NCBI GenBank assembly: GCA_046727415.1
Contig: JBKPCO010000035.1
Span: 1,554-65,553 of the forward strand
Length of the DNA stretch: 64,000 nucleotides
Direction: 5' to 3'
Origin: Candidatus Methylomirabilota bacterium
Lineage (GTDB): Bacteria > Methylomirabilota > Methylomirabilia > Rokubacteriales > CSP1-6
In this document: piece by piece, positions 1 to 64,000 of the stretch
How the letters are laid out: each line of letters starts with the position of its first letter
Position numbering within the stretch: the first letter of the stretch is position 1
Program-made: the position numbers and the translations under genes
Notes under the pieces: model-generated
The model's input: the letters and a program-made list of their open reading frames with translations, nothing else
What the model was told of the DNA's origin: nothing
Databases searched by the model: none

Positions 1-695
1 CGCTCAAGCCCGGCGATATGAGCCTAGAGCAGCGCCGCCGCCTGGCACTGGCGCGTGCCCTCGCGGTCGAGCCGAAGGTGCTGCTCCTGGACGAGCCGCT
101 CGCCAACCTGGATCCGACGGCGCGCAAAGCGCTTCGCCTCGAGTTGACGAAGCTGCACCGCGACCTGGCAGTGACGACGATTCACGCCACCCGAAACGCG
201 GCCGACGCCCTGGCGCTCTCCGATCGTCTGGCGGTCATCGACAATGGTCGCGTGCTCCAGGTCGGCGACCCGGCCGAGCTCTATCACCAGCCGCAGACCC
301 GGGCGGCCGCCGAGGCGCTCGGCCCAGCGAGCTTCTTGCCGGTGCGCGTGGTCGAGCTTCGCGACCTCGGCGTCGTCGTCGAGACCGAGCACGGCGACCG
401 CGTACCCGTCGCCGGCCGCGGCGCCTATCGCCTCGGCGATCGCGGGCTCCTGGTCCTGCGCCCCGAGACCCTATCGATGACCGAGGCCGCCATGGCGCGG
501 GGCCCGGGCATCCCCGGTCGGGTCGCGCTGCGCGTCTTCGAGGGCTCTCGTCACCTCTACGAGATCGAGATCGGCACGACAGTCCCGATTCGGGTCGAGC
601 TTCCCGCCGTAGGCGAAGAGCGCGTCTTCCGCCTCGGCGACCGAGTCCGCGTAGAAATCTCCAGCGAAACCGTCGTCCTGGTCCCCGACGCCTGA
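1..695 (+). CDS. ABC transporter ATP-binding protein, C-terminal part (5' end outside window)
   Basis: The frame of ORF 18..695 stays open to nt 1. ABC signature-like 'MSLEQRRRLALARAL' and Walker B 'VLLLDEP' are followed by a ~110-aa TOBE-like beta domain, as in PotA/FbpC/MalK-type importer ATPases. Confidence 0.85.
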   Translation, partial: LKPGDMSLEQRRRLALARALAVEPKVLLLDEPLANLDPTARKALRLELTKLHRDLAVTTIHATRNAADALALSDRLAVIDNGRVLQVGDPAELYHQPQTRAAAEALGPASFLPVRVVELRDLGVVVETEHGDRVPVAGRGAYRLGDRGLLVLRPETLSMTEAAMARGPGIPGRVALRVFEGSRHLYEIEIGTTVPIRVELPAVGEERVFRLGDRVRVEISSETVVLVPDA

Positions 696-699
696 GAAA

Positions 700-1464
700 C
701 TAGATCGAGTAGATGCGATCCTGCTCGAGGATCGAAACGCGCGAGCCGTCGATGCGCGAGAGCTCCTCGGCGATCTCCTCTTGAAACTGCGGCTTCACGT
801 GAAAGATCCACACGGGAATGTCGGGCGGCAGCTTGTCGATCTCGCGCCGGATGAGGGCGGGCGTCATGTGCTTGGCGACCTGGCCGAGCGGTCCGAGCCG
901 GTTCGGGAACGCGCACTCGAGGATGACCGCGCGGATGCCCCGGACGTCGCGGGCTGCCCGCCACAGCGCCTCCGTCGGCCCTGTGTCCCCCGAATAGACG
1001 AGGCCGGTCGAGCCGTCGTGCACGATGAATCCGGCGGCGGGCACCGTGTGGTTGACGGCGACGGGCGTCACCCAGAGATCGCCAACCTTCTGCTCGGTAT
1101 CCGCGACCAGCGTCCGGTACTTCACGACCGGCACGTCGGGGTGGGGGATCTTGCTGAAGTCGGGCCAGAGCGTGTCGTTGAACACGCCGGCGCGGAGCGT
1201 GGTGATGACCGGATCGATGCTGGCGATGGTGACCGCCGCCCCGACCTCGCAGAACGCGAGCGTCTCGGTGAGGTACACGAGGCCGGTGATGTGGTCCAGG
1301 TGGGCGTGCGACACGAGCGCGTGCTCGACGGCAAGCTGGTCCGGAATCGTGAGCGCACCGCTCACGCTGCCGCCGTCGAGGAGAACCTTGTCATTGACGA
1401 GAAAGGCCGACGGCCGATGCCCGAGACCTTCGCCACCGAAGGCGCCGAGCACGCGAATCTTCAT
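700..1464 (-). CDS. MBL-fold hydrolase, class-II 3',5'-cyclic-nucleotide phosphodiesterase-like
   Basis: 254 aa. Metallo-beta-lactamase motif 'SHAHLDHITGL' (HxHxDH) in the context typical of class-II cAMP phosphodiesterases (CpdP/PDE1 type). ATG at 1464. Confidence 0.7.
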   Translation of the reverse strand: MKIRVLGAFGGEGLGHRPSAFLVNDKVLLDGGSVSGALTIPDQLAVEHALVSHAHLDHITGLVYLTETLAFCEVGAAVTIASIDPVITTLRAGVFNDTLWPDFSKIPHPDVPVVKYRTLVADTEQKVGDLWVTPVAVNHTVPAAGFIVHDGSTGLVYSGDTGPTEALWRAARDVRGIRAVILECAFPNRLGPLGQVAKHMTPALIRREIDKLPPDIPVWIFHVKPQFQEEIAEELSRIDGSRVSILEQDRIYSI

Positions 1465-1501
1465 GCTGTCGCGATACTAGCACACGCCGTTGTAAGATGA
1501 C

Positions 1502-2182
1502 GTGAAGCGCATGAGCGACGAGACGTTCGACTACCCCACGATGGCGCGCGCGTTGATTCTGGGCGACAAGGACACCGTCGCCCGCAAGACGCGCGAGGGC
1601 CTCGACCTGTCGCTCGACCCGAAGGTGCTCATCTTCAAGGGCCTCATTCCGGGCATGGACGTCGTCGGCGAGAAGTTCCGCCGCAACGAGTACTACGTCC
1701 CGCAGGTGCTCTTGTCGGCGCGCGCCATGTACGCCGGGCTCGATCTCCTGAAGCCGCTCATTACCGCCTCCGCGCGCGGCGGCGACTATCTCGGTATCGT
1801 GGTCATCGGGACCGCGCAGGGTGACCTGCACGACATCGGCAAAAACCTGGTCGCGATGATGCTCGAAGGCGCCGGCTTCAAGGTCGTCAACCTGGGTCGC
1901 GATGTCGCCCCCGAGGTATTCGTCAACGCGGTCGGCGAGCACAACGCCAACATCGTCGGCATCTCAGCCCTGATGACCACCACCATGCCGGCCATGAAGC
2001 GCACGATCGACGCTTTGATCAAGGCGGGGCTCCGCGAGCGGGTCAAGGTCATGGTCGGCGGCGCGCCGGTGAGCCAGGCGTTCGCCGACGAGATCGGTGC
2101 CGACGGCTACGCCAAGGACTCTACCCTGGCCGTCGTGAAGGCCAAGGCCCTGGTCGGCGCCACCGCGGAAGTCGCCTCGTGA
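1502..2182 (+). CDS. Corrinoid (cobalamin)-binding methyltransferase partner protein
   Basis: DxHxxG lower-ligand motif 'GDLHDIGKNLV', SxL 'SALMTTT' and GG 'VMVGGAPV', preceded by a B12-binding_2 helical cap. Same architecture as MtaC/MtbC and the MetH cobalamin module. GTG 1502 (ATG 1511 is an alternative). Confidence 0.9.
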   Translation: MKRMSDETFDYPTMARALILGDKDTVARKTREGLDLSLDPKVLIFKGLIPGMDVVGEKFRRNEYYVPQVLLSARAMYAGLDLLKPLITASARGGDYLGIVVIGTAQGDLHDIGKNLVAMMLEGAGFKVVNLGRDVAPEVFVNAVGEHNANIVGISALMTTTMPAMKRTIDALIKAGLRERVKVMVGGAPVSQAFADEIGADGYAKDSTLAVVKAKALVGATAEVAS

Positions 2183-3099
2183 AGGCACGCGGCTGGGAGA
2201 TCGTCGACCGGATCCGCGGGGGCGAGACGCTCGTGTTCGACGGCGGCTACGGCACCATGCTCTTCGCGGCCGGGCTCGCGAACGGCGCCTGTCCCGAGCT
2301 GTGGAACGACACGCACGGCGACGTCGTGCGGGGCATCCACGCGGGCTATTTTGGCGCCGGCAGCCAGATCGTCGAGACGAACACCTTCGGTGGCACCCGG
2401 CTCAAGCTCAACGAGTACAAAATTGGCGACCGCACGCGCGAGCTAAACGAGAAGGGCGCCCGGCTGGCGCTGGCGGCGGCGCCGCCGTCGGGGTACGTGG
2501 CCGGATCGATCGGGCCGACCAGCCGTCTGCCGCTCGACTACGCCCTCGACGAGGGCGTTACCGACGAGGAATACCTCGAAACGTTCCAGGAGCAGGCAAC
2601 CGCGCTCGCGGAGGGCGGGGTCGATCTCTTCGCGGTCGAGACCATGATGTTCCCGCAGGAGTGCACGGCGGCGATCCGTGCGTGCAAGGCGGTGGCGGAC
2701 CTGCCGGTGATGGCCACCATGTTCTTCCAGTACGAGGAGATGCACGACCGGGACCGGACGATGTGGGGTGAGAGCCCGTCTGAGGTCGCGAAGAACCTCG
2801 TCGCCGCCGGCGCCGACGTGGTCGGCATGAACTGCGGCCGCGGTCCAGACCGCGCGATCGTCATCATCCGTGAGATGCGTGGGGCCACCGACGTTCCGCT
2901 CGTCGCCTATCCGAACGCGGGCTTGCCGGTCACCACGGGAGACATCGTGACGTACGAGCTCGGCCCGGAGGAGATGGCGCGCGAGTATCCGGCGCTCCTC
3001 GACGCCGGATGCAACATCGTGGGCGCGTGCTGCGGATCGAACCCCGAGCACATCCGCCGCATCGCGGAGGTCGTCCGAGGCCGACGCCCGAAGCGGTGA
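2179..3099 (+). CDS. Homocysteine S-methyltransferase-domain protein (MetH Hcy-barrel-like, stand-alone)
   Basis: PF02574-type motifs 'FDGGYGTML' and 'ETNTFG', with Zn-ligand cysteines in 'GMNCG' and 'GACCGSNPEHI'. The start overlaps the stop of the corrinoid gene by 4 nt. Confidence 0.85.
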   Translation: MKARGWEIVDRIRGGETLVFDGGYGTMLFAAGLANGACPELWNDTHGDVVRGIHAGYFGAGSQIVETNTFGGTRLKLNEYKIGDRTRELNEKGARLALAAAPPSGYVAGSIGPTSRLPLDYALDEGVTDEEYLETFQEQATALAEGGVDLFAVETMMFPQECTAAIRACKAVADLPVMATMFFQYEEMHDRDRTMWGESPSEVAKNLVAAGADVVGMNCGRGPDRAIVIIREMRGATDVPLVAYPNAGLPVTTGDIVTYELGPEEMAREYPALLDAGCNIVGACCGSNPEHIRRIAEVVRGRRPKR

Positions 3100-3821
3100 A
3101 GGCGCAGCTTTCCACAGCGTCGCGCGTTCTCACCGCACTCCCGCTCGCCATCGATCCGGCGGAGGTGCTCCGCTTCCAGGGCTACAAGAAATCGGTCGAC
3201 ACTCCGGACCCGGAAGTGCGGGACCTCTTCGCCCAGGCGCTCGCGCTCGGGCGAAGCCTCATGGACCCGCGCGCCGTCGTGCGCTGGCTCCCGGTGCAGC
3301 GCCAGAGCGCCGACGCGATCGAGGCCGGCGACGCCACGCTGGCCATCCCCGACGTGGGCCGCCTGTGGGGACCAGTCGAGTGGATCGCGGCCGCCGTGTG
3401 CACGATCGGAGACGCGCTCGAGCGGCGCGCAGCCCAGCTGTGGGACGCGCGCGAGCTTCCGCTCGCCGCGATGCTCGACAGCGTCGGATCGGGAGCCGTC
3501 GAGAGCCTGGCCGAGTACGTCAACGATCTCCTGTGCCAGGAGGCGATTCCGCTCGGGCTGCCGGTGACGAACCGCGTGAGCCCCGGGTACGGTAGCTGGG
3601 ACGTGGCCGAGCAGCGCGTCCTGTTCGACGTGTGCCCGGGCGCGCCGATCGGTGTCAGCCTGAACGAAGCCTGCTTCATGACGCCGGTCAAGTCGATCTC
3701 GCTGCTGGCCGCGGCCGGCGCCGGCGCGCGCGTTGACCACTACTTCAGCCAGTGCGCGCGGTGCTGGATGCGCGATTGCGCCTACCGGCGAACGGCCGCC
3801 CACAAGACCGTACATCGCTAG
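3096..3821 (+). CDS. Methionine-synthase activation (SAM-dependent reactivation) domain protein
   Basis: Resembles the MetH C-terminal activation domain and the stand-alone 'B12-dependent methionine synthase activation domain' proteins ('NRVSPGYGSWD' ~ RxxxGY SAM motif). ORF-track start 3009 lies inside the upstream gene. GTG 3096 overlaps its TGA (GTGA). Confidence 0.7.
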   Translation: MKAQLSTASRVLTALPLAIDPAEVLRFQGYKKSVDTPDPEVRDLFAQALALGRSLMDPRAVVRWLPVQRQSADAIEAGDATLAIPDVGRLWGPVEWIAAAVCTIGDALERRAAQLWDARELPLAAMLDSVGSGAVESLAEYVNDLLCQEAIPLGLPVTNRVSPGYGSWDVAEQRVLFDVCPGAPIGVSLNEACFMTPVKSISLLAAAGAGARVDHYFSQCARCWMRDCAYRRTAAHKTVHR

Positions 3822-3878
3822 CGCCTCTCGACCCCTGGTGGCGTTCAGCCGCGTACCCCGATCTGATACGATGCGAGG

Positions 3879-4403
3879 ATGCGGCGTGACAACGTCGTGC
3901 TCGTTGGATTCATGGGCGCCGGAAAGTCGGTCTGCGGGCGGCTCCTGGCGCGCCGGCTCGGGCGCTGCTTCGTCGAGACCGACGACATGATCGTCGCGCG
4001 CGAGGGCCGCTCGATCCCCGAGATCTTCCGCGACGAGGGCGAGGAGCGATTCCGCCAGCTCGAGACCGAGACGCTCGACGCGCTGACACTGAAGTCGGGT
4101 GACGTCATCGCCACCGGCGGCGGCCTGCCGTGCCGCGAGGGCTGGATGGAACGGCTGCGGGAGCTGGGCACGGTCGTCTGGCTCGACGGCGACGTACACG
4201 AGCTGCTCGAGCGGGCCCGCCGGGTCGGCAACCGGCCGATGCTGGACGGGCGGTCCGGTGACGAGATCGAGGAGCTCTACCGGGCGCGCCGGCCCTACTA
4301 CGGACGGGCGCACCTCACGATCGACACGACGGGACGCAGCGTCGACCAGGTCGTCTCGCTCGTCCTGGCCGCCCTGCGGGACGCGCATGCCGTACGAGCT
4401 TAG
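3879..4403 (+). CDS. aroK: Shikimate kinase
   Basis: 174 aa with P-loop 'GFMGAGKS' and 'RQLETETL...ATGGG' typical of AroK. Confidence 0.9.
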   Translation: MRRDNVVLVGFMGAGKSVCGRLLARRLGRCFVETDDMIVAREGRSIPEIFRDEGEERFRQLETETLDALTLKSGDVIATGGGLPCREGWMERLRELGTVVWLDGDVHELLERARRVGNRPMLDGRSGDEIEELYRARRPYYGRAHLTIDTTGRSVDQVVSLVLAALRDAHAVRA

Positions 4404-6237
4404 CCGCCGGCTCACTGCGGCGCCACTCCTGTGCGACGGCGCAATGGGCACGCTGCTCTACTCGCGCGGGGTCTCTCTGGACGCTTGCTTCGACGTCCTC
4501 AACCTGAACAATCCCAGGCTGATCCAGTCGATCCACGCCGACTACATCGCGGCCGGTGCCGACTGCATCGAGACGAACACTTTCGGCGCCAACCGGTTCA
4601 AGCTGGCCGTGCACGGGCTGGAGGGACAGGTCCGCGAGATCAACCGTCGCGGTGCGGCAACGGCCCGCGACGCCCGCGAGAGCTCCGGCCGCGACGTCTT
4701 CGTTCTCGGCTCGATCGGGCCGCTCGGGAAATACCTGGCGCCGCTCGGCACGGTGACCGCCGACGAGGCCCGCTCGGCGTTCCAGGAGCAGGCCGAGGCG
4801 CTACTCGAGGGCGGGGTCGACGCGTTCATCGTCGAAACCTTCTCCGACCTCGACGAGGTTTCGCTCGCGGTCGGAGCCATCCGCGCGATCACCGATGTAC
4901 CGATCATCGCGCAGATGGCGTTCACCGACGACGGTGTCACGTTTACCGGCCGCTCGGCGGCCGAGGTCGCGCGCGCGGTGAGTGCGCTTCCCGTGCAGGC
5001 CCTCGGCGCCAACTGCTCGGTCGGTTCGAGCACTCTCTACGAGGTGCTCCTTCAAATGCAGGCCGAAGCCGCGAATTTACCGCTGTGCATCCAGCCGAAC
5101 GCCGGGCTGCCCAGCCGCATCGGGGAGCGCCTCATCTACCTCTCGTCCCCGGCCTACATGGCGGACTACGCGGGGCGGATGGTCGACGCCGGTGCCAGGC
5201 TCGTCGGGGGCTGCTGCGGGACCACGCCCCAGCACATCGCGGCGATGCGCGAGGTGCTCGACCGCCGCCGGCCGGGGCGGCCCGAGGCCCGACGCGCGAC
5301 AGTGTCGGTCAGTCCTGTTGCCGCCAGTGCCGACCCGGGCCTCCACGTCGCTCGGCCTCCCACGGTTCTCGGGCGCAAGCTTGCGGCACGGGAGTTCCTG
5401 GTCACCGTGGAGCTCGACCCGCCGCGCGGGCACACCGTCGAGAAGCTCGTGCAGGGCGCCAAGCTCCTGCGCGAGCGCGGCGTGGACATCGTCGACATCA
5501 ACGACGGCTCGCTCGGGCGTGTCCGCATGGCGGTGCTGCCCACGGCGCTCCTCGTCCGGGACGCGACCGGGCTCGACATCAACATGCACTTCACGTGTCG
5601 TGACCGGAACCTCATGGGCATCCAAGGCGATCTCCTGGGCGCTCATGCCCTCGACGTGCGCAACATCCTGGCGATGACCGGCGACCCGCCGCGCGCCGGC
5701 GACTATGCCAACGCCACGGCCGTCTTCGACGTCGACGGTGTCGGTCTGATCGAGATCCTTCGTCGGATGAACGAGGGTCAGGATGCGACCGGAAGCAGCA
5801 TCGGCGAGCCGACCTCGTTCTACGTGGGCGCTGCCCTGAACCCGGCGGCTGAGGACGTCGCGCGCGAGATCGACCGCTTCCAGCGCAAAGTGCAGGCGGG
5901 AGCTCGCTGGGTGCAGACCCAGCCGGTGTACGACCTGGCCCAGCTCGATCGCTTTCTCGAGCAGGCTGGGGGCTCACCGGTTCCGGTGCTGGTCGGCATC
6001 CTTCCGCTCCACAGTGCGCGCCACGCCGAGTTCCTTCACAACGAGGTCCCGGGCATCACGATCCCCGAGCCGATCCGCCGCCGTCTGCGCGCGGCCGGAG
6101 ACGGCGCGCTTCCCGTGGGCATCGAGATGGCGCAGGAGCTCGTCCGGGCCGTTCGCCAGCGCTACGCCGGCGCCTATCTCATGCCCTCGTTCGGACGCTT
6201 CGAGGTCGTCGCGGAGGTCCTCGATGCCATCCGCTGA
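4387..6237 (+). CDS. yitJ: Bifunctional homocysteine S-methyltransferase / 5,10-methylenetetrahydrofolate reductase (YitJ-like fusion)
   Basis: N-terminal PF02574 domain ('CDGAMGTLL','ETNTFGANR','GGCCGTTPQHI') fused to a C-terminal MetF/MTHFR barrel. ATG 4387 chosen. The ORF-track N-extension from 4099 is Arg/Ser-rich and overlaps aroK. Confidence 0.85.
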   Translation: MPYELSRRLTAAPLLCDGAMGTLLYSRGVSLDACFDVLNLNNPRLIQSIHADYIAAGADCIETNTFGANRFKLAVHGLEGQVREINRRGAATARDARESSGRDVFVLGSIGPLGKYLAPLGTVTADEARSAFQEQAEALLEGGVDAFIVETFSDLDEVSLAVGAIRAITDVPIIAQMAFTDDGVTFTGRSAAEVARAVSALPVQALGANCSVGSSTLYEVLLQMQAEAANLPLCIQPNAGLPSRIGERLIYLSSPAYMADYAGRMVDAGARLVGGCCGTTPQHIAAMREVLDRRRPGRPEARRATVSVSPVAASADPGLHVARPPTVLGRKLAAREFLVTVELDPPRGHTVEKLVQGAKLLRERGVDIVDINDGSLGRVRMAVLPTALLVRDATGLDINMHFTCRDRNLMGIQGDLLGAHALDVRNILAMTGDPPRAGDYANATAVFDVDGVGLIEILRRMNEGQDATGSSIGEPTSFYVGAALNPAAEDVAREIDRFQRKVQAGARWVQTQPVYDLAQLDRFLEQAGGSPVPVLVGILPLHSARHAEFLHNEVPGITIPEPIRRRLRAAGDGALPVGIEMAQELVRAVRQRYAGAYLMPSFGRFEVVAEVLDAIR

Positions 6238-7531
6238 CCTCGTCACGCTCGGTCTTCGCGCCGCCGCGGACGCGGTCCGCTCGGGGGCGGTGAGCCCGGT
6301 CGATCTCACCGAGGCGTGTCTCGCGCGCATCCGGGCGCTCGACGGAGCCATCCGGGCGTGGGCTCACGTGGACCACGACGGTGTGCTCGCCACCGCGCGC
6401 GAGCGTCTGGCCGAGGCCCGCGCTGGACGGTTTCGAGGACCGCTGCATGGGGTGCCGGTGGGCGTGAAGGACATCGTCGACGTCGCGGGAATGCCGACGA
6501 CCGGCGGCGCGAAGCCGTTCGCCCACACGCGCCCGACCGTGGACGCGCCCGTGGTCGCGCGCCTGCGCGCGGCGGGGGCGATCATCCTCGGCAAGACCGT
6601 GACGACCGAGTTCGCGTATCGCGATCCGGCGCCGACGCGAAACCCGTGGAATCAGGGTCACACGCCTGGCGGATCGTCGGCCGGCTCGGCCGCCGCCCTG
6701 GCCGCGCGGATGGCCCCGCTGGCGATCGGCTCACAGACCGTGGGCTCGGTGCTCAGACCGGCCGCGTACTGCGGTGTCGTCGGCTTCAAGGGGACCCACG
6801 GCCGTGTACCGGTCGCCGGCGTCATTCCGCTCGCGTGGTCGCTCGACCACGTCGGCGTGCTCACCCGGTCGGTCGCGGACGCTGCCCTCGCCATGTCTGT
6901 GCTGGCCGGCAGGGCCCTCGAGCCGCAGACAGTGAGTGCGCCGCGGATCGCGCTCGCTCCCGAGCTCCTGGAGCGCGCGTCGCCGGAAGTCGCGGCCCAC
7001 GTCCAGGCCGTCGCCGACGCGCTCGTCCGCGACGGTGCGACGGTGTCGAAGGTCGAGCTGCCCGCGTCGTTCCGCGGAATCCATGCGGCGGGGCTGACCG
7101 TGCTCGAGGCCGAGGCCGCCGCCTATCACGCTCCCGCGTTCGCCCGACACGCCGACGAGTACAGCCGTGAGATGCGAAGCCTTATCGAGACGGGGCTGCG
7201 GCAGACCGCGACGGCGTACGTCAACGCCAATCGCGCTCGCCTCGCGTTCCGGGATGACGCCATGCCTCTCCTGGAAGCACACGACGCGCTCCTGTCTCCC
7301 ACGGCCCCTACGCCGGCGCCGGCAGGGCTCGGCTCGACCGGGGACGGCTCCTTCTGTGCGCCCTGGAGCAACGCGGGTGTTCCCGCAATCTCCCTGCCCA
7401 GCGGCATCGCCGCGTCGGGGCTTCCCCACGCGATCCAGCTCGTCCAGGCTGCCGGGGCGTCGGCGCGCCTTCTGGGCGTCGCCGCCTGGTGCGAGAAGGC
7501 GCTGGCGTTCTCGCAGGCTCCGCCCGTCTAG
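6224..7531 (+). CDS. Amidase (amidase-signature family, GatA-like)
   Basis: 'GVPVGVKD' and 'GGSSAGSAAALAA' amidase-signature motifs. ATG 6224 overlaps the end of the upstream gene. Confidence 0.85.
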   Translation: MPSADLVTLGLRAAADAVRSGAVSPVDLTEACLARIRALDGAIRAWAHVDHDGVLATARERLAEARAGRFRGPLHGVPVGVKDIVDVAGMPTTGGAKPFAHTRPTVDAPVVARLRAAGAIILGKTVTTEFAYRDPAPTRNPWNQGHTPGGSSAGSAAALAARMAPLAIGSQTVGSVLRPAAYCGVVGFKGTHGRVPVAGVIPLAWSLDHVGVLTRSVADAALAMSVLAGRALEPQTVSAPRIALAPELLERASPEVAAHVQAVADALVRDGATVSKVELPASFRGIHAAGLTVLEAEAAAYHAPAFARHADEYSREMRSLIETGLRQTATAYVNANRARLAFRDDAMPLLEAHDALLSPTAPTPAPAGLGSTGDGSFCAPWSNAGVPAISLPSGIAASGLPHAIQLVQAAGASARLLGVAAWCEKALAFSQAPPV

Positions 7532-7534
7532 CCC

Positions 7535-9127
7535 GTGTTCGACCTCAAGATCGAGGGCGCACAGGTCATCGACGGCACCGGGCGGCCCGGAGCCCGGGCG
7601 GACGTGGGCATCAAGGACGACCGCATCGCGGCGGTCGGCGACCTTCACCGCGAGGCCGCGGGCAGCAACCTGCACGCGTCGGGCAAGGTCGTGGCGCCCG
7701 GGTTCATCGACATGCACTCGCACTCGGACTGGCGACTCTGGGAAAATCGCCGTGCGGAATCGAAGGTGAGGCAGGGCGTGACCACCGAGGTGGTCGGCAA
7801 CTGCGGATTCTCGCCGGCGCCGGTGTCCGACGAGTTCCTCGACGATCTGCGCGGGTTCGCACTCCACGTGCCAGCGGGCATGGACTTTCGCTGGCGTTCC
7901 GTCGGCGACTACCTCCGGGCGTTCGATTCGAGCGGCACGGCGCTCAACGTGATCCAGCTCATTGGTCACGGCACGCTGCGCGTGGCGGTCATGGGCTTCG
8001 CGCGGCGCCAGCCGACACCGGCTGAGCTTCGGCGCATGCAGAAGCTGCTCGCCGATGGGATCGAGGACGGTGCGTGGGGCCTCTCCACCGGGCTGATCTA
8101 CCCGCCGGGCTCATTTGCCACGACCGACGAGATCGTGGAGCTCGCCGCCGTCGCGGGTCGGCATCGCGGCTTCTACGCGAGCCACATCCGGGGGGAGGGG
8201 GCAACCCTGCTGGACGCCGTTCAGGAGGCGATCCACGTGGGCCGGGAGGGCGACCTGCCGGTGCAGATCAGTCATGTTAAGGCGGCCGGACGGCCGAACT
8301 GGGGTAAGGTGGCCGATGTGCTCGCGCTCGTCGATGCCGCGCGGGACGAGGGACTCGACGTTATGGCCGACGTCTACCCGTACACTGCGTCCAGTACCAT
8401 GTTACGGGCGCTCCTGCCGGACTGGGCGCTCGAGGGCGGGATTGATGCCATGCTCGGACGCCTCGCCGATCCCGACGCCCGCGCGCGCATCCGCCGCGAC
8501 ATCGAGTCGCCGCCGACTGGCCAGAGCCTCGTCGACCGCATCGGGTGGGAGAACGTCATGATCGCGTCCGCCGTCAAGCGCCGCGACGCCGAGGGAAAGC
8601 GCCTATCCGAGATCGCGGCCGCCGGCGGTGTGGACGCGGTCGACGCCGCGCTGGAGCTGCTCGAGGCCGAGGGCGGAAAGGGCTCGATGATCCTCTTTCA
8701 GCTCGACGAGCGCGATCTCAGGCGGGCGCTCGTGCACGAGGCCGTCATGATCGGCTCCGACGGTTCGGCGCTCGCGCCCGGCGGCCTGGCCGGGGGCAAG
8801 CCGCATCCGCGGAGCTACGGCACCTTTCCGCGTGTCCTCGGGGAATACGCGCGCGAGGAGCGCGTGCTGACGCTGGCCCAGGCGGTTCACAAGATGACGG
8901 GTCTTCCGGCGCGCCGTCTCGGGCTCAAGGATCGGGGCGTCATCGCGGTCGGCGCGCGGGCCGACCTCGTGGTGTTCGATGCGCGCCGGGTCGGCGACCG
9001 CGCCACTTACCAGGAGCCCCACCAGTACCCGTCGGGGATCGAGCACGTCCTCGTCAACGGCAGCTTCGTTATCAAGGACGGCCAGCACACCGGGAGCCTT
9101 CCCGGGAGACTCCTGACACCGGCATGA
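7535..9127 (+). CDS. N-acyl-D-amino-acid deacylase (D-aminoacylase) family amidohydrolase
   Basis: 530 aa. 'VAPGFIDMHSHSD' HxH metal motif and the overall D-aminoacylase layout. GTG 7535 lies 3 nt after the amidase stop. Confidence 0.85.
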   Translation: MFDLKIEGAQVIDGTGRPGARADVGIKDDRIAAVGDLHREAAGSNLHASGKVVAPGFIDMHSHSDWRLWENRRAESKVRQGVTTEVVGNCGFSPAPVSDEFLDDLRGFALHVPAGMDFRWRSVGDYLRAFDSSGTALNVIQLIGHGTLRVAVMGFARRQPTPAELRRMQKLLADGIEDGAWGLSTGLIYPPGSFATTDEIVELAAVAGRHRGFYASHIRGEGATLLDAVQEAIHVGREGDLPVQISHVKAAGRPNWGKVADVLALVDAARDEGLDVMADVYPYTASSTMLRALLPDWALEGGIDAMLGRLADPDARARIRRDIESPPTGQSLVDRIGWENVMIASAVKRRDAEGKRLSEIAAAGGVDAVDAALELLEAEGGKGSMILFQLDERDLRRALVHEAVMIGSDGSALAPGGLAGGKPHPRSYGTFPRVLGEYAREERVLTLAQAVHKMTGLPARRLGLKDRGVIAVGARADLVVFDARRVGDRATYQEPHQYPSGIEHVLVNGSFVIKDGQHTGSLPGRLLTPA

Positions 9128-11660
9128 AGAGCGGCCTGGCGTCGCGTGATCTGCTGGCGCCGATCTCCGCGGCCTCGTCGGTGACGGATGGGCTCCGCGA
9201 GTCCCTGCGCCGGCTGGTGGCCGTCACCGGCTCGACCGCCGGCGTCGTCACTCTCCCATTACAAGATGAGGCGCCGATCGTCGTCGCGCGCGGCAGCAGC
9301 ACATCCCTTCCACTCCGGCGATGGCTGACCGACGTCACGGCCGTGCCCGCGCGCGGGACGCGGCTCACCCGTGTCGTGCCGCCGGGCTCCCCCCGGAGCC
9401 GCCCGGCGGCTCTCTTGAGGGCTCCACTCGATGCGCGCGGCCGGCGAGTCGGCGAGCTGGCCCTCCTGGGCACGGTCGGGCGCCTGACGGCGTCGGTCTT
9501 GCCGGCGAGCTTTCCCCGCGAGCTCGGGGCGGCCATCGATCGTCGGTGCGATCTCGAGCGCCTCGCCCTCCGCGCGGAAGTCGTCAACGAGCTCACGACC
9601 CTGCTGTCGTCGCCACACACGCTCGACGAGGTGTTCGCCACCTTCGCCGGGGGCATTGCGCGCCTCGTGCGATTCGACTCGATCAGCATCGCGCTGCTCG
9701 ACACCGAGCGCGGCACGTTCGAGAGCTTCGACCTGGCGGCCGGCGCGCTTCGCGGATCTCCGGCCCCAGGAACCTCGACGCCACTCGAGGGCACCGTCCT
9801 GGAGCGCGTGGTGGCCACCGGCGTCCCCGTGCGCATCGACGATCTCGAGCGCGACGAGGCGCCGGAAGTGAGCCGGCGCGTTTTCCTCGAGCGCGGCTAC
9901 CGCGCCGTGACGTTCGTGCCCCTATCGTCGGGCACCGTGTTCGGCGCCGTCGCGCTCGCCACCACCCGGCCCGGCGCGCTGGGGGATGGCGACCTCGAGG
10001 TGGTCGCCGAGCTCGCGCGCCCGCTGGCCCTCGGGATCGAGCGGTGGCGCCTCGCCGAGGAGAGCAGCCGGCGGGCGCGAGAAACTCACGCGCTCCTCGA
10101 GGCAGGCCGGGCGGTCACCGCCAGCCTCGACGTGAACCGGACGATCCGGGTCCTGCTGGAAGAGGCACGCGGCGTCCTCGGCGTCGACTCGTGCGGACTG
10201 ATGACGATCGATCCCGCGACGGGCGAGCTCGTGATGGCCGCGAGCCTCGACGTACCGGCCGCCCTGTGGCCGACGATCCGGCTGCAGCAGGGCCAGGGGG
10301 TCACGGGTCTCGCGGTGCAGCAGCGACGTCCCATGCAGAGCCCCGACCTGTCGGTCGACGCCCGCGCGATGTATCCCCACGTGGCCAGCGGCAGCGGCTA
10401 TCGCTCGATGCTCGTGGCGCCTTTGCTCCGGGGCGACCACGCGATCGGTGCGATCACCGTCTTGCGGCACGGCGTCCACGAGTTCTCGGCGCATGAGGAG
10501 GAGCTCCTGGTGGCGCTGGCGAGCCAGGCGGCGATTGCGCTGGAGCACGCCCGCCTCTACACCGAGCTGGAGGGGATGGTCGCCGACCGGACCCAGGAGC
10601 TCGACGCCCAGAAGCGGTTCGTCGAGGTGGTGCTGGAGACGATGCCGATCGGCGTCCTCGTGCTCGACGGTCAGCTCAACGTGGTCAGGATCAACCCGGC
10701 CGGTGCCCGCGCCCTGGCTTGCGCCTCCGACGCTCACGGTCCGCTCGCCCAGTTCCTGCCCCACGACAAGGGCGCGGCGGTGCTGGAGTTCCTCGGGGCG
10801 GCCTTCAACAGCCGGCGCGGCGGCTCGGTCGAGGAGGAAATGATCATCGCCGGGGACTCCAGGATCTTCCGGTTCACCGTGGCACCCGTCGCGCCGTCAA
10901 GCGATCCGGGCGCCTATGCGGTCACCCTGGTGGAGGACATCACGCACGCGAAGGGGCTCGAGCGCCAGATGCTCCTCACCGAGCGGCTCACGACGGCCGG
11001 CCGGCTTGCCGCCGGGGTCGCCCACGAGTTGAACAATCCGCTCGCGACGATCGCCGGGTGCGCCGAGTCGCTGCAGGGGCAGCTGGCGTCGGTCGATCAG
11101 CGGGCGATGACGGAGTACGCCGACTTTCGTCGTTACCTCGGCCTGATCGAGGAGGAGGCGTACCGCTGCAAGGAGATCACCGGGAGCTTGCTCCAGTTCG
11201 TGCGTGACCCGGGCAGCCGGCGGGAGCCCACCGACCTGAATGCGGTCGTGCTCAAGACGGCCGAGCTCCTGACGCGCCAGTCACGCTTCGCCGCCAGCCA
11301 TGTGGCGATCGACCTCGACCCCGCGCTGCCGCCGGTCGCGGTGAACGAGGGCCAGCTGCGGCAGGTGTGCCTCGGGCTCGCGTCCAACGCGCTGGAGGCG
11401 ATGGAGGGACGGGGTGCCTTGACGATCCGTTCGCGGGTGGGCCACGGCACGGTCGAGATCGAGCTCGAGGACGAGGGCCCCGGGATCCCCGAGGAGAACC
11501 TCGCCCGCATCTTCCATCCGTTCTTCACGACCAAGCCGCCTGGACAGGGCACCGGCCTCGGACTCGCGATCGCGCAGGGCATCGTGACCGATCACGGCGG
11601 TAGGATCGAGGTCGCCTCGGTGGTCGGCAGGGGCAGCACCTTCCGCGTGGTGCTCCCGCT

Positions 11661-11664
<4 letters not shown>
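9124..11664 (+). CDS. Soluble multi-GAF/PAS sensor histidine kinase
   Basis: No TM segment seen. About three GAF-like regions, a PAS region, H-box '[11 protein letters not shown]' and HATPase G-box 'GTGLGLAIA'. ATG 9124 overlaps the TGA of the aminoacylase gene (ATGA). The ORF-track start 8545 is an out-of-context extension. Confidence 0.85.
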
Positions 11665-13019
<1,355 letters not shown>

Positions 13020-13032
13020 GCGCTTGGTCTAG

Positions 13033-13060
13033 TTGCACCTGGTCGTTCGCTGTGTACACT
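13033..13060 (+). promoter_or_regulatory. Candidate sigma-70-type promoter for the RRM protein gene
   Basis: TTGCAC (13033-13038), 16 nt, TACACT (13055-13060). It would give a ~95-nt 5' UTR containing the hairpin GTCCGCC-gtttg-GGCGGAC (13067-13085). Confidence 0.3.
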
Positions 13061-13160
13061 GGAAACGTCCGCCGTTTGGGCGGACCTCGCCTGCGATGAA
13101 ACAGGCCTTCCGCGTTCGCGGCGCGTGCAAGAGAGCGGAAGACAGTCCGAGGGGGTTCAG

Positions 13161-13532
13161 ATGGCGTCCAAACTGTATATCGGCGGTCTCGCATACTCCA
13201 CGACCAGCGAAGGGCTCAGGGAGTTCTTTACTCAGTGCGGCAATGTCCTGTCGGCGACGGTCATCACCGACCGCTTCTCCGGGCAGTCACGGGGATTCGG
13301 CTTCGTCGAGATGAGCACTGCCGAGGAGGCCCAGAACTCGATTTCTCAATTGAACGGCCGCGAGCTCGACGGCCGGCGAATCACGGTCGAGATCTCGAAC
13401 CCCCAGGCGCCGCGGACCGGCGGGGGCGGCCGGCCGGGTGGCGGCGGGCGTCCGGGCGGGGGCGGCCGCGGTCCGGGCGGCGGGCGGGACAGCGGTTACG
13501 CGCACCGGCCTTCCAAGCCCGTGAAGTGGTAG
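13161..13532 (+). CDS. RRM-type RNA-binding protein with Gly/Arg-rich tail
   Basis: RNP-2 'LYIGGL' and RNP-1 'RGFGFVEM', with C-terminal 'GGGGRPGGGGRPGGGGRGPGGGR'. ATG 13161 is preceded by GAGGGGG. Confidence 0.9.
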   Translation: MASKLYIGGLAYSTTSEGLREFFTQCGNVLSATVITDRFSGQSRGFGFVEMSTAEEAQNSISQLNGRELDGRRITVEISNPQAPRTGGGGRPGGGGRPGGGGRGPGGGRDSGYAHRPSKPVKW

Positions 13533-13574
13533 AGCGAAACGGGCGCCGCCGGGCGGCGCGAGCGTGATGAACAC

Positions 13575-13607
13575 GAAGGGGTCAGCCGGATTCCGGCTGA
13601 CCCCTTC
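13575..13607. terminator. Bidirectional hairpin between convergent genes
   Basis: Near-perfect inverted repeat GAAGGGGTCAGCCGG / CCGGCTGACCCCTTC. A short T-containing tract follows on the + strand. Confidence 0.6.
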
Positions 13608-13633
13608 GGCGTTTCTGCAGGGCGCGGCGGCGA

Positions 13634-15505
13634 TCAGCCGGCCGGCGTCGGCTCGACCCCGTCGAAGATGCGGTCGTAGCGGCCGTATTCACGCGCCGCG
13701 TCCATGAACCACTGGACGATCTCGGGATTGGAGCGCGGCGGGATCTCGCAGGACGTCGACAGGATGAAGGCCGACTGGCGGGCCGCCGCGTCGATGCAGC
13801 GCCGGACGTCGGCCACCATCGCCTCTCTGGTCGTCTTCTCGAACTTGGTCGCGTCGACGTTGCCGATAGCCACGACCCGGCCCTTCGAGACCTCCATGAA
13901 GCGCGCGAGCTGGTCAACGTAGAGCTTCGGGTCGCCCTGCTGATCGAGATCGAACGACACCGTCGAGAAGCCGCAGCGGATCAGGTCCTCGTAGATGGGA
14001 TAGGTCGTGCCGCAGATGTGTGTCGTCACGCCGACCTTCTTGGCCTTGAAGTAGTCGACCAGCTCCTTGTGGTACGGCGCGACGAAGTCGCGGTAGTTGT
14101 CGGGTGAGATCAGGCTGATCGACGCGGTCGGCTCGGAGAAGGAGAGGCCGATCCCGGTTTTCACGATCGCGTCGCCCCAGATCTTGCAGAAATCGGTCGT
14201 GACCCGCATGAGGTCATGGATGAACTGCGGGTCCTCGAAGGTATCGAGCAGCATCGTCTCGGGGTTCCTGAGCAGCATGGCGATCGTCCATGGCCCCACC
14301 GCCACCGCACCGATCGCCGTCGGCGGCTTGGCCCGCACGAGCGCCTCGCACTGCTCGAGGAAGCCGGGCAGGCGCGCCGTCTTCGCCGGATCGGGCATGA
14401 CCAGGCGCGCCAGCTTCGTCTTGTCGTCTTGCAGGACGGGCTGGTCGATCGACGGCACCACGTAGTCCGAGTACTTCACGCGGCAGCCGAACGCCTCGGC
14501 CTCCTTGGCCAGGTCGTTGTAGGCGAGCACCACATCGGGCTGGTAGCGCTCGTAGTAGTTCATCATCGCGGTGATCGCCTTCGGCACGTTCGTGCAGTAC
14601 TCCTCGATGGAGAGGCCGTCGAGCGTGCCGGCGAACGAGGCGACGATCGGGTAGACCGGGACGCGATCGGCGAACGAGCGCCGGTACGCGGCGACGACGC
14701 GTTCGCGATTCGTGAACTGCGCGCGGCCGCGCTCGACGTCCCAGATGCGGTTGGCCTCCATGTACTTGGGCGGCAGCTTCGCCTCGTACTCCATGAACTG
14801 GGTGATCGGGTAGCGAATGCCGCCGTCGTGGGTGCCCTTGAGCCCCTCGATGACTTCCTCCATCTGATTCCAGGGAATCGTGAAGGCCATCTCGTGGTCC
14901 TGGGTCTGGCCGAAGATGCGGTCGCCGGAGCAGGGGAGGATCACCTGCGGCTGGTCCGTCCGCATGGTCGTCACGATGATCTCCGAGCAGTCGATGCGGC
15001 CGCCGAAGGCGGAGGTGAGCTTGCCGCCGCGCTTCCAGAGGGCGGCCTGGGTCAGGCGCATGACCTGGGCAGGGTTCGCGTAGATGCACACGAGGTGCGG
15101 CTCGAACGTTGCGCGATCGAGCGGCGCTACCAGCAGGGTCGCGTACTCGCCCGGTGCGAACTTGTCGACCGCGGCTTCCGACCGCTGCCCGGCCGCCTTC
15201 GTCTCCGTGTACATCCCCTCGCAGAGCGTCCCCGAGTTGTGCAGATGCGTCGGCTTCTCGAAGCCGAGGGCCGCGATGCCGAGCGAGCAGATGTGGTCCT
15301 CGCGCGTGAGTGCGATCATCCAGCCGTAGCGCCGGGCCATGTCGATGACCTGGCAATTCATGCTGAGCTTCTTGAAGTCGCGGGCCGGTCGTCGCGCCCG
15401 CTCGGGAATCGGCTCGCCCGGCCGCAGCATCCGGATCGCCACCGGGAACGTTTGTGGGCGGATGTAGAGCTGAAGCTCGCGATCAGCCGTCTTGACGTCG
15501 ATCAT
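13634..15505 (-). CDS. DUF169 domain fused to MtaA/CmuA-type (URO-D fold) Zn methyltransferase
   Basis: 623 aa. The N-terminal ~255 aa resemble DUF169 (COG2043) ('QTFPVAIRML...'). The C-terminal ~350 aa resemble the uroporphyrinogen-decarboxylase/MtaA family, with an 'HICG' Zn motif and a downstream 'STSCE' Cys. GGGAGG RBS upstream of ATG 15505. Confidence 0.75.
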   Translation of the reverse strand: MIDVKTADRELQLYIRPQTFPVAIRMLRPGEPIPERARRPARDFKKLSMNCQVIDMARRYGWMIALTREDHICSLGIAALGFEKPTHLHNSGTLCEGMYTETKAAGQRSEAAVDKFAPGEYATLLVAPLDRATFEPHLVCIYANPAQVMRLTQAALWKRGGKLTSAFGGRIDCSEIIVTTMRTDQPQVILPCSGDRIFGQTQDHEMAFTIPWNQMEEVIEGLKGTHDGGIRYPITQFMEYEAKLPPKYMEANRIWDVERGRAQFTNRERVVAAYRRSFADRVPVYPIVASFAGTLDGLSIEEYCTNVPKAITAMMNYYERYQPDVVLAYNDLAKEAEAFGCRVKYSDYVVPSIDQPVLQDDKTKLARLVMPDPAKTARLPGFLEQCEALVRAKPPTAIGAVAVGPWTIAMLLRNPETMLLDTFEDPQFIHDLMRVTTDFCKIWGDAIVKTGIGLSFSEPTASISLISPDNYRDFVAPYHKELVDYFKAKKVGVTTHICGTTYPIYEDLIRCGFSTVSFDLDQQGDPKLYVDQLARFMEVSKGRVVAIGNVDATKFEKTTREAMVADVRRCIDAAARQSAFILSTSCEIPPRSNPEIVQWFMDAAREYGRYDRIFDGVEPTPAG

Positions 15506-15619
15506 GTAGACCTCCCGTCCGAGCGTACTACCTCGTGAAATCCTCTACAACAGAGCCTCTTCAACGGATGTAGAATACGCCCGCCCCACGGGCAGAATTC
15601 ACTCACGGAGGCGTCGACG

Positions 15620-17059
15620 ATGCAGTCTCCCAGCGCGAGCTACAGCCTGACGGTCAGGCTCGAGATCACCAACCGGCCCGGTATGCTCGGACAGGTCACC
15701 TCGGCCATCGGCAAGGCCGGCGGCGACATCGGCGCGATCGACCTCGTCCAGGTTGGCAAGTCGACGATCACCCGTGACCTGACCTTCAAGGCTCGCGATG
15801 AACGGCACGGCCAGCAGATCGTCGAGCGCATCCGCGGGGTCCGCAGCGTGAAGGTCGTGAACGTCTCCGACCGCACCTTCCTCATGCACCTGGGCGGCAA
15901 GATCGAGGTGCGCGGCAAGATGTCCGTCAAGACGCGCGACGACCTCTCGATGGCCTACACTCCCGGCGTCGCGCGCGTCTGCATGGCGATCCACCACGAT
16001 CCGCAAAAGGCCTACGCGCTGACGATCAAGCAGAACTGCGTGGCGGTGGTCACCGACGGCACCGCGGTCCTGGGACTCGGCGACATCGGGCCGTTCGGGG
16101 CGGCGCCGGTCATGGAAGGCAAGGCGCTCATCTTCAAAGAGTTCGCCGGCGTCGACGCGTTTCCGATCTGCCTGGCCACCAAGGACGTCGACGAGATCGT
16201 GTCGATCGTCAAGGCCATCTCGCCGATCTTCGGCGGCATCAACCTGGAGGACATCTCGGCGCCGCGCTGCTTCGACATCGAGACGCGGCTGCAGAAGGAC
16301 CTCGAGATCCCGGTGTTCCACGATGACCAGCACGGCACCGCGGTCGTCGTGCTGGCCGCCATCATCAACGCTCTGAAGATCGTCAAAAAACGCCTGAGCG
16401 ACGTGAAGATCGTCTTCATCGGCGCGGGCGCCTCCGGTATCGCGACCGCGAAGCTCCTCATGCGGGCCGGCGCCAAGCACATCATCGCGTGCGACCGCGC
16501 GGGGGCCCTCTACCGCGGGCGTACCGACAACATGAACTCGATGAAGGAGTGGTTCGCCAAGCACACCAACGAGAAGCGGCTCAAGGGCACCGCCGCGGAC
16601 GCCCTGAAGGGCGCCGATGTGTTCATCGGGCTCTCGGGGCCGGGGGTCGTGTCGCTGAAGGACATCAAGGCCATGAGCCGCGATCCGATCGTCTTCGCCA
16701 TGGCCAACCCGATTCCCGAGATTTTGCCCGAGGAGGCCGGCCCCTACGTGAAGGTGATGGCCACCGGGCGGTCGGACTATCCGAACCAGATCAACAACTC
16801 GTGCTGCTTCCCCGGGTTCTTCCGCGGCATGCTCGACGTGCGCGCCCGGCGCGTGAACGACGACATGAAGCTCGCGGCCGCCCAGGCCCTGGCGGCGATC
16901 GTGACGGCGGAGGAGCTCGGCGAAGAGTACATCACGCCCTCGATGTTCGACAACCGCGTGGTGCCCTCCGTCGCGGCCGCCGTCTCCGAGGCGGCCATCA
17001 AGTCGGGCGTGGCGCGCAAGCGCACACGGGGCACTGCCGCGGCGGCGGCGACGCGGTAG
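15620..17059 (+). CDS. NAD(P)-dependent malic enzyme with N-terminal ACT domain
   Basis: ACT-like first ~75 aa, then malic-enzyme motifs '[11 protein letters not shown]', '[15 protein letters not shown]' and '[10 protein letters not shown]'. Confidence 0.9.
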
Positions 17060-17070
17060 GAGACTGCGTC

Positions 17071-19026
<1,956 letters not shown>

Positions 19027-19081
19027 CCGCTCCCCGGGGGGTCAACTTCGTACAAAATCAACCTTTTAGGTCCCGTTTCTG

Positions 19082-19096
19082 TGGCATAGTGCCTGC
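19082..19096 (+). promoter_or_regulatory. Sigma-54-like -24/-12 element upstream of the MFS transporter gene
   Basis: TGGCATagtgcCTGC has correct GG-N10-GC spacing. The -12 is CTGC rather than TTGC. It lies ~90 nt upstream of ATG 19185. Confidence 0.35.
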
Positions 19097-19184
19097 GGAC
19101 GAGCAGGATTAGGAGACCTGACCGACCGACGGGTTCGTTCCGGTGGACGAGGGCCCGCGGTCGCAACGTGCACAAAGGAGACCT

Positions 19185-20531
19185 ATGCGGGCGGCTAAAG
19201 TTCCACTCAACGAGCTCCGTCGCGTCGTCATCGCCGCGTCTGTGGGCAATATCATCGAGTGGTACGACTTCTACATCTTCGGCAGCCTGGCCGCGATCCT
19301 GGCCGTGAAGTTCTTCGAGAAGGGCCATCCGGTGGCGGCCTTTCTGAGCACGGTCGCGATCTTCTCGGTCGGTTTCCTGATCCGGCCGCTGGGGGCGTTT
19401 TTCTTCGGCTGGCTCGGTGACAAGGTCGGCCGGAAGTACACCTTCATCGTCACGCTCACCGGCATGGGCCTGGCGACGGCCCTCATCGGCTTCGTGCCGA
19501 CCTACCAGTCCATCGGTCTCGCCGCGGCCTTCATTCTCTTCGCCCTTCGCCTGATCCAGGGTCTTTGCCTGGGCGGAGAGTATGGGGGCGCCATCACGTA
19601 CGTCGCCGAGCACATCGAGGACGAGCACCGTGGGTACTACACCGGCTGGCTGCAGACCTCGCCCACCCTTGGCATCGTCGTGTCGCTGGCGACGATCATC
19701 GGGATCCGGACCTATCTCGGCGTCGAGGCGTTCAACGACTGGGGCTGGCGGTTGCCCTTCATCATCTCCCTCCTCCTGGTCGCGATCGCCATCTGGATTC
19801 GGCTCTCGCTCGGTGAGACGCCGATCTTCCAGGACATGAAGGCGCGAGGCCGCACCACCACCAACCCGTGGCGCGAGGCGTTCCTCAGCAGCAACTTCAA
19901 ATATGTCGCGATCGCCAGCGTGGTCGTGCTGGGACAGGGCTGCGTCTGGTACAGCGGGCAGTTCTGGGCGCTCTACTTCTTGCAGACGGTCAAGAAGCTC
20001 GACGTGTTGACGTCGAGCTGGATCGTCGGCGTCGCGTTGCTGATTGCGACGCCGACGCTGATCTTCTGGGGCTGGCTCTCGGACAAGGTCGGCCGCAAGC
20101 CGATCATCCTGGGCGGCATGGCCCTAGCGTCGATCACGTACTATCCGCTCTACTCGGCCCTGGGCAACTACGCCGATCCCAAGACCGGCGTCAACTACCC
20201 GATGTCGATTCTCATCGTCGTGATCCTGGTCAACTACGTGGGTATGACCTACGGGCCGATCGGGGCGTTCCTAGCCGAGTTCTTCCCCGGCCGGATTCGT
20301 TACACCTCGGTGTCGGTGCCTTACCACATCGGCAACGGCTGGGGTGGCGGGCTGGTCCCGATCGTGACGACCTCGATGTATCTCTCTACGGGCAGCGTGG
20401 GGTATGCCCTGATCTATCCCATCGTGGTGCCCGCCGTCATGTTCCTCATCGCCGTCTTCGTGATGCCGGAAACGCGCAAGCACAGCATCTGGGAGGAAGG
20501 CGCGATCGAGGCCTCCCGCAGCCGGGCCTAG
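19185..20531 (+). CDS. MFS transporter, metabolite:H+ symporter (MHS) family
   Basis: 12-TM-like hydrophobicity. 'EWYDFYIFG' and 'GWLGDKVGRK' are typical of the KgtP/ProP/ShiA-type MHS family. ATG 19185 is preceded by AAGGAG. Confidence 0.85.
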   Translation: MRAAKVPLNELRRVVIAASVGNIIEWYDFYIFGSLAAILAVKFFEKGHPVAAFLSTVAIFSVGFLIRPLGAFFFGWLGDKVGRKYTFIVTLTGMGLATALIGFVPTYQSIGLAAAFILFALRLIQGLCLGGEYGGAITYVAEHIEDEHRGYYTGWLQTSPTLGIVVSLATIIGIRTYLGVEAFNDWGWRLPFIISLLLVAIAIWIRLSLGETPIFQDMKARGRTTTNPWREAFLSSNFKYVAIASVVVLGQGCVWYSGQFWALYFLQTVKKLDVLTSSWIVGVALLIATPTLIFWGWLSDKVGRKPIILGGMALASITYYPLYSALGNYADPKTGVNYPMSILIVVILVNYVGMTYGPIGAFLAEFFPGRIRYTSVSVPYHIGNGWGGGLVPIVTTSMYLSTGSVGYALIYPIVVPAVMFLIAVFVMPETRKHSIWEEGAIEASRSRA

Positions 20532-20544
20532 TCGATTTCCGGAA

Positions 20545-20573
20545 GGGGGCGGTGAGCCCGGCTCACCGCCCCC
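20545..20573 (+). terminator. GC-rich hairpin downstream of the MFS gene
   Basis: GGGGGCGGTGAGC-ccg-GCTCACCGCCCCC, a 13-bp perfect stem starting 14 nt after the stop. No U-tract. Confidence 0.5.
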
Positions 20574-20610
20574 GCCAGGCGACACCCGCGTCCCCGCAAC
20601 TCATCTCTTC

Positions 20611-20634
20611 AGATGCTTCCGTAGATGCTTCCGT
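20611..20634. repeat. Exact tandem duplication of a 12-mer (AGATGCTTCCGT x2)
   Basis: Read directly from the sequence. It lies in a lower-GC intergenic region ~155-180 bp upstream of the sigma-54-like element at 20789. Confidence 0.9.
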
Positions 20635-20746
20635 AAAGCTCTGCCGCCACGGATGGGCAAAATGTTCCCATGGTGCCGCCAAAACTGTCAGGCCATAAGG
20701 GCATTTCGCCATTCGAAGGCCATCCAGGAGGTGCCTAAACCCCGGT

Positions 20747-20761
20747 GATTCTTCGTGAATC
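20747..20761. promoter_or_regulatory. Inverted repeat GATTC-N5-GAATC
   Basis: Read directly from the sequence, 28 bp upstream of the -24 element at 20789. Function unknown. Confidence 0.25.
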
Positions 20762-20788
20762 CTTTGCCAGGACGGAGCGTCTTATGTT

Positions 20789-20804
20789 CGGCACAGTGGT
20801 TGCA
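20789..20804 (+). promoter_or_regulatory. Sigma-54-type -24/-12 promoter upstream of the DksA/TraR gene
   Basis: cGGCACagtggTTGCA matches TGGCAC-N5-TTGCW except for the first base, with exact spacing. It lies 54 nt upstream of ATG 20858, which has an AGGAGG RBS. Confidence 0.55.
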
Positions 20805-20857
20805 GCCATCGCTGGCCCAAGTAGCGCGGGGAAGAGGAGTACCAGGAGGCTCCGACA

Positions 20858-21262
20858 ATGGAAACGATTCGCGAGCGACTAGAGGAAGATCTTAGAACGG
20901 CAGTCACCCGGCTTCGCCAGATGGGCGGAGCGGTCGCTGTCGAGGAGATGCCGGGAGCGATCGGCGATAACTCGCCCTTCGCCGACGAGGTCGATGAAAT
21001 CCAGGCTAACGAGCGCCGTGAGATCGGCTTCGCGACGCGTGAGCTGCTGGTTGACCGCGTCAACCGGCTGTCCGCGGCGCTGGACCGTCTCCGGGACGGC
21101 GACTACGGCACCTGCGTGGAGTGCGAGGAGCCGATTTCTCCTGCTCGCCTCCGGGCTCTTCCGGAGGTCACGACCTGCGTTCGGTGCCAGGACCGGATCG
21201 AGCGCATGGGGCGCCACGTCGAGCGGGAAGAGGAAGATCTCGAGACGGCCGACGACGACTAA
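20858..21262 (+). CDS. DksA/TraR-family C4 zinc-finger protein
   Basis: Coiled-coil N-terminus plus 'CVECEEPISPARLRALPEVTTCVRC' (CxxC-N17-CxxC). Confidence 0.9.
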   Translation: METIRERLEEDLRTAVTRLRQMGGAVAVEEMPGAIGDNSPFADEVDEIQANERREIGFATRELLVDRVNRLSAALDRLRDGDYGTCVECEEPISPARLRALPEVTTCVRCQDRIERMGRHVEREEEDLETADDD

Positions 21263-21285
21263 CTGACGTCAGAACGATTTTCCAG

Positions 21286-21318
21286 CGGGGCCGGAAGAGG
21301 ATTCCGGCCCCGTTTTTT
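21286..21318 (+). terminator. Rho-independent terminator
   Basis: CGGGGCCGGAA-gagga-TTCCGGCCCCG followed by TTTTTT. Confidence 0.85.
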
Positions 21319-21334
21319 GTGTAGGCTAGGGGCC

Positions 21335-21946
21335 GTGCGGACGCCCCTCCTGGATCTCTTGCGGCCGGGCTTGCACCGCCTATGCCGCGCCTACTTCGGC
21401 CTCGAGCTGGCCGGCATCGAGAACATTCCCGCGGCTGGCCCCGTCATCATCACGCCGAACCATCAGACCTACGCCGATCCCGCGCTCGTGTCGATCCCGG
21501 TTCGGCGCCGGGTCTATTACATGGCGTGGAACCGGCTCTTCGAGATCCCCCTGTTCAACTGGCTCATCCGGCGGCTACGGGCGTTTCCAGTTCGCATCGA
21601 CTCGCCGGACCCGTTGTCCGCGCGGGAGGCGGTCCGGCTGCTGCAGGCCGGCCACGTCGTCATGATCTTCCCGGAGGGGGAGCGGACTCACACCGGGAAA
21701 GTCGAGCGCTTCAAGCCCGGCGCGTTCCGTCTGGCCGCCTCGCTCCAGGTGCCGGTGCTGCCGGTCACGATCACCGGCGGGCACGCGTCCTGGCCGCCCG
21801 GCCGGGTGTTCCCGCGTCGCGGACGTATCAGGATCAGCTATCACCCGGTCCTCAAGCCCGATCCCACGCTCGAGGCGCGCCGCGCCGCCGCCGACCTCGC
21901 CGATCGTGCGCGCGCGTCGATCATGACAGCGCTGACCGAGGCCTAG
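21335..21946 (+). CDS. plsC: 1-acyl-sn-glycerol-3-phosphate acyltransferase family protein
   Basis: 'PNHQTYAD' (NHxxxxD) and 'FPEGERT' acyltransferase motifs. GTG 21335 is preferred because ORF-track start 21317 lies inside the terminator T-tract. Confidence 0.85.
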   Translation: MRTPLLDLLRPGLHRLCRAYFGLELAGIENIPAAGPVIITPNHQTYADPALVSIPVRRRVYYMAWNRLFEIPLFNWLIRRLRAFPVRIDSPDPLSAREAVRLLQAGHVVMIFPEGERTHTGKVERFKPGAFRLAASLQVPVLPVTITGGHASWPPGRVFPRRGRIRISYHPVLKPDPTLEARRAAADLADRARASIMTALTEA

Positions 21947-23163
21947 GCGCTCGGCTCTTCCAGGCCGTACCCGGCTTCGACCAGGCGCTGCTTCACCGCG
22001 TCGATCTGCTCCGGACCGGCGGTTTCGAGGGTGAGCTCGACACGGCTTTCGCCGATGGCCGCGTGGGAGAAGGCGCGATCGTGCTCGATGTGCACGATGT
22101 TGGCGCGGCACTCGGCGATGAGCGCCGTCAGGCGCGCGAGCGCGCCCGGCTGGTCGCGGAGGATCACGCCGAAGCGCACGAGGCGCCCGTCCTTCACGAG
22201 GCCGCGCACGATGATCCGGGAGATCATCGTGACGTCGATGTTCCCGCCGGAGAGAACCAGTACGACGTTGTGCCCGGCGAGGCCGAGCCGCCGGTTCAGG
22301 AGCGCAGCCAAAGGAGTTGCGCCGGCGCCCTCGACGACAGTCTTCTCGATCTCGAGCAGCAGAAGGATGGCGTTGGCCATCTCCTCTTCCGTCACCGTCA
22401 CGACCTCGTCGACCCAGCGCGAGGCGAGGGCGAGGGTCAGCTCGCCGACCTGACGGACCGCGATACCGTCGGCGATGGTCGGCGCGGGCGGCAGCGTGAC
22501 GCGGCTTCCGGCCTCGAGCGCGCGGCGCATCGCCGGCAGCGCCTCGGCTTGGACGCCGATCACGCGTACGTCGGGGCGAGCGGTCTTGATCGCAAGGCCG
22601 ACGCCTGCGACGAGGCCGCCGCCGCCGACCGGCACCACGACCGCGTCCAGATCGGGCCGCTGCTCGAGGAGCTCGAGCCCGATGGTGCCCTGGCCGGCGA
22701 CGATGCGCGGGTCGTCGAACGGGTGCACGAAGTAGAGGCCGCGCTCCGTCGCGATCTCGCGCGCCCGGGCGTACGCCTCGTCGTAGTTGGCGCCGGCCAG
22801 GATCACCTCGGCGCCGTAGCGCCGCGCGGACGTCACCTTGATGAGCGGCGCCCACTCCGGCATGACGATCACTGCGCCGATTCCCAGGCGCGCCGCGTGG
22901 AACGCGACGGCCAGCCCGTGGTTGCCGGCGCTGGCGGCGGCGACGCCGGTGGCCCGCTCGGCGGCGTCGAGCTGCATCAGCAGATTTGCCGCGCCGCGCT
23001 CCTTGAACGAGCCGGTCATCTGGACGTTCTCCAGCTTGAGGTAGCAGCGCACGCCGCTCATCTCGGACAGCGTCTGCGCGTAGGCGCAGGGCGTGTCGAG
23101 GATCGCGCCCTTGAGCCGCTGACGCGCGGCCTCGATGTCGGCGACGCCCAGCATGTCCTTCAA
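21943..23163 (-). CDS. ilvA: Threonine ammonia-lyase (threonine dehydratase) with C-terminal ACT-like domain
   Basis: PLP motif 'ENVQMTGSFKERGA' and 'GGGGL'. TTG 23163 overlaps the upstream stop (TTGA). ATG 23154 is an alternative. Confidence 0.9.
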   Translation of the reverse strand: MKDMLGVADIEAARQRLKGAILDTPCAYAQTLSEMSGVRCYLKLENVQMTGSFKERGAANLLMQLDAAERATGVAAASAGNHGLAVAFHAARLGIGAVIVMPEWAPLIKVTSARRYGAEVILAGANYDEAYARAREIATERGLYFVHPFDDPRIVAGQGTIGLELLEQRPDLDAVVVPVGGGGLVAGVGLAIKTARPDVRVIGVQAEALPAMRRALEAGSRVTLPPAPTIADGIAVRQVGELTLALASRWVDEVVTVTEEEMANAILLLLEIEKTVVEGAGATPLAALLNRRLGLAGHNVVLVLSGGNIDVTMISRIIVRGLVKDGRLVRFGVILRDQPGALARLTALIAECRANIVHIEHDRAFSHAAIGESRVELTLETAGPEQIDAVKQRLVEAGYGLEEPSA

Positions 23164-24065
23164 AACGGCGTCCGCGGCTCACCGAGCGCGGGCGACATGA
23201 TCGCGACAGGCATGAGAGGAGTGGAGAAGGCGTAGCCGGGCCGGCCGCGCCAGTCGAGCAGGATGAGGCCGCCTTGCCCGCGACCCTCCTCGACGAGGAG
23301 ATCGACGGCGACCTTCGCGGCGTACTCCGGATCGCCGGCGTCCTTCAGGTACGCGAGCGTCCGGTGCCCGAGCACGACGCGGATGATCGCCTCGCCGTCG
23401 CCGGTGCACGACACACCGCCCACCGAGCTCTCGGCGTAGGTGCCGCAGCCGACGAGCGCGCTGTCCCCGACGCGACCGGGCGCCTTGCCGGCGGTGCCGC
23501 CCGTCGACGTCGCCGCGGCGATAGTGCCGCTGCGGTCCAGGGCGACCGCGCCGACCGTGCCGCCGATCGTGCTGCGCCGGGCGCGCTCGGCATGGCGCTT
23601 CCGCTGGCGGTCGGTGACGAGCGATGCGGGGTCGCACTCGGCGATACTCGCCGCGCGCGCGAACGCGAGCGCCCCTTCGCCCACCAGCAGGACGTGGCGG
23701 CCCGCGTCGAGCACGCGGCGCGCGAGCGTGATCGGGTTGGCGATGCGCGAGACCGCCGCGACGGCGCCGCACTGCAGCCGGTCGCCCTCCATGATCGACG
23801 CGTCCATCTCTACCATGCCGTCGTGGTTGAGAACCGAGCCGCGCCCGGCGTTGAACTGGGGGTCGTCCTCGAGCGCGCGCACCGCGGCCTCGACGCCATC
23901 GAGCGCAGCGCCGCCCGACGAGAGGACCTGCCAGCCCGCGAGGGCTGCGGCGCGCATACCTCGGCGAAGCTCGTCGCGCCCCTCGCCGGGATTCGCGCCG
24001 GCGCCGCCGTGGACGATGATCGTGGGCACTCGCGCCGTGGCGGAGCGGTCGGCCGATGGCGACAT
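23160..24065 (-). CDS. Isoaspartyl peptidase / L-asparaginase (Ntn hydrolase)
   Basis: 'IIVHGGAG' and autoprocessing site 'GTVGAVALD'. ATG 24065 is preferred over TTG 24101. Confidence 0.85.
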   Translation of the reverse strand: MSPSADRSATARVPTIIVHGGAGANPGEGRDELRRGMRAAALAGWQVLSSGGAALDGVEAAVRALEDDPQFNAGRGSVLNHDGMVEMDASIMEGDRLQCGAVAAVSRIANPITLARRVLDAGRHVLLVGEGALAFARAASIAECDPASLVTDRQRKRHAERARRSTIGGTVGAVALDRSGTIAAATSTGGTAGKAPGRVGDSALVGCGTYAESSVGGVSCTGDGEAIIRVVLGHRTLAYLKDAGDPEYAAKVAVDLLVEEGRGQGGLILLDWRGRPGYAFSTPLMPVAIMSPALGEPRTPF

Positions 24066-24784
24066 GCTCTTCACCGTGTCACAATCCGGGCGGATTGCCA
24101 AAACAACCGACGCTTACGCAGCTGAACCGGATGATCGTCGACTGCCGTCGTTGCCCCCGTCTGGTAGCCCATCGAGAGTCGGTCGCGGTCAAGCCGCCGC
24201 CCCGCTACCACGGCCAGCGCTACTGGGCGCGAGCCCTGCCGGGCTTCGGCGACCCGGATCCGCAGCTCCTTCTGGTCGGACTGGCGCCGGCGGCGCACGG
24301 CGGGAACCGGACGGGTCGGATGTTCACGGGTGATCGGAGCGGCGACTGGCTCTTCGACGCGCTCCACCACGCCGGCTTCGCCAACCAGCCGTGCTCCGAG
24401 CGTCGCGGCGACGGCCTCGAGCTGCGCGACGCCTACATCACGGCCGCGATCCGCTGCGCGCCACCCCTGAACAAGCCGACGCCCGCCGAGATCGCGCGCT
24501 GCGAGCCGTTCCTCTTGACGGAGCTCCGACTCTTCCGACGCGTCCGCGTGGTGGTCGGGCTGGGACGCATCGGCTGGCAAGCGTACCTGCGCGCCCGGCG
24601 CGAACTCGGCGAGCCGCCGCCCCGACCCGCGCCGCGGTTCGGCCACGGCGGCCAGGCGCGGTTCGACGACGGCGTGACGCTGATCGCGTCGTATCATCCG
24701 AGCCAGCAGAACACCTTCACGGGCAAGCTGACGCGACCGATGCTGCGGGAGATCTTCGTGACGGCCCGGAATCTTCTGGCGTGA
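24056..24784 (+). CDS. Uracil-DNA glycosylase, family 4/5 (Fe-S type)
   Basis: 'CRRCPRL', 'GLAPAAHGGNRTGRMFTGD' and 'SYHPSQQN' motifs. The start is uncertain (ATG 24056 vs ATG 24131). Confidence 0.8.
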   Translation: MATCSSPCHNPGGLPKQPTLTQLNRMIVDCRRCPRLVAHRESVAVKPPPRYHGQRYWARALPGFGDPDPQLLLVGLAPAAHGGNRTGRMFTGDRSGDWLFDALHHAGFANQPCSERRGDGLELRDAYITAAIRCAPPLNKPTPAEIARCEPFLLTELRLFRRVRVVVGLGRIGWQAYLRARRELGEPPPRPAPRFGHGGQARFDDGVTLIASYHPSQQNTFTGKLTRPMLREIFVTARNLLA

Positions 24785-24787
24785 CCG

Positions 24788-25837
24788 CTAGTCCACGAGG
24801 TCCGTGGGCAGGCGAGGCCGCTCCGACACGGTGAGCGTCAGCTCCCGTTTTTGACCCTCGCGGAGAATCGCGACGCGCACCCGCTGGCCGGGCCGCAGCG
24901 TCTTCACCTTCGCGAGATAATCCTGATGGGTCTTGATCGGGCTGCCCTCGATCGAGGTCAGGATGTCGCCGCCGACGAGGTACTCCTCGCCTTGGACGAC
25001 CACCGACATGGTCCCGCCGCGAAGGCCGGCCCGTTCGGCCGGGCTGCCTTCGTACACGACCTCGATGAGGTAGCCCGGGGAGAGCGGCAGCCGGAAGAGC
25101 GACGCGATCTGGGCGTCGATCTCGCGGCCCTGCAGCCCGAGCCACGGCCGGGCGACGCGCCCCGTCTCGCGCAGGTCGCGAAGCACCGCCTTCGCGGCGT
25201 TGATCGGCAGCGCGAAGCCGATCGAGTTCGCCTCCTCCGAGATGAACGTGTTGATGCCCATGACCGCGCCGCAGCGATCGACCAGCGGGCCGCCCGAGTT
25301 CCCGGGGTTGATGGGGGCGTCGGTCTGGATCATCGGCTGCTCGGCGAGGCCGGGCAGGATCCGGTTGAGCCCGCTCACGATGCCGCGGGTCATCGTTTGC
25401 TCGAGGCCCATCGGGTTGCCGATCGCCACGACCTCGTCACCCACGCGCAGTGCCGCCGAATCGCCCAAACTGGCCGCGGGCACGGGCGTCGTCACCTCGA
25501 GCCGGAGCAGGGCGAGATCGGTCAGCGTGTCCATCCCGAGCACGCGGGCCGGCGTCTTGGCCCCGGAATCGAGCGTGACGGAAAGCGAGGCTGCGCCGTC
25601 GACGACATGCGCGTTGGTCAGGACCTGGCCGTCGCGCTCGATGACGACACCCGACCCCACGACGGTCTCGAACCGGCGCTGCGGTTTCGCCTTGTTGATC
25701 TTGATCGCCTGGATCGAGACGACAGTGGGCGACACCCGCTCGAAGAGCGCCGCGAGCGATTCGGTGCACGGCTGCGCGAGGACCGACCGGGGAGCCGCGA
25801 GGATGATCAGCAACGTTGCGATGCCGAGCGAGCGCAT
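24788..25837 (-). CDS. HtrA/DegP-family serine protease with PDZ domain
   Basis: Catalytic 'GNSGGPLV', a trypsin-like fold and a C-terminal PDZ. ATG 25837 gives the signal peptide 'MRSLGIATLLIILAAP'. The longer ORF-track start would overlap the divergent gene. Confidence 0.9.
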   Translation of the reverse strand: MRSLGIATLLIILAAPRSVLAQPCTESLAALFERVSPTVVSIQAIKINKAKPQRRFETVVGSGVVIERDGQVLTNAHVVDGAASLSVTLDSGAKTPARVLGMDTLTDLALLRLEVTTPVPAASLGDSAALRVGDEVVAIGNPMGLEQTMTRGIVSGLNRILPGLAEQPMIQTDAPINPGNSGGPLVDRCGAVMGINTFISEEANSIGFALPINAAKAVLRDLRETGRVARPWLGLQGREIDAQIASLFRLPLSPGYLIEVVYEGSPAERAGLRGGTMSVVVQGEEYLVGGDILTSIEGSPIKTHQDYLAKVKTLRPGQRVRVAILREGQKRELTLTVSERPRLPTDLVD

Positions 25838-25876
25838 CAGGGTGGATGATACAACGGCCGGATAGGCGGCGTTCGG

Positions 25877-25882
25877 TATAAT
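25877..25882 (+). promoter_or_regulatory. Perfect TATAAT hexamer 7 nt upstream of the M16 start codon
   Basis: TATAAT at 25877-25882 and GTG at 25890. No room for an RBS, which suggests a leaderless transcript. Confidence 0.3.
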
Positions 25883-25889
25883 CAGTTCG

Positions 25890-27200
25890 GTGCGAATCTT
25901 CGTCGCCTTCCTCTCGATCGTCGTGCTCCTCGCGGCGTCCGTGGCGTCCGCGGCGGACCGAGTCGTCGCCTCCACGCTCGACAACGGGCTCCGCGTCCTG
26001 CTGCTCGAGGATCACCGGAGCCCGATCGTGTCGTTCCAGGTCTGGTACCGCGTCGGCTCGCGCGACGAGCTGCGCGGCGCGACCGGGATCGCCCACTTCC
26101 TCGAGCACCTGATGTTCAAGGGCACGCCGACGCGCGGACCCAAGCAGTTCGCGCGACTGGTCGAGGAGAACGGCGGCCAGGACAACGCGTTCACCTCGCA
26201 GGACGTCACCTCGTACTACGTCGACATCGCCGCCGACAAGATCGACCTCGTCATCGACCTCGAGGCCGATCGCATGCAGAATCTGCTGCTCGATCCCAAG
26301 GAGATCGCCTCCGAGCGCGAGGTGGTCATCGAGGAGCGCCGCACGCGGACCGAGGACGACCCGGGCGGCTTCCTCGGTGAGGAAGTCGGCTCGATCGCCT
26401 TCAAGGCGCATCCCTACGGTTTTCCGATCATCGGCTGGATGGAGGACATCAAGCGGGTTACGCCGGCCGAGATTCGCGCCTTCTACAAGACGTACTACGT
26501 ACCGAACAACGCGATCGTCGTGGCGGCCGGCGACTTCAAGACGCAGTCCGTGCTGGAGAAGATCCAGAAGACGTTCGGGAGGATTCCCAAGGGCAAGACG
26601 CCGCCACCGGTGCTCGCCGTCGAGCCGCCGCAGAACGGCGAGCGGCGGGTTATCGTGACGAAGGAAGCCGAGCTTCCCGTCGTGTACATGGCCTGGCACG
26701 TGCCGAACCACCGCTCGAACGACGCGCCCGCCCTCGAGGTGCTGTCGACGATCCTCTCCGGGGGGCGCGCCTCGCGGCTCTATCGCGATCTCGTCTACCA
26801 GCGCCAGCTCGCGCTCGAGGCGGGCGGCGACTACTCGTATTTCGCCCTCGATCCGAATCTCTTCTGGTTCTGGGCCACGCCCATGCCGGGCCAGAAGCCC
26901 GAGACGCTGGAGGCCGAGCTGGCCAAGCACATGGAGCGGCTCAAGACCGAACCGGTGACCGACGAGGAGCTGGCGCGCGCCAAGAATCAAATCGAGTCCT
27001 CGTTCGTCTTTCAGGAGGACTCGGTCCACCGCCGGGCTTCGTTGCTCGCGCGCTTCGAGCTGATCGGCGGCTACGCGCAAAAGGACACCTTCGTGACCAA
27101 GATTCGGGCGGTGACCGTCGCCGACCTGACCCGCGTGGCGAACGCGTGGTTCGCGTCGGACCGGAAGAGCGTCGGCGTGCTGCTGCCGAAGCCCCGATGA
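25890..27200 (+). CDS. M16-family zinc peptidase (catalytic-type subunit)
   Basis: Signal peptide and inverted zincin motif 'HFLEHLMF' (HxxEH). Confidence 0.9.
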   Translation: MRIFVAFLSIVVLLAASVASAADRVVASTLDNGLRVLLLEDHRSPIVSFQVWYRVGSRDELRGATGIAHFLEHLMFKGTPTRGPKQFARLVEENGGQDNAFTSQDVTSYYVDIAADKIDLVIDLEADRMQNLLLDPKEIASEREVVIEERRTRTEDDPGGFLGEEVGSIAFKAHPYGFPIIGWMEDIKRVTPAEIRAFYKTYYVPNNAIVVAAGDFKTQSVLEKIQKTFGRIPKGKTPPPVLAVEPPQNGERRVIVTKEAELPVVYMAWHVPNHRSNDAPALEVLSTILSGGRASRLYRDLVYQRQLALEAGGDYSYFALDPNLFWFWATPMPGQKPETLEAELAKHMERLKTEPVTDEELARAKNQIESSFVFQEDSVHRRASLLARFELIGGYAQKDTFVTKIRAVTVADLTRVANAWFASDRKSVGVLLPKPR

Positions 27201-28522
27201 GACCGCGCGCCGCCCGAACGCGAGTCGTTCTCGCGGCCGTGGCCGCCCTGGCGGGCGCGCTCGGCGCGGCACCGGCCGGCGCCGCCCCGCTCGCGCACCG
27301 GGAGGTCTTGCCCAACGGCATCGTGCTGCTGGTGGCCGAGCGGCCTGCGGTGCCGATCGTCGCGGTCCGTGTCCTCACGCGGGCCGGTGCCGTCTTCGAC
27401 CCCGACGATCGGGCCGGGCTCGCGAACCTGACGAGCGCCGTGCTGACGCGAGGCACGTCCAAGCGGACCGGGCCCGAGATCGACTCGGCGATCGAGTTCG
27501 TCGGGGGCAGCCTCGAGGCCGGGACGGGCCGTGACAGCCTCACGGTCGCGCTGTCCGTCCAGAAGAAAGACCTCGCCCTCGGACTCGATCTCCTGTCCGA
27601 GGTCGTTCTCTCGCCGACCTTCCCGGCCGCAGAAGTGACGCGGAAGGTGGCCGAGATCCAGGCGGCCATTCGGCGGTCCGAGGAGGATCCGAACACCCTG
27701 GCTATCCGTGCCCTGTCCCGGCTGGTCTATCCGGACCACCCATACGGCCGGCCGGTCGAGGGCACTCGCGAATCGGTCGCGCGCCTCACACGCGACGACG
27801 TCGTGAAATTCTACGCGCGGCACGCGCGCCCGGACGCCACCATCGTGGCGGTGGTCGGCGCCATCACCGTCGACGAGGCGCGCCGCGAGATCACCGCGCG
27901 CCTGGGCTCGTGGGCCCGGCCGTCCGACCCGCTGCCCTCGATCACGCCGCCGACCACGGCGGCGACCCCTCGCGAGGAGAGCATCAAGCGCGAGCTGACG
28001 CAGTCGACGCTCATGTTCGGTCGGCGCGCCGTCCGGCAGACGGACCCGGACTATTTCCCGCTCTCGGTCGCCTCCTACGTGCTGGGCGGGGGCTCCACTT
28101 CGCGGCTCTACACGAAGGTGCGCGAGGAATCGGGGCTCGCGTACGCGGTCTACAGCTGGGTCTCGCCGGCGCGTTACGGCGCGGCCTTCGCGGTCAGTGC
28201 CCAGACCCGCACGGCCGAGGTGCCGAAGGTCGCGGCGTTGATCCGCGAGGAGCTGGCCCGGATGACCCGCGAGCCGGTCTCGGACCGCGAGCTGTCGCTC
28301 GCCAAGCAGTTCCTGATCGGGAGCTTCCCGTTCCGGCTCGACACGTCGGCGAAGGTGGCCGATTTCCTCGCCGCCGTCGAGGACCAGGGGCTCGGGCTCG
28401 ACTACCCCGAGCGGTACAAGGAGCGCATCGGCCGCGTCACGGCAAGGGACATCCAGGACGTCGCGGCCAAGTACTTTCCGCCGGCCTCCTTCAGCCTCGT
28501 GACCGTCGGCGAGATCAAATGA
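27197..28522 (+). CDS. M16-family peptidase, non-catalytic-type partner
   Basis: M16 fold similarity with no HxxEH ('LANLTSAVLTRGT' at the equivalent place). ATG 27197 overlaps the upstream TGA. Signal peptide present. Confidence 0.85.
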   Translation: MRPRAARTRVVLAAVAALAGALGAAPAGAAPLAHREVLPNGIVLLVAERPAVPIVAVRVLTRAGAVFDPDDRAGLANLTSAVLTRGTSKRTGPEIDSAIEFVGGSLEAGTGRDSLTVALSVQKKDLALGLDLLSEVVLSPTFPAAEVTRKVAEIQAAIRRSEEDPNTLAIRALSRLVYPDHPYGRPVEGTRESVARLTRDDVVKFYARHARPDATIVAVVGAITVDEARREITARLGSWARPSDPLPSITPPTTAATPREESIKRELTQSTLMFGRRAVRQTDPDYFPLSVASYVLGGGSTSRLYTKVREESGLAYAVYSWVSPARYGAAFAVSAQTRTAEVPKVAALIREELARMTREPVSDRELSLAKQFLIGSFPFRLDTSAKVADFLAAVEDQGLGLDYPERYKERIGRVTARDIQDVAAKYFPPASFSLVTVGEIK

Positions 28523-29091
28523 GGCTCCGCGCGGCCACATACCTTCTCGGTCTCCTCGTCGTGGGGTCGCCGGAGGTGCTCGCCGCGTCGTTCACGCTGG
28601 ACCCCGAGCAGCGAAGCGACGCGATCCGAGTCGGAGCCCGCTCCGTCACGCAGGAGGTTTTCGACGCCGAGTGGCGCGTGGCCAACCCGTCGGGCGACAG
28701 CCTGATCGTGCTCACCCCCTTCCATCGGCTCGTCATTGCGGCGCGCCAGGCCGCGTTCAAGAACGAGCCCTTGAAGCCGGACGAGCCGGAGAAGCTCCTC
28801 AAGAGCCAGGAGGATCGGCTGGTGATCCTGGCGCAGCTTCGCGGCCCGCGCGAAGACTTCGCGCGCTTCTACGCCCCGCGCCTCGTCGCTGGGGACGTGG
28901 AGATCGCGCCCGCCTTCGTCCAGAACGAGCGCACGGCCCTTCGCGCTGAAGGCGGAAACTACGTGGCGCGCTGCGTGTACCGTTTCCCGACCAAGGATCT
29001 GACGGCGAGCTCGCGCGTGCTGCTGCTCATCCGCGACGCGGACGGCCGCGACGTCAGTAGCTTCACGATCGACCTCGCCTCGATGCGCTAG
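28519..29091 (+). CDS. Hypothetical secreted protein
   Basis: 190 aa. ATGA overlap with the upstream M16 gene, signal peptide 'MRLRAATYLLGLLVVGSPEVLAAS', coding-like GC3. No family recognised. Confidence 0.6.
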   Translation: MRLRAATYLLGLLVVGSPEVLAASFTLDPEQRSDAIRVGARSVTQEVFDAEWRVANPSGDSLIVLTPFHRLVIAARQAAFKNEPLKPDEPEKLLKSQEDRLVILAQLRGPREDFARFYAPRLVAGDVEIAPAFVQNERTALRAEGGNYVARCVYRFPTKDLTASSRVLLLIRDADGRDVSSFTIDLASMR

Positions 29092-29108
29092 GGGAGGGAG
29101 CCCGGGTC

Positions 29109-29966
29109 GTGCGGGCGCACGGCTGGATCGGGCTCGGCATCGTCGTCGCCGCAGAGGCGCTCCTGCTCGCCCGCGAGCCGATCATCGCGGGCTGGTTCAC
29201 GCCGATCGTCTGGACGGGCTACGTTCTCTTCATGGACGGACTGGCCGCGCGTCTCACCGGGCGCTCTTACCTCACGACCGATCGCGTCGAGGGCGTGCTC
29301 GTGGCGCTGGCGTCGATCGGTTGCTGGTGGCTCTTCGAGCTCTACAACGCGCCGCGGTTCTGGCGCGGTGGCGAGGCCGTGGCCGGTCTCTGGTGGCGCT
29401 ACCACAACATCGAGCCCAATCTGTTCGTGCGGCGCGTCGGCTACGACTGGGCCTTCGCGACGATCTTTCCCGGCCTGTTCCTCACCGCGACGGTCCTGCG
29501 CGCGACGGTCTTCGCGCGCGCGCGCGTCACACCCTGGCGCCCGTCACCGCGCGCGCTCCAGCTCGCCGTCGTGGTGGGCGCGGTGAGCGTCGCGGTGCCC
29601 GTGTTGTTCGTCTCGGCCTGGCTCGTCCCGCTCGTCTGGATCGGCTGGGCGCTCCTGCTCGAGCCGCTGAACTACCGCCGGGGGCGGCCCTCGTGGCTCG
29701 CCGACCTCACGGGCGGCGACGCCTCGCGCCTGCTGGCGCTCCTGGCCGGCGGGGCGGTCTGCGGCGTGCTCTGGGAGTTCTGGAACTACTGGGCGGCGAC
29801 GCGGTGGACGTACAGCGTCCCGTACCTCGGCTCGGTCAAGATCTTCGAGATGCCCGTGCTCGGCTACCTCGGCTTTCCGCCCTTCACGCTCGAGTGCTAC
29901 GCCATGTATCACTGGCTTCGCGGACGGCTCGGTGCGGACTGCGGCCTCAGGCCGCCCTTGCTATAA
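29109..29966 (+). CDS. Hypothetical polytopic membrane protein
   Basis: 285 aa with several hydrophobic, Trp-rich segments. GTG 29109 is preceded by GGGGAGGGAG. No family recognised. Confidence 0.6.
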   Translation: MRAHGWIGLGIVVAAEALLLAREPIIAGWFTPIVWTGYVLFMDGLAARLTGRSYLTTDRVEGVLVALASIGCWWLFELYNAPRFWRGGEAVAGLWWRYHNIEPNLFVRRVGYDWAFATIFPGLFLTATVLRATVFARARVTPWRPSPRALQLAVVVGAVSVAVPVLFVSAWLVPLVWIGWALLLEPLNYRRGRPSWLADLTGGDASRLLALLAGGAVCGVLWEFWNYWAATRWTYSVPYLGSVKIFEMPVLGYLGFPPFTLECYAMYHWLRGRLGADCGLRPPLL

Positions 29967-30005
29967 TCCCGCGGCAGCGAGCCGATATTCAGGGAGGACG
30001 ATCTC

Positions 30006-30974
30006 ATGAAAGCCATTCGCGTGAACACGCCGGGCGGTCCCGAAGTTCTGCGCTACGAGGATGTGGCGGAGCCCCAGCCCAAGTCCGGTGAGGCTACGGT
30101 CAAGATCGACGCCGCCGGGATCAACTACATCGACGTCTACCAGCGCTCGGGCCAGTACAAGCTCAACCTGCCGCTGACGCTCGGTCTGGAAGCCGGCGGC
30201 ACCGTGACCGCCGTCGGGCCCAACGTGACCGAGGTGAAGGTGGGCGACAAGGTCGCCTATACCGGCGTGGCGGGCGCCTACGCGCAGTACGCCGCCGTGC
30301 CGGCGTCGCGGCTCGTGGGCCTGCCCGCCGGAATCACCACCCGTCAGGGCGCGGCGGCGATGCTCCAGGGCTTGACGGCGCACTATCTCGCCTGCTCGAC
30401 CTATCCCCTCAAGAACGGCGACACCTGCCTCGTGCACGCGGCGGCCGGCGGCGTCGGATTGCTCCTCTGCCAGATCGCGAAGATGCGGGGCGCGCGCGTC
30501 ATCGGGACGGTGTCCACCGAGGAGAAGGCCAAGCTCGCGCGCGAGGCCGGGGCGTCCGAGGTCATCCTGTACACAAAGCAGGACTTCGAGGCCGAGGTGA
30601 AGCGGCTGACCGACGGCAAGGGGCTCCAGGTCGTCTACGACTCGGTCGGCCAGACCACCTTCGACAAGGGGTTCAACTGCCTGGCGCCGCGTGGCATGAT
30701 GGCGCTCTACGGTCAGTCGAGCGGCCCCATCGGCCCGTTCGACCCGCAGACGCTCAATGCCAAGGGCTCGCTCTTCCTCACGCGGCCCAGCCTGAACCAC
30801 CACATCATCACGCGCGCCGAGCTCCTGCAGCGCTCTGAGGAGCTCCTCGGCTGGATCCGCGACGGCAAGGTCAAGCTGCGCACCGAGTTCGAGTTTCCGC
30901 TGAAGGACGCGTCGGAGGCGCACCGAGCGCTCGAAGGCCGGAAGACGACGGGGAAGGTGCTCCTCATCCCCTAA
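30006..30974 (+). CDS. qor: NADPH:quinone oxidoreductase (zeta-crystallin-type MDR)
   Basis: 322 aa. '[10 protein letters not shown]', 'HAAAGGVG' and 'GKVLL' are typical of Qor. Confidence 0.9.
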
Positions 30975-31027
30975 GGATCACAGCGGTTCACAGTCGTCCG
31001 CGATAGAATGACCGCGGAGGTACCCCA

Positions 31028-31990
31028 ATGCGAACACGAGCTTTCCCGCTCATACTTGGATGTGCACTCGCTTCGATTCTGGTCCTCGACACCGCGGCCG
31101 TCTGGGCGCGAGCCGGCAGTGGCGGGAGCAGCGGCGGGAGCCGCGGCTCACGGTCCTACTCGACGCCGACGCCACCCTCCTCGCCGTCGAGCCCCTCGCG
31201 GGTGGCGCCGCCGCCGGCCTCTAACCCAGCGCCGATGGCTCAGCCTCAGCGCCCCGGCATGTTCGGCGGCCTCATGGGCGGCATCGCCGGTTTCGCCCTC
31301 GGCGGGTTGCTCGGCTCGATGCTGTTCGGTAGCGGCATGGGGGGCGGCTTCGGCGGCGGCTTCGGGCTCCTCGAGCTCTTGCTCGTCGGCGGCGCCGCGT
31401 TCTTCCTGTTCCGCATGCTCCGCGGCCGCAGCCAGGCCCAGCCCGCGTACGCCGGCGCCGACGGTCGGAGCGCCTCGAGCGCGGAAGCGCAGGGATGGTC
31501 GTCGGGAGGCGGCGCGGCAACCATGGAGGTGCCGGCGGGCGTGTCGGACCTCGATCGGGGGATCGAGCACATTCGCGGCATGGACGCGAGCTTCGATCCC
31601 GACGGCCTCGTCGAGTTCGCCAAGGCGGCTTTCGTCGATACCCAGGAAGGGATCGCCCGGCAGGACCTGACCGCCGTGCAGGATCGCCTCACGCCGCAGG
31701 AGTACGCGCGGCTGCAGGCGCAGTGTGATCAGCTCCGCAGCTCCCGTCGCACAAACCGCATCGAGCGGGTTCGAATCGGGCGGGCCCAGGTGAGCGAAGC
31801 CTGGCAGGAGAGCGGCCAGGACTGGGTCACGGTGTACTTCGCCGTCTCGCTCGTCGATTACACCGTGGACGACTCGACCGGCTCCGTGGTCGAGGGATCG
31901 CCCACGCCGGTCGACATCGAGGAGTACTGGACCTTCACGCGCCCGGTCGGCCCGAAGCCCTGGCGGCTCTCGGCGATCCAGACCGCGTAG
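31028..31990 (+). CDS. Tim44-like domain protein (membrane-anchored)
   Basis: Signal/TM segment, Ser/Pro-rich and Gly-rich segments, and a C-terminal Tim44-like domain ('...EEYWTFTRPVGPKPWRLSAIQ'). Confidence 0.75.
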   Translation: MRTRAFPLILGCALASILVLDTAAVWARAGSGGSSGGSRGSRSYSTPTPPSSPSSPSRVAPPPASNPAPMAQPQRPGMFGGLMGGIAGFALGGLLGSMLFGSGMGGGFGGGFGLLELLLVGGAAFFLFRMLRGRSQAQPAYAGADGRSASSAEAQGWSSGGGAATMEVPAGVSDLDRGIEHIRGMDASFDPDGLVEFAKAAFVDTQEGIARQDLTAVQDRLTPQEYARLQAQCDQLRSSRRTNRIERVRIGRAQVSEAWQESGQDWVTVYFAVSLVDYTVDDSTGSVVEGSPTPVDIEEYWTFTRPVGPKPWRLSAIQTA

Positions 31991-32009
31991 TCGCTTCGGA
32001 GGTGGCGCG

Positions 32010-33638
32010 TTGAGGCGCGCCCTGAAGTGGCTCATCGGGATCGGCGCGGTCGTCGCCGTGCTGCTGATCGTGGCGGCGATCGCGCTTCCCAGGCTCATCG
32101 ATACTCCGCGAGTCCAGGCGATGATCGCCGGCAGCGCGACGCAGGCGATCGGACGGCCGGTGAAGTTCGAATCGTTGTCCGTCAAGCTCTTCCCGCTGCC
32201 GGCCGTCGAGCTTCACAAGCTCGAGGTGGCCGAGGATCCGCAGTTCGGCACCGCTCCGTTCTTGATCCTGGAGATCGGCCGGGTCTATCTCAAGCTCCGC
32301 CCCCTCCTCGGCGGTCGGGTCGAATTCGGCGACATCACGCTCGAGCGGCCGCGCATTGCGCTCATCCAGCACGCGGACGGTCACCTCAACGTGGCGAGTC
32401 TGGCGCCGGCGTCGGAGTCGCGCACCGCGCCGCGTCCTGGGCGGAGTGGCGGCGCCGCGGGCGGCGCGGCGGCGGTCGTGTCGCAGGTGAAGATCGTGGG
32501 AGGCACCGTCACCTACGTCACACTCGGAAAAGGGACCGCACCGACTCCTTACCGCGTCGAGAACCTCGATTTCACGCTGAGCAATCAGGCGTCGCAGCTC
32601 AACGTCAAGGGGACGCTCCGCGTGAATCCGGGTGATCTGCTCGTCAAGCTCACCGATGGCGTGGTCGCCCTCAACGGCGCTCGCCCGCCGCTCGAGGCAC
32701 CGCTGCGCGGCCGCATCGGCATCGAGGGCAAGGACGTGGAGCCGCTCGTGGCCGCCTCTGCCGGCCCGAGCCCGGCCATCGCCGGACCGATCAAGGGCGA
32801 CTTCACGCTGAGCGGGACGTTGGGCGCGCCCCGCGCCTCTGGCACCGTGGAGCTGGCGAGCCTGCGCGTGACCCGGACGAGCGCGGCGTGCCCGGAGCCC
32901 AAGCGGCGCACGCTCTCACTCGGCGCCCTGAAGCTCGCCGCCGTGTCGTGGGACGGCGCTCGGCTGCAGAGCCGCCCGACCACGACGTCGCTCGCGGGCG
33001 GCACGATCAGCACCAACCTGACCGTGACGCTCGAGCGCGGCGTGCATGTGCAGCTCGGCGACCTGAAGATCACGGGGCTTCCTGCCGAGAAGGTCCTGGT
33101 CGATTTCCTGTGCGAGGGCTACGCGGTGGCGGGGCCACTCGACCTCGCCGGTGCGCTCAAGGCGAACGCGGGCGATCTCTGGAATACCCTCGATGGCTCG
33201 GGCCGGCTGAGGATCGGTCCCGGGCGGGTGGTCGGGCCCCAGGCGCTCGCGCTCATCGAGAGCCTCACGCGCATCGCCGGCGTGGTGTCCTCGGTGCTCG
33301 CCGCCGACGTGCCACGCTCTCTGACGTCGTCACCGACCGACTTCGAATCGATCACGGGGACCTACCAGATCGCGGGCGGGGTCGTCACGACGCGCGATCT
33401 CCTCTACACGAGCCGCGCGATCAAGGTGGGCGTCGTGGGCGACTTCGGCCTCGGCAGCGGGCGCATGAACCTGGATCTGCGCGTCCAGCACGCGCGCGGC
33501 GAGCTGCGCGCACATCTGGGAGGGAACGCGGCGGCGCCGACGATCAAGGTCGATCCTGCCTCGGTCTCGACCAATGTCACTCGCGAAGAGCTCGAGACCG
33601 GCATTCAGGATCTCCTCAATCGATTCCGGCGCCGCTAG
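32010..33638 (+). CDS. AsmA-family protein
   Basis: N-terminal anchor 'LKWLIGIGAVVAVLLIVAAIALP', then an AsmA-like N-domain ('FESLSVKLFPLPAVELHKLEV') and a C-terminal AsmA_2-like region. TTG start after GGAGG. Confidence 0.8.
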   Translation: MRRALKWLIGIGAVVAVLLIVAAIALPRLIDTPRVQAMIAGSATQAIGRPVKFESLSVKLFPLPAVELHKLEVAEDPQFGTAPFLILEIGRVYLKLRPLLGGRVEFGDITLERPRIALIQHADGHLNVASLAPASESRTAPRPGRSGGAAGGAAAVVSQVKIVGGTVTYVTLGKGTAPTPYRVENLDFTLSNQASQLNVKGTLRVNPGDLLVKLTDGVVALNGARPPLEAPLRGRIGIEGKDVEPLVAASAGPSPAIAGPIKGDFTLSGTLGAPRASGTVELASLRVTRTSAACPEPKRRTLSLGALKLAAVSWDGARLQSRPTTTSLAGGTISTNLTVTLERGVHVQLGDLKITGLPAEKVLVDFLCEGYAVAGPLDLAGALKANAGDLWNTLDGSGRLRIGPGRVVGPQALALIESLTRIAGVVSSVLAADVPRSLTSSPTDFESITGTYQIAGGVVTTRDLLYTSRAIKVGVVGDFGLGSGRMNLDLRVQHARGELRAHLGGNAAAPTIKVDPASVSTNVTREELETGIQDLLNRFRRR

Positions 33639-33648
33639 CGCCGGGCGA

Positions 33649-34476
33649 TCAGCGTGTGGCGGTGAAGCGGCCGCCGCCGAGCTTTCCCTCCTCGATCAAC
33701 CGCACGAAGAAGGCGTGAAGCTGGTCGTATTCCTGATAGGTCTCCTTGCCCAGCCGAGCGACGCCGTCCGCGCGGAGCGCCCGGTGTAGCTCGAGCCGTT
33801 TTCTCACGATCGGCCGCCACTCTGCGGAGAGGTCCTCCGCTTCGACCGAGCTGAAGCCGGCCCGGCCGAGGAGAGCGCTGTAGCGCTCGAGCGTCTGAAG
33901 CGTCGTCGCGGCCATCCATTCCCAGAGCTGCTCACGCTCCCGGTCGCCGAGCCGGGGGAAGGCGATCCAGTCGCTGAAGGCGATGCGTCCGCCCGGTGCC
34001 AGCACGCGGTGGCATTCGGCCAGTACCGTCGCCTTGTCGGAAATGTGCAGGAGCGCCTCCTGGCTCAGGCACGCGTCGAAGGCGCCGCGGGCGAACGGGA
34101 GCGCGGTCGCGTCGCCGCGCACGACTGTCACGCCCCTGGCCCCCACGAGACGGTTGAGGCGGGCCGCACCGGCCGCCCGACCGCGGTGCAGCTCGAGCGC
34201 GAGTACTCTCGCGCCGCGGCGGCCGGCGACGAACCGCGCCGGCCCACCCAGCCCGGCGCACACGTCCAGGACCCGGCTGGTGGCGCCAATGCCGGCCCGG
34301 CGCGCCAGCGCATCCACCGCGGCCAGACCGCCGTAGTGATCCTGGTCGAAGTCGAAGAGATCGTCGGCGGTGGGCCGTTCAAAGCCCGGTCGAGACAGGG
34401 CTTCCAGCACCCGAGCCTCGTTGATCGGATGATGATCGTAGTAGTCGCTCACGCGCCCGGGGGTCCCTTGAAGCAT
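33649..34476 (-). CDS. Class I SAM-dependent methyltransferase
   Basis: Motif I 'VLDVCAGLGGPA' and 'LAPGGRIAFSD'. Confidence 0.85.
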   Translation of the reverse strand: MLQGTPGRVSDYYDHHPINEARVLEALSRPGFERPTADDLFDFDQDHYGGLAAVDALARRAGIGATSRVLDVCAGLGGPARFVAGRRGARVLALELHRGRAAGAARLNRLVGARGVTVVRGDATALPFARGAFDACLSQEALLHISDKATVLAECHRVLAPGGRIAFSDWIAFPRLGDREREQLWEWMAATTLQTLERYSALLGRAGFSSVEAEDLSAEWRPIVRKRLELHRALRADGVARLGKETYQEYDQLHAFFVRLIEEGKLGGGRFTATR

Positions 34477-34533
34477 GGGCCCACGTATGGTAAAAGCAAA
34501 CCGGTTTCATCACACCTTCGACCGAGGGAAGCC

Positions 34534-35664
34534 ATGGGAAGCGGAAGCCGAGGCGGTCTCGAGGACATCGTCGTTTCGACGTCGGACATCTGTTTCATCG
34601 ACGGGAAGGAAGGACGGCTCGTCTACCGCGGCTATGACGTCAACGACCTCGTCGAGTATTCCTCGTTCGAGGAAGTCATCTTTCTCCTCTGGCACGGCGG
34701 CCTGCCGAGCAAGAAGGAGCTCGTGGCGCACACGAAGGCGATCAGCTCCACCGCGAATCGCAAGCTGCCGCCCGGGCTTGTGACGCTCCTCCGGTCGCTT
34801 CCGAAAAAGACGACGCCGATGGAGGTGCTGCGCACCGGCGTGTCGGCTCTCTCATCGTGGGATCCAGACGCCGCCGACAACTCCAAGGACGCGACCGCCC
34901 GCAAGGCGCTCCGGCTGACTGCCCAGATGCCCACCCTGGTGGCCGCCTGGGAGCGGATCCGGCGCGGCAAGGCGCTGATCGCGCCCAATCCAAGAATGAA
35001 CCTGGCGGCGAACTTCCTGTACATGCTGACGGGCGCCAAGCCGAGCCCGCTCGCCGCGAAGACGTTCGACGTCGCGCTCATCTTGCACGCCGACCACGAG
35101 TTCAACGCGTCGACCTTCGCCGCCCGCGTCACCGCGGCGACCATGTCCGACCTGCACTCGTCGATCGTCTCGGCGATCGGCGCCCTCAAGGGCCCGCTGC
35201 ACGGCGGCGCCAACGAGCAGGTCATGCTGATGGTGGAGAAGATCAAGACGCCGGCGAACGCCGATAGCTTCATCCGCAAGCTCCTCGCCGACCACGGGCG
35301 CGTGATGGGCTTCGGCCACCGCGTCTATCGCGTCGAGGATCCGCGCGCCAAGCATCTCAAGCGGCTGGCGACGGAGCTGGGCCGCCAGGCCGGTGACACG
35401 AGCGCCGTCGAGATCCTGGACACGGTGGTCCGGGTCATCGGCGAGCAGAAAAAGATCTTCCCGAACGTCGACCTCTACTCCGGTGCCGCCTACCAGGCGA
35501 TGAACATTCCGACCGATCAGTTCACGCCGATCTTCGCGATGAGCCGGGTCGTGGGCTGGGCAGCCCACGTCATGGAGCAGCACGCGAACAACCGGCTGAT
35601 CCGGCCGCGGGCAGAGTACACCGGCCCGACGCACGCGACGTACATCCCGATCGACAAGCGATAG
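34534..35664 (+). CDS. Citrate synthase (short, ~376-aa type)
   Basis: 'LVYRGYDVNDL', 'HADHEFNASTF' and 'GFGHRVY' catalytic motifs. ATG 34534 follows GAGGGA. Confidence 0.9.
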   Translation: MGSGSRGGLEDIVVSTSDICFIDGKEGRLVYRGYDVNDLVEYSSFEEVIFLLWHGGLPSKKELVAHTKAISSTANRKLPPGLVTLLRSLPKKTTPMEVLRTGVSALSSWDPDAADNSKDATARKALRLTAQMPTLVAAWERIRRGKALIAPNPRMNLAANFLYMLTGAKPSPLAAKTFDVALILHADHEFNASTFAARVTAATMSDLHSSIVSAIGALKGPLHGGANEQVMLMVEKIKTPANADSFIRKLLADHGRVMGFGHRVYRVEDPRAKHLKRLATELGRQAGDTSAVEILDTVVRVIGEQKKIFPNVDLYSGAAYQAMNIPTDQFTPIFAMSRVVGWAAHVMEQHANNRLIRPRAEYTGPTHATYIPIDKR

Positions 35665-35671
35665 GGAGGCG

Positions 35672-36475
35672 GTGCGCGCCTCGTCGCGCGTGAGCCTCGT
35701 GATGTGCGTGTTCAACGGCCTCGAGGACACTCGAGCCTGTCTCGAGAGCCTCGCCGGCACGACGGAATCGTTCCGGCTGGTCGTGATGGACAACGGCTCG
35801 ACCGACGGGACCCCTGGGTTCTTCGAGCGCTTTCCGTACAAGTACCCGCTGACCTTCGCGCGAAGCCCCGCCAACGACGGCGTGATCGCGTCGCTGAACC
35901 GAGCCTGGCGCCTCGCCGACACCGAGTTCCTCTGCTTCCTGCACAACGACACCGAGATGCTGGAGCCGGCGTGGCTCGCGCGGCTGCTCGCGGCGCTGGC
36001 CGAGCCCGGCGCCGGGCTGGCCGGCCTCTACGGCGCCAAGCGGCTGCGCGCCGACGGGCGGATGGTGGGGCGGACGATCGTGCACAGCCTCTCGCCGCGG
36101 CCGACTGTCAGGTCGCCGTGGGAAGACGTGGCCTTCGTCGACTCGGTGTGCATGTGTCTGTCGCGCGAGCTCCTGGACGCTATCGGCGGCTTCGACGAGG
36201 GCTACGGCTTCTACCATGGCCACGACCGCGACCTCTCGCTCGCTGTCCTCGAGCGCCGGCGGCGCTGCCTTGTCGTGCACGCGCCGTTTCGCCATCACGG
36301 CGGCCGGACGCGCACGCGCGACTTCGTGCGCGACCCCGAAGGGGAGCGGCGGGATCTTGCGCTCCGCAATTCCGCACTGGCGCGCTTCGCCCGGAAGTAC
36401 CGCCGGCGTCTTCCGTGCGACGTGCGCAGCCGGCGCGAGCGGGTGCGCGACTGGCTCGGCATAGGCCTGGCATGA
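35672..36475 (+). CDS. Glycosyltransferase family 2
   Basis: 'VSLVMCVFNG...', 'VVMDNGSTDGT' and a DxD-like 'HNDTEM'. Confidence 0.8.
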   Translation: MRASSRVSLVMCVFNGLEDTRACLESLAGTTESFRLVVMDNGSTDGTPGFFERFPYKYPLTFARSPANDGVIASLNRAWRLADTEFLCFLHNDTEMLEPAWLARLLAALAEPGAGLAGLYGAKRLRADGRMVGRTIVHSLSPRPTVRSPWEDVAFVDSVCMCLSRELLDAIGGFDEGYGFYHGHDRDLSLAVLERRRRCLVVHAPFRHHGGRTRTRDFVRDPEGERRDLALRNSALARFARKYRRRLPCDVRSRRERVRDWLGIGLA

Positions 36476-36482
36476 GGCGGCC

Positions 36483-37340
36483 ATGATTCCGTTCGTGAAG
36501 GGGCACGGGCTCGGCAACGACTACATCGTCATGGACGAGAGCGACCTTCCGCGGGCGCTCTCGACGGCGGCCATCCGCCGCATCTGCGACCGGAACTGGG
36601 GCGTGGGCTCGGATGGAATCTTGCTCCTGGTGCCAAGCCCCCGCGCCGATTTCGGCCTGCGCATCTTCAATCCGGACGGGAGCGAGGCCGAGAAGTCGGG
36701 TAACGGTCTGCGCATCTTCGCCAAGTACCTCTGGGACCACGGCCGGGCGAAGAAGACCAACTTCACGGTCGACACCAAGGGCGGCGTCGTCGAATGCCAG
36801 TGCCGCGTCGAGGGCGGCCGCATGGGCTTCGTCACCGTCGAGATGGGGCACGCGACGTTCCGGGCGCCCGAGATCCCGATGAACGGCCCGGATCGTGACG
36901 TGGTCGGCGTGCCGCTCCAGCTCGGCGACGGCACGACGCTCGCGGTCACTGCGGTCTCCGTCGGCAACCCGCACTGCGTGACCTTCGTCGAGCGCCTGGA
37001 CGACGGCGAGTGCCGGCGCCTGGGCCCGCTCATCGAGCGCCATCCCGCGTTCCCCAACCGCGTCAACGTCCAGTTCGCGCGGGTCGGGGCGCGCGATGCG
37101 ATCGACATCCTCATCTGGGAGCGCGGCGCCGGCTACACGCTCGCGTCCGGATCGTCCTCATGTGGCGCGGCCTCGGCGGCGGTGCGGAACGGCCTCTGCG
37201 ACCACGGGCGCGTCAAGGTCCGGATGCCGGGCGGCGAGCTCACGATCGAGGTGCGTCCGGACTGGTCGCTTCGGCTCGACGGGCCCGTCGAGGAGGTGTA
37301 CCAGGGCACGCTGTCGGCCGAGTTCGCCGCCTCGCTGTGA
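36483..37340 (+). CDS. dapF: Diaminopimelate epimerase
   Basis: 'GLGNDY', 'NPDGSEAEKSGNG' and 'GNPHCV' with both catalytic Cys contexts. Confidence 0.9.
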   Translation: MIPFVKGHGLGNDYIVMDESDLPRALSTAAIRRICDRNWGVGSDGILLLVPSPRADFGLRIFNPDGSEAEKSGNGLRIFAKYLWDHGRAKKTNFTVDTKGGVVECQCRVEGGRMGFVTVEMGHATFRAPEIPMNGPDRDVVGVPLQLGDGTTLAVTAVSVGNPHCVTFVERLDDGECRRLGPLIERHPAFPNRVNVQFARVGARDAIDILIWERGAGYTLASGSSSCGAASAAVRNGLCDHGRVKVRMPGGELTIEVRPDWSLRLDGPVEEVYQGTLSAEFAASL

Positions 37341-37921
37341 AGCGCGTCTGCGTCTTCTGCGGCTCGTCCGAGGGGGCGCGCCCGGCCTACGCCGACGCGG
37401 CCCGGCGCCTGGGCGCCGAGCTGGTCGCGCGCAAGCTCGGGCTGGTTTACGGCGGCTGCGCAGTCGGGCTCATGGGCGTCGTCGCCGACGCGGTGCTCGA
37501 GGCAGGCGGCGAGGCGATCGGCGTCATCCCGGAGCCGCTCGTCGCGCGCGAGCTGGCCCATACCGGGCTCACGGAGCTGCGCATCGTCGGCTCGATGCAC
37601 GAGCGCAAGGCCACCATGGCCTCGCTCGTCGACGGCTTCATCGCGCTCCCCGGAGGCCTCGGCACGCTCGAGGAAACCTTCGAGATCCTCACGTGGGCGC
37701 AGCTCGGCATTCACGCCAAGCCGGTCGGCGTGCTCGACGTGGAAGGCTACTGGGACGGGCTCCGGCGGCTCCTCGCACACGCGGTCGCCGAGCGCTTCGT
37801 GCGACCAGAGTACGCCGCGCTGCTACTCTTCGCCGACGAGCCCGCGGACCTGCTCGATCGTTTCGCGGCCTGGCCCGCGCCGGACGTCGGGCGGGCCTGG
37901 CTCGATCCGAGCCGGACCTGA
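37337..37921 (+). CDS. LOG-family protein (cytokinin riboside 5'-monophosphate phosphoribohydrolase-like)
   Basis: 'VFCGSS' and 'PGGLGTLEE' (PGGxGTxxE). GTG 37337 overlaps the dapF TGA. Confidence 0.9.
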   Translation: MKRVCVFCGSSEGARPAYADAARRLGAELVARKLGLVYGGCAVGLMGVVADAVLEAGGEAIGVIPEPLVARELAHTGLTELRIVGSMHERKATMASLVDGFIALPGGLGTLEETFEILTWAQLGIHAKPVGVLDVEGYWDGLRRLLAHAVAERFVRPEYAALLLFADEPADLLDRFAAWPAPDVGRAWLDPSRT

Positions 37922-37961
37922 CCGGGCCGCGCACCGACGGCGTGGTACACTGCGCCTCGCA

Positions 37962-38327
37962 GTGATTGCCGCGTGGTGCTGGGATCTCATCGAGCCGTAC
38001 CTCAAGCGCAATCTGGTCAACCGCGGCGTCGCGCATCCCACACGCCGCCAGGTGCTCGAGGAGTTCGTGAGCGTGTGGCCGGAGTTCACCGCGACCATCG
38101 GCGTCCAGGAGCCGTGGGCCGGCACGATTCGCTTCAAGTGGCTCGTGCGGCTCTCGTCGAGCGAGATGGCGCCGCTGCTCGACGATCCCACCGGATGGCT
38201 CGCCGCCCGATACGGCGGCGGCAAGTTCAAGCTGAATCTGCATCACGGCCTGCACTTCGTGAGCACGCGCAACTTCAAGCCCGAGGGTGACCCGCGCTGG
38301 AGCGAGACGCCCGCGCTCGACCTGTAG
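37962..38327 (+). CDS. Hypothetical protein
   Basis: 121 aa with very high GC3 in frame. No family recognised. GTG 37962 lies 10 nt after a TGgTACACT extended -10-like element. Confidence 0.55.
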   Translation: MIAAWCWDLIEPYLKRNLVNRGVAHPTRRQVLEEFVSVWPEFTATIGVQEPWAGTIRFKWLVRLSSSEMAPLLDDPTGWLAARYGGGKFKLNLHHGLHFVSTRNFKPEGDPRWSETPALDL

Positions 38328-38426
38328 TCCGAGCCCGGGCCAACGGATGTGCGCGCCGCAGGCCGTCGCGGGGCTGGGGCTCCGCGGGCCGAGGCGCGCC
38401 GATGACTTAGAGTCAGGAGACGGAGA

Positions 38427-38609
38427 ATGCCGAGCGACGAGACCCGGCGACTGCTGAAGCTCTTCGGCGTCGCCGTGACCAGCCTCGAGGACGCCATCGA
38501 CCGCAAGGCCCCCCTGGACGAGATCGCGAAGTGGGATCAGGAGCTCGCGGAGCGTACGCGCGAGACGATCGCCTTCGTGGATCGGTTGCGGAGCCGGCGC
38601 GTCGCCTGA
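38427..38609 (+). CDS. Hypothetical small helical protein (60 aa)
   Basis: AGGAGA RBS, high GC3, and a stop that overlaps the next start (TGATG). Confidence 0.45.
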   Translation: MPSDETRRLLKLFGVAVTSLEDAIDRKAPLDEIAKWDQELAERTRETIAFVDRLRSRRVA

Positions 38610-39433
38610 TGACGGCGCGGGTCGACGCGTCGGGCGTCCTCGTGGAGCTGGCGCGCCCGCCGCGCCGGATCGTCTCGCTGGTCCCGAGCACCACCGAGCT
38701 CCTGTGCGCGCTGGGTCTCGCTGACGCGCTGGTGGGCGTGACCGTCTATTGCGTCGAGCCGCGCGACGTCGTGCGCGAGAAGACCCGGATCGGCGGCGAG
38801 AAGAACCCCAACCTCGAGACGATTCGCGCGCTCGATCCCGATCTGGTCGTCGGCAATGTCGAGGAGAACCGGCGCGAGGACGTCGATCGCCTCCGCGCGT
38901 GGTCGATTCCCGTCTGGGTAGCCTACCCGCGCACGGTCGCCGAGGGCATCGAGTTCATCGGCGAGCTCGGCGAGCTGACGGGCGCCGAGCCGCGCGCGCA
39001 GGCGCTCGTGCGGGATCTGAGGGCGCTCCACGAGCGCGTGCAGAGCGCGAGCGAGCGGCGGCCCTCGGTGGCGGTGTTTTACCCGATCTGGCGCGGACCC
39101 TACATGACGATCAACGCGAACACGTACATCCACGACATGCTGCGCGTGTGCGGCGGGCGAAACATTTTCGCCGACCGACCGGAGCGATATCCGACGGTGA
39201 CGCTGGACGAGGTGGCCGCGCTCCGACCGGAGGTGATCTTGCTCCCCGACGAGCCGTTCCGCTTTCGCCGGGCGCATGTTGCCGATTTCGACGCCTACCC
39301 GGACCTGCCGGCGGTGCGCGACGGACGAATTCACCTCGTGGACGGGAAGCCCTTCTCCTGGCACGGGCCCCGAATCGCGGAGGCCCTGCGCACGGTGCCC
39401 GGGCTGATCGTGGCGGGCGTTACTTCTTCCTGA
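38609..39433 (+). CDS. BtuF/TroA-like 'helical backbone' binding protein without signal peptide
   Basis: Periplasmic-binding-protein type 2 pattern ('RIVSLVPSTTELLCALGL...LVGV', 'LDPDLVV'). The N-terminus 'MTARVDASGVLVELAR' is not a signal peptide. Confidence 0.7.
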   Translation: MTARVDASGVLVELARPPRRIVSLVPSTTELLCALGLADALVGVTVYCVEPRDVVREKTRIGGEKNPNLETIRALDPDLVVGNVEENRREDVDRLRAWSIPVWVAYPRTVAEGIEFIGELGELTGAEPRAQALVRDLRALHERVQSASERRPSVAVFYPIWRGPYMTINANTYIHDMLRVCGGRNIFADRPERYPTVTLDEVAALRPEVILLPDEPFRFRRAHVADFDAYPDLPAVRDGRIHLVDGKPFSWHGPRIAEALRTVPGLIVAGVTSS

Positions 39434-39569
39434 AGGGCAGGATCCAGTCGAGCCAGGGCGCCGCGGCGACCATGAACAGGCCCGGGATCGCGACACCGGC
39501 GACCAGGCCGACGATTCCCAGGAAGATCAGCGAGATGAGCGTGCTACACCCGTCGAAGAGCAGCGCCAT
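39420..39569 (-). CDS. Small hydrophobic protein (49 aa), absent from ORF track
   Basis: Hand translation: MALLFDGCSTLISLIFLGIVGLVAGVAIPGLFMVAAAPWLDWILPFRKK. GGGAGA RBS, 12 nt downstream of the ridA stop, almost all third positions G/C. Confidence 0.45.
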   Translation of the reverse strand: MALLFDGCSTLISLIFLGIVGLVAGVAIPGLFMVAAAPWLDWILPFRKK

Positions 39570-39581
39570 GAATTCTCCCGT

Positions 39582-40043
39582 TCACTCGACCTCGAGGACC
39601 ATCTCGATCTCGACCGGAATGTTCACCGGGAGCCCGGCCATCCCAACCGCCGAGCGGGCGTGCTTGCCGATGGCTTCGCCGAACACCTCGACCATCAGGT
39701 CGGAGAAGCCGTTGATCACCTTCGGCTGGTCGCCGAACCCGTCGGCCGAGTTCACCATGCCGAGCACCTTGACCACGCGCCGAACCTTGTCGAGGCTGCC
39801 GAGATTCGCGCGCACCGTGGCGAGCAGCGAGAGCCCCACCTCACGCGCGACCTGGTAGCCCTGCTCGATCGACAGGTCCTTGCCGACCTTGCCCTGGCCA
39901 ATCGCCTTGCCGTCCCGCACGGGCCCATGGCCCGAGACGAAGAGCAGATTGCCGGTGCGCACGGCGCCGACGTAGTTCGCCATGGGTGTGGCCGGCTTGG
40001 GCAGCGTGATGTTCCGTTCCTTCAGTCGCGCTTCAGCGCTCAT
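39582..40043 (-). CDS. ridA: RidA/YjgF-family reactive-intermediate deaminase
   Basis: 153 aa from ATG 40043 (GGAGG RBS), with the typical 'LLFVSGHGP...' and C-terminal 'PVEIEMVLEV'. Confidence 0.9.
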   Translation of the reverse strand: MSAEARLKERNITLPKPATPMANYVGAVRTGNLLFVSGHGPVRDGKAIGQGKVGKDLSIEQGYQVAREVGLSLLATVRANLGSLDKVRRVVKVLGMVNSADGFGDQPKVINGFSDLMVEVFGEAIGKHARSAVGMAGLPVNIPVEIEMVLEVE

Positions 40044-40087
40044 CGACACCTGGCCTCCACGAAGCGAATGACAGCGGCGCGGCCATC

Positions 40088-40915
40088 GTGGCACACTACC
40101 TCGTGCCCGTCAAACCTCCGCCGGTGACGCCGGTCCCGGCTGCCACCGTCGTCGTCCTTCGCGATCGTCCGGCCGGCGCCTTCGAGGTTCTCCTGATTCG
40201 GCGCCATAGCGCGAGCAAATTTGCCGCCGGGGACTTCGTCTTCCCGGGCGGTCGGATCGAAGCCGACGATGCGCCCAACGGCGCCGCGGCGTGGTGCCGT
40301 GGCCTCGACGCGGCGGGCGCCGTGCGCGCTCTCGGTCTCGAGGCGCCGCCGAACGCCGCGCTCGGCCACTGGGTGGGCGCCATCCGCGAGACGTTCGAGG
40401 AGGTGGGGATTTTGCTCGCCTACGCCGCCGACGGCCGCCCGGCCCACCTGGACGACGAGCGCCACGCGGCTTACCGGAAGGCATGCCAGCGCGATCACCG
40501 GGTTTTCCAGGACATGATCCGGGCCGAGCGGCTCACGCTCGCGACCGACCGCCTGCTGTACTTCGCCCACTGGATCACGCCGGAGGTTCAGCCCCTCCGT
40601 TTCGACACGCGGTTCTTCGCGACCGACATGCCGACGGTCCACGAGGCCGTCGCCGACGAGCACGAGATCACCGAGGTCCGGTGGCTCACGCCGCGTGAGG
40701 CGCTCGACGCCAACGTCCGGGGTGAGCTCTCGCTTCGGAATCCGACCGTCAAGAATCTCGAGCTGTTCGATGGCGCGCCCTCGGCGGCCGCCGCGCTCGA
40801 GCGGCTACGCGGCCGTGAGATCCGCGCGATTCTTCCGCGCGTGATCTTCGAAGGGGGCAAGCGGCGCGTTCTCAACCCGGGCGATCCGGGCTACGACGCG
40901 GCCGCGGGTAGCTGA
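40088..40915 (+). CDS. NUDIX hydrolase
   Basis: Nudix box 'GGRIEADD...AIRETFEEVGI'. Confidence 0.85.
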   Translation: MAHYLVPVKPPPVTPVPAATVVVLRDRPAGAFEVLLIRRHSASKFAAGDFVFPGGRIEADDAPNGAAAWCRGLDAAGAVRALGLEAPPNAALGHWVGAIRETFEEVGILLAYAADGRPAHLDDERHAAYRKACQRDHRVFQDMIRAERLTLATDRLLYFAHWITPEVQPLRFDTRFFATDMPTVHEAVADEHEITEVRWLTPREALDANVRGELSLRNPTVKNLELFDGAPSAAAALERLRGREIRAILPRVIFEGGKRRVLNPGDPGYDAAAGS

Positions 40916-40923
40916 GCGACCCG

Positions 40924-41418
40924 TCAGAAGTAGGCGAGGAGCCGCCCGCAGGCGATCACACCGGTCCACAGCGCCAGCGAGCACCCCGCCGCGAATCGCG
41001 CGGTGAGGGGAGCGGTCGCGCCCTGATCCCACTCGGCGACCCGCCGGAACGGCCGAAGATGAAAGACCGCGGCGTTGAGCGCGGCGATCACCAGCAAGAT
41101 GAGCTTCAGCCGAAACGCCGGGTTGCCGGCGAACTCCGTCGCGTGCGCGACAAACATGAGGGCGCCCGTCGGGACAATGACGAGCACCGCCGCCCGCGCC
41201 CAGGGCAGCAGATGTCGCTCCATGCCGGTGACAGGGAGCTGTCGCGAGAGCCCGAGGAGCCTCAGGTCGAACATCGCGGCGCTGCCCACGAGGACGACGA
41301 AGCCGAGAATATGCAGGATCTCGACGACCGGATAGAGCCAGAGCGACTGGCGCATCGCCGTCGCGGCACCGGTCGTCTCGAGCCAGGCGAGCCAGCCGGG
41401 ATGGCCGGCCTGCGTCAA
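40924..41418 (-). CDS. Membrane protein, DUF6644-like
   Basis: About four TM helices ('WLYPVVEILHILGFVVLVGSA...'). The family name is from memory. The TTG start overlaps the upstream stop (TTGA). Confidence 0.6.
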   Translation of the reverse strand: MTQAGHPGWLAWLETTGAATAMRQSLWLYPVVEILHILGFVVLVGSAAMFDLRLLGLSRQLPVTGMERHLLPWARAAVLVIVPTGALMFVAHATEFAGNPAFRLKLILLVIAALNAAVFHLRPFRRVAEWDQGATAPLTARFAAGCSLALWTGVIACGRLLAYF

Positions 41419-41759
41419 CGGAGCTCCACCGTCGCGCCGTCGATCGTGATGCGCTCGGCGCGCATCTCCTCTTCGTTGGTGCGATGCGGATAGCCGACAA
41501 CGGTGGCTCTCGCGCCGACCGCCAGCTTGGACGCCGGCAATCCGCGGTTGGTCATGCGCGACGGGGGCGCCAGCACGACGAGCCAGACCTTACCGGGTGC
41601 CGCCAGCCGCACGTGCCCGTGCGGATGCTCGTACCCGGACTCCTTGATGGTGCCGGTGAGCGTCAGCTCCTTCGTCGAGTCGTAGCTGCTCCAGCCGTGG
41701 TGCGCGGCGGCCGGAACAACGCTCGCCGCCATGAGCAGCAGCGCCAGGAATCCCTTCAC
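41415..41759 (-). CDS. Secreted small protein, DUF6152-like
   Basis: The GTG 41759 start overlaps the ccr TGA. Signal peptide 'VKGFLALLLMAASVVPAAA', then 'HHGWSSYD...LTGTIKE' typical of DUF6152-type proteins (family recalled, not searched). Confidence 0.65.
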   Translation of the reverse strand: MKGFLALLLMAASVVPAAAHHGWSSYDSTKELTLTGTIKESGYEHPHGHVRLAAPGKVWLVVLAPPSRMTNRGLPASKLAVGARATVVGYPHRTNEEEMRAERITIDGATVELR

Positions 41760-42994
41760 GATGCTCCCTGACCGGCCTGGCGGGCGTTGACGAGGACCGC
41801 CATGTTCCCGTACGGATGCTTGTTCTCGAGCATGAGCTGGTGGCACTCGGGGATGTCGTCGAAGACGTAGGTGTGGCTGAGACACGGATCGACCTTGCCG
41901 TCACTGACCAGCTTGGTGACGGCCGCCGCCTGAACGTCGTTGGAGAGATGGCTGCCCTGGAAGCGCTTCTGGCGCATCCAGTGATACCGGAGGTCCATCG
42001 TCGCGTTGTAGCCGGTGGTGCCGGCGCAGATGACGACCATGCCGCCGGTGGCGCAGACGAAGACCGACGTGGGCAGCGTCGATTCGCCCGGATGCTCGAA
42101 GACGAGCTTCGGGCTGACGCGCTCGCCGAGCCCATCCCAGATCGCCTTGCCGAACGCGCGCGCGCCCTTGGCCCATTCGCCATAGGCCTTGGCGTCCTCG
42201 GTGCTCGGCATGGCGCCCCAGTGGGAGAACTGGCTGCGGTTGATGACCGCCGCCGCGCCGTGCTCCTGGCAGAACTTGCGCTTGGCGTCGTCGGAGATGA
42301 TCGCGACCGCGCGCCCGCCGACCGCGTGGGTGATCTCGAGCGCCATGCTGCCGAGCCCGCCGGCGGCTCCCCATACCAGGACGACGTCACTGGGCTCGAT
42401 GACGTGAGGCGGCCAGCCCATAAGCATCCGGTAAGCGGTTGACGCGCAGAGCAGGTAGCAGCCCGCTTCTTCCCAGGTGAGCCGCTTCGGCTTGGGCACG
42501 CACTGGTGAGCCTGGCAGCGCGCGAACTGGCAGAAGCTCCCGTAGTTGGTCTGGTAGCCCCAGATGCGCGTGCTCTCGGCGAGCATCGGGTCCTTGCCCG
42601 AGCGCACCCAAGGGTCGTCGGGGCGCCACCAGCCGCTGTGCACGACCACCTCATCGCCGACCTTGACGTTCTTCACGTCCTTCCCGAGTGCCCACACGAT
42701 GCCGGAGCAGTCGCTGCCGCCGGCGTGGAAGTCCTCGGGCTCGCCGGCGCGCTGGCGCTCGGCGATCACGTCGAGCGGGGTGCCCAGCGCGGCCCAGACG
42801 TTGTTGTAGTTGATGCCCGAGGCCATGACGTAGATCAGCACCTCGTCGGGGCCGAGCGTCGGCGTGGGAATGATCTCGCGTCGCCAGGCGTCACGCGGCT
42901 GACCGAAGCGGTTCTGCCGGACGAGGTACGCGTGCATGCGTTTGGGGACTTCACCCAGCGGCGGTCGCTCTCCGAGCTCGCAAAGATCGATCAT
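41756..42994 (-). CDS. ccr: Crotonyl-CoA carboxylase/reductase family enzyme
   Basis: 412 aa, collinear with Streptomyces/Kitasatospora Ccr: 'SGINYNNVW', 'IWGYQTNYGS', 'FEHPGESTLPTSVFV' and 'RYHWMRQKRFQGSH'. Confidence 0.9.
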   Translation of the reverse strand: MIDLCELGERPPLGEVPKRMHAYLVRQNRFGQPRDAWRREIIPTPTLGPDEVLIYVMASGINYNNVWAALGTPLDVIAERQRAGEPEDFHAGGSDCSGIVWALGKDVKNVKVGDEVVVHSGWWRPDDPWVRSGKDPMLAESTRIWGYQTNYGSFCQFARCQAHQCVPKPKRLTWEEAGCYLLCASTAYRMLMGWPPHVIEPSDVVLVWGAAGGLGSMALEITHAVGGRAVAIISDDAKRKFCQEHGAAAVINRSQFSHWGAMPSTEDAKAYGEWAKGARAFGKAIWDGLGERVSPKLVFEHPGESTLPTSVFVCATGGMVVICAGTTGYNATMDLRYHWMRQKRFQGSHLSNDVQAAAVTKLVSDGKVDPCLSHTYVFDDIPECHQLMLENKHPYGNMAVLVNARQAGQGAS

Positions 42995-44007
42995 GCGTTG
43001 AATTCCTTGATGAGGCGCGGGAGCCGGGGATCATCGAGCCCCTGCTGGTAGGGTTGATAGAGTGCCGTGCTGTCGAGGAGCCCGGCGTAGCGCTCCTTGA
43101 GCCGGCGGCCGATCGTCTCGTACGTTCCGGTGACGGCAAAGGTATCGAGCATCTCATCGGTGATGAGGTCGGCCATGCCCTGCCAGTCACCCTCCACGGA
43201 TTTCCGGTGGAGCGCCGGCGTGAGATCCTGCCAGCCGTGGGCGGCGAGCACGGGCTCGTAGGTGCGCGTCGAGGCGTAGAAGGCGATCTGCTGCTTGACC
43301 GAGCGCCGGTTCTTCGCCAGCTCCTCCTCGGTGTCGCCGACCACCACGAAGCTCGCGGTGGTGTAGGTAAAGTCCGCGCGCTTGCGGCCGGAGGCCTCGA
43401 GCCCTTCTTCCACGGCGGGATTGACGTACTCGCGCAGGTACTTCGGGCTGTTGAAGGGGTGCACGTGCAGGCCGTCGCACACCTCGCCGGCGATGCGGCA
43501 CATGTACTGGTTGACGCCGGCGATGTAGATCGGCACCTTCGGGTGCGCGATCGGCCCGGGGTTGAAGAACGGCGTCATCAGGTCGAACCGGTAGAACTGC
43601 CCCTTGAAGTTGAGCTTCGTCCCGTTCTGCCAGCAATCCCAGATGTGGCGGAGGGCGAGGACGATCTCGCGCATCTTCGGCCCGGGCGACTCGAACTTCA
43701 CCGAGAATCGCCGCTCGTTGTGACCCTTCACCTGAGTACCGAGGCCGAGGACGAAGCGCCCGTCGGAGGCCTTTTGCAGGTCCCACGCGATGTGCGCCAG
43801 AATCATCGGGCTGCGCGGGAACGCCACGGCGATGGCAGTCCCGAGGCGGATCGTGGAGGTGACGCCGGCGGCGACGGCGAGGGGCAGGAAAGGATCGTGC
43901 TGGGTCTCGGAGGACCAGAGGCAATCGTAGCCGAGCGCCTCGACCTTGCGCGCGTACGCGGGGATCGACTTCAAGTCGTGGGTCAGCATGCCGACATCGA
44001 GCTTCAC
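42991..44007 (-). CDS. LLM-class F420-dependent oxidoreductase (TIGR03617-like)
   Basis: Luciferase-like barrel. The GTG 44007 start is preceded by AAGGAGAGG. The ORF-track extension to 44157 has only ~63% GC3 by hand count. Confidence 0.85.
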   Translation of the reverse strand: MKLDVGMLTHDLKSIPAYARKVEALGYDCLWSSETQHDPFLPLAVAAGVTSTIRLGTAIAVAFPRSPMILAHIAWDLQKASDGRFVLGLGTQVKGHNERRFSVKFESPGPKMREIVLALRHIWDCWQNGTKLNFKGQFYRFDLMTPFFNPGPIAHPKVPIYIAGVNQYMCRIAGEVCDGLHVHPFNSPKYLREYVNPAVEEGLEASGRKRADFTYTTASFVVVGDTEEELAKNRRSVKQQIAFYASTRTYEPVLAAHGWQDLTPALHRKSVEGDWQGMADLITDEMLDTFAVTGTYETIGRRLKERYAGLLDSTALYQPYQQGLDDPRLPRLIKEFNA

Positions 44008-44243
44008 TGGCCTCTCCTTGGAGCGGGATAGGCCATTGTAGCGGAGTCGCGGGCCTAGCGGCCCCTGGCGTCGGCTCCCCGGAGCGTCATGCAGGTCGAG
44101 GTCGCGTGCGCCACGAGCCGCTGCTGATCGTCGACGATGTCGCAGCGAGGCGAGCAAGTCGCCTTAGACCGCGGCCGTCGCGAACTCCGATGGGAGCGGC
44201 CCGCCCGTCACGGATGGGACGAGGAATACCATCTGTTGCGCAT

Positions 44244-45596
44244 TCATGATTCTCTTTGCAGGCGCCAGGCGCCCTGATACATGGCGACCGAGACGACCGT
44301 GCCGAACAGGCCGAGCGCCAGCGCCATCACGACGAAGACCGAGGCGAGGCTTGGGCCCGCGAGTCTCAGCACGATCCATCCGCCGCCGGCCGCGAAAACG
44401 AGCCGGCTCAGCCCGGCCAGGAGCGGCCACAGCAAGCGTCCGGCGCCCTGGGAGGCGAAGTAGAGCGCCAGGCCCAGGCCGAAGAAGCCATAGGCCGGCC
44501 CGACGATGCGCAGGTACGTCGCGCCAATTTCCAGGACCTCGGGGTCGGCGGTGAAGAGACCGAGCCATCGTGACGGGAAGAGCGCGGCGGCCAGCCCGAT
44601 CGTCTCCGTGACACCCGCCGCCAGCGCCGCGCCGGTCCAGGCCACCCGCCGCGCGCGTGCGCCTTGGCCCGCGCCGATGTTCGTGCCCACCATCGTGACG
44701 AGCGCCGAGCCGAAGCCGAAGACGAGCGGAATCTGGAGGTATTCGAGCCGCACGCCCACGCCGTATCCGGCCAGCGCGAAGGTTCCGAACGACCCGACCA
44801 GTGCCGTGAGCAGGACGACGGTCAGGTTCGTCTGGATGTTGTTGACGAGGCTCGGCGCGCCGACGCGCAGGATTTCCCGGAAGAGGCGACGTTCGAAGCC
44901 GACCGTCGGCAGTGAAAGCCGGACGAGGCTTCGGCCGGACACGAGGAAGCCCAGGAAGACGAGCGTGCCGACCGTGTAATAGGCGATGACAGCAAGCGCG
45001 GCGCCAGTGACGCCAAGCGCGGGAAACGGCCCCCAGCCGAAGATCAGCGCGGGCGAGGTCAGTAAGATCGGGCTGGCGCCGAGCACCACGCCGGCCGGCA
45101 GCACCATGTTGCTGCTCCCCCGGACCACGCTGGCGAGCGTGTTGAACAGCCAGACCGCGAGAGCGCCCGCGAAGATGACATTCGAGTACGCGAGGGCGGC
45201 CTCGAGCGCGTCGCCGCGCGCCCCCATGGCCGCGTAGATCGCCCGCCCGCCGGTCAGCACCACGAGCGTGAACGCGGCCGCCATGGCGACGGCGATGACG
45301 ATCGCGTGGGCCACCAGACGGCTCGCCTCCGCGGCCCGTCCCGCACCGAGCGCCCGCGCGATCGCCGAGGCGACGCCGCCGCCCATGCCGCCGGCCGACA
45401 TCGTCTGCATGAGCATGACCAGCGGGAAGGTGACCGAGACGCCGGCGAGAGCGTCGGCGCCGAGCCAGCCGACGAAGTACGCCTCCAGCACGCTGATGGC
45501 GACCTGGGCCACCAGCATGACGACGTTGGGCGCGGCCAGCGCCAGGAGGGTCGGCGCGATCGGGCCCTCGAGCAGCCGGCGGGTCCGCGCGTCCAT
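44244..45596 (-). CDS. MATE-family efflux transporter
   Basis: 450 aa, 12 TM, N-terminal 'LLEGPIAPTLLALAAPNVVMLVAQ' typical of NorM/DinF-type MATE. Confidence 0.9.
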   Translation of the reverse strand: MDARTRRLLEGPIAPTLLALAAPNVVMLVAQVAISVLEAYFVGWLGADALAGVSVTFPLVMLMQTMSAGGMGGGVASAIARALGAGRAAEASRLVAHAIVIAVAMAAAFTLVVLTGGRAIYAAMGARGDALEAALAYSNVIFAGALAVWLFNTLASVVRGSSNMVLPAGVVLGASPILLTSPALIFGWGPFPALGVTGAALAVIAYYTVGTLVFLGFLVSGRSLVRLSLPTVGFERRLFREILRVGAPSLVNNIQTNLTVVLLTALVGSFGTFALAGYGVGVRLEYLQIPLVFGFGSALVTMVGTNIGAGQGARARRVAWTGAALAAGVTETIGLAAALFPSRWLGLFTADPEVLEIGATYLRIVGPAYGFFGLGLALYFASQGAGRLLWPLLAGLSRLVFAAGGGWIVLRLAGPSLASVFVVMALALGLFGTVVSVAMYQGAWRLQRES

Positions 45597-45666
45597 GCCC
45601 TTAGAGAGTCATGCTCATCGACTATCGATTCAGATCTGACTACGAATTGTATAGTGACTAGCTTTC

Positions 45667-46149
45667 GTGTCAAGCCTCGGTTACACTGAGGCCGTGCCCA
45701 AGCGTTACGGTCAGGCGTGCCCGGTCGCGAAGTCGCTCGAGGTGGTGGGCGATCGCTGGACTCTCCTCTTGATCCGTGACCTCCTCCGCGGCCCGCGGCG
45801 GTTCCAGGATTTCCTGGAGAGCCTGGCCGGAATCCCGCCCAACATCCTCTCCGACCGCCTGAAGCGCATGGAGGCGCACGCGCTGGTGGCGCGGCGCTTT
45901 TACTCCGAGCATCCACCGCGGGCCGAGTATGTCCTGACCGACAAGGGGCGCGAGCTGAGGATGGTGGTGGGCGCGCTCGCCGCGTGGGGCTCGCGCCACG
46001 TCCACCGGCAGACGGCCCTCGTGCACGCCGAGTGCGGGCATCCGGTGGAAGTCGAGTACGTCTGCCGCCGCTGCGCCGGGCGCGTGGGGGGCACCACGGT
46101 CGAGCTCCGGCGAATGTCGAAGTCCGGCCGCGCCGCGAAGCGCCGCTAG
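45667..46149 (+). CDS. HxlR-family transcriptional regulator
   Basis: 'CPVAKSLEVVGDRWTLLLIRDL...RFQDF...I..NILSDRLKRME'. Start is GTG 45667 or GTG 45694. Confidence 0.85.
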   Translation: MSSLGYTEAVPKRYGQACPVAKSLEVVGDRWTLLLIRDLLRGPRRFQDFLESLAGIPPNILSDRLKRMEAHALVARRFYSEHPPRAEYVLTDKGRELRMVVGALAAWGSRHVHRQTALVHAECGHPVEVEYVCRRCAGRVGGTTVELRRMSKSGRAAKRR

Positions 46150-47264
46150 CTCTGGCGAACTCGCTCGGGCAGCGCTTGCAGCACGGCGCGCGCCTCGCGG
46201 ACGATGGCCTGTACCACCTCGGCGGCGCCGGGCAGGTCGCGGATCAGGCCGACGCTCTGGCCGCACATCATCGGGTAATGCTCGGCGTCGCCCTGCTTGA
46301 GGGCCGCGATGTAGATGTCGTTGGCAGCGGTCCGCTGGACGAGCGGCGGGAGCACGGGCGCGCCGGCCTCGGTGTACTCGCGGGTGAAGCGATTCGCGAG
46401 CGCCCGGGCCCAGAGGCCGCTCAGCACGTCGGTGACGGTCGTCGCGTCGCTCTCGCTCTCCAGCACGCGCTTCTTGTAGAGCTCGGGCGCCAGCGATTCG
46501 CGGGTGGCCACGAAGCGGGTCCCCAGCAATATCCCGCTCGCCCCGAGGGCCAGCGCGGCCACGAGCCCGCGCCCGTCGGCGATGCCGCCCGCGGCCACGA
46601 CCGGAGCCCGCACCGCGTCCACGACCTGCGGCAGCAAGGCGATGGTCCCCACCGTGGTCGACTCCGCGGTCGCCGGCTTGCCGTCGATCGAGCGATGCCC
46701 CCCAGCCTCTCCTCCCTGCGCGACGATTACGTCGGCCCCCTCGGCCACGGCCACGCGCGCGTCGGCCACGGTCGAAACCATGGCCACGAGCTTGATGCCC
46801 CGTCGGTGACAGCTCTCGCTGATCCGGTGGTCGAGCCAGCCGAGCGCGGCCGAGAACACCGCGGGCCGCTCCTCGAGCACGACCTGGATCGTCGCGTCGA
46901 CAAGATCGGGCGCCCGGGGCGGCCGGCTCGTCGTCGTCGGAATCCCAAGGCGCTGGCGGAAGCGGTTCAGCATCTCCTGGGCTCCCCGCAGCGTCGCCTC
47001 TGGTATCCCAGCGGGATCGATCGGGGGCCGGAGATCGCGGTGCAGCCAGAGATTCACGCCGAACGGACGATCGGTCAGATCGCGGACGCGGCGGATCATC
47101 CTTCTTAGATCGTCTGGAGGCACGTTAAGCCCCGCCAGGATGCCGAGGCCGCCGGCGCGGCACACCTCGGCGACCAGCTCCGGTCCCGCGATGGCGCCCA
47201 TACCCGACTGAACGATCGGATACTCGATCCCCAGAAAATCACAGAGCGCTGTGCGAAAGCTCAT
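46146..47264 (-). CDS. Nitronate monooxygenase / FMN-dependent NMO (FabK-like) family
   Basis: 'LGIEYPIVQSGMG' and 'VAQGGEAGGH' motifs. Confidence 0.85.
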   Translation of the reverse strand: MSFRTALCDFLGIEYPIVQSGMGAIAGPELVAEVCRAGGLGILAGLNVPPDDLRRMIRRVRDLTDRPFGVNLWLHRDLRPPIDPAGIPEATLRGAQEMLNRFRQRLGIPTTTSRPPRAPDLVDATIQVVLEERPAVFSAALGWLDHRISESCHRRGIKLVAMVSTVADARVAVAEGADVIVAQGGEAGGHRSIDGKPATAESTTVGTIALLPQVVDAVRAPVVAAGGIADGRGLVAALALGASGILLGTRFVATRESLAPELYKKRVLESESDATTVTDVLSGLWARALANRFTREYTEAGAPVLPPLVQRTAANDIYIAALKQGDAEHYPMMCGQSVGLIRDLPGAAEVVQAIVREARAVLQALPERVRQS

Positions 47265-47268
47265 GGCC

Positions 47269-48141
47269 CTACTCCAGGCGATAGAGCGCGTGCGCGTTCT
47301 GGTAGGCGACGCGCTCGGCCACGTCCGGTCTCAGCTCGCCGAGAATTCGCCGGGTCCAGACGAAGAGGCGATCCAGCATCGCCGGCTCGAAGAGCCGCGC
47401 CGCCCAGACGTCGACGCCGATCAAGAAGCGATCGGGCATCTTTTCGACGAGCGCCCTCCAGCCGGGATCGAGCGGACCGGTCTCCGTCGCAAGCGCGGGC
47501 GTCCGCTGGAAGTGCATGCCGGACAGATCCACACGGAGATTGGGATTCCGCATCAGGAGCCGGTCGAGACGGCCGGGCGGCCCCTCACCACCGTGGGCGA
47601 GCACGATCGTCGCCTTGCGGTGGGCGGCCAGGGCGCGATCGAGCGCGGTCTCGGCTGCGTCGGTCAGCTCGTAGTGAATGACGATCGGGACGCCGAACTT
47701 TCCGACGACGTCGAGGATCCGACCGAATGCCGCGTTGTTGGGATCGCGATCGATCAGCTGGCGTCCGACCTGACGCATGTGAACCTCGCCGATCACCCGT
47801 GGTCGTCCGCGCTCGAGCTGGACCTCGAGCTGGCTCGCCGCGGCGTCCGTGGTTGGGTCGGGCAGGGGCAGGCCGGCCACCACGCGATCGGGATACTTCT
47901 TGCTTGCCGCCGTCAACCAGATCGCGTCCTCCTTCTGGCGGCCTCCGACGCCCAGGAGCACGACCTTGGCGACGTTGTGTCGCTTCATCGCGGCGACGTA
48001 CGCATCGATCGCGGTGCCATTCGGCAGGTGCGAGTGGGCGTCGATGAGCGGCCCGCCATAGTCGGCGGCGCGGGCCGTCGGGGCGAGGCCGATCAGCACG
48101 GCGATCAAAGCGCCCGCGACGACGCCGAACGCGTTGGTCAT
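47269..48141 (-). CDS. Amidohydrolase-2 (TIM-barrel metal hydrolase) with N-terminal signal/anchor
   Basis: 'LIDAHSHLP' HxH motif. The N-terminus 'MTNAFGVVAGALIAVLIGLAPTARA' is signal-like. Confidence 0.75.
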   Translation of the reverse strand: MTNAFGVVAGALIAVLIGLAPTARAADYGGPLIDAHSHLPNGTAIDAYVAAMKRHNVAKVVLLGVGGRQKEDAIWLTAASKKYPDRVVAGLPLPDPTTDAAASQLEVQLERGRPRVIGEVHMRQVGRQLIDRDPNNAAFGRILDVVGKFGVPIVIHYELTDAAETALDRALAAHRKATIVLAHGGEGPPGRLDRLLMRNPNLRVDLSGMHFQRTPALATETGPLDPGWRALVEKMPDRFLIGVDVWAARLFEPAMLDRLFVWTRRILGELRPDVAERVAYQNAHALYRLE

Positions 48142-49322
48142 ACGATGCCCTCGCGGCTCAGGTTCTCCAGCTCGATGTCGTCGATGCCGATCTCGCCGTA
48201 CACCTCACGGTTGTGGGCGCCGAGGGCCGGTCCCGACGAACGGATCGTCGCGGGAGTCTCGGCCAGGCGCGGCGTCGGTGCCGTCATCCGGACGGAGCCC
48301 AAGTCGGCGTCCGGGACGTCGACGAGGATGCCGCGGCCGGCGACGTGCGGGTCCTTGGCGATGTCGGCGCTGTCGTAGACGGGACACGCGGTGAGGTTCG
48401 CGGTCTCGAAGAGCCGCATCATCTCGTCGAGGGTCCGGGAGCCGATGGCCCGCGTGAGCGCCGCGTCGACCAGGTCGTTGTGGGCGACTCGCGCATCGTT
48501 GGTGGCGAACCGGCGGTCCGCCAGGAGGTCGCGCAGGCCCAGGCCTTCGAAGAGCGCGGCGGCCGAGGCGGGTGTCGAGGCCGACAGCGCCACCCACTTG
48601 CCCTCGCGCGTCCGGTAAGTCCCGCGAGGGCTCGCGTTGTCCGAGCTGTTACCGCGGCGCACGGCCACGGTCCCGTCGAGCGCGTACTCGGCGGCCGCCG
48701 GGCCCAGCACCGACAGGAGCGGCTCGTAGAGCGAGACGTCGATCACCTGGCCGCGTCCGGAGACATGGTCGCGATGACGCAGAGCCGCCAAAACCGCGGT
48801 CGTCGCCGACAGGGCCGCGATCATGTCGGCCATCGGGAACGAGGGGAGCGTCGGCGGGCCGTCGGCCTCGCCCGTCGCCGCGGCGAATCCGCTCATCGCT
48901 TCGACCATCGTGCCGAAGCCCGGCCGATCCCGATAGGGCCCGTCCTGACCCCAGCCGGAAACTCGGGCGAAGACCAGGCGCGGGTTGTCGGCGGACAGGA
49001 CATCCCAGCCGAGCCCCCACTTCTCGAAGGTACCCGGCAAGAAGTTCTCGACGAGGACGTCGGCGCCGCGACACAGCCGGCGCAGGAGCGCCTGGCCCCT
49101 CGGATGGGCGAGGTTCAGGGTGACCGAGCGCTTGCCGCGCGCGTACACCTTCCACCAGAGCTCGCCCCGATCGCGAAGCCATGTGCGCAGGGGATCGCCG
49201 CCGCGCGGGTTTTCGACCTTGATGACGTCGGCGCCGTGGTCGGCGAGGATCGTCGCGAGCACGCCGCCGGCGATCAGCCGAGAGCAGTCGACGACCCGGA
49301 GCCCGGCGAGCGCTCCGCTCAC
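48138..49322 (-). CDS. Family III CoA-transferase (CaiB/BaiF)
   Basis: 'LAGLRVVDCSRLIAGGVLATILADHGADVIKVE'. GTG 49322 overlaps the TGA of the small upstream ORF. The ORF-track extension to 49436 has ~46% GC3 by hand count. Confidence 0.85.
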   Translation of the reverse strand: MSGALAGLRVVDCSRLIAGGVLATILADHGADVIKVENPRGGDPLRTWLRDRGELWWKVYARGKRSVTLNLAHPRGQALLRRLCRGADVLVENFLPGTFEKWGLGWDVLSADNPRLVFARVSGWGQDGPYRDRPGFGTMVEAMSGFAAATGEADGPPTLPSFPMADMIAALSATTAVLAALRHRDHVSGRGQVIDVSLYEPLLSVLGPAAAEYALDGTVAVRRGNSSDNASPRGTYRTREGKWVALSASTPASAAALFEGLGLRDLLADRRFATNDARVAHNDLVDAALTRAIGSRTLDEMMRLFETANLTACPVYDSADIAKDPHVAGRGILVDVPDADLGSVRMTAPTPRLAETPATIRSSGPALGAHNREVYGEIGIDDIELENLSREGIV

Positions 49323-49477
49323 TGGCCCGGGGTTTTCTTGAAGTGCTGCGCCAGCGCGTCCATCATGCGGGCCAGAGCCTCGTTCTCGGTGCGCCCGGTC
49401 GTCTCGACGCCCCAATTCACGGCAACCGCGATCCACTCGCCCAGCTCGTTACGATGGACTTCGACCTCGAATTGCAT
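49319..49477 (-). CDS. HicB/DUF1902-like small protein (52 aa), absent from ORF track
   Basis: Hand translation: MQFEVEVHRNELGEWIAVAVNWGVETTGRTENEALARMMDALAQHFKKTPGQ. High GC3, GTGA coupling to the CoA-transferase start. The beta-beta-beta-alpha pattern resembles UPF0150/HicB-like antitoxin N-domains. Confidence 0.5.
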   Translation of the reverse strand: MQFEVEVHRNELGEWIAVAVNWGVETTGRTENEALARMMDALAQHFKKTPGQ

Positions 49478-49505
49478 GCCCGACACTTTACCTCAGAGCG
49501 GGATC

Positions 49506-49928
49506 CTAGTGGGCGCGAGGCAGGACGGGATGGCCCGCGGCGGCGTCGGCGATCGTGTGGTCGTTGTCGGCGGGCACCGCGCCGCTGACCCCGACGGCGC
49601 CCACGATGCGCCCGTCCTCTACCAACGGCACCGCGCCCCGGCCGAAGACGAATTGGTAGTCGCCGAGGGTCGCGACGTTGTCGGCGAAGAGCTGGCGCTT
49701 GCCGAATCGATCCTCGAGATCGAGGGTGGTGGAGTGGAAAGCCGCCGCGGCGTTGGCCTTGGCGCGGGCGATCTCTGGCGTGACCCAGAGCGCGCCGTCC
49801 ATCCGGTCGCAGACGATCAGATGTCCGGCGTCGTCGACGACCGCGATCGCGACCTTGAAGCCGAGCGCCTGCGCCTGGGCGACGCCGCGCTCGACACAGG
49901 CGCGAGCCCGATCGCGGGTGAGCGCCAC
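49506..49928 (-). CDS. GlcG/HbpS-like (DUF336) heme-binding protein
   Basis: 'AIAVVDDAGHLI' and 'GAVGVSG'. GTG 49928 lies 1 nt after the Rieske gene stop. Confidence 0.8.
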   Translation of the reverse strand: MALTRDRARACVERGVAQAQALGFKVAIAVVDDAGHLIVCDRMDGALWVTPEIARAKANAAAAFHSTTLDLEDRFGKRQLFADNVATLGDYQFVFGRGAVPLVEDGRIVGAVGVSGAVPADNDHTIADAAAGHPVLPRAH

Positions 49929-49929
49929 C

Positions 49930-50238
49930 TCAGGCGATCTCCACCCAGATGTCGCCGCCTTCGATCGTGACGGGATACGTGTCGACACGGCCGCCGCGCG
50001 AAGGCATCACGCACTCGCCGGAGCGCAGGTCGAACATCCAGCCGTGCCAGGGACACGCGAGCCGCGTGCCGGTCAACCGCCCCTCGCTGAGGGGCCCGCC
50101 CTGATGCGTGCACTCGTCGCTGCACGCGAACACCTCGTCACGGACCCTCACCAGTACGACGCGGGCGCCGTTGGTCTCGACCAGCTTGAGCTGGCCCGCC
50201 GTCAGGTCGTCGAGCCGGCCGACGTGTTGGCGGCTCAC
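49930..50238 (-). CDS. Rieske [2Fe-2S] ferredoxin-type protein
   Basis: 102 aa with 'CTHQGGPL' (CxH) and 'CPWHGWMF' (CxxH). Confidence 0.85.
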   Translation of the reverse strand: MSRQHVGRLDDLTAGQLKLVETNGARVVLVRVRDEVFACSDECTHQGGPLSEGRLTGTRLACPWHGWMFDLRSGECVMPSRGGRVDTYPVTIEGGDIWVEIA

Positions 50239-50915
50239 ACCTCGTCCTTCACGACGAAGGCGCGGTAGAGGCCGGTCATGTACTGCCAGCGCATCTCGGT
50301 GGCCTGCCGAACCGCGTCGACCGCCTCCGCCTGCCGCGCCGGACTCGTGCAGTGACGCTCGACGATCTGGTAGCCGCGCTCGCCGTGGACCTCGTCGGCC
50401 TCAATGTGGATCGCGAAGAACTCCACTTCGTGGTCGGTGAAGCCGTAGTGCGTCTTGAGCGGGGGCAGGTTGCGCTGGTAGATGCCCGGCACCTGGGACT
50501 CGAGCCCGACCAGGAGCCCGGCCGCCGCGACGTGGAAGGGCTGGTGTGACATCTCGAAGCACCACGCGGTGAGGCCGCGAGTGGTCGGGAGCTGCTGCTT
50601 GGACTCCACCTCGGCCCGCGACACGCCGCACGCCTCGGCGAAGCGGATCAGCAGATCGACGTGCTTGGTGCCGGACTCTTCCTCGATGATGTTCTCGAGC
50701 AGGAAATCGCGCGCGTCGGGGTCGGGACACTCGCCGTACACCGTGGCGCACCAGCGCGGGAACTGCGAGACGTACTGATGGTGCTGGGCCGCCCAGGCGC
50801 CGAGCTGAGCGCGCGTCAGCTCGCCCTTCACCCACTTCTCGGTGAACGGATTCAGGCGGCTGTGGCGGGCGCTGACAGCGGCTTCGAGCTGGGCACGGAA
50901 CGGGCTCTTGCTCAT
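50235..50915 (-). CDS. CADD/PqqC-like heme-oxygenase-fold protein (possible diiron oxidase)
   Basis: Collinear with PqqC/CADD (TENA_THI-4/PQQC family). It contains 'EEESGTKH' (E-x6-H), 'GLES' and 'HIEADEVH' (H-x3-D-x2-H). ATG 50915 has a GGAGGA RBS (ATG 50927 is an alternative). ATGA overlap with the Rieske gene. Confidence 0.75.
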   Translation of the reverse strand: MSKSPFRAQLEAAVSARHSRLNPFTEKWVKGELTRAQLGAWAAQHHQYVSQFPRWCATVYGECPDPDARDFLLENIIEEESGTKHVDLLIRFAEACGVSRAEVESKQQLPTTRGLTAWCFEMSHQPFHVAAAGLLVGLESQVPGIYQRNLPPLKTHYGFTDHEVEFFAIHIEADEVHGERGYQIVERHCTSPARQAEAVDAVRQATEMRWQYMTGLYRAFVVKDEV

Positions 50916-51031
50916 CGGCTCCTCCATCGGTGCGTCGAACAGCGATGTCGCTCGGGCGCGATCGAGGAACCTAATGACACATGAGCGGGAGACAAGTCAA
51001 GCACGGGAGGGAGAACGGAGCGACGAACGAC

Positions 51032-52090
51032 CTAGAGCGCGGAGACGCGGTTGCGACCCTGGTCCTTGGCGTCGCGCAGGGCGCGCTGCGCCGCCGCCAG
51101 CAGGTCGTCGGCCGACACGGCGTCGGCGGGCAGCCCGGCCACGCCGAAGCTCGCAGTGACCGTGCCGTACGCGAAGGGATGACTCTCGATGACGGACCGG
51201 ATCCGCTGGGCGTAGGTGGCGGCGCCGGCCTTGGGGGTGTTGGCGAGCAGGGCGGCGAACTCGTCGCCGTCCAGGCGGGCGATGATCGTGAAGCTCCGAG
51301 AGTGCCGGAGGAGGAGGCGCGATACCTCCCGGAGCACCTCGTCGCCGGCCGCCTGACCGTGCTCGGCGGTGATCGGCTTGAAGCAATCCACGTTCACGAC
51401 CACGAGCGAGAGCGGATGCCCGAACCGGGTATGGCGCTTGACCTCCTCGTCGATCCGCAGGCCGAAGTACCGGCGGTTGTAGAGCTCGGTCAGGCTGTCC
51501 TTGAACGAGATGTTCTCGAGCCGGGCGTTGCGGATGGCGACCGCCGCGTGGGCGGCGAGGGCCCGGATGAGCTTCTCGTGATCCCGGTGGAAGGCGACGG
51601 TGGCACCCGAGTCGTCGACCGCATTCAGGAGCTCGAGCACCCCGATGATGCTACCGGTCAGATCTTGCAGGGGGACGGCGAGCACCGAGCGCGTGGCGTA
51701 GTCGCTGGCGACGTCGAACCGCTCGTTGAAGGCGCGGGTCTGATGCACGCCGATTGCGTGCGCGTCGGCGACGTTGACCACCTCGCCGGTCTTCGCCACG
51801 TGGCCGGCGAGACTTGGCTCGCTGAGCCGCAGGGGCTCGGCCTCGAATCGCTGCTGCAGCCCGGGCCGGGCCAGCTTCCGCTCGATGAGGTCGTTCTGCA
51901 CCACCGCGAACCGGAGCCGGTCGCCATCGCGGAGAAAGAGCGTCCCGGCCTCGGCGCGCGTGAATCGCCGCGCCGCCTCGAGGATGCGGTCGAGCAGGGC
52001 GTAGAGATCGCGCTCGCTGGCGACGGCGAGCCCGATCTCGAGGAGCTCGTCGAGCACTTGCTCGCGGTCGGCGGCGGTGTGGGAGCTCAC
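51032..52090 (-). CDS. GAF-domain protein with degenerate GGDEF domain (DGDEF)
   Basis: GAF N-terminus. The GGDEF-fold C-terminus reads 'RLDGDEF' (nt 51257-51271), and 'FKPITAEHG' replaces the usual 'FKxxND..G'. Confidence 0.85.
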   Translation of the reverse strand: MSSHTAADREQVLDELLEIGLAVASERDLYALLDRILEAARRFTRAEAGTLFLRDGDRLRFAVVQNDLIERKLARPGLQQRFEAEPLRLSEPSLAGHVAKTGEVVNVADAHAIGVHQTRAFNERFDVASDYATRSVLAVPLQDLTGSIIGVLELLNAVDDSGATVAFHRDHEKLIRALAAHAAVAIRNARLENISFKDSLTELYNRRYFGLRIDEEVKRHTRFGHPLSLVVVNVDCFKPITAEHGQAAGDEVLREVSRLLLRHSRSFTIIARLDGDEFAALLANTPKAGAATYAQRIRSVIESHPFAYGTVTASFGVAGLPADAVSADDLLAAAQRALRDAKDQGRNRVSAL

Positions 52091-53121
52091 GGCGCGGCCG
52101 CCCGGTTCGGGCCCAGACGCTTGGCTTCGTAGAGGGCCCGATCGGCGGCGACGATGAGGTCATCGACGGTTGTCGCGTCTTCCGGCAGGCTCGCGATCCC
52201 CAGAGTGGCGGTGACCGGGTGTGCGGACCGGTTTTGCTCGATGACGCCCCGGATGCGCTCCGCGTACGTGAGGCCGCCGGCCTTGGTCGTGTTTACCAGG
52301 ATGATCGCGAACTCGTCGCCGCCGTACCGGGTCACAATGCTGAAGCTCCGCGAATGCTTGACCAGGAGCTGGGCCACCTCGCGCAGCACTTCGTCCCCGG
52401 CACGGTGGCCGAACCGGTCGTTCACCTCCTTGAAGTGATCCAGGTCCATCAGCGCCAGCGAGAGCGGCTCGCCGAAGCGGCAGTGGCGCTTGAACTCCTC
52501 CTCCATGCGGATCGTGAAGTAGCGACGGTTGTAGACGTCGGTCAACGCGTCCTTGAAGGAGAGGTCCTCGAGCCGGGCGTTGCGGAGTGCGACGGCAGCC
52601 TGGGAGGCGAGCGACCGCACCAGCGATTCGTATTGCGAGTCGAACGGCACGACGCGGCCGCGGTCGAGCGCGTTGATCAGTTCGAGCACGCCGAGGATAT
52701 TGTGCGAGGGATCCTGGAGCGGGACCACCAGGATCGACTGCGTGCGATAGCTGAGGCGCGCGTCGATACGCTGATCGAAGGCATACGGCCGGTCCGGCGG
52801 GATCATGTACGTATCGTGCAGGTTGAGGATATCGCCGGTGAGCGCGACGTGGCCGGCGAGGCTCAGCTCACGCAGATGCAGGGGCTCGGCCTTGAGACGG
52901 CGACGCATCTCCTCCTCGCCCAGCTCCTTGGCGAGCCGGTCGTTCTGCACGACGGAGAAGCGCAGCAGGTCACCCTCGCGGAGGAACAGCGTGCCGGCCT
53001 CGGCCCGTGTGAAGCGGCGCGCTTCGGTCAGGATGCGCTCGAGCAACGTGCCCAGGTCCTGCTCGCTGGTCAACGTGATCCCGATCTGTACCAGCTCCCG
53101 GAACGCCTGGGTCAGGTTCAA
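52087..53121 (-). CDS. GAF-domain diguanylate cyclase (canonical GGDEF)
   Basis: GAF N-terminus, 'DLDHFKEVNDRFGH' and 'RYGGDEF' (nt 52309-52323). TTG 53121 lies 10 nt after AGGAGG. 4-nt overlap with the downstream paralogue. Confidence 0.9.
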   Translation of the reverse strand: MNLTQAFRELVQIGITLTSEQDLGTLLERILTEARRFTRAEAGTLFLREGDLLRFSVVQNDRLAKELGEEEMRRRLKAEPLHLRELSLAGHVALTGDILNLHDTYMIPPDRPYAFDQRIDARLSYRTQSILVVPLQDPSHNILGVLELINALDRGRVVPFDSQYESLVRSLASQAAVALRNARLEDLSFKDALTDVYNRRYFTIRMEEEFKRHCRFGEPLSLALMDLDHFKEVNDRFGHRAGDEVLREVAQLLVKHSRSFSIVTRYGGDEFAIILVNTTKAGGLTYAERIRGVIEQNRSAHPVTATLGIASLPEDATTVDDLIVAADRALYEAKRLGPNRAAAP

Positions 53122-53172
53122 CTGCGTGATACCTCCTGGCTAGTGAGGTCAGACTAGCACGCCGCCCAACTC

Positions 53173-53188
53173 AGCAATCCCAGTGCCA
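53173..53188 (-). promoter_or_regulatory. Consensus sigma-54 -24/-12 promoter (minus strand) for the GAF-GGDEF operon
   Basis: The minus strand reads TGGCACtgggaTTGCT, a full match to TGGCAC-N5-TTGCW. It lies ~50 nt upstream of TTG 53121. Confidence 0.7.
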
Positions 53189-53217
53189 CAAACCACAAAG
53201 GGGAAATCAACCTGCAG

Positions 53218-53229
53218 TTTGTCGACAAA
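53218..53229. promoter_or_regulatory. Perfect 12-bp palindrome TTTGTCGACAAA
   Basis: Read directly from the sequence, 30 bp upstream of the minus-strand -24 element. Candidate protein-binding site. Confidence 0.3.
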
Positions 53230-53460
53230 TTAGCCAGATAGGCTCATTCCTAACACACGAAAGCGGCCTTCCGGTCACTCTCTGAGCATGGAAATTCTTA
53301 CCAATGGCCAATCGTTTGCCGGTCTGACAGCTGGGTCCGGTGACCGCATGGCCAGCGGTAGGTTCCTGGCGTGTCAGAGTGCGCATCAGCGGGTCGAGAG
53401 GCTCGGCGCACTTTCCCGCAACACTCCGGATTCGTTACTGGAAGGCGATCTCCGCGCCGC

Positions 53461-53476
53461 TGGCACATCAGTTGCA
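53461..53476 (+). promoter_or_regulatory. Consensus sigma-54 -24/-12 promoter (plus strand) for the 590-aa protein gene
   Basis: TGGCACatcagTTGCA, a full match with exact spacing. It ends 26 nt upstream of ATG 53502. Confidence 0.7.
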
Positions 53477-53501
53477 TAAGGCCGCGTCGGGACAGGCTTG
53501 C

Positions 53502-55274
53502 ATGAAACTGACTTTCAAGCGGCGCGACGTCAAGGATCTTCAGCAGCTCGCCACGCTGGTCGCGGAGAACGTCGACGCGATCGAAACCGGGCTCAAGATC
53601 ATTGGGTCGAATCTGAATCTCGGTCGGGCCAGCATCGAGCTCGTCGCGCTCGACGCCGCGGACACGCCGGTGCTGGTCACGCTGGGCCTCACCGCCGACG
53701 ACACGATGCTCCTGAGGGCGCTCGAGGCCTATGCCTGGTGCCTCGACTATCCAGAGTCGCTGCAGAAGCTCGTCCCCGCCTCGAGACGGCCGGAGTGGCC
53801 ACCGCGAGTCGTCTTCGTCGCCGAGCGGCTCCTCGAGTCGTTCCTGAGGAAGATGCGGTTGCTCAAGTTCTCCACGGTCGACTTCTTCGAGTTCCGCTAC
53901 GTCGAGGCCAACGGCACCACGGGTTTCTACCTCGACCGGGCCGACTGGGATCCAAACAGCGCCGGCTCACTGGACGACGAGCGAGCGGACGAGCGACCGG
54001 AACGCCCTGAGCGCGTCGAGCGCCCGGCTCCTCGGCTTGGCCCGCCCACCCGTCATGTCGAGCCGGTCCATGTCGAGCCGGTCGCCGAGCAGGAGCCGGA
54101 GGAACTGGAAGCACAGGAGGAACCCGAAGAGGAGCGCGAGGTCGTCGTGCACGAAGAGCCAGTGGCTGTCGAGGAGCCGACGATCGTCATGCTCCACGAG
54201 CCCAAGCCTGCGCCCCGAGTGGCACCGCCGCCTCGACTGGAAACCGCACCGCGACCGGCACCCCGTGTGGAACCTGCGCCCAGGGTGGAGCCTCCGCGCA
54301 CAGTGCAGCCGCCGCCTCCGCCGCCCCGAGTGGATCCCAGCAAGGTCGCCGCGCCGGCGCCCAGGGTTGTCTCACCGGTAGCGTCCAACACCGGCCGCGA
54401 ACCAGCGGACGGCCACGTGGTCCTCAAGGGTTTGCGCGTGCCGACCGAGACGCCGCGAGGCCAGCACCCGCGCGACCTTCCGAACGTTCCGGTGAAGGAA
54501 GCGCCGCCAAAGCCCCAGCGCGAGAGCGTCGCACCGGCGGCCTCTACCAGGTCCGCACGCGTCGGGACGAGCACTCCGAGCACGATCGATCCACGTATTC
54601 CGCGTATTCCGGCGAAGGGCGCTCCAGTCGGGAACGGATCGAGGAACGACACCCCAAAGATCGACACCCCGAGGATCGACACGCCGAAGATCGACGTGCC
54701 GAAGCCTGAAGCTCCCAAGAGCGACCTCGCTCCGACCTGGAGAAAGTTCCTCGACAGGCTGACCGGCACGTTCGACGCGCGGCCGGCGACGCCGGCTCCG
54801 GAGCCGTTCGCCACCGATCTCCACCTCCAGCCCGACGAGGTGGCTCCCGACGAGGTCATCGACGAATCCCAGGATTCGATGACCGAGCTGTCGGAGCAGC
54901 AGCAGAGCGCCCTGAAGGGTCTCACACTCCCGGACAACGGCGAGCTCGCGCCCCAGTGGCGCCAGTTCCTCGACCATCCGACGCTCGACGAGGCGAAGAT
55001 CGCGGTCGTCCGGGGATACCTGCAGCGCGAGTTCCCGCTGTGCACCGTCTACGACTTCCACGATTTCCAGCGCAACGCGCAGGTGTTCCAGCTCCAGGAC
55101 AACCACGGCAAGGTCACGCAGCTCATCACGATGACCGCGGAGTTCTTCGACTCGCATCGCGACCTGGAGATCCGCGCGTGGATCGAGAAGCACAAGGTCG
55201 CGCATGCGGCGCGGCAGGCAGGTCAGGCCGGCGTGCTCGTCTCGCAGGCCGGTCTCCAGATCGAAAAGAGCTAG
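53502..55274 (+). CDS. Hypothetical 590-aa protein: NucS/DUF91-like N-domain (degenerate), long Pro-rich repeat region, unknown C-domain
   Basis: ATG 53502 chosen because the sigma-54 element lies inside the ORF-track extension (53340..). The N-terminal ~150 aa follow the NucS C-domain pattern ('VAENVDAIETGLKIIGSNL..IELVALDAADTPVLVTLG'). The middle ~330 aa are P/E/R/V-rich. Confidence 0.75.
   Translation: MKLTFKRRDVKDLQQLATLVAENVDAIETGLKIIGSNLNLGRASIELVALDAADTPVLVTLGLTADDTMLLRALEAYAWCLDYPESLQKLVPASRRPEWPPRVVFVAERLLESFLRKMRLLKFSTVDFFEFRYVEANGTTGFYLDRADWDPNSAGSLDDERADERPERPERVERPAPRLGPPTRHVEPVHVEPVAEQEPEELEAQEEPEEEREVVVHEEPVAVEEPTIVMLHEPKPAPRVAPPPRLETAPRPAPRVEPAPRVEPPRTVQPPPPPPRVDPSKVAAPAPRVVSPVASNTGREPADGHVVLKGLRVPTETPRGQHPRDLPNVPVKEAPPKPQRESVAPAASTRSARVGTSTPSTIDPRIPRIPAKGAPVGNGSRNDTPKIDTPRIDTPKIDVPKPEAPKSDLAPTWRKFLDRLTGTFDARPATPAPEPFATDLHLQPDEVAPDEVIDESQDSMTELSEQQQSALKGLTLPDNGELAPQWRQFLDHPTLDEAKIAVVRGYLQREFPLCTVYDFHDFQRNAQVFQLQDNHGKVTQLITMTAEFFDSHRDLEIRAWIEKHKVAHAARQAGQAGVLVSQAGLQIEKS
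54054..54083 (+). repeat. Exact in-frame tandem 15-mer (CATGTCGAGCCGGTC x2)
   Basis: Read directly from the sequence. Encodes HVEPV-HVEPV. Confidence 0.9.
54648..54707 (+). repeat. In-frame tandem 15-nt repeats (3 good units plus 1 degenerate)
   Basis: GACACCCCAAAGATC / GACACCCCGAGGATC / GACACGCCGAAGATC / GACGTGCCGAAGCCT, encoding DTPKI-DTPRI-DTPKI-DVPKP. Confidence 0.85.
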
Positions 55275-55723
55275 CCCGCTCGCTCCGAGTCGTCCCAGCG
55301 CCAGGACATCGCCCGGTCGGGCGAGATGCGAATGACGGTCGCGGTCGCCCGGTCCAACCCCATGACGCGATACTGCGCGTACTTGTCGCGGAGGAGGTCG
55401 ATGGCCCCAACGCGCTCGGGGCCGTCGGGGAGCACGTCGGCGCGCCCCTGGACGATCACCCAGGCCAGCCGCGTCCATTCCTCGTCGTAGCGGTCGACGA
55501 GCAGCGAGACGCGCGAATTCTCGGCGATGTTCCGAACGCGCCGGAGGCCACCCGCCGGGATCCGCTTGGGCTTGGCGTCGATTGCCGAAAAGCACGAGCG
55601 ACCGTCAAAGACGTAGCACACCGGGACGACGAGAGGCTGACCCGTCCGGTCCGCCGTGCCGAGCCGCGCGACCCGACCCTCGCGCAAGAGCTCGGCGGCG
55701 AACGCCGGAAGATCGAGGCTCAC
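55271..55723 (-). CDS. PPOX-class F420-dependent enzyme (Rv0121/TIGR03668-like)
   Basis: 'RVARLGT...PLVVPVCYVF', 'AIDAKPK', 'LRRVRNI' and 'VSLLVDRYDEEW' follow the pattern of that family. Confidence 0.8.
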   Translation of the reverse strand: MSLDLPAFAAELLREGRVARLGTADRTGQPLVVPVCYVFDGRSCFSAIDAKPKRIPAGGLRRVRNIAENSRVSLLVDRYDEEWTRLAWVIVQGRADVLPDGPERVGAIDLLRDKYAQYRVMGLDRATATVIRISPDRAMSWRWDDSERAG

Positions 55724-55747
55724 GGGCTCAGCGGTGCGGACCGGCGC

Positions 55748-56686
55748 TCACGCGAAGATGGATTCGGGCAGGAACGCCGAGACGATCCAGTTGGGCGCGT
55801 CGACGATCTCGCTGATCTTCAGGTCGACGGCCACGCTGCAGAGGATGTACGCCTCCTCGCGGCTCAGCCCGCGCTCGGTCACCAGGTGATCGATCATGTA
55901 GCGGATCGCCTGCTGCGAGCTGGCGAAGAGATCGGGACCGTGGGCGGTCGTCACGAAGCAGGGCCCACGGTCGGCCGCGGAGACGATCGGCCCGGAGGTC
56001 CTGAACTGCGGCTCCTTCAGCTCGCGCCCGCGCGCGAGCCCGAAGCGGAGCGTGACCGTGCCCATCATCTCGACCGCGGTGACGCAGACCTCACCGTCAC
56101 CCTGCGTCGCGTGCGCGTCGCCGACGCTGAACAGGGCGCCGTCCATCCACACCGGCAGATACAGCGTCGTCCCGGCGGTGAGGTGCTTGACGTCCATGTT
56201 GCCGCCGTTCTTGCGGGGCGGCATGGTGCTGTGGGCGCCGGGCTCGTCGAGCGCCACGCCCATGACTCCAGGAAATGGCGCGATCGGCACCGCGATGCCC
56301 CGTCCCGTGCGCGCGTGCTTACCGTCGGTGAGGTCCCAGATCGTCAGGTGCGGCTTTGAGAATTCGGCTTCCGGCAGAAGACCGCGTCCCGGGCGGATGG
56401 CCGTCCAACCGAACGGAGCGGCCGGCTTGACGTCCAGGATCTCGACCGTCAGCACGTCGCCGCGCCGGGCGCCTCTGACGGCGACCGGCCCGGTCAGCGG
56501 GTGGCCGCGGAACGGTCCGCGCCCGAGCACGTCGTCGTGCGTCGAGGACGGGGAGTAATAGCCGTCGGCGGCGTCGCGCGTGTCGAAGATCACGGTGTCG
56601 CCCGCATCGATCTCGAGCCGCGGCGCGATCGAGTTGTCCCAGGCCCGGTGAACGATGCTCCGATCGAGGTGATGCGTGGTCGCCAT
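55748..56686 (-). CDS. Acetamidase/formamidase-family amidohydrolase
   Basis: 312 aa. 'HPLTGPV', 'GGNMDVKHL' and 'GDAHATQGDGEV' are typical of the FmdA/AmdA family. Confidence 0.85.
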   Translation of the reverse strand: MATTHHLDRSIVHRAWDNSIAPRLEIDAGDTVIFDTRDAADGYYSPSSTHDDVLGRGPFRGHPLTGPVAVRGARRGDVLTVEILDVKPAAPFGWTAIRPGRGLLPEAEFSKPHLTIWDLTDGKHARTGRGIAVPIAPFPGVMGVALDEPGAHSTMPPRKNGGNMDVKHLTAGTTLYLPVWMDGALFSVGDAHATQGDGEVCVTAVEMMGTVTLRFGLARGRELKEPQFRTSGPIVSAADRGPCFVTTAHGPDLFASSQQAIRYMIDHLVTERGLSREEAYILCSVAVDLKISEIVDAPNWIVSAFLPESIFA

Positions 56687-56700
56687 TCAGACCTCCACCT

Positions 56701-57540
56701 TCACGCCATTTCGTTCCAGGTCACCATGCCCGTCCCCGATCGCCACGCCACCGCCGGCATGTAGGCGAGCACGTCTGCCGGCCCGCGGGTGAAGGCGAGG
56801 ACCAACACCCACGCCAGGAGCTCGGCGGTGCCGCCCGAGCCCGCGGCTTCCAGTCGCTCGAGCGTGCACTCGCGCAACAGCGTGGTGTGATCGCCACGCT
56901 TCAGCAGGTCGAGGAACCACCGGTCGAACTCCTCGTCGACCCAGAAGTAGCGCGGCCCGCCCGGCTCGTGCGAGAGCCCGCCGGTGGCGATCACCGCGAT
57001 GCGCTCGTCGCCGGGATAGGCTGCGAGAATCTCGCGCAAGCGCGAGCCGACCTGGTAGGCGCGCTCGGGCGTCGGGATCGGCGGCACCGTGCAGTTCATG
57101 GTGACCGGAACCAGACGGAATCGCGCATCGGGGTTCAGGTAGTGGGTCGGGACCGAGATGCCGTCGTCGAACTGCATCTCGCGCAGGTACGAGAGCGCCA
57201 GGCCGCGGCGCGCGCCCTCGTTGACGATGAAGCGCGCCAGCGGGGCATGCCCGGCGACGCGGTACTTCTCCATGGCGAGCCACTCGTCGAACCATTCGGC
57301 GGGGCCGACGTGCTCCTCGCCGATGCCCACGGTGTACTCGGGCATGTTGTTGATCGGCCAGTTGAGGAGATGATCGTTGGTGAACATCACCAGCACGTCC
57401 GGCCGGGCCGCCTCGAGCCGGCGGCGCATCTCGGCGGTCGTCTGGAGCGCCAACTCCTGATACTCGCGGGACGCCCGCGTGAACCACCCGGTCAAGCCGG
57501 GCGAATGCGTCATGGCCATCGCGGCGACGACGCGCGCCAT
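56701..57540 (-). CDS. Class III extradiol ring-cleavage dioxygenase, LigB-type subunit
   Basis: 279 aa from ATG 57540. LigB-family layout ('MTHSPG', 'FTNDH', 'ATGGLSH'). The start overlaps the TAA of the LigA-like gene. Confidence 0.8.
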   Translation of the reverse strand: MARVVAAMAMTHSPGLTGWFTRASREYQELALQTTAEMRRRLEAARPDVLVMFTNDHLLNWPINNMPEYTVGIGEEHVGPAEWFDEWLAMEKYRVAGHAPLARFIVNEGARRGLALSYLREMQFDDGISVPTHYLNPDARFRLVPVTMNCTVPPIPTPERAYQVGSRLREILAAYPGDERIAVIATGGLSHEPGGPRYFWVDEEFDRWFLDLLKRGDHTTLLRECTLERLEAAGSGGTAELLAWVLVLAFTRGPADVLAYMPAVAWRSGTGMVTWNEMA

Positions 57541-57884
57541 TACCGGGAGCGCTCCAGCCGCTCTTCCAGCGCCATCGCCTGCGCGGTCTCCTCGGGGTAC
57601 GCGCGCCGATAGCACTCGAGCGCCGCGCTGGCGTTGCTGTTGTGCGCGGCGCCGAAGAACAGGCGGAGGATCTGCGGCACGTAATACTGATGCACGCCCA
57701 GGTCCATCAGGCGGCGCGGGTCCTTGTCGCGCAGCGCCTCGTACTCGGCCCGGCTCAGCTTGAACTCGCGCGCCAGCCCTTCCAGGTCGCTCAGGAAGCG
57801 CGCGCGCAGCACGGCGTCGCGGCGGACGTGAAAGATCATCTCGTTGATCGGCAGCGTCTTGTCGCAGCGCTCCACGTTGCCCAC
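57540..57884 (-). CDS. LigA-like small subunit of extradiol dioxygenase
   Basis: 114 aa. The helical 'LSRAEYEALRDKDPRRLMDLGVHQYYV' resembles the LigA (PF07746) family. Confidence 0.7.
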   Translation of the reverse strand: MGNVERCDKTLPINEMIFHVRRDAVLRARFLSDLEGLAREFKLSRAEYEALRDKDPRRLMDLGVHQYYVPQILRLFFGAAHNSNASAALECYRRAYPEETAQAMALEERLERSR

Positions 57885-57893
57885 AGGGACCTC

Positions 57894-58271
57894 CTATGCT
57901 CCCGCGCCGGCCTTCAGCACCTTGGGGTTCACCTTGAGGAACATGATGACGCATCGCTCCTGGCTGAGATTGCGAACGTCGTGCGGCACGTTCGCCGGGA
58001 ACTTCACGATGGCGCCGGCGGGCACGGTCACCTCGTCGCCGGCAATGCTCATGGTGGCGGTGCCCTCGAGGACGTAGATCGCCTCTTCTTCGCGCGGATG
58101 GCTGTGCATGACCGTCGACTGGCCGGGCTCGTAGCAGGCGATCTCGGACCAGAGCTGCTCGGTCTTGAAGAGCATCTTGCGGACGCGCTTGTCGGGGGCG
58201 AACGCCTTGAGGGCGTTGAGGTCGAACACCTGGGCGACGCCCGTCGTCACGGCAACCGCAGTCTCGTCCAT
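57894..58271 (-). CDS. Cupin-domain protein
   Basis: 'GQSTVMHSHPREEEAIYVLEG' (G-x5-HxH-x3,4-E) and 'VPHDVRN'. ATG 58271 follows GGGAGG. Confidence 0.8.
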   Translation of the reverse strand: MDETAVAVTTGVAQVFDLNALKAFAPDKRVRKMLFKTEQLWSEIACYEPGQSTVMHSHPREEEAIYVLEGTATMSIAGDEVTVPAGAIVKFPANVPHDVRNLSQERCVIMFLKVNPKVLKAGAGA

Positions 58272-58386
58272 CGGCGACCTCCCGTCGTTTTCAAAATCGA
58301 GGGCGACAGTGTACCCCGGACGCGAGTCTAGCACCCTTGACTTCGCCCGGTTTTGGTCTGACATTGCCTCGGCGTCGACGCGACCC

Positions 58387-59640
58387 ATGGAGATCAAGCC
58401 TCTTCGCGGCTACCGATACGGCGGCGACACGCGGCGCGACGTCTCGCCCGTCGTCGCGCCCCCGTACGACCAGATCAGCCCCGAGAGCCAGGAGCGGCTC
58501 TACGCGATGAGCCCGCACAACATCGTGCGCGTCTCGTACCCGAAGGACGCGGCCGACAAGTATCGCGAGGCCCATCAGGTGCTCGACCGCTGGCTGGCCG
58601 AGGGGGTGTGGCGCGCCGACGAGCAGCCGGCGATCTACCCGTACGATCAGACGTACACGGTAGACGACCGATCGGTGACGCGAACGGGCTTCATCGCGCT
58701 GGGGCAGGTCAGCGACTATTCGCGGGGCGTCGTGCTGCCCCACGAGCGCACCCATGCCGGGCCGAAGAAGGATCGGATGGATCTGCTGGAGGCTACTGGG
58801 GCTGACATCGGTCTGCTCTTCATGCTGACGAGCGATCCGGACGGCTCGCTCCGGAGCGCGACTGCGCCGGTAGGCGAGCCGATCGCGGAGGCGCGCGACC
58901 TCAGAGGCGAGCGGCATCGGCTCTGGCGCACGACGGACCCGGCGGCGATCAAGCATGCCCAATCGCGGATGGCGGACCGGCGCGTGATCATTGCCGACGG
59001 CCATCACCGATACGAGACCGCGGTGGCGTACGCGGAGCGCCATCCGCACGCGGACGACAAGCTGATGGCGTTCTTCGCGCTGGAGGCGCCCGGGCTTACG
59101 ATCCTGCCGAACCACCGCCTGGTGCACAGCGTTCAGGGCTTCGACTTCGACGACCTCATGCAGACGGCGGGCCGCTGGTTCGAGGTGGCGCCGCTTGCCG
59201 ACCCGACGGCGGCTCGCCTCGACAACCGGACGATCGCGGTTCTCAGTGGACCTGACGCGGCCTTGCTGCGGCTCAAGCCCGGCGAGCTCGATCACATCGC
59301 GTGGCCGCGCGGAACGTCGACGGCGTGGCGAGGACTCGCGGTGTCGATCCTCCACGAAACTCTGCTGCGCCCACTCCTCGGGATCACCGACGCCAGGCTC
59401 GACGCCGGCACGCACGTGGACTACACGGCCGACCGAGCCGAGGCCATCCAGCGCGCTCGCGCCGGCGCGTGTCAGGCCGCATTCCTGATCGCGCCGACCA
59501 CGGCCGAGGAGCTCCAAGCTGTGGTGCAGGGTGGCGAGCTCCTGCCACAGAAGTCCACGCACTTCTACCCGAAGCTCCTGGACGGTCTCGTCTTCCATCG
59601 GCTGGGCGACGATCGGCTGGACGGACGAGGTGCTGTCTGA
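58387..59640 (+). CDS. DUF1015-domain protein
   Basis: 'IKPLRGYRY...VVAPPYDQIS', 'VLPHERTHAGPKKDRMDLL', 'IADGHHRYETA' and 'KSTHFYPKL' are hallmark DUF1015 strings. Confidence 0.85.
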   Translation: MEIKPLRGYRYGGDTRRDVSPVVAPPYDQISPESQERLYAMSPHNIVRVSYPKDAADKYREAHQVLDRWLAEGVWRADEQPAIYPYDQTYTVDDRSVTRTGFIALGQVSDYSRGVVLPHERTHAGPKKDRMDLLEATGADIGLLFMLTSDPDGSLRSATAPVGEPIAEARDLRGERHRLWRTTDPAAIKHAQSRMADRRVIIADGHHRYETAVAYAERHPHADDKLMAFFALEAPGLTILPNHRLVHSVQGFDFDDLMQTAGRWFEVAPLADPTAARLDNRTIAVLSGPDAALLRLKPGELDHIAWPRGTSTAWRGLAVSILHETLLRPLLGITDARLDAGTHVDYTADRAEAIQRARAGACQAAFLIAPTTAEELQAVVQGGELLPQKSTHFYPKLLDGLVFHRLGDDRLDGRGAV

Positions 59641-61961
59641 CGCCGCGCTATACCGGCACGAGCGTCAAACGGCTCGAGGACCCGCGGCTCTTGCAAGGCG
59701 GCGGGCGCTATCTCGACGACCTGGTGTTTCCGAAGATGCTGAGCGTGAGCTTCGCGCGCAGCCCGCACGCGCATGCGCGGATCGATCGGATCGAAACGGC
59801 CGGGGCCCGCGCGGTGCCCGGTGTCGTAGGCGTGGTCACAGCCGCCGAGGTGCGGGCCGTCGCGAAGCCGCTCGCGCCCAGGCTCGACGGCGGCGGATTT
59901 ACCCAGACCGCCTGGCCCGCGCTGGCTGATGGCACGGCGCAGTTCTGTGGCGAAGCGGTGGCCGCGGTCGTCGCGTCGGGCGCCGAGGCCGCGGCCGACG
60001 CGCGCGAGAAGATCTCGATCGACTGGACGCCGCTGCCGGCCATCACGAGTCTGGACCAGGCGCTGGCGGCGGACCGTGTCATCTTCCACCGCCGCCATCG
60101 TGCCGGTGACGTCGATGCCGCCTTCGCGCAGGCGGCGTTCGTCGTGGGCGAGACGTTCGAGCACGGCCGGTGCGCGCCGACGCCGATGGAGCCGCGCGGC
60201 ATCGTGGCCGACTGGGACGGCGACACGCTGACGCTGTGGTCGCCGAGCCAGTGCCCGTCGCTCATGCGCACGGCGCTCGCGGCCGCCCTCGACCTTCCGG
60301 AACCGCGGGTCAGGATCGTGACGCCCGACGTCGGCGGCGGCTTCGGCCTCAAGATGCAAGTCTTTCCGGAAGACCTCGCGGTCGCGGCGCTCGCGCGAAT
60401 GCTCCGGCGCCCGGTGAAATGGATCGAGGAGCGCCGTGAGAATCTGGCGGCGGCGTCGCAGGCGCGGGAGGGGCGGACGACGGTCGAGATCGCTGCGGCG
60501 GCGGACGGCACGCTGCTGGCGATACGGGCGCGCATCGCGTCCGACGCGGGGGCGTATCACGCATATCCGACGACGGCGGCGCTCGAGCCGCTGGGCACCG
60601 CGAGCATTCTGCCCGGCCCGTATCGGGTGCCGGCGTACGAGTACGACACGCGGGCACTGGCCACGCACAAGCCCCCGCTGGGGGCCTATCGCGGCGTCGG
60701 CATGACGATGGGCGCGTTCGTCATGGAGCGCATGCTCGACCTCGTCGCCGAGCGCGCGGACCTCGACCCGGCCGAGATCCGGCGACGCAACCTCTTGCCG
60801 CGCGAGGCGTACCCGTTCAAGTCGACGACCGGGCTCACCTATGACAGCGGCGATTTTCCCAAGGCGCTCGAGCAGGCGCTGGCCGCGGTCGGCTACGAGG
60901 AGCTGCGGCGGACGCAGGCGAAGCGGCGCGCCGCCGGTCGTCTTGTCGGTATCGGGCTCGCGTGCTACACCGAGTACACGGGAATGGGCTCGACGATCTT
61001 CCGACTGCGCGGGATGACCGAGGTGCCGGGCATCGAGGCCGCCACGGTCACCGTGGATCCCGACGGCGCGGCCAGGTGCTCCGTGAGCTTCCCGACGCAG
61101 GGGCAGGGACACGCGACGACCATCGCCCAGATCGTCGCCGATCGGCTGGGCGTGGCCATCGAGCAGGTGCGGCTCGAGCCCGGCGACACGTCACGCTCGC
61201 CGCGCGGCAGCGGCACCTTCGGCAGCCGCGGCACCGTCGCGATGCTGGGCAGCGCCGGAGCCGCCGCCGACCGCGTCGCGCAGAAGATCCGCGCGCTCGC
61301 GGCCGATCGCCTGGAGGCGAGCGCGGCCGACGTGGTGCTGGCGGGCGGGCGCGCGGTCGTGCGCGGCTTCGCCGACCGGGGCGTGAGCGTCGCCGAGATC
61401 GCGCGGACCGCGTACGCCCCGCCGCTCGGCGGGTTGCCCGGCGGCCAGACGCCGGGGCTCTCCGCCACCGTCTACTTCGATCCGCCCGGGGCCACCTTCT
61501 CGGGTGCGGTGCACGTCGCTGTCGTCGAGATCGATCCGGAGACGGGTCGCGTCGGCGTCGAGCGCTACGCGCTCGTCGAGGACTGTGGTCCAGTGATCAA
61601 TCCGATGATCGTGGAGGGTCAGATTCACGGCGCCGTCACGCAAGGCATTGGCGAAGCGCTGCTGGAATGCGTCGCCTACGACGAGGGCGGCCAGCTCCTG
61701 ACCGCGACGCTGATGGACTACGCCGTGCCCCGGGCCGACGATCTGCTCGAGCCCGAGATCGGCCATCTCGAGACTCCATCGCCCGTCATGCCCGGAGGCG
61801 TGAAGGGCATGGGCGAGGGAGGAACGATCGGCGCGCCGGCCGCGATCGCCAACGCGGTCGCGGACGCCGTGCGTCACCTGGGCGTGCGCATCACGGCTCT
61901 GCCCATCCGCCCTGAGTCGCTCCTTGGGCGCGCGGCCGCGCGCCTCGACCCGCCGTCATGA
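59637..61961 (+). CDS. Xanthine-dehydrogenase-family molybdopterin-binding large subunit (CoxL-like, non-CODH type)
   Basis: 'VKRLEDPRLLQGGGRY', 'GGGFG' and 'AYRGVG'. No ATG/GTG/TTG lies near the conserved N-terminus. CTG 59637 overlaps the DUF1015 TGA, so the start is uncertain. Confidence 0.8.
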   Translation: MTPRYTGTSVKRLEDPRLLQGGGRYLDDLVFPKMLSVSFARSPHAHARIDRIETAGARAVPGVVGVVTAAEVRAVAKPLAPRLDGGGFTQTAWPALADGTAQFCGEAVAAVVASGAEAAADAREKISIDWTPLPAITSLDQALAADRVIFHRRHRAGDVDAAFAQAAFVVGETFEHGRCAPTPMEPRGIVADWDGDTLTLWSPSQCPSLMRTALAAALDLPEPRVRIVTPDVGGGFGLKMQVFPEDLAVAALARMLRRPVKWIEERRENLAAASQAREGRTTVEIAAAADGTLLAIRARIASDAGAYHAYPTTAALEPLGTASILPGPYRVPAYEYDTRALATHKPPLGAYRGVGMTMGAFVMERMLDLVAERADLDPAEIRRRNLLPREAYPFKSTTGLTYDSGDFPKALEQALAAVGYEELRRTQAKRRAAGRLVGIGLACYTEYTGMGSTIFRLRGMTEVPGIEAATVTVDPDGAARCSVSFPTQGQGHATTIAQIVADRLGVAIEQVRLEPGDTSRSPRGSGTFGSRGTVAMLGSAGAAADRVAQKIRALAADRLEASAADVVLAGGRAVVRGFADRGVSVAEIARTAYAPPLGGLPGGQTPGLSATVYFDPPGATFSGAVHVAVVEIDPETGRVGVERYALVEDCGPVINPMIVEGQIHGAVTQGIGEALLECVAYDEGGQLLTATLMDYAVPRADDLLEPEIGHLETPSPVMPGGVKGMGEGGTIGAPAAIANAVADAVRHLGVRITALPIRPESLLGRAAARLDPPS

Positions 61962-61974
61962 GGATCTAGAGAAA

Positions 61975-63597
61975 ATGGGAAAACAGGACATCGAGATCGC
62001 CCGTGCAGTGAAGCTCCAGCCCATCCAGGCGATCGGCGAGATGCTCGGGCTCAATGGCAACGACCTCGAGCCGTACGGAACCTACAAGGCGAAGATCCGC
62101 TGGGACGTGATCGAGCGCACGACCTCGCGTCCGGACGGAGAGCTCGTGCTCGTGACGGCGATGACGCCGACGCCCGCGGGCGAGGGCAAGTCCACGACCA
62201 CGATCGGGCTGGCCGACGGGTTGCGTCGGCTCGGCAAGCGCTCGATCGTCGCGATGCGCGAGCCGTCGCTGGGCCCGGTCTTCGGTGTCAAGGGCGGCGG
62301 GACGGGCGGCGGTCACACGCAGGTAGCGCCCATGGAGGACATCAACCTCCATTTCACGGGCGACATGCACGCGATCGGCGCCGCGCACAATCTCCTGGCC
62401 GCGATGATCGACAACCACCTGGCCCAGGGTAATCCGCTCAACCTCGACAGCCGGCGGATCGTCTGGCGGCGCGTCATGGACATGAACGACCGCGCGCTGC
62501 GCCGCCTCGTGATCGGACTGGGCGGGACGGCGCACGGCGTGCCGCGCGAAACCGGCTTCGACATCACGGTCGCCTCGGAGATCATGGCGATCCTGTGCCT
62601 GGCTCGCGACCTGCAAGACTTCAAGGCGCGGGTGGAGCGCGTCGTGGTCGCCGATCGCGGCGAGGGGCCGTTCGTCACCGCGCGCGAGCTCAAGGCCGCG
62701 GGCGCGATGACGGTGCTCATGAAGGACGCGATCAAGCCCAACCTGGTGCAGACGCTCGACGGCACGCCGGCCTTCGTGCACGGCGGTCCGTTCGCGAATA
62801 TCGCGCACGGGTGCAACAGCCTCATCGCCACGCGCCTGGCGCTCAAGCTCGGCGAGTTCGTCGTCACCGAGGCCGGCTTCGCCAGCGATCTCGGCGCCGA
62901 GAAGTTCGTGGACATCAAGTGCCGGACCGGCGGGCTCAAGCCCTCGGCGGCGGTCATCGTCACCACCACCCGCGCCCTCGCCACGCACGGCGAGGAGAAC
63001 CTGGCCAAGCACGTCGAGAACGTCCGCCTCTACGGGCTGGCGCCGGTCGTGGCGCTGAACCACTTCACGGACGACACCGACGCGCAGATCGGCCGGGTGA
63101 CGTCGATGTGCAAGACGCTCGGCGTTCCCTGCGGGGTGTCGCGCGGCTGGGAGCTCGGCGGCGCCGGCGTGACCGACCTCGCCGGGATGGTGCTCGAGGC
63201 GATCAGCGCGAAAGACCGGGCGGGCGTCCAGTTCCTCTACCCTGACGACGCGAAGCTGACCGCGAAGCTCGAGACGATCGTCACGAAGATCTATGGCGCC
63301 GACGGGGTGGCCTTCGCGCCTGCGGCCGCCGCCAAGCTGGCGCGCTACGAGTCGCTCGGTTACGGCCGGCTGCCGGTGTGCGTCGCCAAGACCCAGAATT
63401 CCCTCAGCGACGACCCGAAACGGCCGGGCCGGCCGCGGGGGTTCACGGTGACGATCCGCGACGTGGCCCTCTCGGCCGGCGCCGGATTCGTCGTCGCCTA
63501 CGCGGGCGACATCCTGACGATGCCGGGGCTGCCCAAGGTGCCAGGCGCAGAGGGCATCGACATCGATGCGAGCGGCAATATCGTCGGGCTCTTCTGA
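61975..63597 (+). CDS. fhs: Formate--tetrahydrofolate ligase
   Basis: 'PTPAGEGKSTTTIGL' P-loop, about 540 aa, collinear with Fhs. Confidence 0.95.
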   Translation: MGKQDIEIARAVKLQPIQAIGEMLGLNGNDLEPYGTYKAKIRWDVIERTTSRPDGELVLVTAMTPTPAGEGKSTTTIGLADGLRRLGKRSIVAMREPSLGPVFGVKGGGTGGGHTQVAPMEDINLHFTGDMHAIGAAHNLLAAMIDNHLAQGNPLNLDSRRIVWRRVMDMNDRALRRLVIGLGGTAHGVPRETGFDITVASEIMAILCLARDLQDFKARVERVVVADRGEGPFVTARELKAAGAMTVLMKDAIKPNLVQTLDGTPAFVHGGPFANIAHGCNSLIATRLALKLGEFVVTEAGFASDLGAEKFVDIKCRTGGLKPSAAVIVTTTRALATHGEENLAKHVENVRLYGLAPVVALNHFTDDTDAQIGRVTSMCKTLGVPCGVSRGWELGGAGVTDLAGMVLEAISAKDRAGVQFLYPDDAKLTAKLETIVTKIYGADGVAFAPAAAAKLARYESLGYGRLPVCVAKTQNSLSDDPKRPGRPRGFTVTIRDVALSAGAGFVVAYAGDILTMPGLPKVPGAEGIDIDASGNIVGLF

Positions 63598-63647
63598 GGA
63601 AGCTCGCAGGCCCTGTGCTAACCTGGGTTTCCCGGAGGCGTGACACG

Positions 63648-64000
63648 GTGGATGGAGCGGCTGAAGGGCCTGTCGATCTTGCGGTCGCGCTGCGCTGGCT
63701 CGGGGGCGATCAAGGGCTGCTCCGCGAGCTGGTCGGCATCTTCATGGACGACGGGCCCAAGCGGCTCAAGGCGCTCCGGGAAGCGATGACTGCGTCCGAC
63801 ATTCAGCTGCTCGAGCAGGTTGCGCACAGCCTGAAGGGATCGGCCGCCATCCTGGGCGCCTCGCGGCTTCAGGAGTCGGCGCTGGCCCTCGAGGAAGCCG
63901 CGCACGACGGGCGCGCCGAGAACGACGTCGACCTCGTCGCCGACATCGCGCGCGAGATCGAGCGGGTCCTCGCCTTCTTCGCCGACCCGGCCTGGCCGGA
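63648..64000 (+). CDS. Hpt (histidine phosphotransfer) domain protein, 3' end outside window
   Basis: Hand translation from GTG 63648 (GGAGG 9 nt upstream): '..LLRELVGIFMDDGPKRLKALREAM...AHSLKGSAAILGA', the Hpt 'HxxKG' motif. The frame is open to nt 64000. Not in the ORF track because no stop is reached. Confidence 0.7.
   Translation, partial: MDGAAEGPVDLAVALRWLGGDQGLLRELVGIFMDDGPKRLKALREAMTASDIQLLEQVAHSLKGSAAILGASRLQESALALEEAAHDGRAENDVDLVADIAREIERVLAFFADPAWP

Follow-up and report, generated by a model that had tools for sequence, protein, structure and literature searches.

In Mto/O-demethylase systems, corrinoid methyl transfer follows an established three-component scheme of a methyltransferase (MT I), a corrinoid protein (CoP) and an MtrH-type MT II, together with an activase (PMC8630106), and members of the UroD superfamily (UROD) serve as MT I, MT II or both (PMC8630106; PMC10418091). 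CdmB of the chloromethane system CdmBCA (PMC13222342; PDB 9rui) is a UROD-family MT I that is detected by the profile of the subfamily considered here. MtaA, MtbA, MtsA and MtpA, the methylcobamide:thiol methyltransferases of methylotrophic methanogens, have the same fold, carry a His-x-Cys...Cys triad and use a separate corrinoid protein of ∼220 aa. A further chloromethane methyltransferase, CmuA, combines a methyltransferase domain and a corrinoid-binding domain in one chain. HemE also has this fold and belongs to Pfam PF01208, and presumably lacks the zinc triad. DUF169 (PF02596, COG2043) is known mainly as stand-alone proteins of ∼260 aa in bacteria and archaea. The literature searched on DUF169, COG2043 and PF02596 describes no function and no solved structure, and contains only passing mentions near YedE, TauE, SepRS and an HgcA-like gene; several apparent matches were in fact to DUF1696 or DUF1691.

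In a soil bacterium of the Rokubacteria group, the gene at 13634..15505, on the minus strand of the window (the whole 64-kb stretch of DNA analysed here), predicts a 623 aa protein that joins an N-terminal DUF169 domain to a C-terminal URO-D/MtaA-like domain. The fold and the zinc triad are common to this protein and the MtaA group, which also provides its best NCBIfam matches, yet with 127 bits against a cut-off of 235, and some relatives of the fusion likewise have a separate CoP. Unlike the MtaA group, the fusion is bacterial, comes from a host with no known coenzyme M and carries DUF169 at its N-terminus. Its relatives also seem to be substrate-side MT I enzymes that feed tetrahydrofolate via MtrH/MeTr, whereas MtaA is an MT II that methylates coenzyme M. 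Operons with the composition of the Mto-type systems (MT I, CoP, MtrH/MeTr MT II and RACo/RACE; PMC8630106) are found around URODs near-identical to the DUF169-linked ones, but DUF169 loci have DUF169 instead of the MT II gene, covalently fused in the case of the window, and the fusion gene has no nearby activase. As in CmuA, a UroD-superfamily methyltransferase domain and a working partner domain are combined in one polypeptide; unlike that of CmuA, the partner domain has no PF02310 or PF02607 match and no Foldseek match to a solved B12-binding protein. Identity to HemE is 15-19%. The stand-alone DUF169 proteins have the same C51, C73 and C173 and the same RYPI tail, and lack the UROD fusion.

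The reading frame, defined from the ORF list, its translation, Pfam and orthologues, is unbroken from the ATG at 15505-15503 to the stop codon at 13636-13634 and has a GC3 of 0.93. The sequence GGGAGG at 15511..15516 (minus strand), with the ATG 5 nt downstream, is the likely ribosome-binding site. The earlier note had described a single high-GC3 ORF with this ribosome-binding site, which agrees with what was found, as does the span that it gave; the strand, on which it was silent, is minus. The gene is apparently monocistronic and lies between a divergent malic enzyme gene (15620-17059, plus strand) and a convergent RRM gene (13125-13532, plus strand). Two ORFs on the minus strand, 15640-15930 and 16012-16485, are antisense within the malic enzyme gene and were rejected as genes. 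An alignment of 27 upstream regions suggests a sigma-70-like promoter, TTGTAG-17 nt-TACGCT (15522..15550, minus strand), at the same position as TTGACA-17-TAGGCT in Rokubacteria orthologues and TTGACG-17-CATAAT in NC10 orthologues; a generic promoter scan made no call upstream of the gene at its own threshold. Control by sigma-54 or by a regulatory RNA was rejected, as the 114-nt upstream region includes no -24/-12 element and no Rfam family was detected in the window. Between the fusion gene and the RRM gene is a 15-bp G+C-rich inverted repeat (13575..13607), which is terminator-like but has no T run and was not called by a terminator scan.

The URO-D/MtaA-like domain, predicted from Pfam, NCBIfam and Foldseek to be a (beta/alpha)8 methyltransferase domain, spans residues 262-611 (13673..14722, minus strand). 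PF01208 matches residues 265-607 over its entire length (profile positions 1-346 of 346; E 7.5e-58; 196.6 bits vs a gathering cut-off of 23.9). The AF2 model of this domain has pLDDT mostly >90, and its top PDB match in Foldseek is MtaA (4ay7; TM 0.86, 23% identity), with TM about 0.8 to HemE structures. HICG at residues 496-499 aligns with the HICG of 4ay7, and the profile A3 cysteine equivalent to C586, within STSCE, aligns with the Cys of 'APGCGI'. We take the H-x-C...C positions of 4ay7 to be metal ligands, and the His496-Ile-Cys498 codons (14012..14020, minus strand) and the Cys586 codon (13748..13750, minus strand) would accordingly specify the HxC and third zinc ligands. H496, C498 and C586 are invariant in the UROD subfamily alignment A3. 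Curated family cut-offs were missed by a wide margin, with 126.9 bits vs 235.4 for TIGR01463 (MtaA/CmuA family), 114.9 vs 244 for PRK06252, 90 vs 400 for MtaA and 86 vs 600 for MtbA. On profile scores, the methyltransferase half is a related subfamily outside the curated MtaA/CmuA/MtbA families. The fold and zinc-ligand pattern that had been read from residues ~265-610 are thus borne out, and the label 'MtaA/CmuA-type' applies to the fold and zinc site and does not extend to family membership. A true uroporphyrinogen decarboxylase, which the same reading had listed as a refuting finding, is not indicated, the HemE equivalog TIGR01464 scoring 40 bits vs a cut-off of 302.95.

Assignment of the N-terminal half to DUF169, proposed earlier for residues ~1-255, was confirmed by profile search. 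PF02596 covers residues 11-221 (profile positions 2-209 of 209; E 3.9e-55; 187.4 bits vs a gathering cut-off of 27). Similarity to stand-alone DUF169 proteins, at 44-70% identity, extends to about residue 258, so that the DUF169 domain runs almost directly into the URO-D domain; from Pfam, alignments A1/A5, conservation and AF2 the domain was delimited as residues 1-258 (14732..15505, minus strand). Cys51, Cys73 and Cys173 are invariant in 365 unique sequences and are located at helix N-termini, and the conserved tail reads TH-GG-RYPI...PP-Y. The DUF169 model (AF2 pLDDT 85) had no Foldseek match in the PDB at E <= 1e-3 and no likeness to any known methyltransferase fold among the Foldseek matches, and phmmer and profile searches of PDB sequences found none. 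Both domains are well modelled in the AF2 full-length prediction, in which the linker/tail at 229-247 has low confidence and the packing of DUF169 on the barrel is left unfixed (pTM 0.61).

The two Pfam domains occur together in more than 120 full-length orthologues, all of them from Methylomirabilota (Rokubacteria/NC10). These orthologues are 84-97% identical per domain, with medians for 120 orthologues of 91% in the N-terminal half and 87% in the C-terminal half. Across Rokubacteria and NC10 the fusion occurs at 47-97% identity, and the exact sequence is present on 9 public contigs from several sources. The fusion is intact in 29 of the first 31 species-representative loci, the other two showing apparent frameshifts. 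When DUF169/UROD adjacency and fusion were surveyed, the two were found adjacent in several phyla and fused in Methylomirabilota only, the halves being separate genes elsewhere. Separate genes adjoin in either order. In Desulfobacterota-type contigs, DUF169 precedes UROD with a 1-nt gap and the pairs are translationally coupled; pairs were also found in Nitrospinota and Ca. Acetocimmeria, and in the reversed order in Thermodesulfobacteriota. Because the halves are separate, adjacent and coupled genes elsewhere, the protein is a Rosetta-stone fusion. In one UROD clade, which is the part of the subfamily that the profile A7 metagenome scan covered, DUF169 directly precedes UROD at 24 of 60 loci.

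The nearest stand-alone relatives of the UROD domain of the window (66% identical) adjoin DUF993 and have no neighbouring CoP, and many DUF169 proteins that are 50-56% identical to the domain of the window have no UROD or CoP nearby. DUF169 genes without a UROD in Thermoflexus (with a 2-oxoacid dehydrogenase E1) and Terriglobia gave no functional clue from their neighbourhood. A 'B12-binding' gene beside one UROD-DUF169 pair (L063) proved to be a methylmalonyl-CoA mutase small subunit and not a methyl carrier.

Two loci (L173 and L178) have the arrangement ACAD-ETF-DUF169-CoP-UROD, with a canonical DxHxxG CoP between DUF169 and UROD. URODs that are 77-81% identical to DUF169-linked ones are found in AbfD-UROD-CobA-MtrH-CoP-RACo operons, others at the same level of identity are followed by a MeTr/AcsE homologue, and more distant members of the subfamily lie beside a CoP or in UROD-MtrH-UROD-CoP-RACo. 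In a further locus (L042), a stand-alone DUF169 gene is 1.2 kb from a RACo activase gene. A common operon frame is recognisable, with ACAD-ETFb-ETFa-[DUF169]-UROD in one form and ACAD-ETFb-ETFa-UROD-[MeTr] in the other, and DUF169 and MtrH/MeTr were never found in one locus (0/15 vs 6/18 after dereplication at 95%; Fisher p = 0.02, uncorrected for phylogeny). DUF169 loci are without RACo, whereas MtrH loci have it. For most DUF169-UROD pairs, the flanking 6-10 kb were free of a CoP gene, as they were at some canonical UROD-MeTr loci. Rather than to the substrate binding or corrinoid docking suggested earlier, the census points to DUF169 taking the usual place of the acceptor-side methyltransferase. 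The URODs from whose operons the MT I role is deduced share only 38-44% identity with the UROD domain of the window. The earlier interpretation is supported in part: its core idea, that the fusion ties DUF169 to corrinoid methyl transfer, has real comparative backing from adjacency, from the DUF169-CoP-UROD order, from the near-identical URODs in MtrH/MeTr-CoP-RACo operons and from the DUF169-RACo neighbourhood.

A candidate trans-acting CoP is encoded at 1502..2182 (plus strand), 11 kb from the fusion gene. Its product has B12-binding_2 and B12-binding domains (Pfam, NCBIfam) and DxHxxG at D109/H111/G114, and is 46-47% identical to the CoPs of UROD operons. It is MtgC/MtbC-like, with 207 bits for TIGR02370 vs 123 bits for metH, and on these scores is of the methyltransferase-cognate type rather than a MetH domain. 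The gene is in an operon of its own with an overlapping gene (2179..3099, plus strand) for a homocysteine S-methyltransferase domain protein (PF02574, E 2.4e-69; NCBIfam), possibly the acceptor-side enzyme of this CoP. The window also includes a weakly Met_synt_B12-like ORF (22.7 bits vs a cut-off of 25), within which an antisense ORF, 3182-3691 (minus strand), was rejected as a gene; no MtrH, Pterin_bind or RACo was found in the 64 kb. In two relatives (L006 and L029) an orthologue is encoded 1-2.5 kb away from the fusion, which makes this CoP, already put forward as the partner, a fair candidate; the linkage is loose, with the CoP operon within 10 kb of the fusion in only 3 of 31 Methylomirabilota loci, and the two genes do not form an operon.

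From these patterns we infer a direction of methyl flow, an MT II-like role for DUF169, a partner CoP and a kind of substrate. In the reading that we tentatively prefer, and to which we give somewhat less than an even chance, the fusion is a two-domain Methylomirabilota enzyme of corrinoid methyl transfer, with UROD as MT I, DUF169 as an MT II-like domain and the CoP acting in trans. The His-Cys-Cys zinc site of the C-terminal MtaA-like barrel would hold the heteroatom of a small methylated substrate, most likely sulfur and possibly oxygen, and the domain would exchange the methyl group with the cobalt of the separately encoded CoP, catalysing the MT I half-reaction X-CH3 + Co(I) -> X-H + CH3-Co(III). 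The MtgC/MtbC-like protein of 1502-2182 is the best candidate in the window for this carrier. DUF169, encoded in other phyla by a separate, translationally coupled gene, would be an obligate partner of the UROD enzyme. By performing the second half-reaction or making it possible, DUF169 would let CH3-Co(III) pass its methyl group to an acceptor, and its three invariant cysteines would probably form the metal site used. The MT II-like role is proposed because DUF169 occupies the slot of the MtrH-/MeTr-type methylcorrinoid:tetrahydrofolate methyltransferases beside near-identical URODs. An HxC...C zinc site is the classical mark of MT II enzymes that methylate thiols, MtaA among them, and the assignment of MT I and MT II could therefore be the opposite one. 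The stronger proposition that DUF169 is a structurally unprecedented methyl-transfer module, be it a third class of enzyme that moves methyl groups from a methylcorrinoid to an acceptor (comparable to MtrH and MeTr, but with a three-Cys metal site and an acceptor other than folate) or a methyl carrier that needs no corrinoid, is doubtful.

The homocysteine methyltransferase of 2179-3099 could itself be the MT II, leaving DUF169 another role. DUF169 might then be an accessory domain that binds or presents the substrate, docks the CoP or, as an Fe-S/Zn redox or metal module, keeps the corrinoid active. Methionine would be made from a non-folate methyl donor, with the fusion as MT I and the protein of 1502-2182 as CoP. 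The operon that unites CoP, homocysteine methyltransferase and the weak MetH-activation-like ORF is consistent with this scheme, as are the lack of a pterin-binding module or another MT I in the 64 kb and the short distance that separates the CoP operon from the fusion gene in L006 and L029. An accessory role would also fit the position of the three invariant cysteines at helix N-termini, the DUF169 gene that adjoins RACo in L042 and the presence of RACo in MtrH loci but not in DUF169 loci. Known ATP-dependent activases, however, require a nucleotide-binding signature, and DUF169 has none. The cluster of CoP, homocysteine methyltransferase and activation-like ORF may be no more than a split MetH with its folate module elsewhere in the genome, the CoP operon is only loosely linked to the fusion, and the mutual exclusion with MT II genes is left unexplained. 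An accessory role for DUF169 is, in our view, rather unlikely.

More improbable is the replacement of the CoP by DUF169. In that case DUF169 would carry or accept a methyl or alkyl group without a corrinoid, for example on a Cys thiolate or a metal centre, and would work directly with the zinc UROD. Most DUF169-UROD pairs are without CoP or RACo within 6-10 kb, whereas MtrH-type loci of near-identical URODs have both side by side. Within one subfamily the neighbour of UROD is either a CoP or DUF169, and the latter offers three invariant cysteines. Against this, L173 and L178 encode both DUF169 and a canonical CoP, UROD-MeTr loci may also have no CoP nearby, which makes local absence weak evidence, and the chemistry is without precedent.

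There is a similarly small chance that no methyl group is transferred and that a zinc UROD-fold enzyme with a DUF169 subunit catalyses another carboxylic-acid or acyl-CoA reaction, such as decarboxylation, thioether/thiol chemistry or hydration. The Desulfobacterota pairs lie within acyl-CoA operons (CoA ligase or CoA-transferase, acyl-CoA dehydrogenase, ETF and a 4-hydroxybutyryl-CoA dehydratase-like gene), one DUF169 is fused to MaoC hot-dog domains, the fusion scores below the curated MtaA/CmuA cut-off, and the UROD fold also houses a cofactor-free decarboxylase. However, the MtaA-type zinc triad is invariant, HemE scores only 40 bits vs 303, and URODs that are 77-81% identical belong to unmistakable corrinoid systems (MtrH/MeTr, CoP, RACo) in the same acyl-CoA contexts. 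Finally, the chance that a frameshift, misassembly or lost stop codon joined two genes, an artefact that the earlier note had itself raised, is negligible: although other phyla encode the two domains by separate neighbouring genes and a few MAG copies (L006 and L031) have the halves in different frames, it is refuted by the one junction common to >120 independent full-length orthologues from Rokubacteria and NC10, by the 9 contigs and by the 29/31 loci.

DUF169 (COG2043) is an old and widespread family of bacteria and archaea, and the fusion and the neighbourhood census together give it a first testable role, as a partner module in B12-dependent methyl transfer. If this role is correct, DUF169 would represent a new class of component in methyl-group metabolism, with relevance to methylated sulfur and oxygen compounds, methionine and C1 cycling, and a set of acyl-CoA-linked demethylation operons would be flagged. 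The organisms concerned, soil Rokubacteria/NC10 and marine-sediment Desulfobacterota, are abundant and uncultured.

The fusion gene lies on the minus strand at 13634..15505 (ATG at 15505-15503, stop at 13636-13634) and predicts a protein of 623 aa. The single high-GC3 ORF recognised in the earlier note was borne out, with a GC3 of 0.93 and a GGGAGG ribosome-binding site (RBS) at 15516-15511 (minus strand), 5 nt before the ATG. The gene appears to be monocistronic. A divergent malic enzyme gene (ACT and malic domains; 15620-17059) starts 114 nt upstream and is followed by genes for an acetyl-CoA synthetase (17071-19026) and an MFS transporter. On the other side, an RRM_1 RNA-binding protein gene (13125-13532, plus strand) is convergent, and a 15-bp GC-rich hairpin (13575-13607) separates the two. 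Many Rokubacteria loci, and also L181, have this bacterial RRM_1 gene in the same place. Genes for a GAF-PAS histidine kinase and a sigma-54 (NtrC-type) activator (8545-13019, plus strand) also recur a few kb from the fusion gene or a DUF169-UROD gene pair in Rokubacteria, NC10 and Nitrospinota (L007, L012, L016-L023, L029, L031-L033 and L036). No TGGC-N8-TGC element was found upstream of the window fusion gene.

Other Rokubacteria loci (L009, L012, L013 and L016-L022, at about 9870-10000) carry a conserved ~110-nt leader between a TTGACA-17-TAGGCT promoter and the RBS of the fusion gene. The leader includes a conserved long-range helix, GCUCGG...UCUCGAGC, with little covariation, and matches no Rfam family. 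The window lacks this leader, its candidate promoter directly preceding the RBS. Antisense ORFs with high GC3 and no Pfam hits at 15640-15930 and 16012-16485 (minus strand) are artefacts inside the plus-strand malic enzyme gene, as is that at 3182-3691 (minus strand) inside a plus-strand MetH-activation-like ORF; simple gene calling by ORF or GC3 cannot be relied on in the 69% G+C DNA of the window.

The proposed division into DUF169 and URO-D (UROD) halves is upheld by full-length, non-overlapping Pfam matches at residues 11-221 (E 3.9e-55) and 265-607 (E 7.5e-58). Alignment with stand-alone DUF169 proteins extends the first homology to residue ~258, so the two modules are joined almost end to end. 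The fusion is real. More than 120 full-length two-domain proteins (614-640 aa, 86-94% identical overall) were recovered from 5.8 billion proteins, and among the 31 best loci, taking one genome per GTDB species, 29 have the fusion and two appear frameshifted. Apart from a few bins with odd labels, all are from Rokubacteria or from NC10/Methylomirabilis. Median identities among orthologues are 91% for the N-terminal and 87% for the C-terminal half, and the halves are under similar constraint. Two distant NC10/Methylomirabilis fusion clusters share 74% and 59% (P0121) and 65% and 47% (P0404) identity with the respective halves. Public databases already hold the protein and its domain architecture, though only generically named, the exact window protein occurring in nine public contigs as 'MtaA/CmuA family methyltransferase'.

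The earlier MtaA/CmuA-type assignment stands for the fold but not for curated family membership. The top NCBIfam models, MtaA/CmuA (127 bits) and methylcobalamin:CoM methyltransferases, all score far under their curated cut-offs. The only match among PDB sequences is MtaA of M. mazei (4ay7), which also ranks first in Foldseek (TM 0.86), with true uroporphyrinogen decarboxylases lower at about 0.8. HemE is excluded, its model giving 40 bits against a cut-off of 303. The HICG motif (residues 496-499) and Cys586 within STSCE were found as described; the subfamily profile aligns HiCG and sGCe to HICG and pGCg of 4ay7, and the H, C, C zinc-triad positions are invariant across the subfamily. The C-terminal domain thus has an MtaA-like zinc methyltransferase fold, and is neither HemE nor a curated MtaA/MtbA family member. 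The nearest stand-alone relatives of the fused domain (P0469, 66% identical; L092-L094, 6001-8255) have a gene for DUF993 (PF06187), a family without assigned function, 15 nt downstream, and DUF993 may be a further partner type.

For DUF169, no functional literature was found, nor any PDB relative by sequence or profile search. The AF2 model of the domain is confident (pLDDT 85, pTM 0.82), with zero Foldseek matches at E <= 1e-3. Across 365 unique sequences, Cys51, Cys73 and Cys173 are invariant, as are several arginines, and His226 is 95% conserved. Each of the three cysteines sits at the N-terminal end of a predicted helix. The tail, TH-GG-RYPI...PP-Y, is conserved with low model confidence, and no DUF169-UROD interface is resolved. 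A second architecture, in the 574 aa metagenomic protein P0162, places DUF169 at residues 175-385, between an N-terminal stretch that is hot-dog-like by eye, without a Pfam hit, and a C-terminal MaoC-dehydratase domain (26.3 bits, just under the Pfam cut-off of 27). This again points towards acyl-CoA chemistry.

Outside Methylomirabilota, DUF169 and UROD are separate genes. On many Desulfobacterota-type contigs DUF169 (260 aa) comes first, with UROD (346 aa) 1 nt downstream. Nitrospinota and Ca. Acetocimmeria share this order, and one Thermodesulfobacteriota MAG has the reverse. In metagenome contigs scanned for one UROD clade, 60 loci had sufficient DNA on the upstream side, and in 24 of them DUF169 is directly upstream of UROD. 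The two do not always go together, as no UROD lies within 10 kb of many DUF169 proteins that share 50-56% identity with the window domain. A TetR-ACAD-ETF-DUF169-UROD operon in L098/L099 has a non-Pyl MttB-family methyltransferase gene (PF06253; 11645-13088) 1.8 kb downstream, and the 16.8-kb locus contains no corrinoid protein (CoP) gene.

The slot occupied by DUF169 was compared in 33 loci of one UROD clade, limited to those with sufficient flanking DNA on each side and dereplicated to 95% UROD identity. DUF169 and an acceptor-side methyltransferase (MT II) never occur together, 15 loci having only DUF169, six only MT II and 12 neither (Fisher p = 0.02, for a small sample uncorrected for relatedness). 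The remainder of the operon is alike, ACAD-ETFb-ETFa-[DUF169]-UROD versus ACAD-ETFb-ETFa-UROD-[MeTr], and a crude NJ tree shows all three partner states intermingled among close relatives. The exchange looks like non-orthologous displacement, hence the proposal that the acceptor-side half-reaction is performed or made possible by DUF169. Most DUF169 pairs have no CoP close by; since the UROD-MeTr loci lack one too, this absence carries little weight.

The suggested tie to corrinoid-dependent methyl transfer gains comparative support from relatives. Operons in L173 and L178 read ACAD-ETFb-ETFa-DUF169-CoP-UROD, the CoP having DxHxxG. URODs 77-81% identical to DUF169-linked URODs occur in AbfD-UROD-CobA-MtrH-CoP-RACo, where MtrH matches the D. 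hafniense methylcorrinoid:THF methyltransferase 6sj8 (E 2e-39) and AbfD matches 1u8v, or in ACAD-ETF-UROD with a MeTr/AcsE homologue next downstream (2yck, E 4e-58). Remoter members adjoin a CoP or lie in UROD-MtrH-UROD-CoP-RACo. This architecture is that of established three-component systems of substrate-side methyltransferase (MT I), CoP, MtrH-type MT II and activase (PMC8630106), and UroD-superfamily enzymes serve as MT I, MT II or both (PMC8630106, PMC10418091, PMC13222342). In a Desulfobacterales chromosome (CP070768; L042, 9995-13932), the gene for a RACo-type activase (32% identity, full length, to RACo of L089) has a stand-alone DUF169 gene 1.2 kb upstream, with no UROD or CoP within 10 kb.

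The CoP proposed as partner (1502-2182, plus strand; B12-binding_2 and B12-binding domains, DxHxxG) is of a methyltransferase-cognate type rather than a MetH domain. The 'methyltransferase cognate corrinoid protein' model gives it 207 bits (cut-off 215) and MtgC/MtbC models about 200, versus 123 for MetH, and it is 46-47% identical to CoPs from UROD operons. It heads a split methionine-synthase-like cluster (1502-6237, plus strand) with an overlapping homocysteine S-methyltransferase (HcyMT) gene (2179-3099), a weak MetH-activation-like ORF (22.7 bits, within 3009-3821), shikimate kinase (3879-4403) and, last, a YitJ-like HcyMT-MTHFR, all on the plus strand. In L006 (Rokubacteria) and L029 (Methylomirabilis), the distance between the fusion gene and an orthologous CoP-HcyMT operon is 1-2.5 kb, and L031 shows this in part. 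In the window and L001/L002, amidohydrolase, GAF-PAS kinase, sigma-54 activator and RRM genes intervene over about 11 kb. This conserved loose linkage across a phylum is suggestive, not compelling. No pterin-binding (CH3-THF) module, MtrH, MttB/MtaB-type MT I or RACo was found anywhere in the 64-kb window. A formate-tetrahydrofolate ligase gene (FTHFS, 804 bits; 61924-63597, plus strand) indicates folate-linked C1 metabolism in the organism.

On this comparative evidence, we tentatively favour an arrangement in which the UROD domain would be a zinc-dependent substrate-side methyltransferase, DUF169 a fused partner in the MT II slot, taking over or enabling the acceptor-side half-reaction, and the CoP a separate protein acting in trans. 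Its weak points are the small one-clade census uncorrected for relatedness, the missing interface in the AF2 model, the 38-44% identity of the window UROD domain to the role-defining URODs, and the position of the closest stand-alone relatives (66%) beside DUF993. Because thiol-methylating MT II enzymes are the classical bearers of an HxC...C site, the MT I and MT II roles could be reversed. The main rival, which we consider rather unlikely, retains the corrinoid system with DUF169 as an accessory and HcyMT as MT II, methionine being made from a non-folate donor; the closeness of the CoP-HcyMT operon to the fusion in L006 and L029 is consistent with it, and the mutual exclusion of DUF169 and MT II is left unexplained by it. 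Two other readings are each improbable: a corrinoid-independent carrier role for DUF169, against which the L173/L178 operons speak despite the scarcity of nearby CoPs, and a reaction other than methyl transfer, against which the invariant zinc triad speaks despite the acyl-CoA gene contexts.

The Rokubacteria gene context gives no substrate hint. The Desulfobacterota operons, with their CoA ligase/transferase, ACAD, ETF and AbfD genes, suggest that the substrate is a small methylated carboxylic acid processed as its CoA ester. No description was found of the functional reading in which DUF169 belongs to corrinoid-dependent methyl-transfer systems and is interchangeable with MtrH/MeTr; its interest is moderate and lies in opening a long-known DUF to direct tests.

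Follow-up and report, generated by a model that had tools for sequence, protein, structure and literature searches.

Two probably independent gene modules, LLM-Ccr and DUF6152-DUF6644, in one overlapping gene chain of a Rokubacterial genome

Organization of the gene chain

On the minus strand of the window, the whole 64,000-nucleotide stretch of DNA analyzed here, four genes are chained by start/stop overlaps: LLM (44007-42991), Ccr (42994-41756), DUF6152 (41759-41415) and DUF6644 (41418-40924). The chain and its surroundings contain the following features.

45667..46149, plus strand: HxlR-type transcriptional regulator (Pfam HxlR, E=1.3e-25), divergent from MatE
45646..45673, minus strand: predicted sigma-70-like promoter upstream of MatE (TTGACA, 16 nt spacer, TACAAT; 11/12 matches)
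44244..45596, minus strand: MatE-family efflux protein (Pfam MatE, E=2.3e-37), 236 nt upstream of LLM
42991..44007, minus strand: LLM-class F420-dependent-type oxidoreductase, 338 aa, GTG start (TIGR03617)
41756..42994, minus strand: enoyl-CoA carboxylase/reductase homologue of a Tyr-Gln clade (Ccr), 412 aa (TIGR01751)
42551..42556, minus strand: Tyr147-Gln148 codons of Ccr, aligned with the Phe170-Glu171 position of K. setae Ccr
41415..41759, minus strand: DUF6152, predicted exported OB-fold protein, 114 aa; the signal peptide ends in AAA and is followed by HHGW
41691..41702, minus strand: His20-His21-Gly22-Trp23 codons, the predicted first four residues of mature DUF6152
40924..41418, minus strand: DUF6644, predicted four-helix membrane protein, 164 aa, TTG start (PF20349)
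40088..40915, plus strand: NUDIX-domain protein (Pfam NUDIX, E=4.7e-10), convergent with the operon

The overlap chain reported in the preliminary description is real. Open reading frames were present at these coordinates, and the junctions read gcATGAtc between LLM and Ccr (ATGA overlap), tcGTGAag between Ccr and DUF6152 (GTGA overlap) and cgTTGAcg between DUF6152 and DUF6644 (TTGA overlap). The four family names given in the preliminary description all proved correct in HMM searches: LLM scored 449.6 bits against TIGR03617 (cut-off 278.15), Ccr 538.9 bits against the TIGR01751 equivalog (cut-off 378.55), DUF6152 51.9 bits against PF19649 (cut-off 27) and DUF6644 35.5 bits against PF20349 (cut-off 27; 24/24 aligned members match the family). 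A Shine-Dalgarno-like GGAG/GGGAG is located 4-5 nt 5′ of every start in all four genes, and GC3 is 0.88-0.91 across the chain.

NTGA-type 4-nt overlaps are available at 340 of 1972 (~17%) same-strand junctions of the same genome. At this frequency the overlaps indicate tight packing and probable co-transcription and are, taken alone, no evidence of shared function. Three consecutive 4-nt overlaps exceed the number expected from ~17% per junction if junctions were independent, an observation that counts against reading the chain as two modules. Judged from the sequence, the four genes probably form one transcription unit, which could also include MatE. That gene is syntenic in close relatives and may be the first of the unit. 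A site comparable to the TTGACA-16-TACAAT promoter was not found in the 236-nt spacer between MatE and LLM. The predicted promoter falls in the divergent region common to MatE and the HxlR regulator gene. The NUDIX gene forms the downstream boundary of a variable slot after Ccr. As had been noted before, no gene for ethylmalonyl-CoA mutase, epimerase, mesaconyl-CoA hydratase or PKS was detected within about 12 kb around the locus.

The Tyr-Gln Ccr clade and its neighbours

Ccr displays the two-domain MDR architecture (ADH_N and ADH_zinc_N) with the pocket residues N64, Y147, Q148 and H349. N64 and H349 correspond to Asn81 and His365 in K. setae numbering and are conserved, and an aromatic residue is kept at position 170 (Tyr147). 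The CO2-pocket set Asn81/Phe170/His365 is therefore present when Tyr147 is counted as the equivalent of 170, whereas Glu171 is replaced by Gln148. The motif WGYQTNYG occurred in 78 of 80 related loci, a set biased towards the Q-type since it was partly retrieved with the peptide IWGYQTNY. Other clades of the same phylum carry E or D where the Q-clade has Gln. Published variants of the K. setae enzyme (KsCcr) bear on both positions: F170Y was fully (100%) carboxylating, and E171A kept 97% of carboxylation while the KM for crotonyl-CoA rose 25-fold (PMC6628652). On this evidence, Gln at position 171 suggests a change in how the substrate is handled and not a loss of chemistry.

Sequence identity of Ccr was 54-56% to AntE and 9KVA, 51% to M. 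extorquens Ccr and 37% to S. collinus Ccr. All four fell outside the Q-clade in the tree, in which this clade was monophyletic with a support of 100/100, so that the Ccr studied here does not group with a biochemically characterized Ccr clade. The M. extorquens clade also holds Ccrs from other families of the same class. Matches to the Q-clade were present in at least 586 loci of species-representative genomes from four phyla, with identities of 71-97%. On these sequence data the Q-type Ccr belongs to a separate ECR clade that evolves slowly and is marked by a Tyr-Gln pocket, and the Ccr of the ethylmalonyl-CoA pathway or of polyketide supply, chosen as baseline in the preliminary description, was for this reason the wrong comparison.

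In 28 of ~30 Rokubacteria-like loci LLM precedes Ccr, and the two genes are adjacent in all 16 resolvable genomes of one Rokubacterial family (f1) that carry a Q-type Ccr, an adjacency seen in no other group. LLM is the constant upstream element of this acyl-CoA module. In other phyla, the 6-kb flanks of Q-type Ccr contained no LLM save one unrelated LLM-family match of 24% identity (L078). The protein matches Pfam Bac_luciferase with E=1.7e-70, and its nearest solved structures are distant Mer enzymes only (E about 1e-19). The search for F420 genes covered CofE and NpdG. CofE (265 bits, cut-off 181) was found on contig C13 adjoined by NpdG (208 bits, cut-off 150), and the presence of both indicates that the host makes F420.

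In its fullest form the locus comprises LLM, an enoyl-CoA hydratase, Ccr, an MDR reductase and an MFS transporter. The hydratase is inserted between LLM and Ccr in 11 loci, an MDR342 orthologue follows Ccr in 12 related loci, at the place taken by the DUF pair here, and the MFS gene follows in seven. The genome studied here has no orthologue of the locus hydratase, and neither a ligase nor a hydratase adjoins Ccr in the window; LLM-Ccr would be a trimmed form of a family-specific acyl-CoA operon. In Acidobacteria and in Alpha- and Gammaproteobacteria the Q-clade is found beside PrpE-like or ADP-forming acyl-CoA synthetases and enoyl-CoA hydratases. PrpE-like ligases adjoin Q-type Ccr in 10 loci, and an ADP-forming synthetase together with a hydratase (crotonase) in 4-5. 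The PrpE-like neighbour scored 732 bits against the NCBIfam propionate-CoA ligase model and 955 bits against PDB 5GXD, which we take to be D. shibae PrpE. Ligase and hydratase neighbours in other phyla suggest processing of a short enoyl-CoA (acrylyl or crotonyl). Most likely, the substrate of Ccr would be a short enoyl-CoA (e.g. acrylyl- or crotonyl-CoA) derived from an imported (hydroxy)acid, which the enzyme would reduce and possibly also carboxylate; most likely it does not run the ethylmalonyl-CoA pathway. LLM would probably act on the same skeleton in a redox step linked to F420, e.g. a 3-oxo/3-hydroxyacyl interconversion.

The DUF6152-DUF6644 pair

DUF6152 and DUF6644 are genuine genes. 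At E<=0.001 their homologues number over 5000 and over 4600, respectively, independent JGI/ENA gene calls gave the same lengths for both, and the structure models are confident (pLDDT 91.8 for DUF6152 and 87.4 for DUF6644). At 50% identity the family falls into at least about 1400 clusters; no literature on it was found. The DUF6152 model has a generic OB fold, and its Foldseek matches were OB folds as well (aaRS anticodon-binding domain, Stn1/Ten1). Among 52 diverse homologues, H20, H21, G22, W23, P46 and H47 were at least 90% conserved, as was the string AHHGW; HHGW and NPH are almost invariant. DUF6644 is modelled as four long helices; His36 in the first of them is invariant, and the protein has a D51-x-RLLG motif. 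It gave weak, below-cut-off matches to CopD (E=0.003; 18 bits, cut-off 32), also weakly matched by 5 of 24 DUF6644 members, and to DUF2214 (E=0.004). Alignment to the small CopD proteins of the same genome with hhalign reached probabilities of 3.6% and 0.9%, with the helix-1 H-x-x-G...VG motif aligned. Three true CopD-domain genes are located elsewhere in the genome. No redox cofactor motif was evident in either protein.

In a phylum sample of 61 genomes, DUF6644 was encoded immediately downstream of full DUF6152 in 17 of the 17 genomes carrying DUF6152 (16 detected by HMM and G033 by tblastn). The same neighbour accompanied 4/4 distant homologues of 38-46% identity (phmmer E 1e-23 to 1e-42), and both domains are fused in one frame in two proteins, P0218 (33-aa linker) and P0191. 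The pair stands beside Ccr in only 4-5 of the 17 genomes (G000, G015, G025, G055 and the truncated G040), lies on a different contig in three (G002, G024, G033) and occurs without Ccr in nine. Elsewhere it is found in a tetrahydromethanopterin/Fae cluster, among polysaccharide genes, or beside DinB, cupin, YceI, nitroreductase or M50 protease genes. DUF6152-DUF6644 is an obligate, autonomous pair.

All four genes occur together only in genus g1 and one other genus, the latter with about 660 nt between Ccr and DUF6152; numerous soil metagenome contigs from close relatives show the same gene order. Of the two findings that the preliminary description had named as counting against it, one was borne out, the four genes being kept together only in the closest relatives; the other, mis-called small genes, was not. 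In the neighbourhood comparison it had proposed, LLM-Ccr was kept family-wide, Ccr and the DUF pair were not. The functional coupling of Ccr to two envelope proteins that it had implied was not supported, as the pair is autonomous and found without Ccr and in other places. The pair would be the occupant of a variable slot bounded by Ccr and NUDIX, with no demonstrable tie to Ccr chemistry. Three genomes without Ccr (L099, L100, L101) preserve the order LLM, MDR342, other genes, DUF6152, DUF6644, and the pair may have some connection to the LLM locus.

Interpretation and comparison with known systems

We consider it likely that two functionally independent modules, LLM-Ccr and DUF6152-DUF6644, became neighbours in one Rokubacterial lineage and now share one probable transcription unit. 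Three stop/start overlaps, the recurrence of this order in genus g1 and on numerous metagenome contigs, and a MatE exporter directly upstream are features expected of one pathway, in which alkylmalonyl-CoA made by Ccr, or another LLM/Ccr product, is used by or delivered to an envelope process of the DUF pair (lipid, secreted metabolite). The distribution largely contradicts this, and we regard it as very unlikely. The pair lacks Ccr in 9/17 genomes and has a separate locus in three more, and relatives with a 93% identical Ccr (L010, L013) have no pair, NUDIX following Ccr directly. About 660 nt separate Ccr from DUF6152 in L019/G055, and some close relatives show a 10-nt gap instead of the overlap. 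Moreover, distant pairs reside in unrelated contexts, and 4-nt overlaps are common in the genome. A partnership of the pair with the F420-dependent LLM instead of Ccr, e.g. as a membrane electron relay, is scarcely probable either. The gene order in L099-L101 and LLM-family paralogues near the pair in genus g10 (L105, L109, L110) speak for it. However, G058 and G014 carry the pair and no TIGR03617 LLM, distant pairs have no LLM neighbour, and with 80-117 first-look LLM candidates per genome chance adjacency is likely; in addition, LLM is cytoplasmic and the DUF proteins offer no evident redox cofactor motif.

A different objection concerns the enzyme itself, which could be an ordinary Ccr serving an ethylmalonyl-CoA pathway with scattered genes, its neighbours being irrelevant. 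Its TIGR01751 score well above cut-off, the retained Asn, His and aromatic residue of the CO2 pocket and two B12-type acyl-CoA mutase large subunits in the genome are consistent with this. Both mutases, however, measure about 530-550 aa and are split barrel subunits of the MCM/ICM type, whereas ethylmalonyl-CoA mutase is a fused form; in this MAG (84% complete) two split MCM-type subunits were found and no model naming Ecm matched. The position outside the M. extorquens clade, of which other families in this class have members, the clade-wide Gln for Glu171, and recurrent neighbours that are CoA ligases and hydratases rather than ecm, mcd or mch also argue against an ordinary Ccr, which we judge unlikely.

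With the reading as two modules a misleading clue disappears: what looked like a link between a CO2-fixing reductase and secreted and membrane proteins would reflect gene packing in one lineage and no pathway. At the same time this reading defines a large, highly conserved, uncharacterized ECR clade with an altered CO2-pocket residue and ligase and hydratase partners, a concrete target for ECR mining towards CO2-fixation chemistry. It further strengthens the case for DUF6152/DUF6644 as an obligate pair, fused in some proteins, with an almost invariant N-terminal His-His, for which a metal-binding test is easy to design.

The envelope pair is probably a metal handler, by analogy with CopC/CopD, YobA/YebZ and YcnI/YcnJ. 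In these systems, too, a small exported protein with a mature N-terminal His is combined with a small multi-helix membrane protein, and the DUF6152/DUF6644 genes are likewise adjacent or fused. Most likely, DUF6152 would bind metal, with copper as the leading guess, at its N-terminal histidines, and would hand it to the 4-TM partner or exchange electrons with it. In the Foldseek comparison the DUF6152 model matched OB folds and not the CopC beta-sandwich. The two proteins would resemble CopC/CopD in outline only. CusF is a small periplasmic OB-type copper/silver chaperone with His and Trp near the metal site. It uses Met ligands and, unlike DUF6152, is not defined by an N-terminal His; it was not among the top 50 fold matches of DUF6152. 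As a tentative joint reading, which we hold possible though rather doubtful, DUF6152/DUF6644 might be an envelope unit of a new type that handles metal or carries out metal-dependent redox chemistry and, separately, the Tyr-Gln ECR clade might be an acrylyl-CoA carboxylase/reductase, F420-linked in Rokubacteria. The envelope unit would then consist of an OB-fold periplasmic protein with a histidine-brace-like His-His site, docked on or fused to a 4-TM partner remotely like CopD.

With M. extorquens Ccr (PDB 4GI2, 51% identity) and K. setae Ccr (PDB 6OWE) the Q-type enzyme shares the MDR fold and the equivalog model, as well as Asn81, His365 and the aromatic residue 170; it differs in Gln for Glu171 and in its separate clade. 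The expectation that its context departs from the textbook Ccr was borne out by locus content: in contrast to the Ccr of the ethylmalonyl-CoA pathway, its neighbours are LLM, hydratase, MDR, MFS or CoA ligase genes, with no pathway genes near. The best sequence matches among solved structures are AntE (antimycin alkylmalonyl-CoA supply, PDB 4Y0K) and the M. metallidurans ECR (PDB 9KVA). Unlike AntE, the Ccr locus here has no PKS/NRPS context. In 9KVA, too, residue 171 is not Glu but Asn; the paper on it holds no substrate or carboxylation data bearing on this position. The PrpE-AcuI acrylate route and propionyl-CoA synthase (PDB 6EQO) arrange a ligase, a hydratase/dehydratase and an enoyl-CoA reductase in series, a pathway logic that has been described (PMC5651017). 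In other phyla the Q-type enzyme likewise stands beside a ligase or a synthetase plus crotonase, with the difference that the reductase is a Ccr-type ECR and not of the AcuI/YhdH type.

Gene arrangement and transcription

The nearest public loci to the window belong to Candidatus Rokubacteria/Methylomirabilota MAGs; the source MAG itself comprises 4.5 Mb with 69% GC and is 84% complete. As the preliminary description had reported, the window sequence contains four chained minus-strand open reading frames, and HMM searches upheld all four family names:

44007-42991, minus strand: LLM oxidoreductase, TIGR03617, 449.6 bits (cut-off 278)
42994-41756, minus strand: crotonyl-CoA carboxylase/reductase (Ccr), TIGR01751, 538.9 bits (cut-off 378.6)
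41759-41415, minus strand: DUF6152 protein, PF19649, 51.9 bits (cut-off 27)
41418-40924, minus strand: DUF6644 protein, PF20349, 35.5 bits (cut-off 27)

The three junctions read gcATGAtc, tcGTGAag and cgTTGAcg. A GGAG-type ribosome-binding site precedes each start by 4-5 nt, and all four genes have GC3 values of 0.88-0.91. The two small genes are genuine and not mis-called: their homologues number in the thousands, their structure models are confident, and their lengths and overlaps are identical in independent gene calls. A second DUF6152/DUF6644 pair considered at 57540-58397 was rejected, the genes there being LigA-like and cupin. The surroundings, examined to a distance of about 12 kb in both directions, are a mixture of genes for a periplasmic binding protein, RidA/YjgF, NUDIX, MatE, HxlR, an NMO-type FMN enzyme, an amidohydrolase, a family-III CoA-transferase, citrate synthase, DAP epimerase and others; ethylmalonyl-CoA-pathway and PKS genes are absent from this range, in agreement with the preliminary description. 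Independent gene calls on related contigs include two small ORFs, one of 49-50 aa following the YjgF/RidA gene and one of 60 aa ahead of the periplasmic-binding-protein gene (window region ~39420-39569 / 38427-38530).

The three chained overlaps indicate a compact unit that is probably co-transcribed. They do not indicate shared function: of the 1972 same-strand junctions in the window's genome, 340 (~17%) offer an overlapping start of the NTGA type, and on a related 122-kb contig 4-nt overlaps were called between plainly unrelated genes (amidohydrolase/NMO, DAP epimerase/LOG-like). The Ccr/DUF6152 junction is a 10-nt gap without overlap in some close relatives, and in L019, a related locus from genome G055, the distance between both genes is about 660 nt. 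The only good promoter was a near-consensus σ70-like sequence (11/12 matches) at 45673-45646 before MatE, so that MatE may be the first gene of the transcript; a search of the MatE-LLM spacer revealed no σ70-like site. The promoter (45646-45673) overlaps the start region of the divergent HxlR gene (45667-46149). HxlR and MatE form a typical regulator/efflux pair, whose promoter may in addition serve the four downstream genes. No relevant RNA element was detected with Rfam between 40000 and 46500.

Gene order in related genomes

Conservation of the gene order was examined in two collections. The window's proteins were searched for in 80 related loci of species-representative genomes, a set biased by the retrieval patterns, and 61 genomes of the phylum were sampled by an HMM-based approach, chosen without any motif. 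Adjacency was cross-checked by tblastn, because GC3-based greedy ORF calling over-extended starts and sometimes chose antisense ORFs; calling errors included c18 and DUF genes missed in L104-L111. Among the related loci, 28 Rokubacteria-like ones carry LLM upstream of Ccr in the same orientation; the two genes are immediate neighbours in 17 of them and about 0.9-1.2 kb apart in the other 11. The DUF6152/DUF6644 pair follows Ccr in only 7 of the 80. L010 and L013 encode a Ccr with 93% identity to that of the window; its gene is directly followed by a convergent NUDIX gene and the pair is missing.

In the phylum sample, DUF6644 is located immediately downstream in all 17 genomes with a complete DUF6152. 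This pair stands beside Ccr in only four genomes (five including a truncated contig), on a contig separate from Ccr in three, and in nine genomes without any Ccr. In the Rokubacterial family of the window (f1), Ccr with Gln at the position of Kitasatospora setae Glu171 (Q-type) adjoins LLM in 16/16 resolvable genomes, and 11 genomes of this family have LLM and no Ccr. Family f8 has both LLM and a different type of Ccr, the two being non-adjacent; families f4 and f5 have Ccr-type genes without such an LLM.

Neighbour clustering and annotation defined the fullest Rokubacterial locus as LLM, enoyl-CoA hydratase, Ccr, a 342-aa MDR reductase (MDR342) and an MFS transporter; the hydratase was present in 11 loci, the MDR342 orthologue in 12 and the MFS gene in 7. 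L099-L101 lack Ccr and hydratase and retain LLM, the DUF pair and an MDR342 that shares 68-70% identity with the orthologue of other loci. Neither the hydratase nor the MDR342 orthologue was found in the window's genome, where the best matches are 42% paralogues; both have been lost. The locus is a variable slot: NMO, HxlR, MatE and LLM form one stable flank, NUDIX and YjgF the other, and gene loss and insertion account for the differences in what stands in between. In one genus, a 312-aa protein without Pfam or NCBIfam match occupies the place of the hydratase between LLM and Ccr (L019:5039-5977 = G055:C238). Rokubacteria-type LLM-hydratase-Ccr-MDR loci or closely related Ccr genes were also encountered in L033, L034, L036 and L039, from MAGs labelled Dormiibacterota, Bifidobacterium, Verrucomicrobiia and Limnocylindria; these labels probably reflect mis-binning, or else recent transfer.

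The four-gene order is thus kept in one part only: LLM and Ccr stay together within family f1, and the envelope pair is not conserved with Ccr in relatives. A link between Ccr and the envelope proteins, as implied in the preliminary description, is not supported, since the pair also occurs without Ccr and adjoins it in only 4-5 of 17 genomes. The context described there as unexplained was correctly observed and annotated; it is accounted for by two modules that lie side by side in a single lineage. One appears to be a family-specific acyl-CoA locus built around a clade of Tyr-Gln enoyl-CoA carboxylase/reductases (ECRs) and an F420-type LLM enzyme, the other an autonomous DUF6152/DUF6644 envelope unit. 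Both are uncharacterised, which makes each a reasonable experimental target.

The acyl-CoA locus

The window Ccr shares 54-56% identity with AntE and with the ECR of M. metallidurans (9KVA); its identity to the Ccrs of M. extorquens and S. collinus is 51% and 37%, respectively. The preprint describing 9KVA contains no functional data. Four residues define the CO2 pocket of K. setae Ccr: Asn81, Phe170, Glu171 and His365 (PMC6628652). The window Ccr keeps Asn81 (N64) and His365 (H349). Phe170 and Glu171, the Phe-Glu of canonical ECRs, are in contrast replaced by Tyr147 and Gln148 (codons 42556-42551, minus strand), as in the whole clade. The F170Y variant of the K. setae enzyme is 100% carboxylating, and E171A retains 97% carboxylation with a 17-fold lower kcat and a 25-fold higher KM for crotonyl-CoA (PMC6628652). 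By analogy with E171A, Gln148 argues for changed substrate positioning rather than loss of carboxylation.

The motif WGYQTNYG was found in 78 of the 80 related loci, a set biased by the retrieval patterns. In a maximum-likelihood tree that took in four solved enzymes and, from the same phylum, other Ccr types with E or D in place of the Gln, the Q-type sequences formed a clade of short branches (support 100/100). The pathway enzyme of M. extorquens fell outside it, among the Ccrs of families f4, f5 and f8. The Tyr-Gln clade is monophyletic and 71-97% identical over Rokubacteria, Acidobacteria, Alpha- and Gammaproteobacteria, the non-Rokubacterial members being 71-80% identical. Outside Rokubacteria, its neighbours are a PrpE-like AMP-forming ligase in 10 loci (732 bits on the NCBIfam propionate-CoA ligase model, which is under the cut-off; 955 bits to PDB 5GXD) and an ADP-forming acyl-CoA synthetase with a crotonase in 4-5 loci. 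Ligase, hydratase/dehydratase and enoyl-CoA reductase are the same three activities that are combined in propionyl-CoA synthase, whose reductase domain (6EQO) is a weak PDB match of the window Ccr, and in the PrpE-AcuI acrylate route, with AcuI as reductase (PMC5651017). From these parallels we infer that the clade probably reduces, with or without carboxylation, a short enoyl-CoA (acrylyl- or crotonyl-CoA) that originates from a free acid. Methylmalonyl-CoA could be taken onward by two split MCM-type mutase subunits encoded in the window's genome. No ethylmalonyl-CoA mutase was identifiable in this 84% complete genome with NCBIfam models, which fail to tell it from other mutases, and a literature search on Rokubacteria and the ethylmalonyl-CoA pathway found nothing useful.

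The assignment of the LLM protein to TIGR03617 is firm. No close characterised relative was found, the nearest structures being Mer enzymes (E about 1e-19). Use of F420 is plausible, because CofE adjoins the NADPH:F420 oxidoreductase NpdG elsewhere in the genome (contig C13:36852-38587). A small CopD-domain membrane protein of about 150 aa is encoded just upstream of CofE/NpdG (C13:36852-37136). The constant position of LLM upstream of hydratase, Ccr and MDR suggests that it might act as a redox enzyme on their substrates. If it reduced a keto group with F420H2, ahead of dehydration and enoyl reduction, a KR-DH-ER-like series would be complete. Synteny within one family could equally be simply inherited gene order. 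Luciferase-like oxidoreductases are very largely expanded in Rokubacterial genomes, with 80-117 first-look candidates for one LLM-family model and up to six full TIGR03617 paralogues per genome (G030).

The DUF6152/DUF6644 pair

DUF6152 homologues form 1438 clusters at 50% identity (E<=0.001), and 4/4 distant homologues (38-46% identity) have DUF6644 directly downstream. Both domains are joined in one frame in two proteins, each on one contig: P0218 (L132:1007-1933), with a 33-residue linker and a DUF6644 match at E=1e-56, and P0191 (L133:5001-5837). Three further apparent fusions (P0154, P0164 and P0232) were rejected as frameshifted assembly artefacts because their joins consist of Arg-rich, wrong-frame sequence. 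The contexts of the pair elsewhere are unrelated to one another: a distant pair is located within a tetrahydromethanopterin-biosynthesis/formaldehyde-activating-enzyme (Fae) gene cluster (L116:1095-10366, GCA_964519255.1), that of L133 lies among polysaccharide genes, and other neighbours are DinB, cupin, YceI, nitroreductase or M50 protease genes.

Alignment of 52 diverse DUF6152 members displayed a signal peptide followed by a nearly invariant A|HHGW, together with conserved Tyr26, Pro46-His47 ('NPH'), an APPSR segment and Glu98. The AlphaFold model (pLDDT 91.8) is a five-stranded barrel with one helix, matched only by generic OB folds; our literature search returned no paper naming DUF6152. 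The DUF6644 model (pLDDT 87.4) consists of two short amphipathic helices followed by four long ones; His36 in helix 1 and a D-x-RLLG motif are both invariant. Foldseek against the PDB gave no match at E<1. Matches of DUF6644 to CopD and DUF2214 were weak and sub-threshold, and hhalign of its alignment against two small CopD-domain proteins of the window's genome gave probabilities of 3.6% and 0.9%.

As leading mechanism we tentatively consider that the pair might bind metal, most likely copper, at the N-terminal histidines. As in CopC/CopD and YcnI/YcnJ, the gene of an exported protein starting with histidine precedes that of a small membrane protein or is joined to it in one frame. The resemblance is limited to this outline: DUF6152 does not have the CopC fold, and DUF6644 is at most a putative CopD relative.

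Follow-up and report, generated by a model that had tools for sequence, protein, structure and literature searches.

CADD (CT610) of Chlamydia and NePabS of Nitrosomonas are self-sacrificing 4-aminobenzoate (pABA) synthases belonging to the superfamily of heme-oxygenase-like dimetal oxidases (HDOs). Toluene-4-monooxygenase (T4MO) is composed of a reductase, the Rieske ferredoxin T4moC, the effector T4moD and a diiron hydroxylase, to which T4moC supplies electrons. The DUF336 family includes EfgA, a formaldehyde sensor. In CADD, Tyr27 is the source of the pABA carbon and Lys152 is the amine donor (PMC9522330; PMC13108848). The characterised HDOs work without a protein effector (reviewed in PMC13108848), and the sole characterised redox partner dedicated to an HDO is MboB, which is encoded with MboA for mangotoxin biosynthesis (PMC13185094). 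Both HbpS and EfgA are DUF336 sensors, and proteins of this family are tied to aldehyde-producing pathways (PMC8153426).

The locus described here lies within a window of 64 kb, which is the whole stretch of DNA that was analysed, and is composed of seven ORFs on the minus strand. The original prediction placed the seven genes correctly, as confirmed by the ORF list of the window and by family matches for six of them. The features are as follows:

50971..51000, minus strand, promoter-like footprint 5' of the HDO gene: TTGACT (51000-50995), 17-nt spacer, TCATTA/CATTAG (50977-50971)
50235..50915, minus strand, HDO gene, 226 aa (Haem_oxygenas_2 PF14518, 1.3e-31)
49930..50238, minus strand, soluble Rieske-type [2Fe-2S] ferredoxin, 102 aa (Rieske PF00355, 4.8e-19)
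49506..49928, minus strand, GlcG/DUF336 (HbpS-like) protein, 140 aa (PF03928, 4e-31)
49319..49477, minus strand, conserved protein of 52 aa (DUF7387, sub-threshold, 24.5 bits against a cutoff of 27.9)
48138..49322, minus strand, family III CoA-transferase, 394 aa (CoA_transf_3 PF02515, 5.8e-117)
47269..48141, minus strand, amidohydrolase-2/TatD-like metal hydrolase, 290 aa (Amidohydro_2 PF04909, 1.6e-14; PF01026, 1.5e-06)
46146..47264, minus strand, NMO-family FMN enzyme (nitronate monooxygenase/FabK-like enoyl reductase), 372 aa (NMO PF03060, 6.9e-78)

The seven genes are packed with overlaps or gaps of 28 nt or less. The start codon of the Rieske gene overlaps the stop codon of the HDO gene in the sequence GTGA, a 1-nt gap separates the Rieske and GlcG genes, and 28 nt separate the GlcG gene from the 52-aa gene. 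The CoA-transferase gene overlaps both the 52-aa gene and the amidohydrolase gene by 4 nt, and a 4-nt gap precedes the NMO gene. A Shine-Dalgarno sequence (GGAGGA) was read upstream of the ATG at 50915 and supports the 226-aa HDO start chosen originally. The block GCTTGACTTG...TGTGTCATTAGGTTCC is kept in the window and in four loci from its closest relatives (L011, L012, L013 and L015), with a varying spacer between its two parts; the region 50971..51000 is a phylogenetic footprint and only a putative promoter, and it was not called by the promoter consensus scan. No convincing terminator or promoter was found within the seven-gene run. The tight or overlapping junctions and the conserved upstream footprint support transcription from the HDO gene onward, and the spacing suggests that the four downstream genes are probably co-transcribed with the first three in the window. 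Directly upstream of the HDO gene there are two GAF-GGDEF genes in the window, and in locus L001 there are three.

The product of the first gene is a CADD-related HDO, an identity supported by its family matches, the invariance of its metal ligands, a confident AlphaFold model (pLDDT 95.6) and the best structural match of that model. The original prediction read a CADD-type diiron ligand pattern in this protein and proposed a ligand alignment. In an alignment of 26 sequences including CADD and NePabS, all six ligands (E79, H85, E139, H170, D174 and H177) are invariant and form the complete 3-His/3-carboxylate set, and the spacing is corrected from E-x6-H to E-x5-H, with E79 as the first ligand. 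In the model, E79 and H85 belong to separate helices with a 4-residue loop between them. The best PDB sequence matches are NePabS (9pj4) and CADD (1rcw/8va9) at approximately 1e-26 and 29-31% identity. The top Foldseek match is CADD (TM 0.88/0.93, rmsd 1.6 Å), which shares the same seven-helix heme-oxygenase-like bundle, followed by PqqC structures with TM of about 0.86-0.88. Up to E = 1, the PDB sequence matches did not include MboA, and longer homologues revealed no fusions of the HDO-Rieske or HDO-GlcG kind. Orthologues of this HDO are annotated by JGI as "pyrroloquinoline-quinone synthase", and automatic labelling as PqqC is frequent.

The second gene encodes the Rieske ferredoxin, in which conservation of the cluster ligands C43-x-H45 and C62-x-x-H65 (CxH/CxxH) is 95% or higher across 39 orthologues. 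All of its nearest solved relatives are soluble Rieske ferredoxins from multicomponent oxygenases, among them the NDO ferredoxin, BphF, TodB and T4moC; the enzymes served are naphthalene, biphenyl and toluene dioxygenases and toluene-4-monooxygenase. Given these conserved ligands and these relatives, the protein very probably acts as the electron donor of the HDO, in agreement with the original prediction. No reductase, aldehyde dehydrogenase or Fer2 gene was found in the whole 64-kb window, and the electron chain is thus incomplete locally.

The gene neighbourhood was compared across 83 HDO loci, 34 of them Rokubacteria-type; because many of these loci are related to each other, the independent observations are fewer than the counts imply. 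Partner genes within 7 kb of the HDO were counted in the 61 loci that had 3 kb or more on each side: a [2Fe-2S] gene is present in 57, a GlcG gene in 59 and both in 57. Without regard to flank length, the GlcG gene lies within 7 kb in 71 of the 83 loci. The HDO, a [2Fe-2S] protein and GlcG/DUF336 occur together in at least five bacterial phyla, and the HDO, Rieske and GlcG genes are contiguous in all Rokubacteria-type loci of sufficient length. The iron-sulfur partner is swapped for non-orthologous types between lineages: a small Rieske protein in Rokubacteria and actinomycetes, a Rieske-domain protein of 280-330 aa in the Reyranella type, a plant-type Fer2 with a BenC/MmoC-like reductase in Bordetella, Azospirillum and Caballeronia, and Fer2 in Bacillales. 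In Actinomadura, the Rieske protein and then a ferredoxin reductase (Pyr_redox_2 + Reductase_C) come after the orthologous HDO, giving the complete gene order of a canonical three-component chain. The proposal that the Rieske protein feeds the HDO is strengthened by this order, by the contiguity in Rokubacteria-type loci and by the oxygenase-ferredoxin relatives. In other phyla the trio has aldehyde dehydrogenases, hydrolases, transporters and GntR/PucR regulators as neighbours, a typically catabolic setting. In 20 loci an aldehyde dehydrogenase lies no more than 7 kb from the HDO, and aldehyde dehydrogenases resembling 2-oxoglutarate-semialdehyde dehydrogenase occur in distant cassettes. The conserved unit is the first three genes and not all seven.

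The third gene, GlcG, had been treated as one more gene of the operon; no other genomic partner of this HDO family is as well conserved. Its product is a clear PF03928 member, with EfgA (6bws, 2.9e-10) and NahX (9jth) as the nearest PDB relatives, followed by the PduO C-terminal domain and HbpS. Like E. coli GlcG, the PduO C-terminal domain and NahX, it is encoded within an oxidative-metabolism operon where aldehydes arise (PMC8153426). It differs from other DUF336 proteins in being paired with an HDO and a [2Fe-2S] protein, a conserved pairing that was not found in the literature searched. We infer that GlcG is a third component functionally linked to the HDO and the Rieske protein. It may serve the labile dimetal site as an effector or in cofactor maintenance, or it may bind an aldehyde or reactive product, comparable to EfgA and formaldehyde. 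A catalytic role for GlcG would be without precedent, since the characterised HDOs require no protein effector (PMC13108848).

The four downstream genes begin with the 52-aa gene, which had been labelled HicB-like; this label lacks support, as the DUF7387 match is the only one and neither an NCBIfam match nor a PDB relative was found. Conservation in 12 other loci (13 sequences aligned, the window's own included) indicates that the gene is real. It is present exactly where the CoA-transferase is present in the locus comparison, always as a pair, and is not related to the "c17" protein of approximately 100 aa found in distant cassettes. The best equivalog for the CoA-transferase is succinate-glutarate CoA-transferase (253 bits, far under the cutoff of 750), and its PDB relatives are CaiB/BaiF, formyl-CoA transferase and succinate-hydroxymethylglutarate CoA-transferase (approximately 1e-56 to 1e-50). 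Inspection of the amidohydrolase identified an HSH motif and an N-terminus, MTNAFGVVAGALIAVLIGLAPTARA/AD, with a hydrophobic stretch ending in ARA/AD that is possibly a signal peptide or anchor; no PDB sequence relative was found at E <= 0.01. The NMO protein reaches 235 bits against the FabK equivalog, under the cutoff of 453, and its PDB relatives are FabK and nitronate monooxygenases at approximately 1e-47.

The original prediction regarded the seven genes as one set feeding a CoA-dependent pathway, in which an acid product of the HDO and Rieske proteins would pass to the CoA-transferase and on to the amidohydrolase and the NMO flavoenzyme. The closely spaced junctions and the lack of a convincing internal promoter or terminator fit this proposal, as does a gene order common to 12 relatives. 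The 52-aa and CoA-transferase genes also follow the trio in locus L039, which sits on a separate branch of the HDO tree, so the trio and the CoA block may be functionally tied. The product could also be a dicarboxylic acid, considering the 2-oxoglutarate-semialdehyde dehydrogenase-like enzymes of distant cassettes together with the dicarboxylate-type CoA-transferase here. However, the block (52-aa protein, CoA-transferase, amidohydrolase and NMO) follows the trio in only 12 of the 29 Rokubacteria-type loci that extend 5 kb or more downstream. In the other 17, unrelated genes come next to the trio on that side, for a TPR protein, hydantoinase/oxoprolinase or a PhnD-like ABC transporter. The block was found beside the HDO in none of the distant HDO cassettes. 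Even within the closest relatives its content varies: L012 and L017 lack the NMO gene after the amidohydrolase, and only L001 and L023 have an acyl-CoA ligase gene, which precedes NMO. An amidohydrolase that, by inspection, is apparently exported or membrane-anchored is also a poor fit to cytoplasmic CoA chemistry. Taken as a single seven-gene pathway, the CoA-dependent proposal is weakly supported and rather unlikely, and the four downstream genes are probably a lineage-specific add-on outside the conserved machine. Much less likely still is that the trio serves as a redox, iron or aldehyde stress sensor, with GlcG sensing in the manner of HbpS and EfgA (PMC8153426) and the GAF-GGDEF neighbours, directly upstream here and in L001, as output; GGDEF genes beside the trio are conserved in the closest relatives only, and the trio's neighbours in other phyla are those of catabolism.

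Two further alternatives concern the HDO itself. A self-sacrificing pABA synthase acting for folate is suggested by CADD and NePabS being its closest solved relatives in sequence and fold, with an identical ligand set. In the alignment, the positions of CADD Tyr27 and Lys152 are occupied by Thr25 and Asn; both residues are absent throughout the clade of the window HDO and are retained in the CADD-like matches at approximately 30% identity. This loss rules out the pABA-synthase-like role considered originally. The score against TIGR04305 (CADD) is 141 bits, under the cutoff of 200, and the gene is accompanied by those for a Rieske ferredoxin and GlcG, with no folate genes found within approximately 10 kb (operon, flanks and relatives). 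The dedicated redox partners, regulators and transporters of the relatives point instead to a multi-turnover catabolic enzyme, for which a free substrate would be expected, and a pABA synthase is accordingly given hardly any probability. A cofactor-less PqqC making PQQ with the help of pqq genes elsewhere in the genome is a negligible prospect, even with the JGI annotation of the orthologues, the shared fold with PqqC structures second in the fold search, and a common TENA/THI-4/PQQC Pfam family. The six metal ligands, dispensable for PqqC, are invariant, TIGR02111 (PqqC) gives 72 bits against a cutoff of 240, and the conserved partners are a ferredoxin and GlcG instead of PqqA/B/D/E. The protein is not a PqqC, and the earlier statement that no other pqq genes are present holds for the operon, the scanned flanking genes and approximately 10 kb on either side in syntenic relatives.

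The explanation considered probable, with some reservation, is that the first three genes encode a multicomponent HDO-based oxygenase fed by the Rieske protein, with GlcG as third partner and the downstream block as an add-on. Electrons from NAD(P)H would enter through a reductase encoded outside the 64-kb window and pass to the 102-aa Rieske ferredoxin, which would re-reduce the diiron (or Fe/Mn) site of the HDO at each turnover. The reduced site would then activate O2 and oxidise a free small-molecule substrate by hydroxylation or by oxidative C-C or C-N cleavage, with a product that is probably an aldehyde in the relatives. Where the downstream block is present, an acid product may be handled as a CoA thioester. 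This arrangement resembles MboA/MboB in that an HDO operon carries its own iron-sulfur electron-transfer partner, and the BenC-like flavin/[2Fe-2S] reductases of the Bordetella, Azospirillum and Caballeronia relatives are of the same class as MboB. It differs in that the partner is a stand-alone Rieske ferredoxin still needing a separate reductase, GlcG is conserved, and the setting is not a natural-product gene cluster. The four-component toluene/alkene monooxygenases offer a similar path from an NAD(P)H reductase through a small Rieske ferredoxin to a carboxylate/histidine diiron O2 site with a small non-redox partner, and the closest solved relatives of the Rieske protein include T4moC. The resemblance is an analogy of mechanism and not membership, as the T4MO hydroxylase is a ferritin-like four-helix bundle in contrast to the heme-oxygenase-like fold of the HDO, and GlcG/DUF336 is unrelated to the MmoB/T4moD effectors. 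The HDO, [2Fe-2S] protein and GlcG together represent a widespread and previously unstudied trio.

All seven minus-strand ORFs of the original prediction were recovered with the same boundaries, and their family assignments were confirmed with small corrections. The cluster is composed of the following genes:

Gene 1, 50915-50235, minus strand, Haem_oxygenas_2 / TENA-THI4-PQQC protein, the heme-oxygenase-like dimetal oxidase (HDO)
Gene 2, 50238-49930, minus strand, Rieske protein
Gene 3, 49928-49506, minus strand, HbpS-like / DUF336 protein (GlcG)
Gene 4, 49477-49319, minus strand, 52-aa protein with only a sub-threshold DUF7387 match
Gene 5, 49322-48138, minus strand, family III CoA-transferase
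Gene 6, 48141-47269, minus strand, Amidohydrolase_2 / TatD-like protein
Gene 7, 47264-46146, minus strand, NMO-type flavoenzyme

Neighbouring genes are joined by 4-nt overlaps or 1-4-nt gaps, with the exception of 28 nt ahead of the 52-aa gene. The ATG of gene 1 at 50915 has a GGAGGA Shine-Dalgarno sequence just 5' of it, and a 105-nt spacer lies between the operon and the upstream GAF-GGDEF gene. Within this spacer of the GC-rich genome (~69% GC), a GCTTGACTTG...TGTGTCATTAGGTTCC block is kept in the five closest genomes with a variable internal spacer, and it forms a promoter-like footprint (TTGACT, 17 nt, TCATTA). Inside the cluster, neither a convincing terminator nor a convincing promoter was found, and an Rfam scan of 44000-54000 returned no element at E <= 0.1. 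The nearest relatives place the window in a Rokubacteria/Methylomirabilota genome. Locus L011, whose HDO exhibits 96% identity to that of the window, has the same gene order, and this extends to the HxlR, MATE and luciferase-like genes on the flanks.

Directly upstream of the operon is a tandem pair of GAF-GGDEF diguanylate-cyclase paralogues (51032-52090 and 52087-53121, minus strand) that overlap by 4 nt; a relative with 88% identity, L001, has three copies. A 644-aa ORF is encoded at 53340-55274 on the plus strand, and its middle is a long Pro/Ala/Glu-rich low-complexity stretch. The L001 counterpart is 580 aa with no Pfam match on record. At the other end of the cluster, an HxlR-family regulator (45667-46149, plus strand) is convergent with the NMO gene, the two ORFs overlapping by 4 nt. 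The top sigma-70-like promoter match of the region (45646-45673, minus strand; TTGACA, 16 nt, TACAAT; 11/12) precedes the MATE transporter gene (45596-44244).

The AlphaFold model of the gene 1 product is all-helical (pLDDT 95.6, pTM 0.91). The model, its Foldseek matches and PF14518 (110 bits, cutoff 28.9) all identify the seven-helix heme-oxygenase-like fold. The top Foldseek match was CADD (TM 0.88/0.93, rmsd 1.6 Å), followed by PqqC, UndA, HrmI, BesC and FlcD. By sequence, the best solved relatives are NePabS (9pj4) and CADD (1rcw, 8va9) at ~1e-26, with PqqC further down at 1e-12 and UndA and BesC marginal. An alignment of 26 sequences, CADD and NePabS among them, shows six invariant predicted metal ligands (E79, H85, E139, H170, D174 and H177). 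They align to CADD E81, H88, E142, H174, D178 and H181 respectively, and form a 3-His/3-carboxylate set on the core helices. The first ligand pair, originally read as E-x6-H, is real, but its spacing is E-x5-H, one residue shorter than that of CADD, because the alignment places these ligands at E79/H85 against E81/H88. In the model the two residues are on successive helices with a four-residue loop between them. The gene 1 product is a predicted member of the HDO superfamily by its fold and ligands.

This protein is closest to CADD and NePabS, yet it fails three defining features of that family. A pABA-synthase-like role had been considered in the original prediction by analogy with CADD, which makes pABA from its own residues, Tyr27 providing the carbon skeleton (PMC9522330) and Lys152 acting as the amine donor (PMC13108848). 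In the window protein, the position of Tyr27 is Thr25 and that of Lys152 is Asn; no member of the window clade has the Tyr, and the Lys is absent throughout. The clade lacking both residues consists of relatives at 38-47% identity, and more distant matches (~30% identity) appear to be true CADD-type proteins because they retain both. The score against TIGR04305 (CADD) was 141.1 bits, below the cutoff of 200, and no folate genes were found in the operon, in the scanned flanks or within ~10 kb on each side in syntenic relatives. With Tyr27 and Lys152 lost, identification as a pABA synthase was rejected. PqqC, the second Foldseek match, was also rejected on scores, ligands and gene context: the protein reaches 71.9 bits against TIGR02111 (cutoff 240), and no radical-SAM, PqqD or PqqB-type genes are present within ~10 kb in relatives. 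Public annotations of the orthologues of gene 1 ('pyrroloquinoline-quinone synthase', 'TenA family transcriptional regulator', 'aldehyde dehydrogenase', 'iron-containing redox enzyme family protein') and of GlcG ('heme-binding protein') are uninformative or wrong, and the common mis-annotation of the clade as PqqC, TenA regulator or aldehyde dehydrogenase is hereby corrected.

The second gene encodes a single-domain Rieske protein of 102 aa with the cluster ligands C43-x-H45 and C62-x-x-H65, which are at least 95% conserved in 39 sequences. The CxH...CxxH ligands and the ~100-aa single-domain size are those of oxygenase ferredoxins, and the nearest PDB relatives (NDO, BphF, TodB, CarAc and T4moC) are ferredoxin components of multicomponent oxygenases. 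T4moC serves a diiron hydroxylase. The protein scored below the cutoff of every specific equivalog model. Its gene adjoins the HDO gene with overlapping codons, and the original pairing of an HDO with a Rieske protein as its probable electron donor holds, given these solved relatives and the contiguity of the HDO, Rieske and GlcG genes. A tblastn search of the 64-kb window did not identify a ferredoxin reductase, BenC-like reductase, Fer2 protein, aldehyde dehydrogenase or c17 (a ~100-aa protein of distant HDO cassettes); the sole match was an unrelated acyl-CoA ligase paralogue (17407-18948). An Actinomadura relative has a ferredoxin reductase gene directly after the Rieske gene. No HDO-Rieske or HDO-GlcG fusions were present among ten longer homologues, the extensions of which are TPR, ABM or unassigned.

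The gene 3 product exhibits a full-length match to PF03928 (108 bits, cutoff 25, residues 3-131 of 140), and its nearest solved relatives are EfgA, NahX, PduO-C and HbpS. EfgA is a formaldehyde sensor. Genes encoding DUF336 proteins occur in pathways in which aldehydes arise (PMC8153426), and 20 loci have an aldehyde dehydrogenase gene no more than 7 kb from the HDO. No paper was found that links an HDO to a Rieske ferredoxin or DUF336 protein, and literature searches on catabolic HDOs partnered by a Rieske protein, a DUF336 protein or a ferredoxin, and on the function of NahX, gave nothing relevant.

Conservation of these three genes was assessed by searching a single genome for each GTDB species with a five-sequence alignment as the query, which returned 80 loci. 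The loci were compared with the window proteins by tblastn, along with gene calling (GC3-based filter) and clustering; locus counts rest on tblastn because some Rieske genes were mis-called by the GC3-filtered gene calling. The HDO, Rieske and GlcG genes are contiguous in every Rokubacteria-type locus (74-96% HDO identity) of sufficient length. Outside Rokubacteria, HDOs at 45-53% identity are found in Bacillales, Alpha- and Betaproteobacteria, Actinomycetota and Chloroflexota, where GlcG is the most frequent neighbour. Across all 83 loci, 71 have GlcG within 7 kb. Of the 61 loci flanked by 3 kb or more on each side, 59 encode GlcG, 57 a [2Fe-2S] protein and 57 both. The type of iron-sulfur partner varies by lineage, and the types are non-orthologous.

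Iron-sulfur partners and neighbouring genes of the HDO by lineage
Rokubacteria and actinomycetes: small Rieske ferredoxin
Actinomadura (L090), gene order: GGT, RidA, aldehyde dehydrogenase, HDO, Rieske, ferredoxin reductase (Pyr_redox_2 + Reductase_C), Rieske, MFS, PucR, GlcG
Reyranella type: divergent Rieske-domain protein of 280-330 aa
Bacillales: plant-type Fer2; neighbours are a creatininase-family hydrolase, transporter, aldehyde dehydrogenase, GlcG and GntR
Bordetella, Azospirillum and a Caballeronia plasmid: Fer2 with a BenC/MmoC-like flavin/[2Fe-2S] reductase; neighbours are an aldehyde dehydrogenase, GlcG, OCD-family imine reductase and transporter

The strongest argument that the HDO requires a dedicated [2Fe-2S] donor is that this function is kept while the type of partner protein is swapped. 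The real finding of the analysis is that the HDO, the [2Fe-2S] protein and GlcG are a conserved, uncharacterised module.

The Caballeronia cassette (L091) is located on plasmid pSBC2-4 of Caballeronia sp. SBC2 (NZ_CP049320.1, 279169-297855) and consists of two divergent gene groups, one with Fer2, c17, Fer2 and an alpha/beta hydrolase and the other with the HDO, aldehyde dehydrogenase, GlcG, reductase, OCD and MFS genes. It adjoins ISNCY transposases, which suggests that the cassette is mobile, and the same HDO is present on the Cupriavidus metallidurans CH34 megaplasmid (NC_007974.2, ~169.3-169.9 kb). The c17 protein, which belongs to no Pfam or NCBIfam family, is conserved in distant cassettes (L086, 4988-5287; L079, 6455-6790; L071, 11126-11440; L091, 8066-8416; L010, 1245-1544), where its gene usually neighbours plant-type ferredoxin genes on one or both sides, and the protein may be an additional component of those cassettes.

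Conservation does not extend to all seven genes. The block encoding the 52-aa protein, CoA-transferase and amidohydrolase follows the HDO-Rieske-GlcG trio in only 12 of the 29 Rokubacteria-type loci with at least 5 kb downstream. The other loci have genes for a TPR protein and hydantoinase/oxoprolinase, or a PhnD-like ABC transporter, 3' of the trio, and purE, E1 dehydrogenase genes or a GntR regulator 5' of it. In the HDO tree, the CoA-transferase-linked loci are essentially one clade with internal losses, plus the outlier L039. The tail of the cluster is fluid, since the NMO gene is missing in L012 and L017, among the closest relatives, and a 547-aa AMP-binding acyl-CoA ligase is encoded between the amidohydrolase and NMO genes in L001 (13814-15457) and L023; in the window this gap is only 4 nt (47264-47269).

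The CoA-transferase clearly belongs to family III by sequence (PF02515, 391 bits, full length), and its best equivalog, succinate-glutarate CoA-transferase, falls short of the cutoff of 750 with a score of 253 bits. The description of the 52-aa protein as HicB-like was not borne out: its DUF7387 match is sub-threshold (24.5 vs 27.9 bits), it has no NCBIfam match, no PDB match is better than E = 0.75, and it shows no similarity to c17. No sequence relative of the amidohydrolase was found in the PDB at E <= 0.01, and the hydrophobic N-terminus of the protein, ending ARA/AD, suggests that it is exported or membrane-anchored. Such a protein is an odd neighbour for a CoA-transferase. The patchy distribution of the block and the apparently exported amidohydrolase speak for a lineage-specific addition of the downstream genes. 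The CoA-dependent pathway proposed for the seven genes keeps its HDO and Rieske part, and its CoA part is doubtful. In the window, the CoA-transferase, amidohydrolase and NMO genes probably belong to the operon transcript and could take an acid product further.

Genes neighbouring the HDO in relatives encode OCD-family imine reductases, creatininase, gamma-glutamyltranspeptidase, RidA and hydantoinase, and the nearby aldehyde dehydrogenase resembles 2-oxoglutarate-semialdehyde dehydrogenase. This catabolic context provides circumstantial hints, and it suggests an amino-/imino-acid or cyclic-amide substrate that yields an aldehyde. A hydantoinase/oxoprolinase is encoded one or two genes downstream of the trio in several Rokubacteria-type loci without the CoA-transferase block (L025, L026, L027, L032, L038 and L040). 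In other phyla, creatininase, gamma-glutamyltranspeptidase or alpha/beta hydrolase genes adjoin the HDO in parallel, and the amide-hydrolase theme recurs.

In the proposed mechanism, a reductase encoded elsewhere would pass electrons from NAD(P)H to the Rieske ferredoxin, which would return the dimetal site of the HDO to its reduced state. The predicted dimetal site would then activate O2 and hydroxylate or oxidatively cleave a free substrate, with GlcG as a linked third component beside the two proteins. We infer the electron flow, the reaction type and the role of GlcG from gene content and family knowledge. What the analysis shows directly is the identity of the families, the ligands, the fold, the missing CADD residues and the statistics of gene linkage. 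In mechanism only, the arrangement resembles the four-component toluene/alkene monooxygenases, which combine a reductase, a Rieske ferredoxin and a small partner with a diiron hydroxylase. Those ferritin-like diiron monooxygenases have a four-helix-bundle hydroxylase, whereas gene 1 is predicted to have the heme-oxygenase-like fold instead, and the trio is placed outside the family because the hydroxylase fold differs. No operon protein matched an MmoB-type effector family in Pfam or NCBIfam.

To our knowledge, the characterised HDOs number only about a dozen, nearly all from natural-product clusters. The characterised enzymes require no protein effector (2026 review, PMC13108848), and MboA/MboB is possibly the first dedicated pair of an HDO and a redox partner (2026, PMC13185094). 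A bolder reading, which we put forward tentatively and consider rather unlikely, is that the HDO, [2Fe-2S] protein and DUF336/GlcG constitute a previously unrecognised class of multicomponent oxygenase in which the DUF336 protein is obligatory for catalysis. This class would range across Methylomirabilota, Bacillota, Actinomycetota, Chloroflexota and Alpha-/Betaproteobacteria, and the DUF336 protein would act as an effector, maintain the labile dimetal cofactor or handle the aldehyde product. If this is true, the HDO would be the first that depends on a protein effector, and GlcG-type DUF336 proteins would gain their first mechanistic role.

The locus points to a large, uncharacterised clade related to CADD, which seems to serve catabolism and not biosynthesis and which is regularly accompanied by its own putative iron-sulfur electron donor and a DUF336/GlcG protein. 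Culturable carriers usable for genetics include Cupriavidus metallidurans CH34, Bordetella bronchiseptica and Gottfriedia acidiceleris, with orthologues at 45-51% identity, as well as Bacillales. Through this clade, a physiological electron-transfer chain of HDOs becomes approachable, and the long-enigmatic GlcG/DUF336 family gains a testable functional context.

Follow-up and report, generated by a model that had tools for sequence, protein, structure and literature searches.

Two conserved, outward-facing sigma-54-type promoter motifs between a GAF-GGDEF gene pair and the gene for a 590-residue protein in Rokubacteria

The window, by which we mean the whole stretch of DNA analysed (64,000 nt), derives from a member of the Rokubacteria/Methylomirabilota, an uncultured soil phylum. 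The locus considered here is an intergenic region of 380 bp (positions 53122-53501), from which genes lead away on both sides. To the left, on the minus strand, lies a gene for a GAF-GGDEF protein of 344 aa (gene 1, 52087-53121; Pfam GAF, 2.5e-14, and GGDEF, 1.9e-42), which begins with TTG, retains an intact GGDEF motif and is 77-94% identical in relatives. It is followed on the same strand by a second GAF-GGDEF gene of 352 aa (gene 2, 51032-52090), recognised from Pfam and from its translation. Genes 1 and 2 share 4 nt at the junction of stop and start and are translationally coupled, and the tandem arrangement is conserved. Gene 2 carries DGDEF in place of GGDEF and, judged by this motif, may be a degenerate, non-catalytic paralogue. 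In the more distant relatives (the related loci that we number L018-L022 and L033), three tandem GAF-GGDEF copies are found.

Beyond the GAF-GGDEF pair, and on the same strand, come genes for a CADD/PqqC-like haem-oxygenase-fold protein (50235-50927), a Rieske ferredoxin (49930-50238), an HbpS-like protein (49506-49988) and a family III CoA-transferase (48138-49436). The order of these genes (48138-50927) is kept in L032, whilst in L033 they lie apart from the GGDEF genes, and membership of the leftward operon is probably not obligatory for them.

To the right of the intergenic region, on the plus strand, is the gene for a protein of 590 aa (53502-55274). Its start is the ATG at 53502, as the N-terminal sequence MKLTFKRRE is conserved in all aligned homologues, and for the same reason a longer, GTG-initiated open reading frame from 53340 is not taken to be the gene. 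The next gene, encoding a PNPOx-like protein (55271-55723), is convergent, and the 590-aa gene is therefore considered monocistronic. The protein had no Pfam or NCBIfam match, and an exact-sequence look-up found nothing. It has 182 homologues, all of them unnamed, and those with a named origin come from Candidatus Rokuibacteriota/Methylomirabilota metagenome-assembled genomes; the family is seen in Rokubacteria only. The protein consists of an N-terminal domain, a long, disordered Pro/Glu-rich linker, two conserved APxWRKFLD motifs and a C-terminal domain. The N-terminal 150 residues are predicted by AF2 with a pLDDT of 86 and resemble the NucS/EndoMS-like PD-(D/E)xK nuclease fold (Foldseek E ∼1e-5); a search with the sequence of this domain against the PDB gave nothing significant, and the NucS resemblance comes from the fold search only. 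As read from the alignment, the strand that follows an invariant Asp51 is VLVTLGL, with no E-x-K, and the predicted NucS-like domain thus appears to be without that catalytic motif. The C-terminal 115 residues are also predicted to form a confident fold (AF2, pLDDT 85), for which no structural match was found in the PDB.

The intergenic region contains two matches to the −24/−12 promoter consensus of sigma-54, TGGCAC-N5-TTGCW (TGGCACNNNNNTTGCW). The first, which we call P+, is TGGCACATCAGTTGCA on the plus strand at 53461-53476, and is separated by 25 nt from the ATG of the 590-aa gene. The second, P-, is TGGCACTGGGATTGCT on the minus strand at 53173-53188, and is separated by 51 nt from the TTG start of GAF-GGDEF gene 1 at 53121, ahead of which there is an AGGAGG at 53132-53137 (minus strand). 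Both match the consensus at every specified position, with the exact GG-N10-GC spacing, and each is oriented towards its flanking gene. The two start codons are confirmed by conserved N-termini, placing both motifs in non-coding DNA. The GC content falls to 0.525-0.63 over 53100-53500, compared with ∼0.65-0.73 in the flanks. In all these respects the sequence-only reading, which had described two full-consensus sites placed back to back in a 380-bp region of low GC, one just before the ATG at 53502 and the other ∼50 nt before a TTG start with an AGGAGG, agrees with the sequence: strings, coordinates, orientations, the size of the region and the dip in GC were all recovered.

The first point to note is that such matches are rare. 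The two sites are the sole exact matches in the 64-kb window, where 0.00 were expected from 100 dinucleotide-preserving shuffles; not one of the 100 shuffled sequences contained even a single exact match. When the pattern was loosened to GGCAC-N5-TTGC, three matches were found against 0.55 expected, and all three are intergenic and face a gene.

A scan of a genome collection gave 22 related loci from Rokubacteria/Methylomirabilota. In every locus with enough flanking sequence the same order is seen, with two to three tandem GAF-GGDEF genes, an intergenic region and the 590-aa gene. In the ∼190 kb of these loci there are 19 exact matches to the 16-mer pattern, all of them at the two orthologous positions. 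That the motifs are chance occurrences in an AT-richer spacer, a reading with nothing further in its favour than the general frequency of short motifs, is thus excluded for practical purposes, because the shuffles were empty and every match in the related loci, with both sites orthologous in ∼20 genomes, lies where the promoters should be.

When one or two mismatches are allowed, 19 of 20 related loci have P+ with its canonical 5-nt spacer, and in the remaining one, L012, the same elements are separated by 6 nt. P- lies ∼300-330 nt upstream of the ATG of the 590-aa gene. Its position is covered by 19 related loci (L003, where the contig ends too early, was left out of this count), and 18 of them retain both GG and GC; the exception is L022, where the site has degenerated to TAGCAT...TCGCG. 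A position matrix built from 20 P+ sites shows TGGCA and TTGC (GTTGC) to be invariant, with the five spacer positions varying freely. In the corresponding matrix of 19 P- sites the spacer is again free and TTGC constant, and within TGGCA only the C varies, in one site; in the 18 related loci with an intact P- site, TGG.A and TTGCT do not vary. P+ has a mean identity to the consensus of 0.91 and P- one of 0.83, compared with 0.57 for the intergenic region as a whole, and both motifs have been kept although the 590-aa proteins of the relatives are only 39-90% identical to that of the window. Judged from the alignments, this is how sigma-54 recognition elements should look if purifying selection maintains them. 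As the motifs sit at orthologous positions and their invariant bases are exactly the positions contacted by sigma-54, phylogenetic footprinting over ∼20 genomes strongly supports the earlier proposal of two outward-facing sigma-54 promoters, one for the GAF-GGDEF pair and one for the 590-aa gene.

The window itself also holds part of the machinery that such promoters need. A gene at 11661-13019 (plus strand) encodes an NtrC-type bacterial enhancer-binding protein (bEBP) with the domain order REC-AAA+-HTH_8 (Pfam Sigma54_activat, 1.5e-66) and a GAFTGA loop, the only one in the window. Its start is overlapped by the stop of a gene for a histidine kinase of 1039 aa (8545-11664, plus strand), which has two GAF domains, PAS, HisKA and HATPase_c, and the two form a translationally coupled NtrC/AtoC-type two-component system (8545-13019). 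The sequence-only reading had pointed to an AAA+ enhancer-binding protein with an intact GAFTGA here, and this protein is genuine and is of the NtrC type, coupled to a sensor kinase. Since a bEBP with GAFTGA is present, sigma-54 is presumably in use in this genome, and the conservation of the promoter motifs likewise points indirectly to an rpoN gene. No link was found between this bEBP and the 53122-53501 locus. Across 31 loci there was no GAFTGA or RpoN box near the locus, nor was there an RpoN box in the window; in 22 relatives neither a bEBP nor an RpoN box was encoded within 4 kb of the locus, and in L032 and L033 none was found within 10 kb. L033 does encode a PAS-GAF protein of 1044 aa close to the locus, but this protein and the 1039-aa kinase are not orthologues.

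It is conceivable that TGGCA...TTGC is the site of some other DNA-binding protein, or that only one of the two is a working promoter, with transcription coming from promoters of another sigma class. The atypically short leader implied for P+ would fit this explanation, as would the fact that the promoter types used by Rokubacteria are uncharacterised. However, the invariant positions correspond base for base to the −24/−12 elements of sigma-54, with GG-N10-GC fixed, in two independent sites; the sites are asymmetric, unlike those of typical dimeric regulators; a promoter and terminator scan of 49800-55900 found no sigma-70-like promoter; and the presence of a bEBP in the window points to the use of sigma-54. 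We therefore regard this explanation as very improbable, and take P+ and P- to be sigma-54 promoters in what follows.

Other kinds of feature were also sought in the region. No Rfam family was found at E ≤ 1 in 52900-53700. A conserved RNA element was rejected, as RNAalifold applied to 19 inter-promoter regions paired only the invariant TGRCA/TGTCA arms, at −2.6 kcal/mol and with no covariation. A small open reading frame of 63 aa (53288-53479) had no Pfam match and its frame is broken by indels in relatives; since these indels are not multiples of three, there is no conserved open reading frame in the intergenic region.

Between the two promoters the related loci share several blocks of conserved sequence. 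A central block at 53277-53322, with the consensus CTCTGACCAAG-AAATTCT-A-C--TGAC-AAT--TTTG-CG and the window sequence CTCTGAGCATGGAAATTCTTACCAATGGCCAATCGTTTGCCG, matches the consensus with a mean identity of 0.73, whereas the region as a whole averages 0.57. Within the block is a dyad, GACAAAT-N-ATTTGTC, which is perfect in L008, L009, L010 and L012. To the right of it, at 53349-53381, is a second conserved dyad in which TG(G/A)CAG is followed after ∼15 nt by (C)GTGTCA..TG; GTGTCA is present in 18 of 19 regions, and its conserved partner TG(G/A)CAG is at 53349-53355 in the window. These two blocks are our candidates for upstream activating sequences (UAS), the central block for P- and the right-hand dyad for P+. 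A search of the rest of the 64-kb window for the central dyad gave nothing above chance; the same was true of TGACA-N7-TGTCR, and nothing hinted that the bEBP regulates its own operon.

Closer to each promoter there are further segments at nearly fixed distances. On the P+ side, GCAAC...GGATTCGTT (53418-53436) has conserved columns and is A/T-rich in most relatives, with the GCAAC segment 43-45 bp from the GG of P+ in all loci. A site for DNA bending would be expected at this position; no canonical IHF match was seen on inspection. On the P- side, a segment that is likewise A/T-rich in most relatives (53214-53239) is held at 37-39 bp from the GG of P-, and within it only AAATT (53227-53231; AAAT(T/C) across relatives) and GAT (53237-53239) are conserved.

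The two symmetric elements that the sequence-only reading had singled out between the promoters are altered by this comparison. The 12-bp palindrome TTTGTCGACAAA is indeed present at 53218-53229, in the P--proximal segment, but relatives do not preserve its symmetry, keeping only AAAT(T/C) and the adjacent GAT. Likewise, both arms of the 7-bp inverted pair, TCTGACA at 53323-53329 and TGTCAGA at 53372-53378, are present in the window, but the left arm falls in a lineage-specific insertion, a segment that most relatives lack. The right arm shares bases with the near-invariant GTGTCA.

Given two promoters and two candidate blocks, the arrangement could be read in either of two ways. One is that both promoters are real and depend on the same enhancer and the same activator, as in the zraP/zraSR pair of E. 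coli, the whole forming a single co-regulated unit. Consistent with this, a TGACA/TGTCA core recurs in the central block and in the right-hand dyad (TGACCA, TGACAA, TTTGTC, GTGACA and GTGTCA), the P- and P+ starts are ∼150 and ∼175 bp, respectively, from the central dyad, and the separation of the two promoters stays within 248-282 bp. The spacings nevertheless argue against it. The central block is rigidly placed only with respect to P-, at 125-127 bp from its GG in 18 of 20 loci, whereas 122-157 bp separate it from P+. For the GTGTCA dyad, in turn, phasing is seen only with P+: the dyad is 78-79 bp from the GG of P+ in 12 loci, 82 bp in two and 88-91 bp in seven, so that the main spacing classes (78 versus ∼89 bp) differ by approximately one helical turn. 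Between the blocks the linker varies from 27 to 48 bp. As the spacing of each block is constrained to one promoter only and the length of the linker is variable, the comparison suggests that each promoter has an upstream block of its own at an enhancer-like distance, and that a flexible linker connects the two modules. We consider a single shared enhancer the less probable arrangement. The core common to both blocks means that a single activator family could act at both modules.

The mechanism that we favour, and which we consider highly probable on the basis of the sequence comparisons, has sigma-54 holoenzyme at both promoter cores and activators at 53277-53322 and 53349-53381. RNA polymerase containing sigma-54 would bind 53173-53188 on the minus strand and 53461-53476 on the plus strand, forming closed complexes. 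Sigma-54 closed complexes do not open on their own. One or more AAA+ enhancer-binding proteins, encoded elsewhere in the genome, would bind the conserved upstream blocks, with the central block (53277-53322) serving P- and the TG(G/A)CAG...GTGTCA dyad (53349-53381) serving P+. The DNA would loop over the A/T-rich proximal segments to bring activator and polymerase into contact, and ATP would be used to open each promoter. Leftward transcription would then start near 53162 and run into the two GAF-GGDEF genes with a 5′UTR of ∼41 nt, whilst rightward transcription would start near 53487 and produce the monocistronic mRNA of the 590-aa gene. The predicted output is signal-dependent synthesis of GAF-regulated diguanylate cyclases and of the 590-aa protein. 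The GAF-GGDEF pair and the 590-aa gene may form one regulon, as the sequence-only reading proposed, although the spacing points to two regulatory modules. What the sequences show directly is the motifs, their orientation, their conservation throughout the phylum and the constraints on their spacing; occupancy by sigma-54, the start sites, the assignment of the enhancer blocks and the identity of the activator are inferred.

One consequence of the position of P+ concerns the length of its transcript leader. Across the related loci the −12 element of P+ is 14-27 nt ahead of the conserved start codon, and the implied 5′UTR is therefore unusually short, at 3-16 nt. In the window 25 nt lie between the element and the ATG; most relatives have 21-25 nt there, and L021 and L022 (3986-4001) have only 14 nt. 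If transcription starts ∼11 nt past the element, the 5′UTR would be ∼15 nt in the window, ∼11 nt in most relatives and 3-4 nt in L021 and L022, and in these last two a near-leaderless mRNA would be made from a sigma-54 promoter.

Several well-characterised systems share parts of this arrangement. In the E. coli zra system, the activator gene, zraR, is part of one operon of the pair, and both promoters are activated from a single set of ZraR sites. RpoN holoenzyme binding has been reported in the zraP<>zraS spacer (PMC8743547). The present locus is similar in that a short intergenic region contains a pair of outward-facing sigma-54 promoters and, between them, (here candidate) enhancer sites. 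It differs in that its flanks are GAF-GGDEF and 590-aa genes, with no bEBP within 4-10 kb in any relative, and in that the spacing favours two upstream modules, even if both have the TGACA/TGTCA core. The E. coli hyc and hyp operons are divergent, sigma-54-dependent and activated by FhlA, whose sites are known; their cargo is the structural and maturation genes of formate hydrogenlyase. Here too there are divergent sigma-54-dependent operons with (candidate) upstream activating sequences in a shared intergenic region, but the cargo consists of putative diguanylate cyclases and the 590-aa protein.

At the level of the individual promoter, the closest comparison is with glnAp2 and nifH, which are enhancer-dependent sigma-54 promoters that combine an IHF bend with UAS at about −100 to −150. 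The promoters described here resemble them in the TGGCAC-N5-TTGCW core, in the conserved dyad blocks ∼80-150 bp upstream and in the A/T-rich segments at fixed distance. In contrast, the dyads GACAAAT-N-ATTTGTC and TGRCAG-N15-GTGTCA do not match the sites of NtrC or of NifA (TGT-N10-ACA), no canonical IHF consensus was seen, and the leader implied for P+ is ∼3-16 nt.

The nature of the genes also invites comparison with circuits that connect sigma-54 and c-di-GMP, such as those of FleQ and VpsR; in the FleQ, VpsR and BerB systems it is the bEBP that senses c-di-GMP. BerB has been reported to link sigma-54-dependent transcription with c-di-GMP signalling (PMC5552954). The locus is similar in tying sigma-54-dependent transcription to c-di-GMP signalling, but differs in that putative c-di-GMP synthase genes would themselves be the sigma-54 targets.

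Thus, the locus provides a well-supported computational case of sigma-54-dependent transcription in the Rokubacteria/Methylomirabilota; a search of a library of papers for Rokubacteria together with sigma-54 or RpoN found nothing. It ties c-di-GMP synthase genes and a phylum-specific 590-aa protein to enhancer-dependent control, and the promoter cores and candidate enhancer blocks are precisely delimited. It is a new instance of an ordinary kind of bacterial control region, and not a new sigma-54 mechanism. A bolder proposal would be a phylum-wide module leading from sigma-54 to c-di-GMP, in which the 590-aa protein is a new partner or effector of the GAF-GGDEF cyclases and is made from a near-leaderless sigma-54 transcript; we think it unlikely that all of this holds.

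Two further observations concern the surroundings of these promoters. In the subclade L005-L012 the leader downstream of P- is 94-122 nt (for example L006, 3579-3699), compared with 51 nt in the window, and contains a conserved segment, GGCGGACACGGTGGCGGGCGC, which is absent from the window. In several of these loci the segment can be read as an upstream open reading frame of 20 aa (MR.AD.VAGA...RR*), the stop of which overlaps the TTG start of the first GGDEF gene; as L009 and L010 do not have the ATG, the segment may instead be an RNA element.

The second observation is of a third, near-consensus sigma-54-type site elsewhere in the window, CGGCACAGTGGTTGCA at 20789-20804 on the plus strand. 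It lies 53 nt upstream of a gene for a DksA/TraR-family zinc-finger protein of 134 aa (20858-21262, plus strand) with an AGGAGG ribosome-binding site, and in eight other contigs that were retrieved for this gene the upstream sequence is 93-100% identical, which is too close for the conservation of the site to be read from it. With CGGCACAGTGGTTGCA in this position, the DksA-like RNA-polymerase-binding factor may also be under sigma-54 control.
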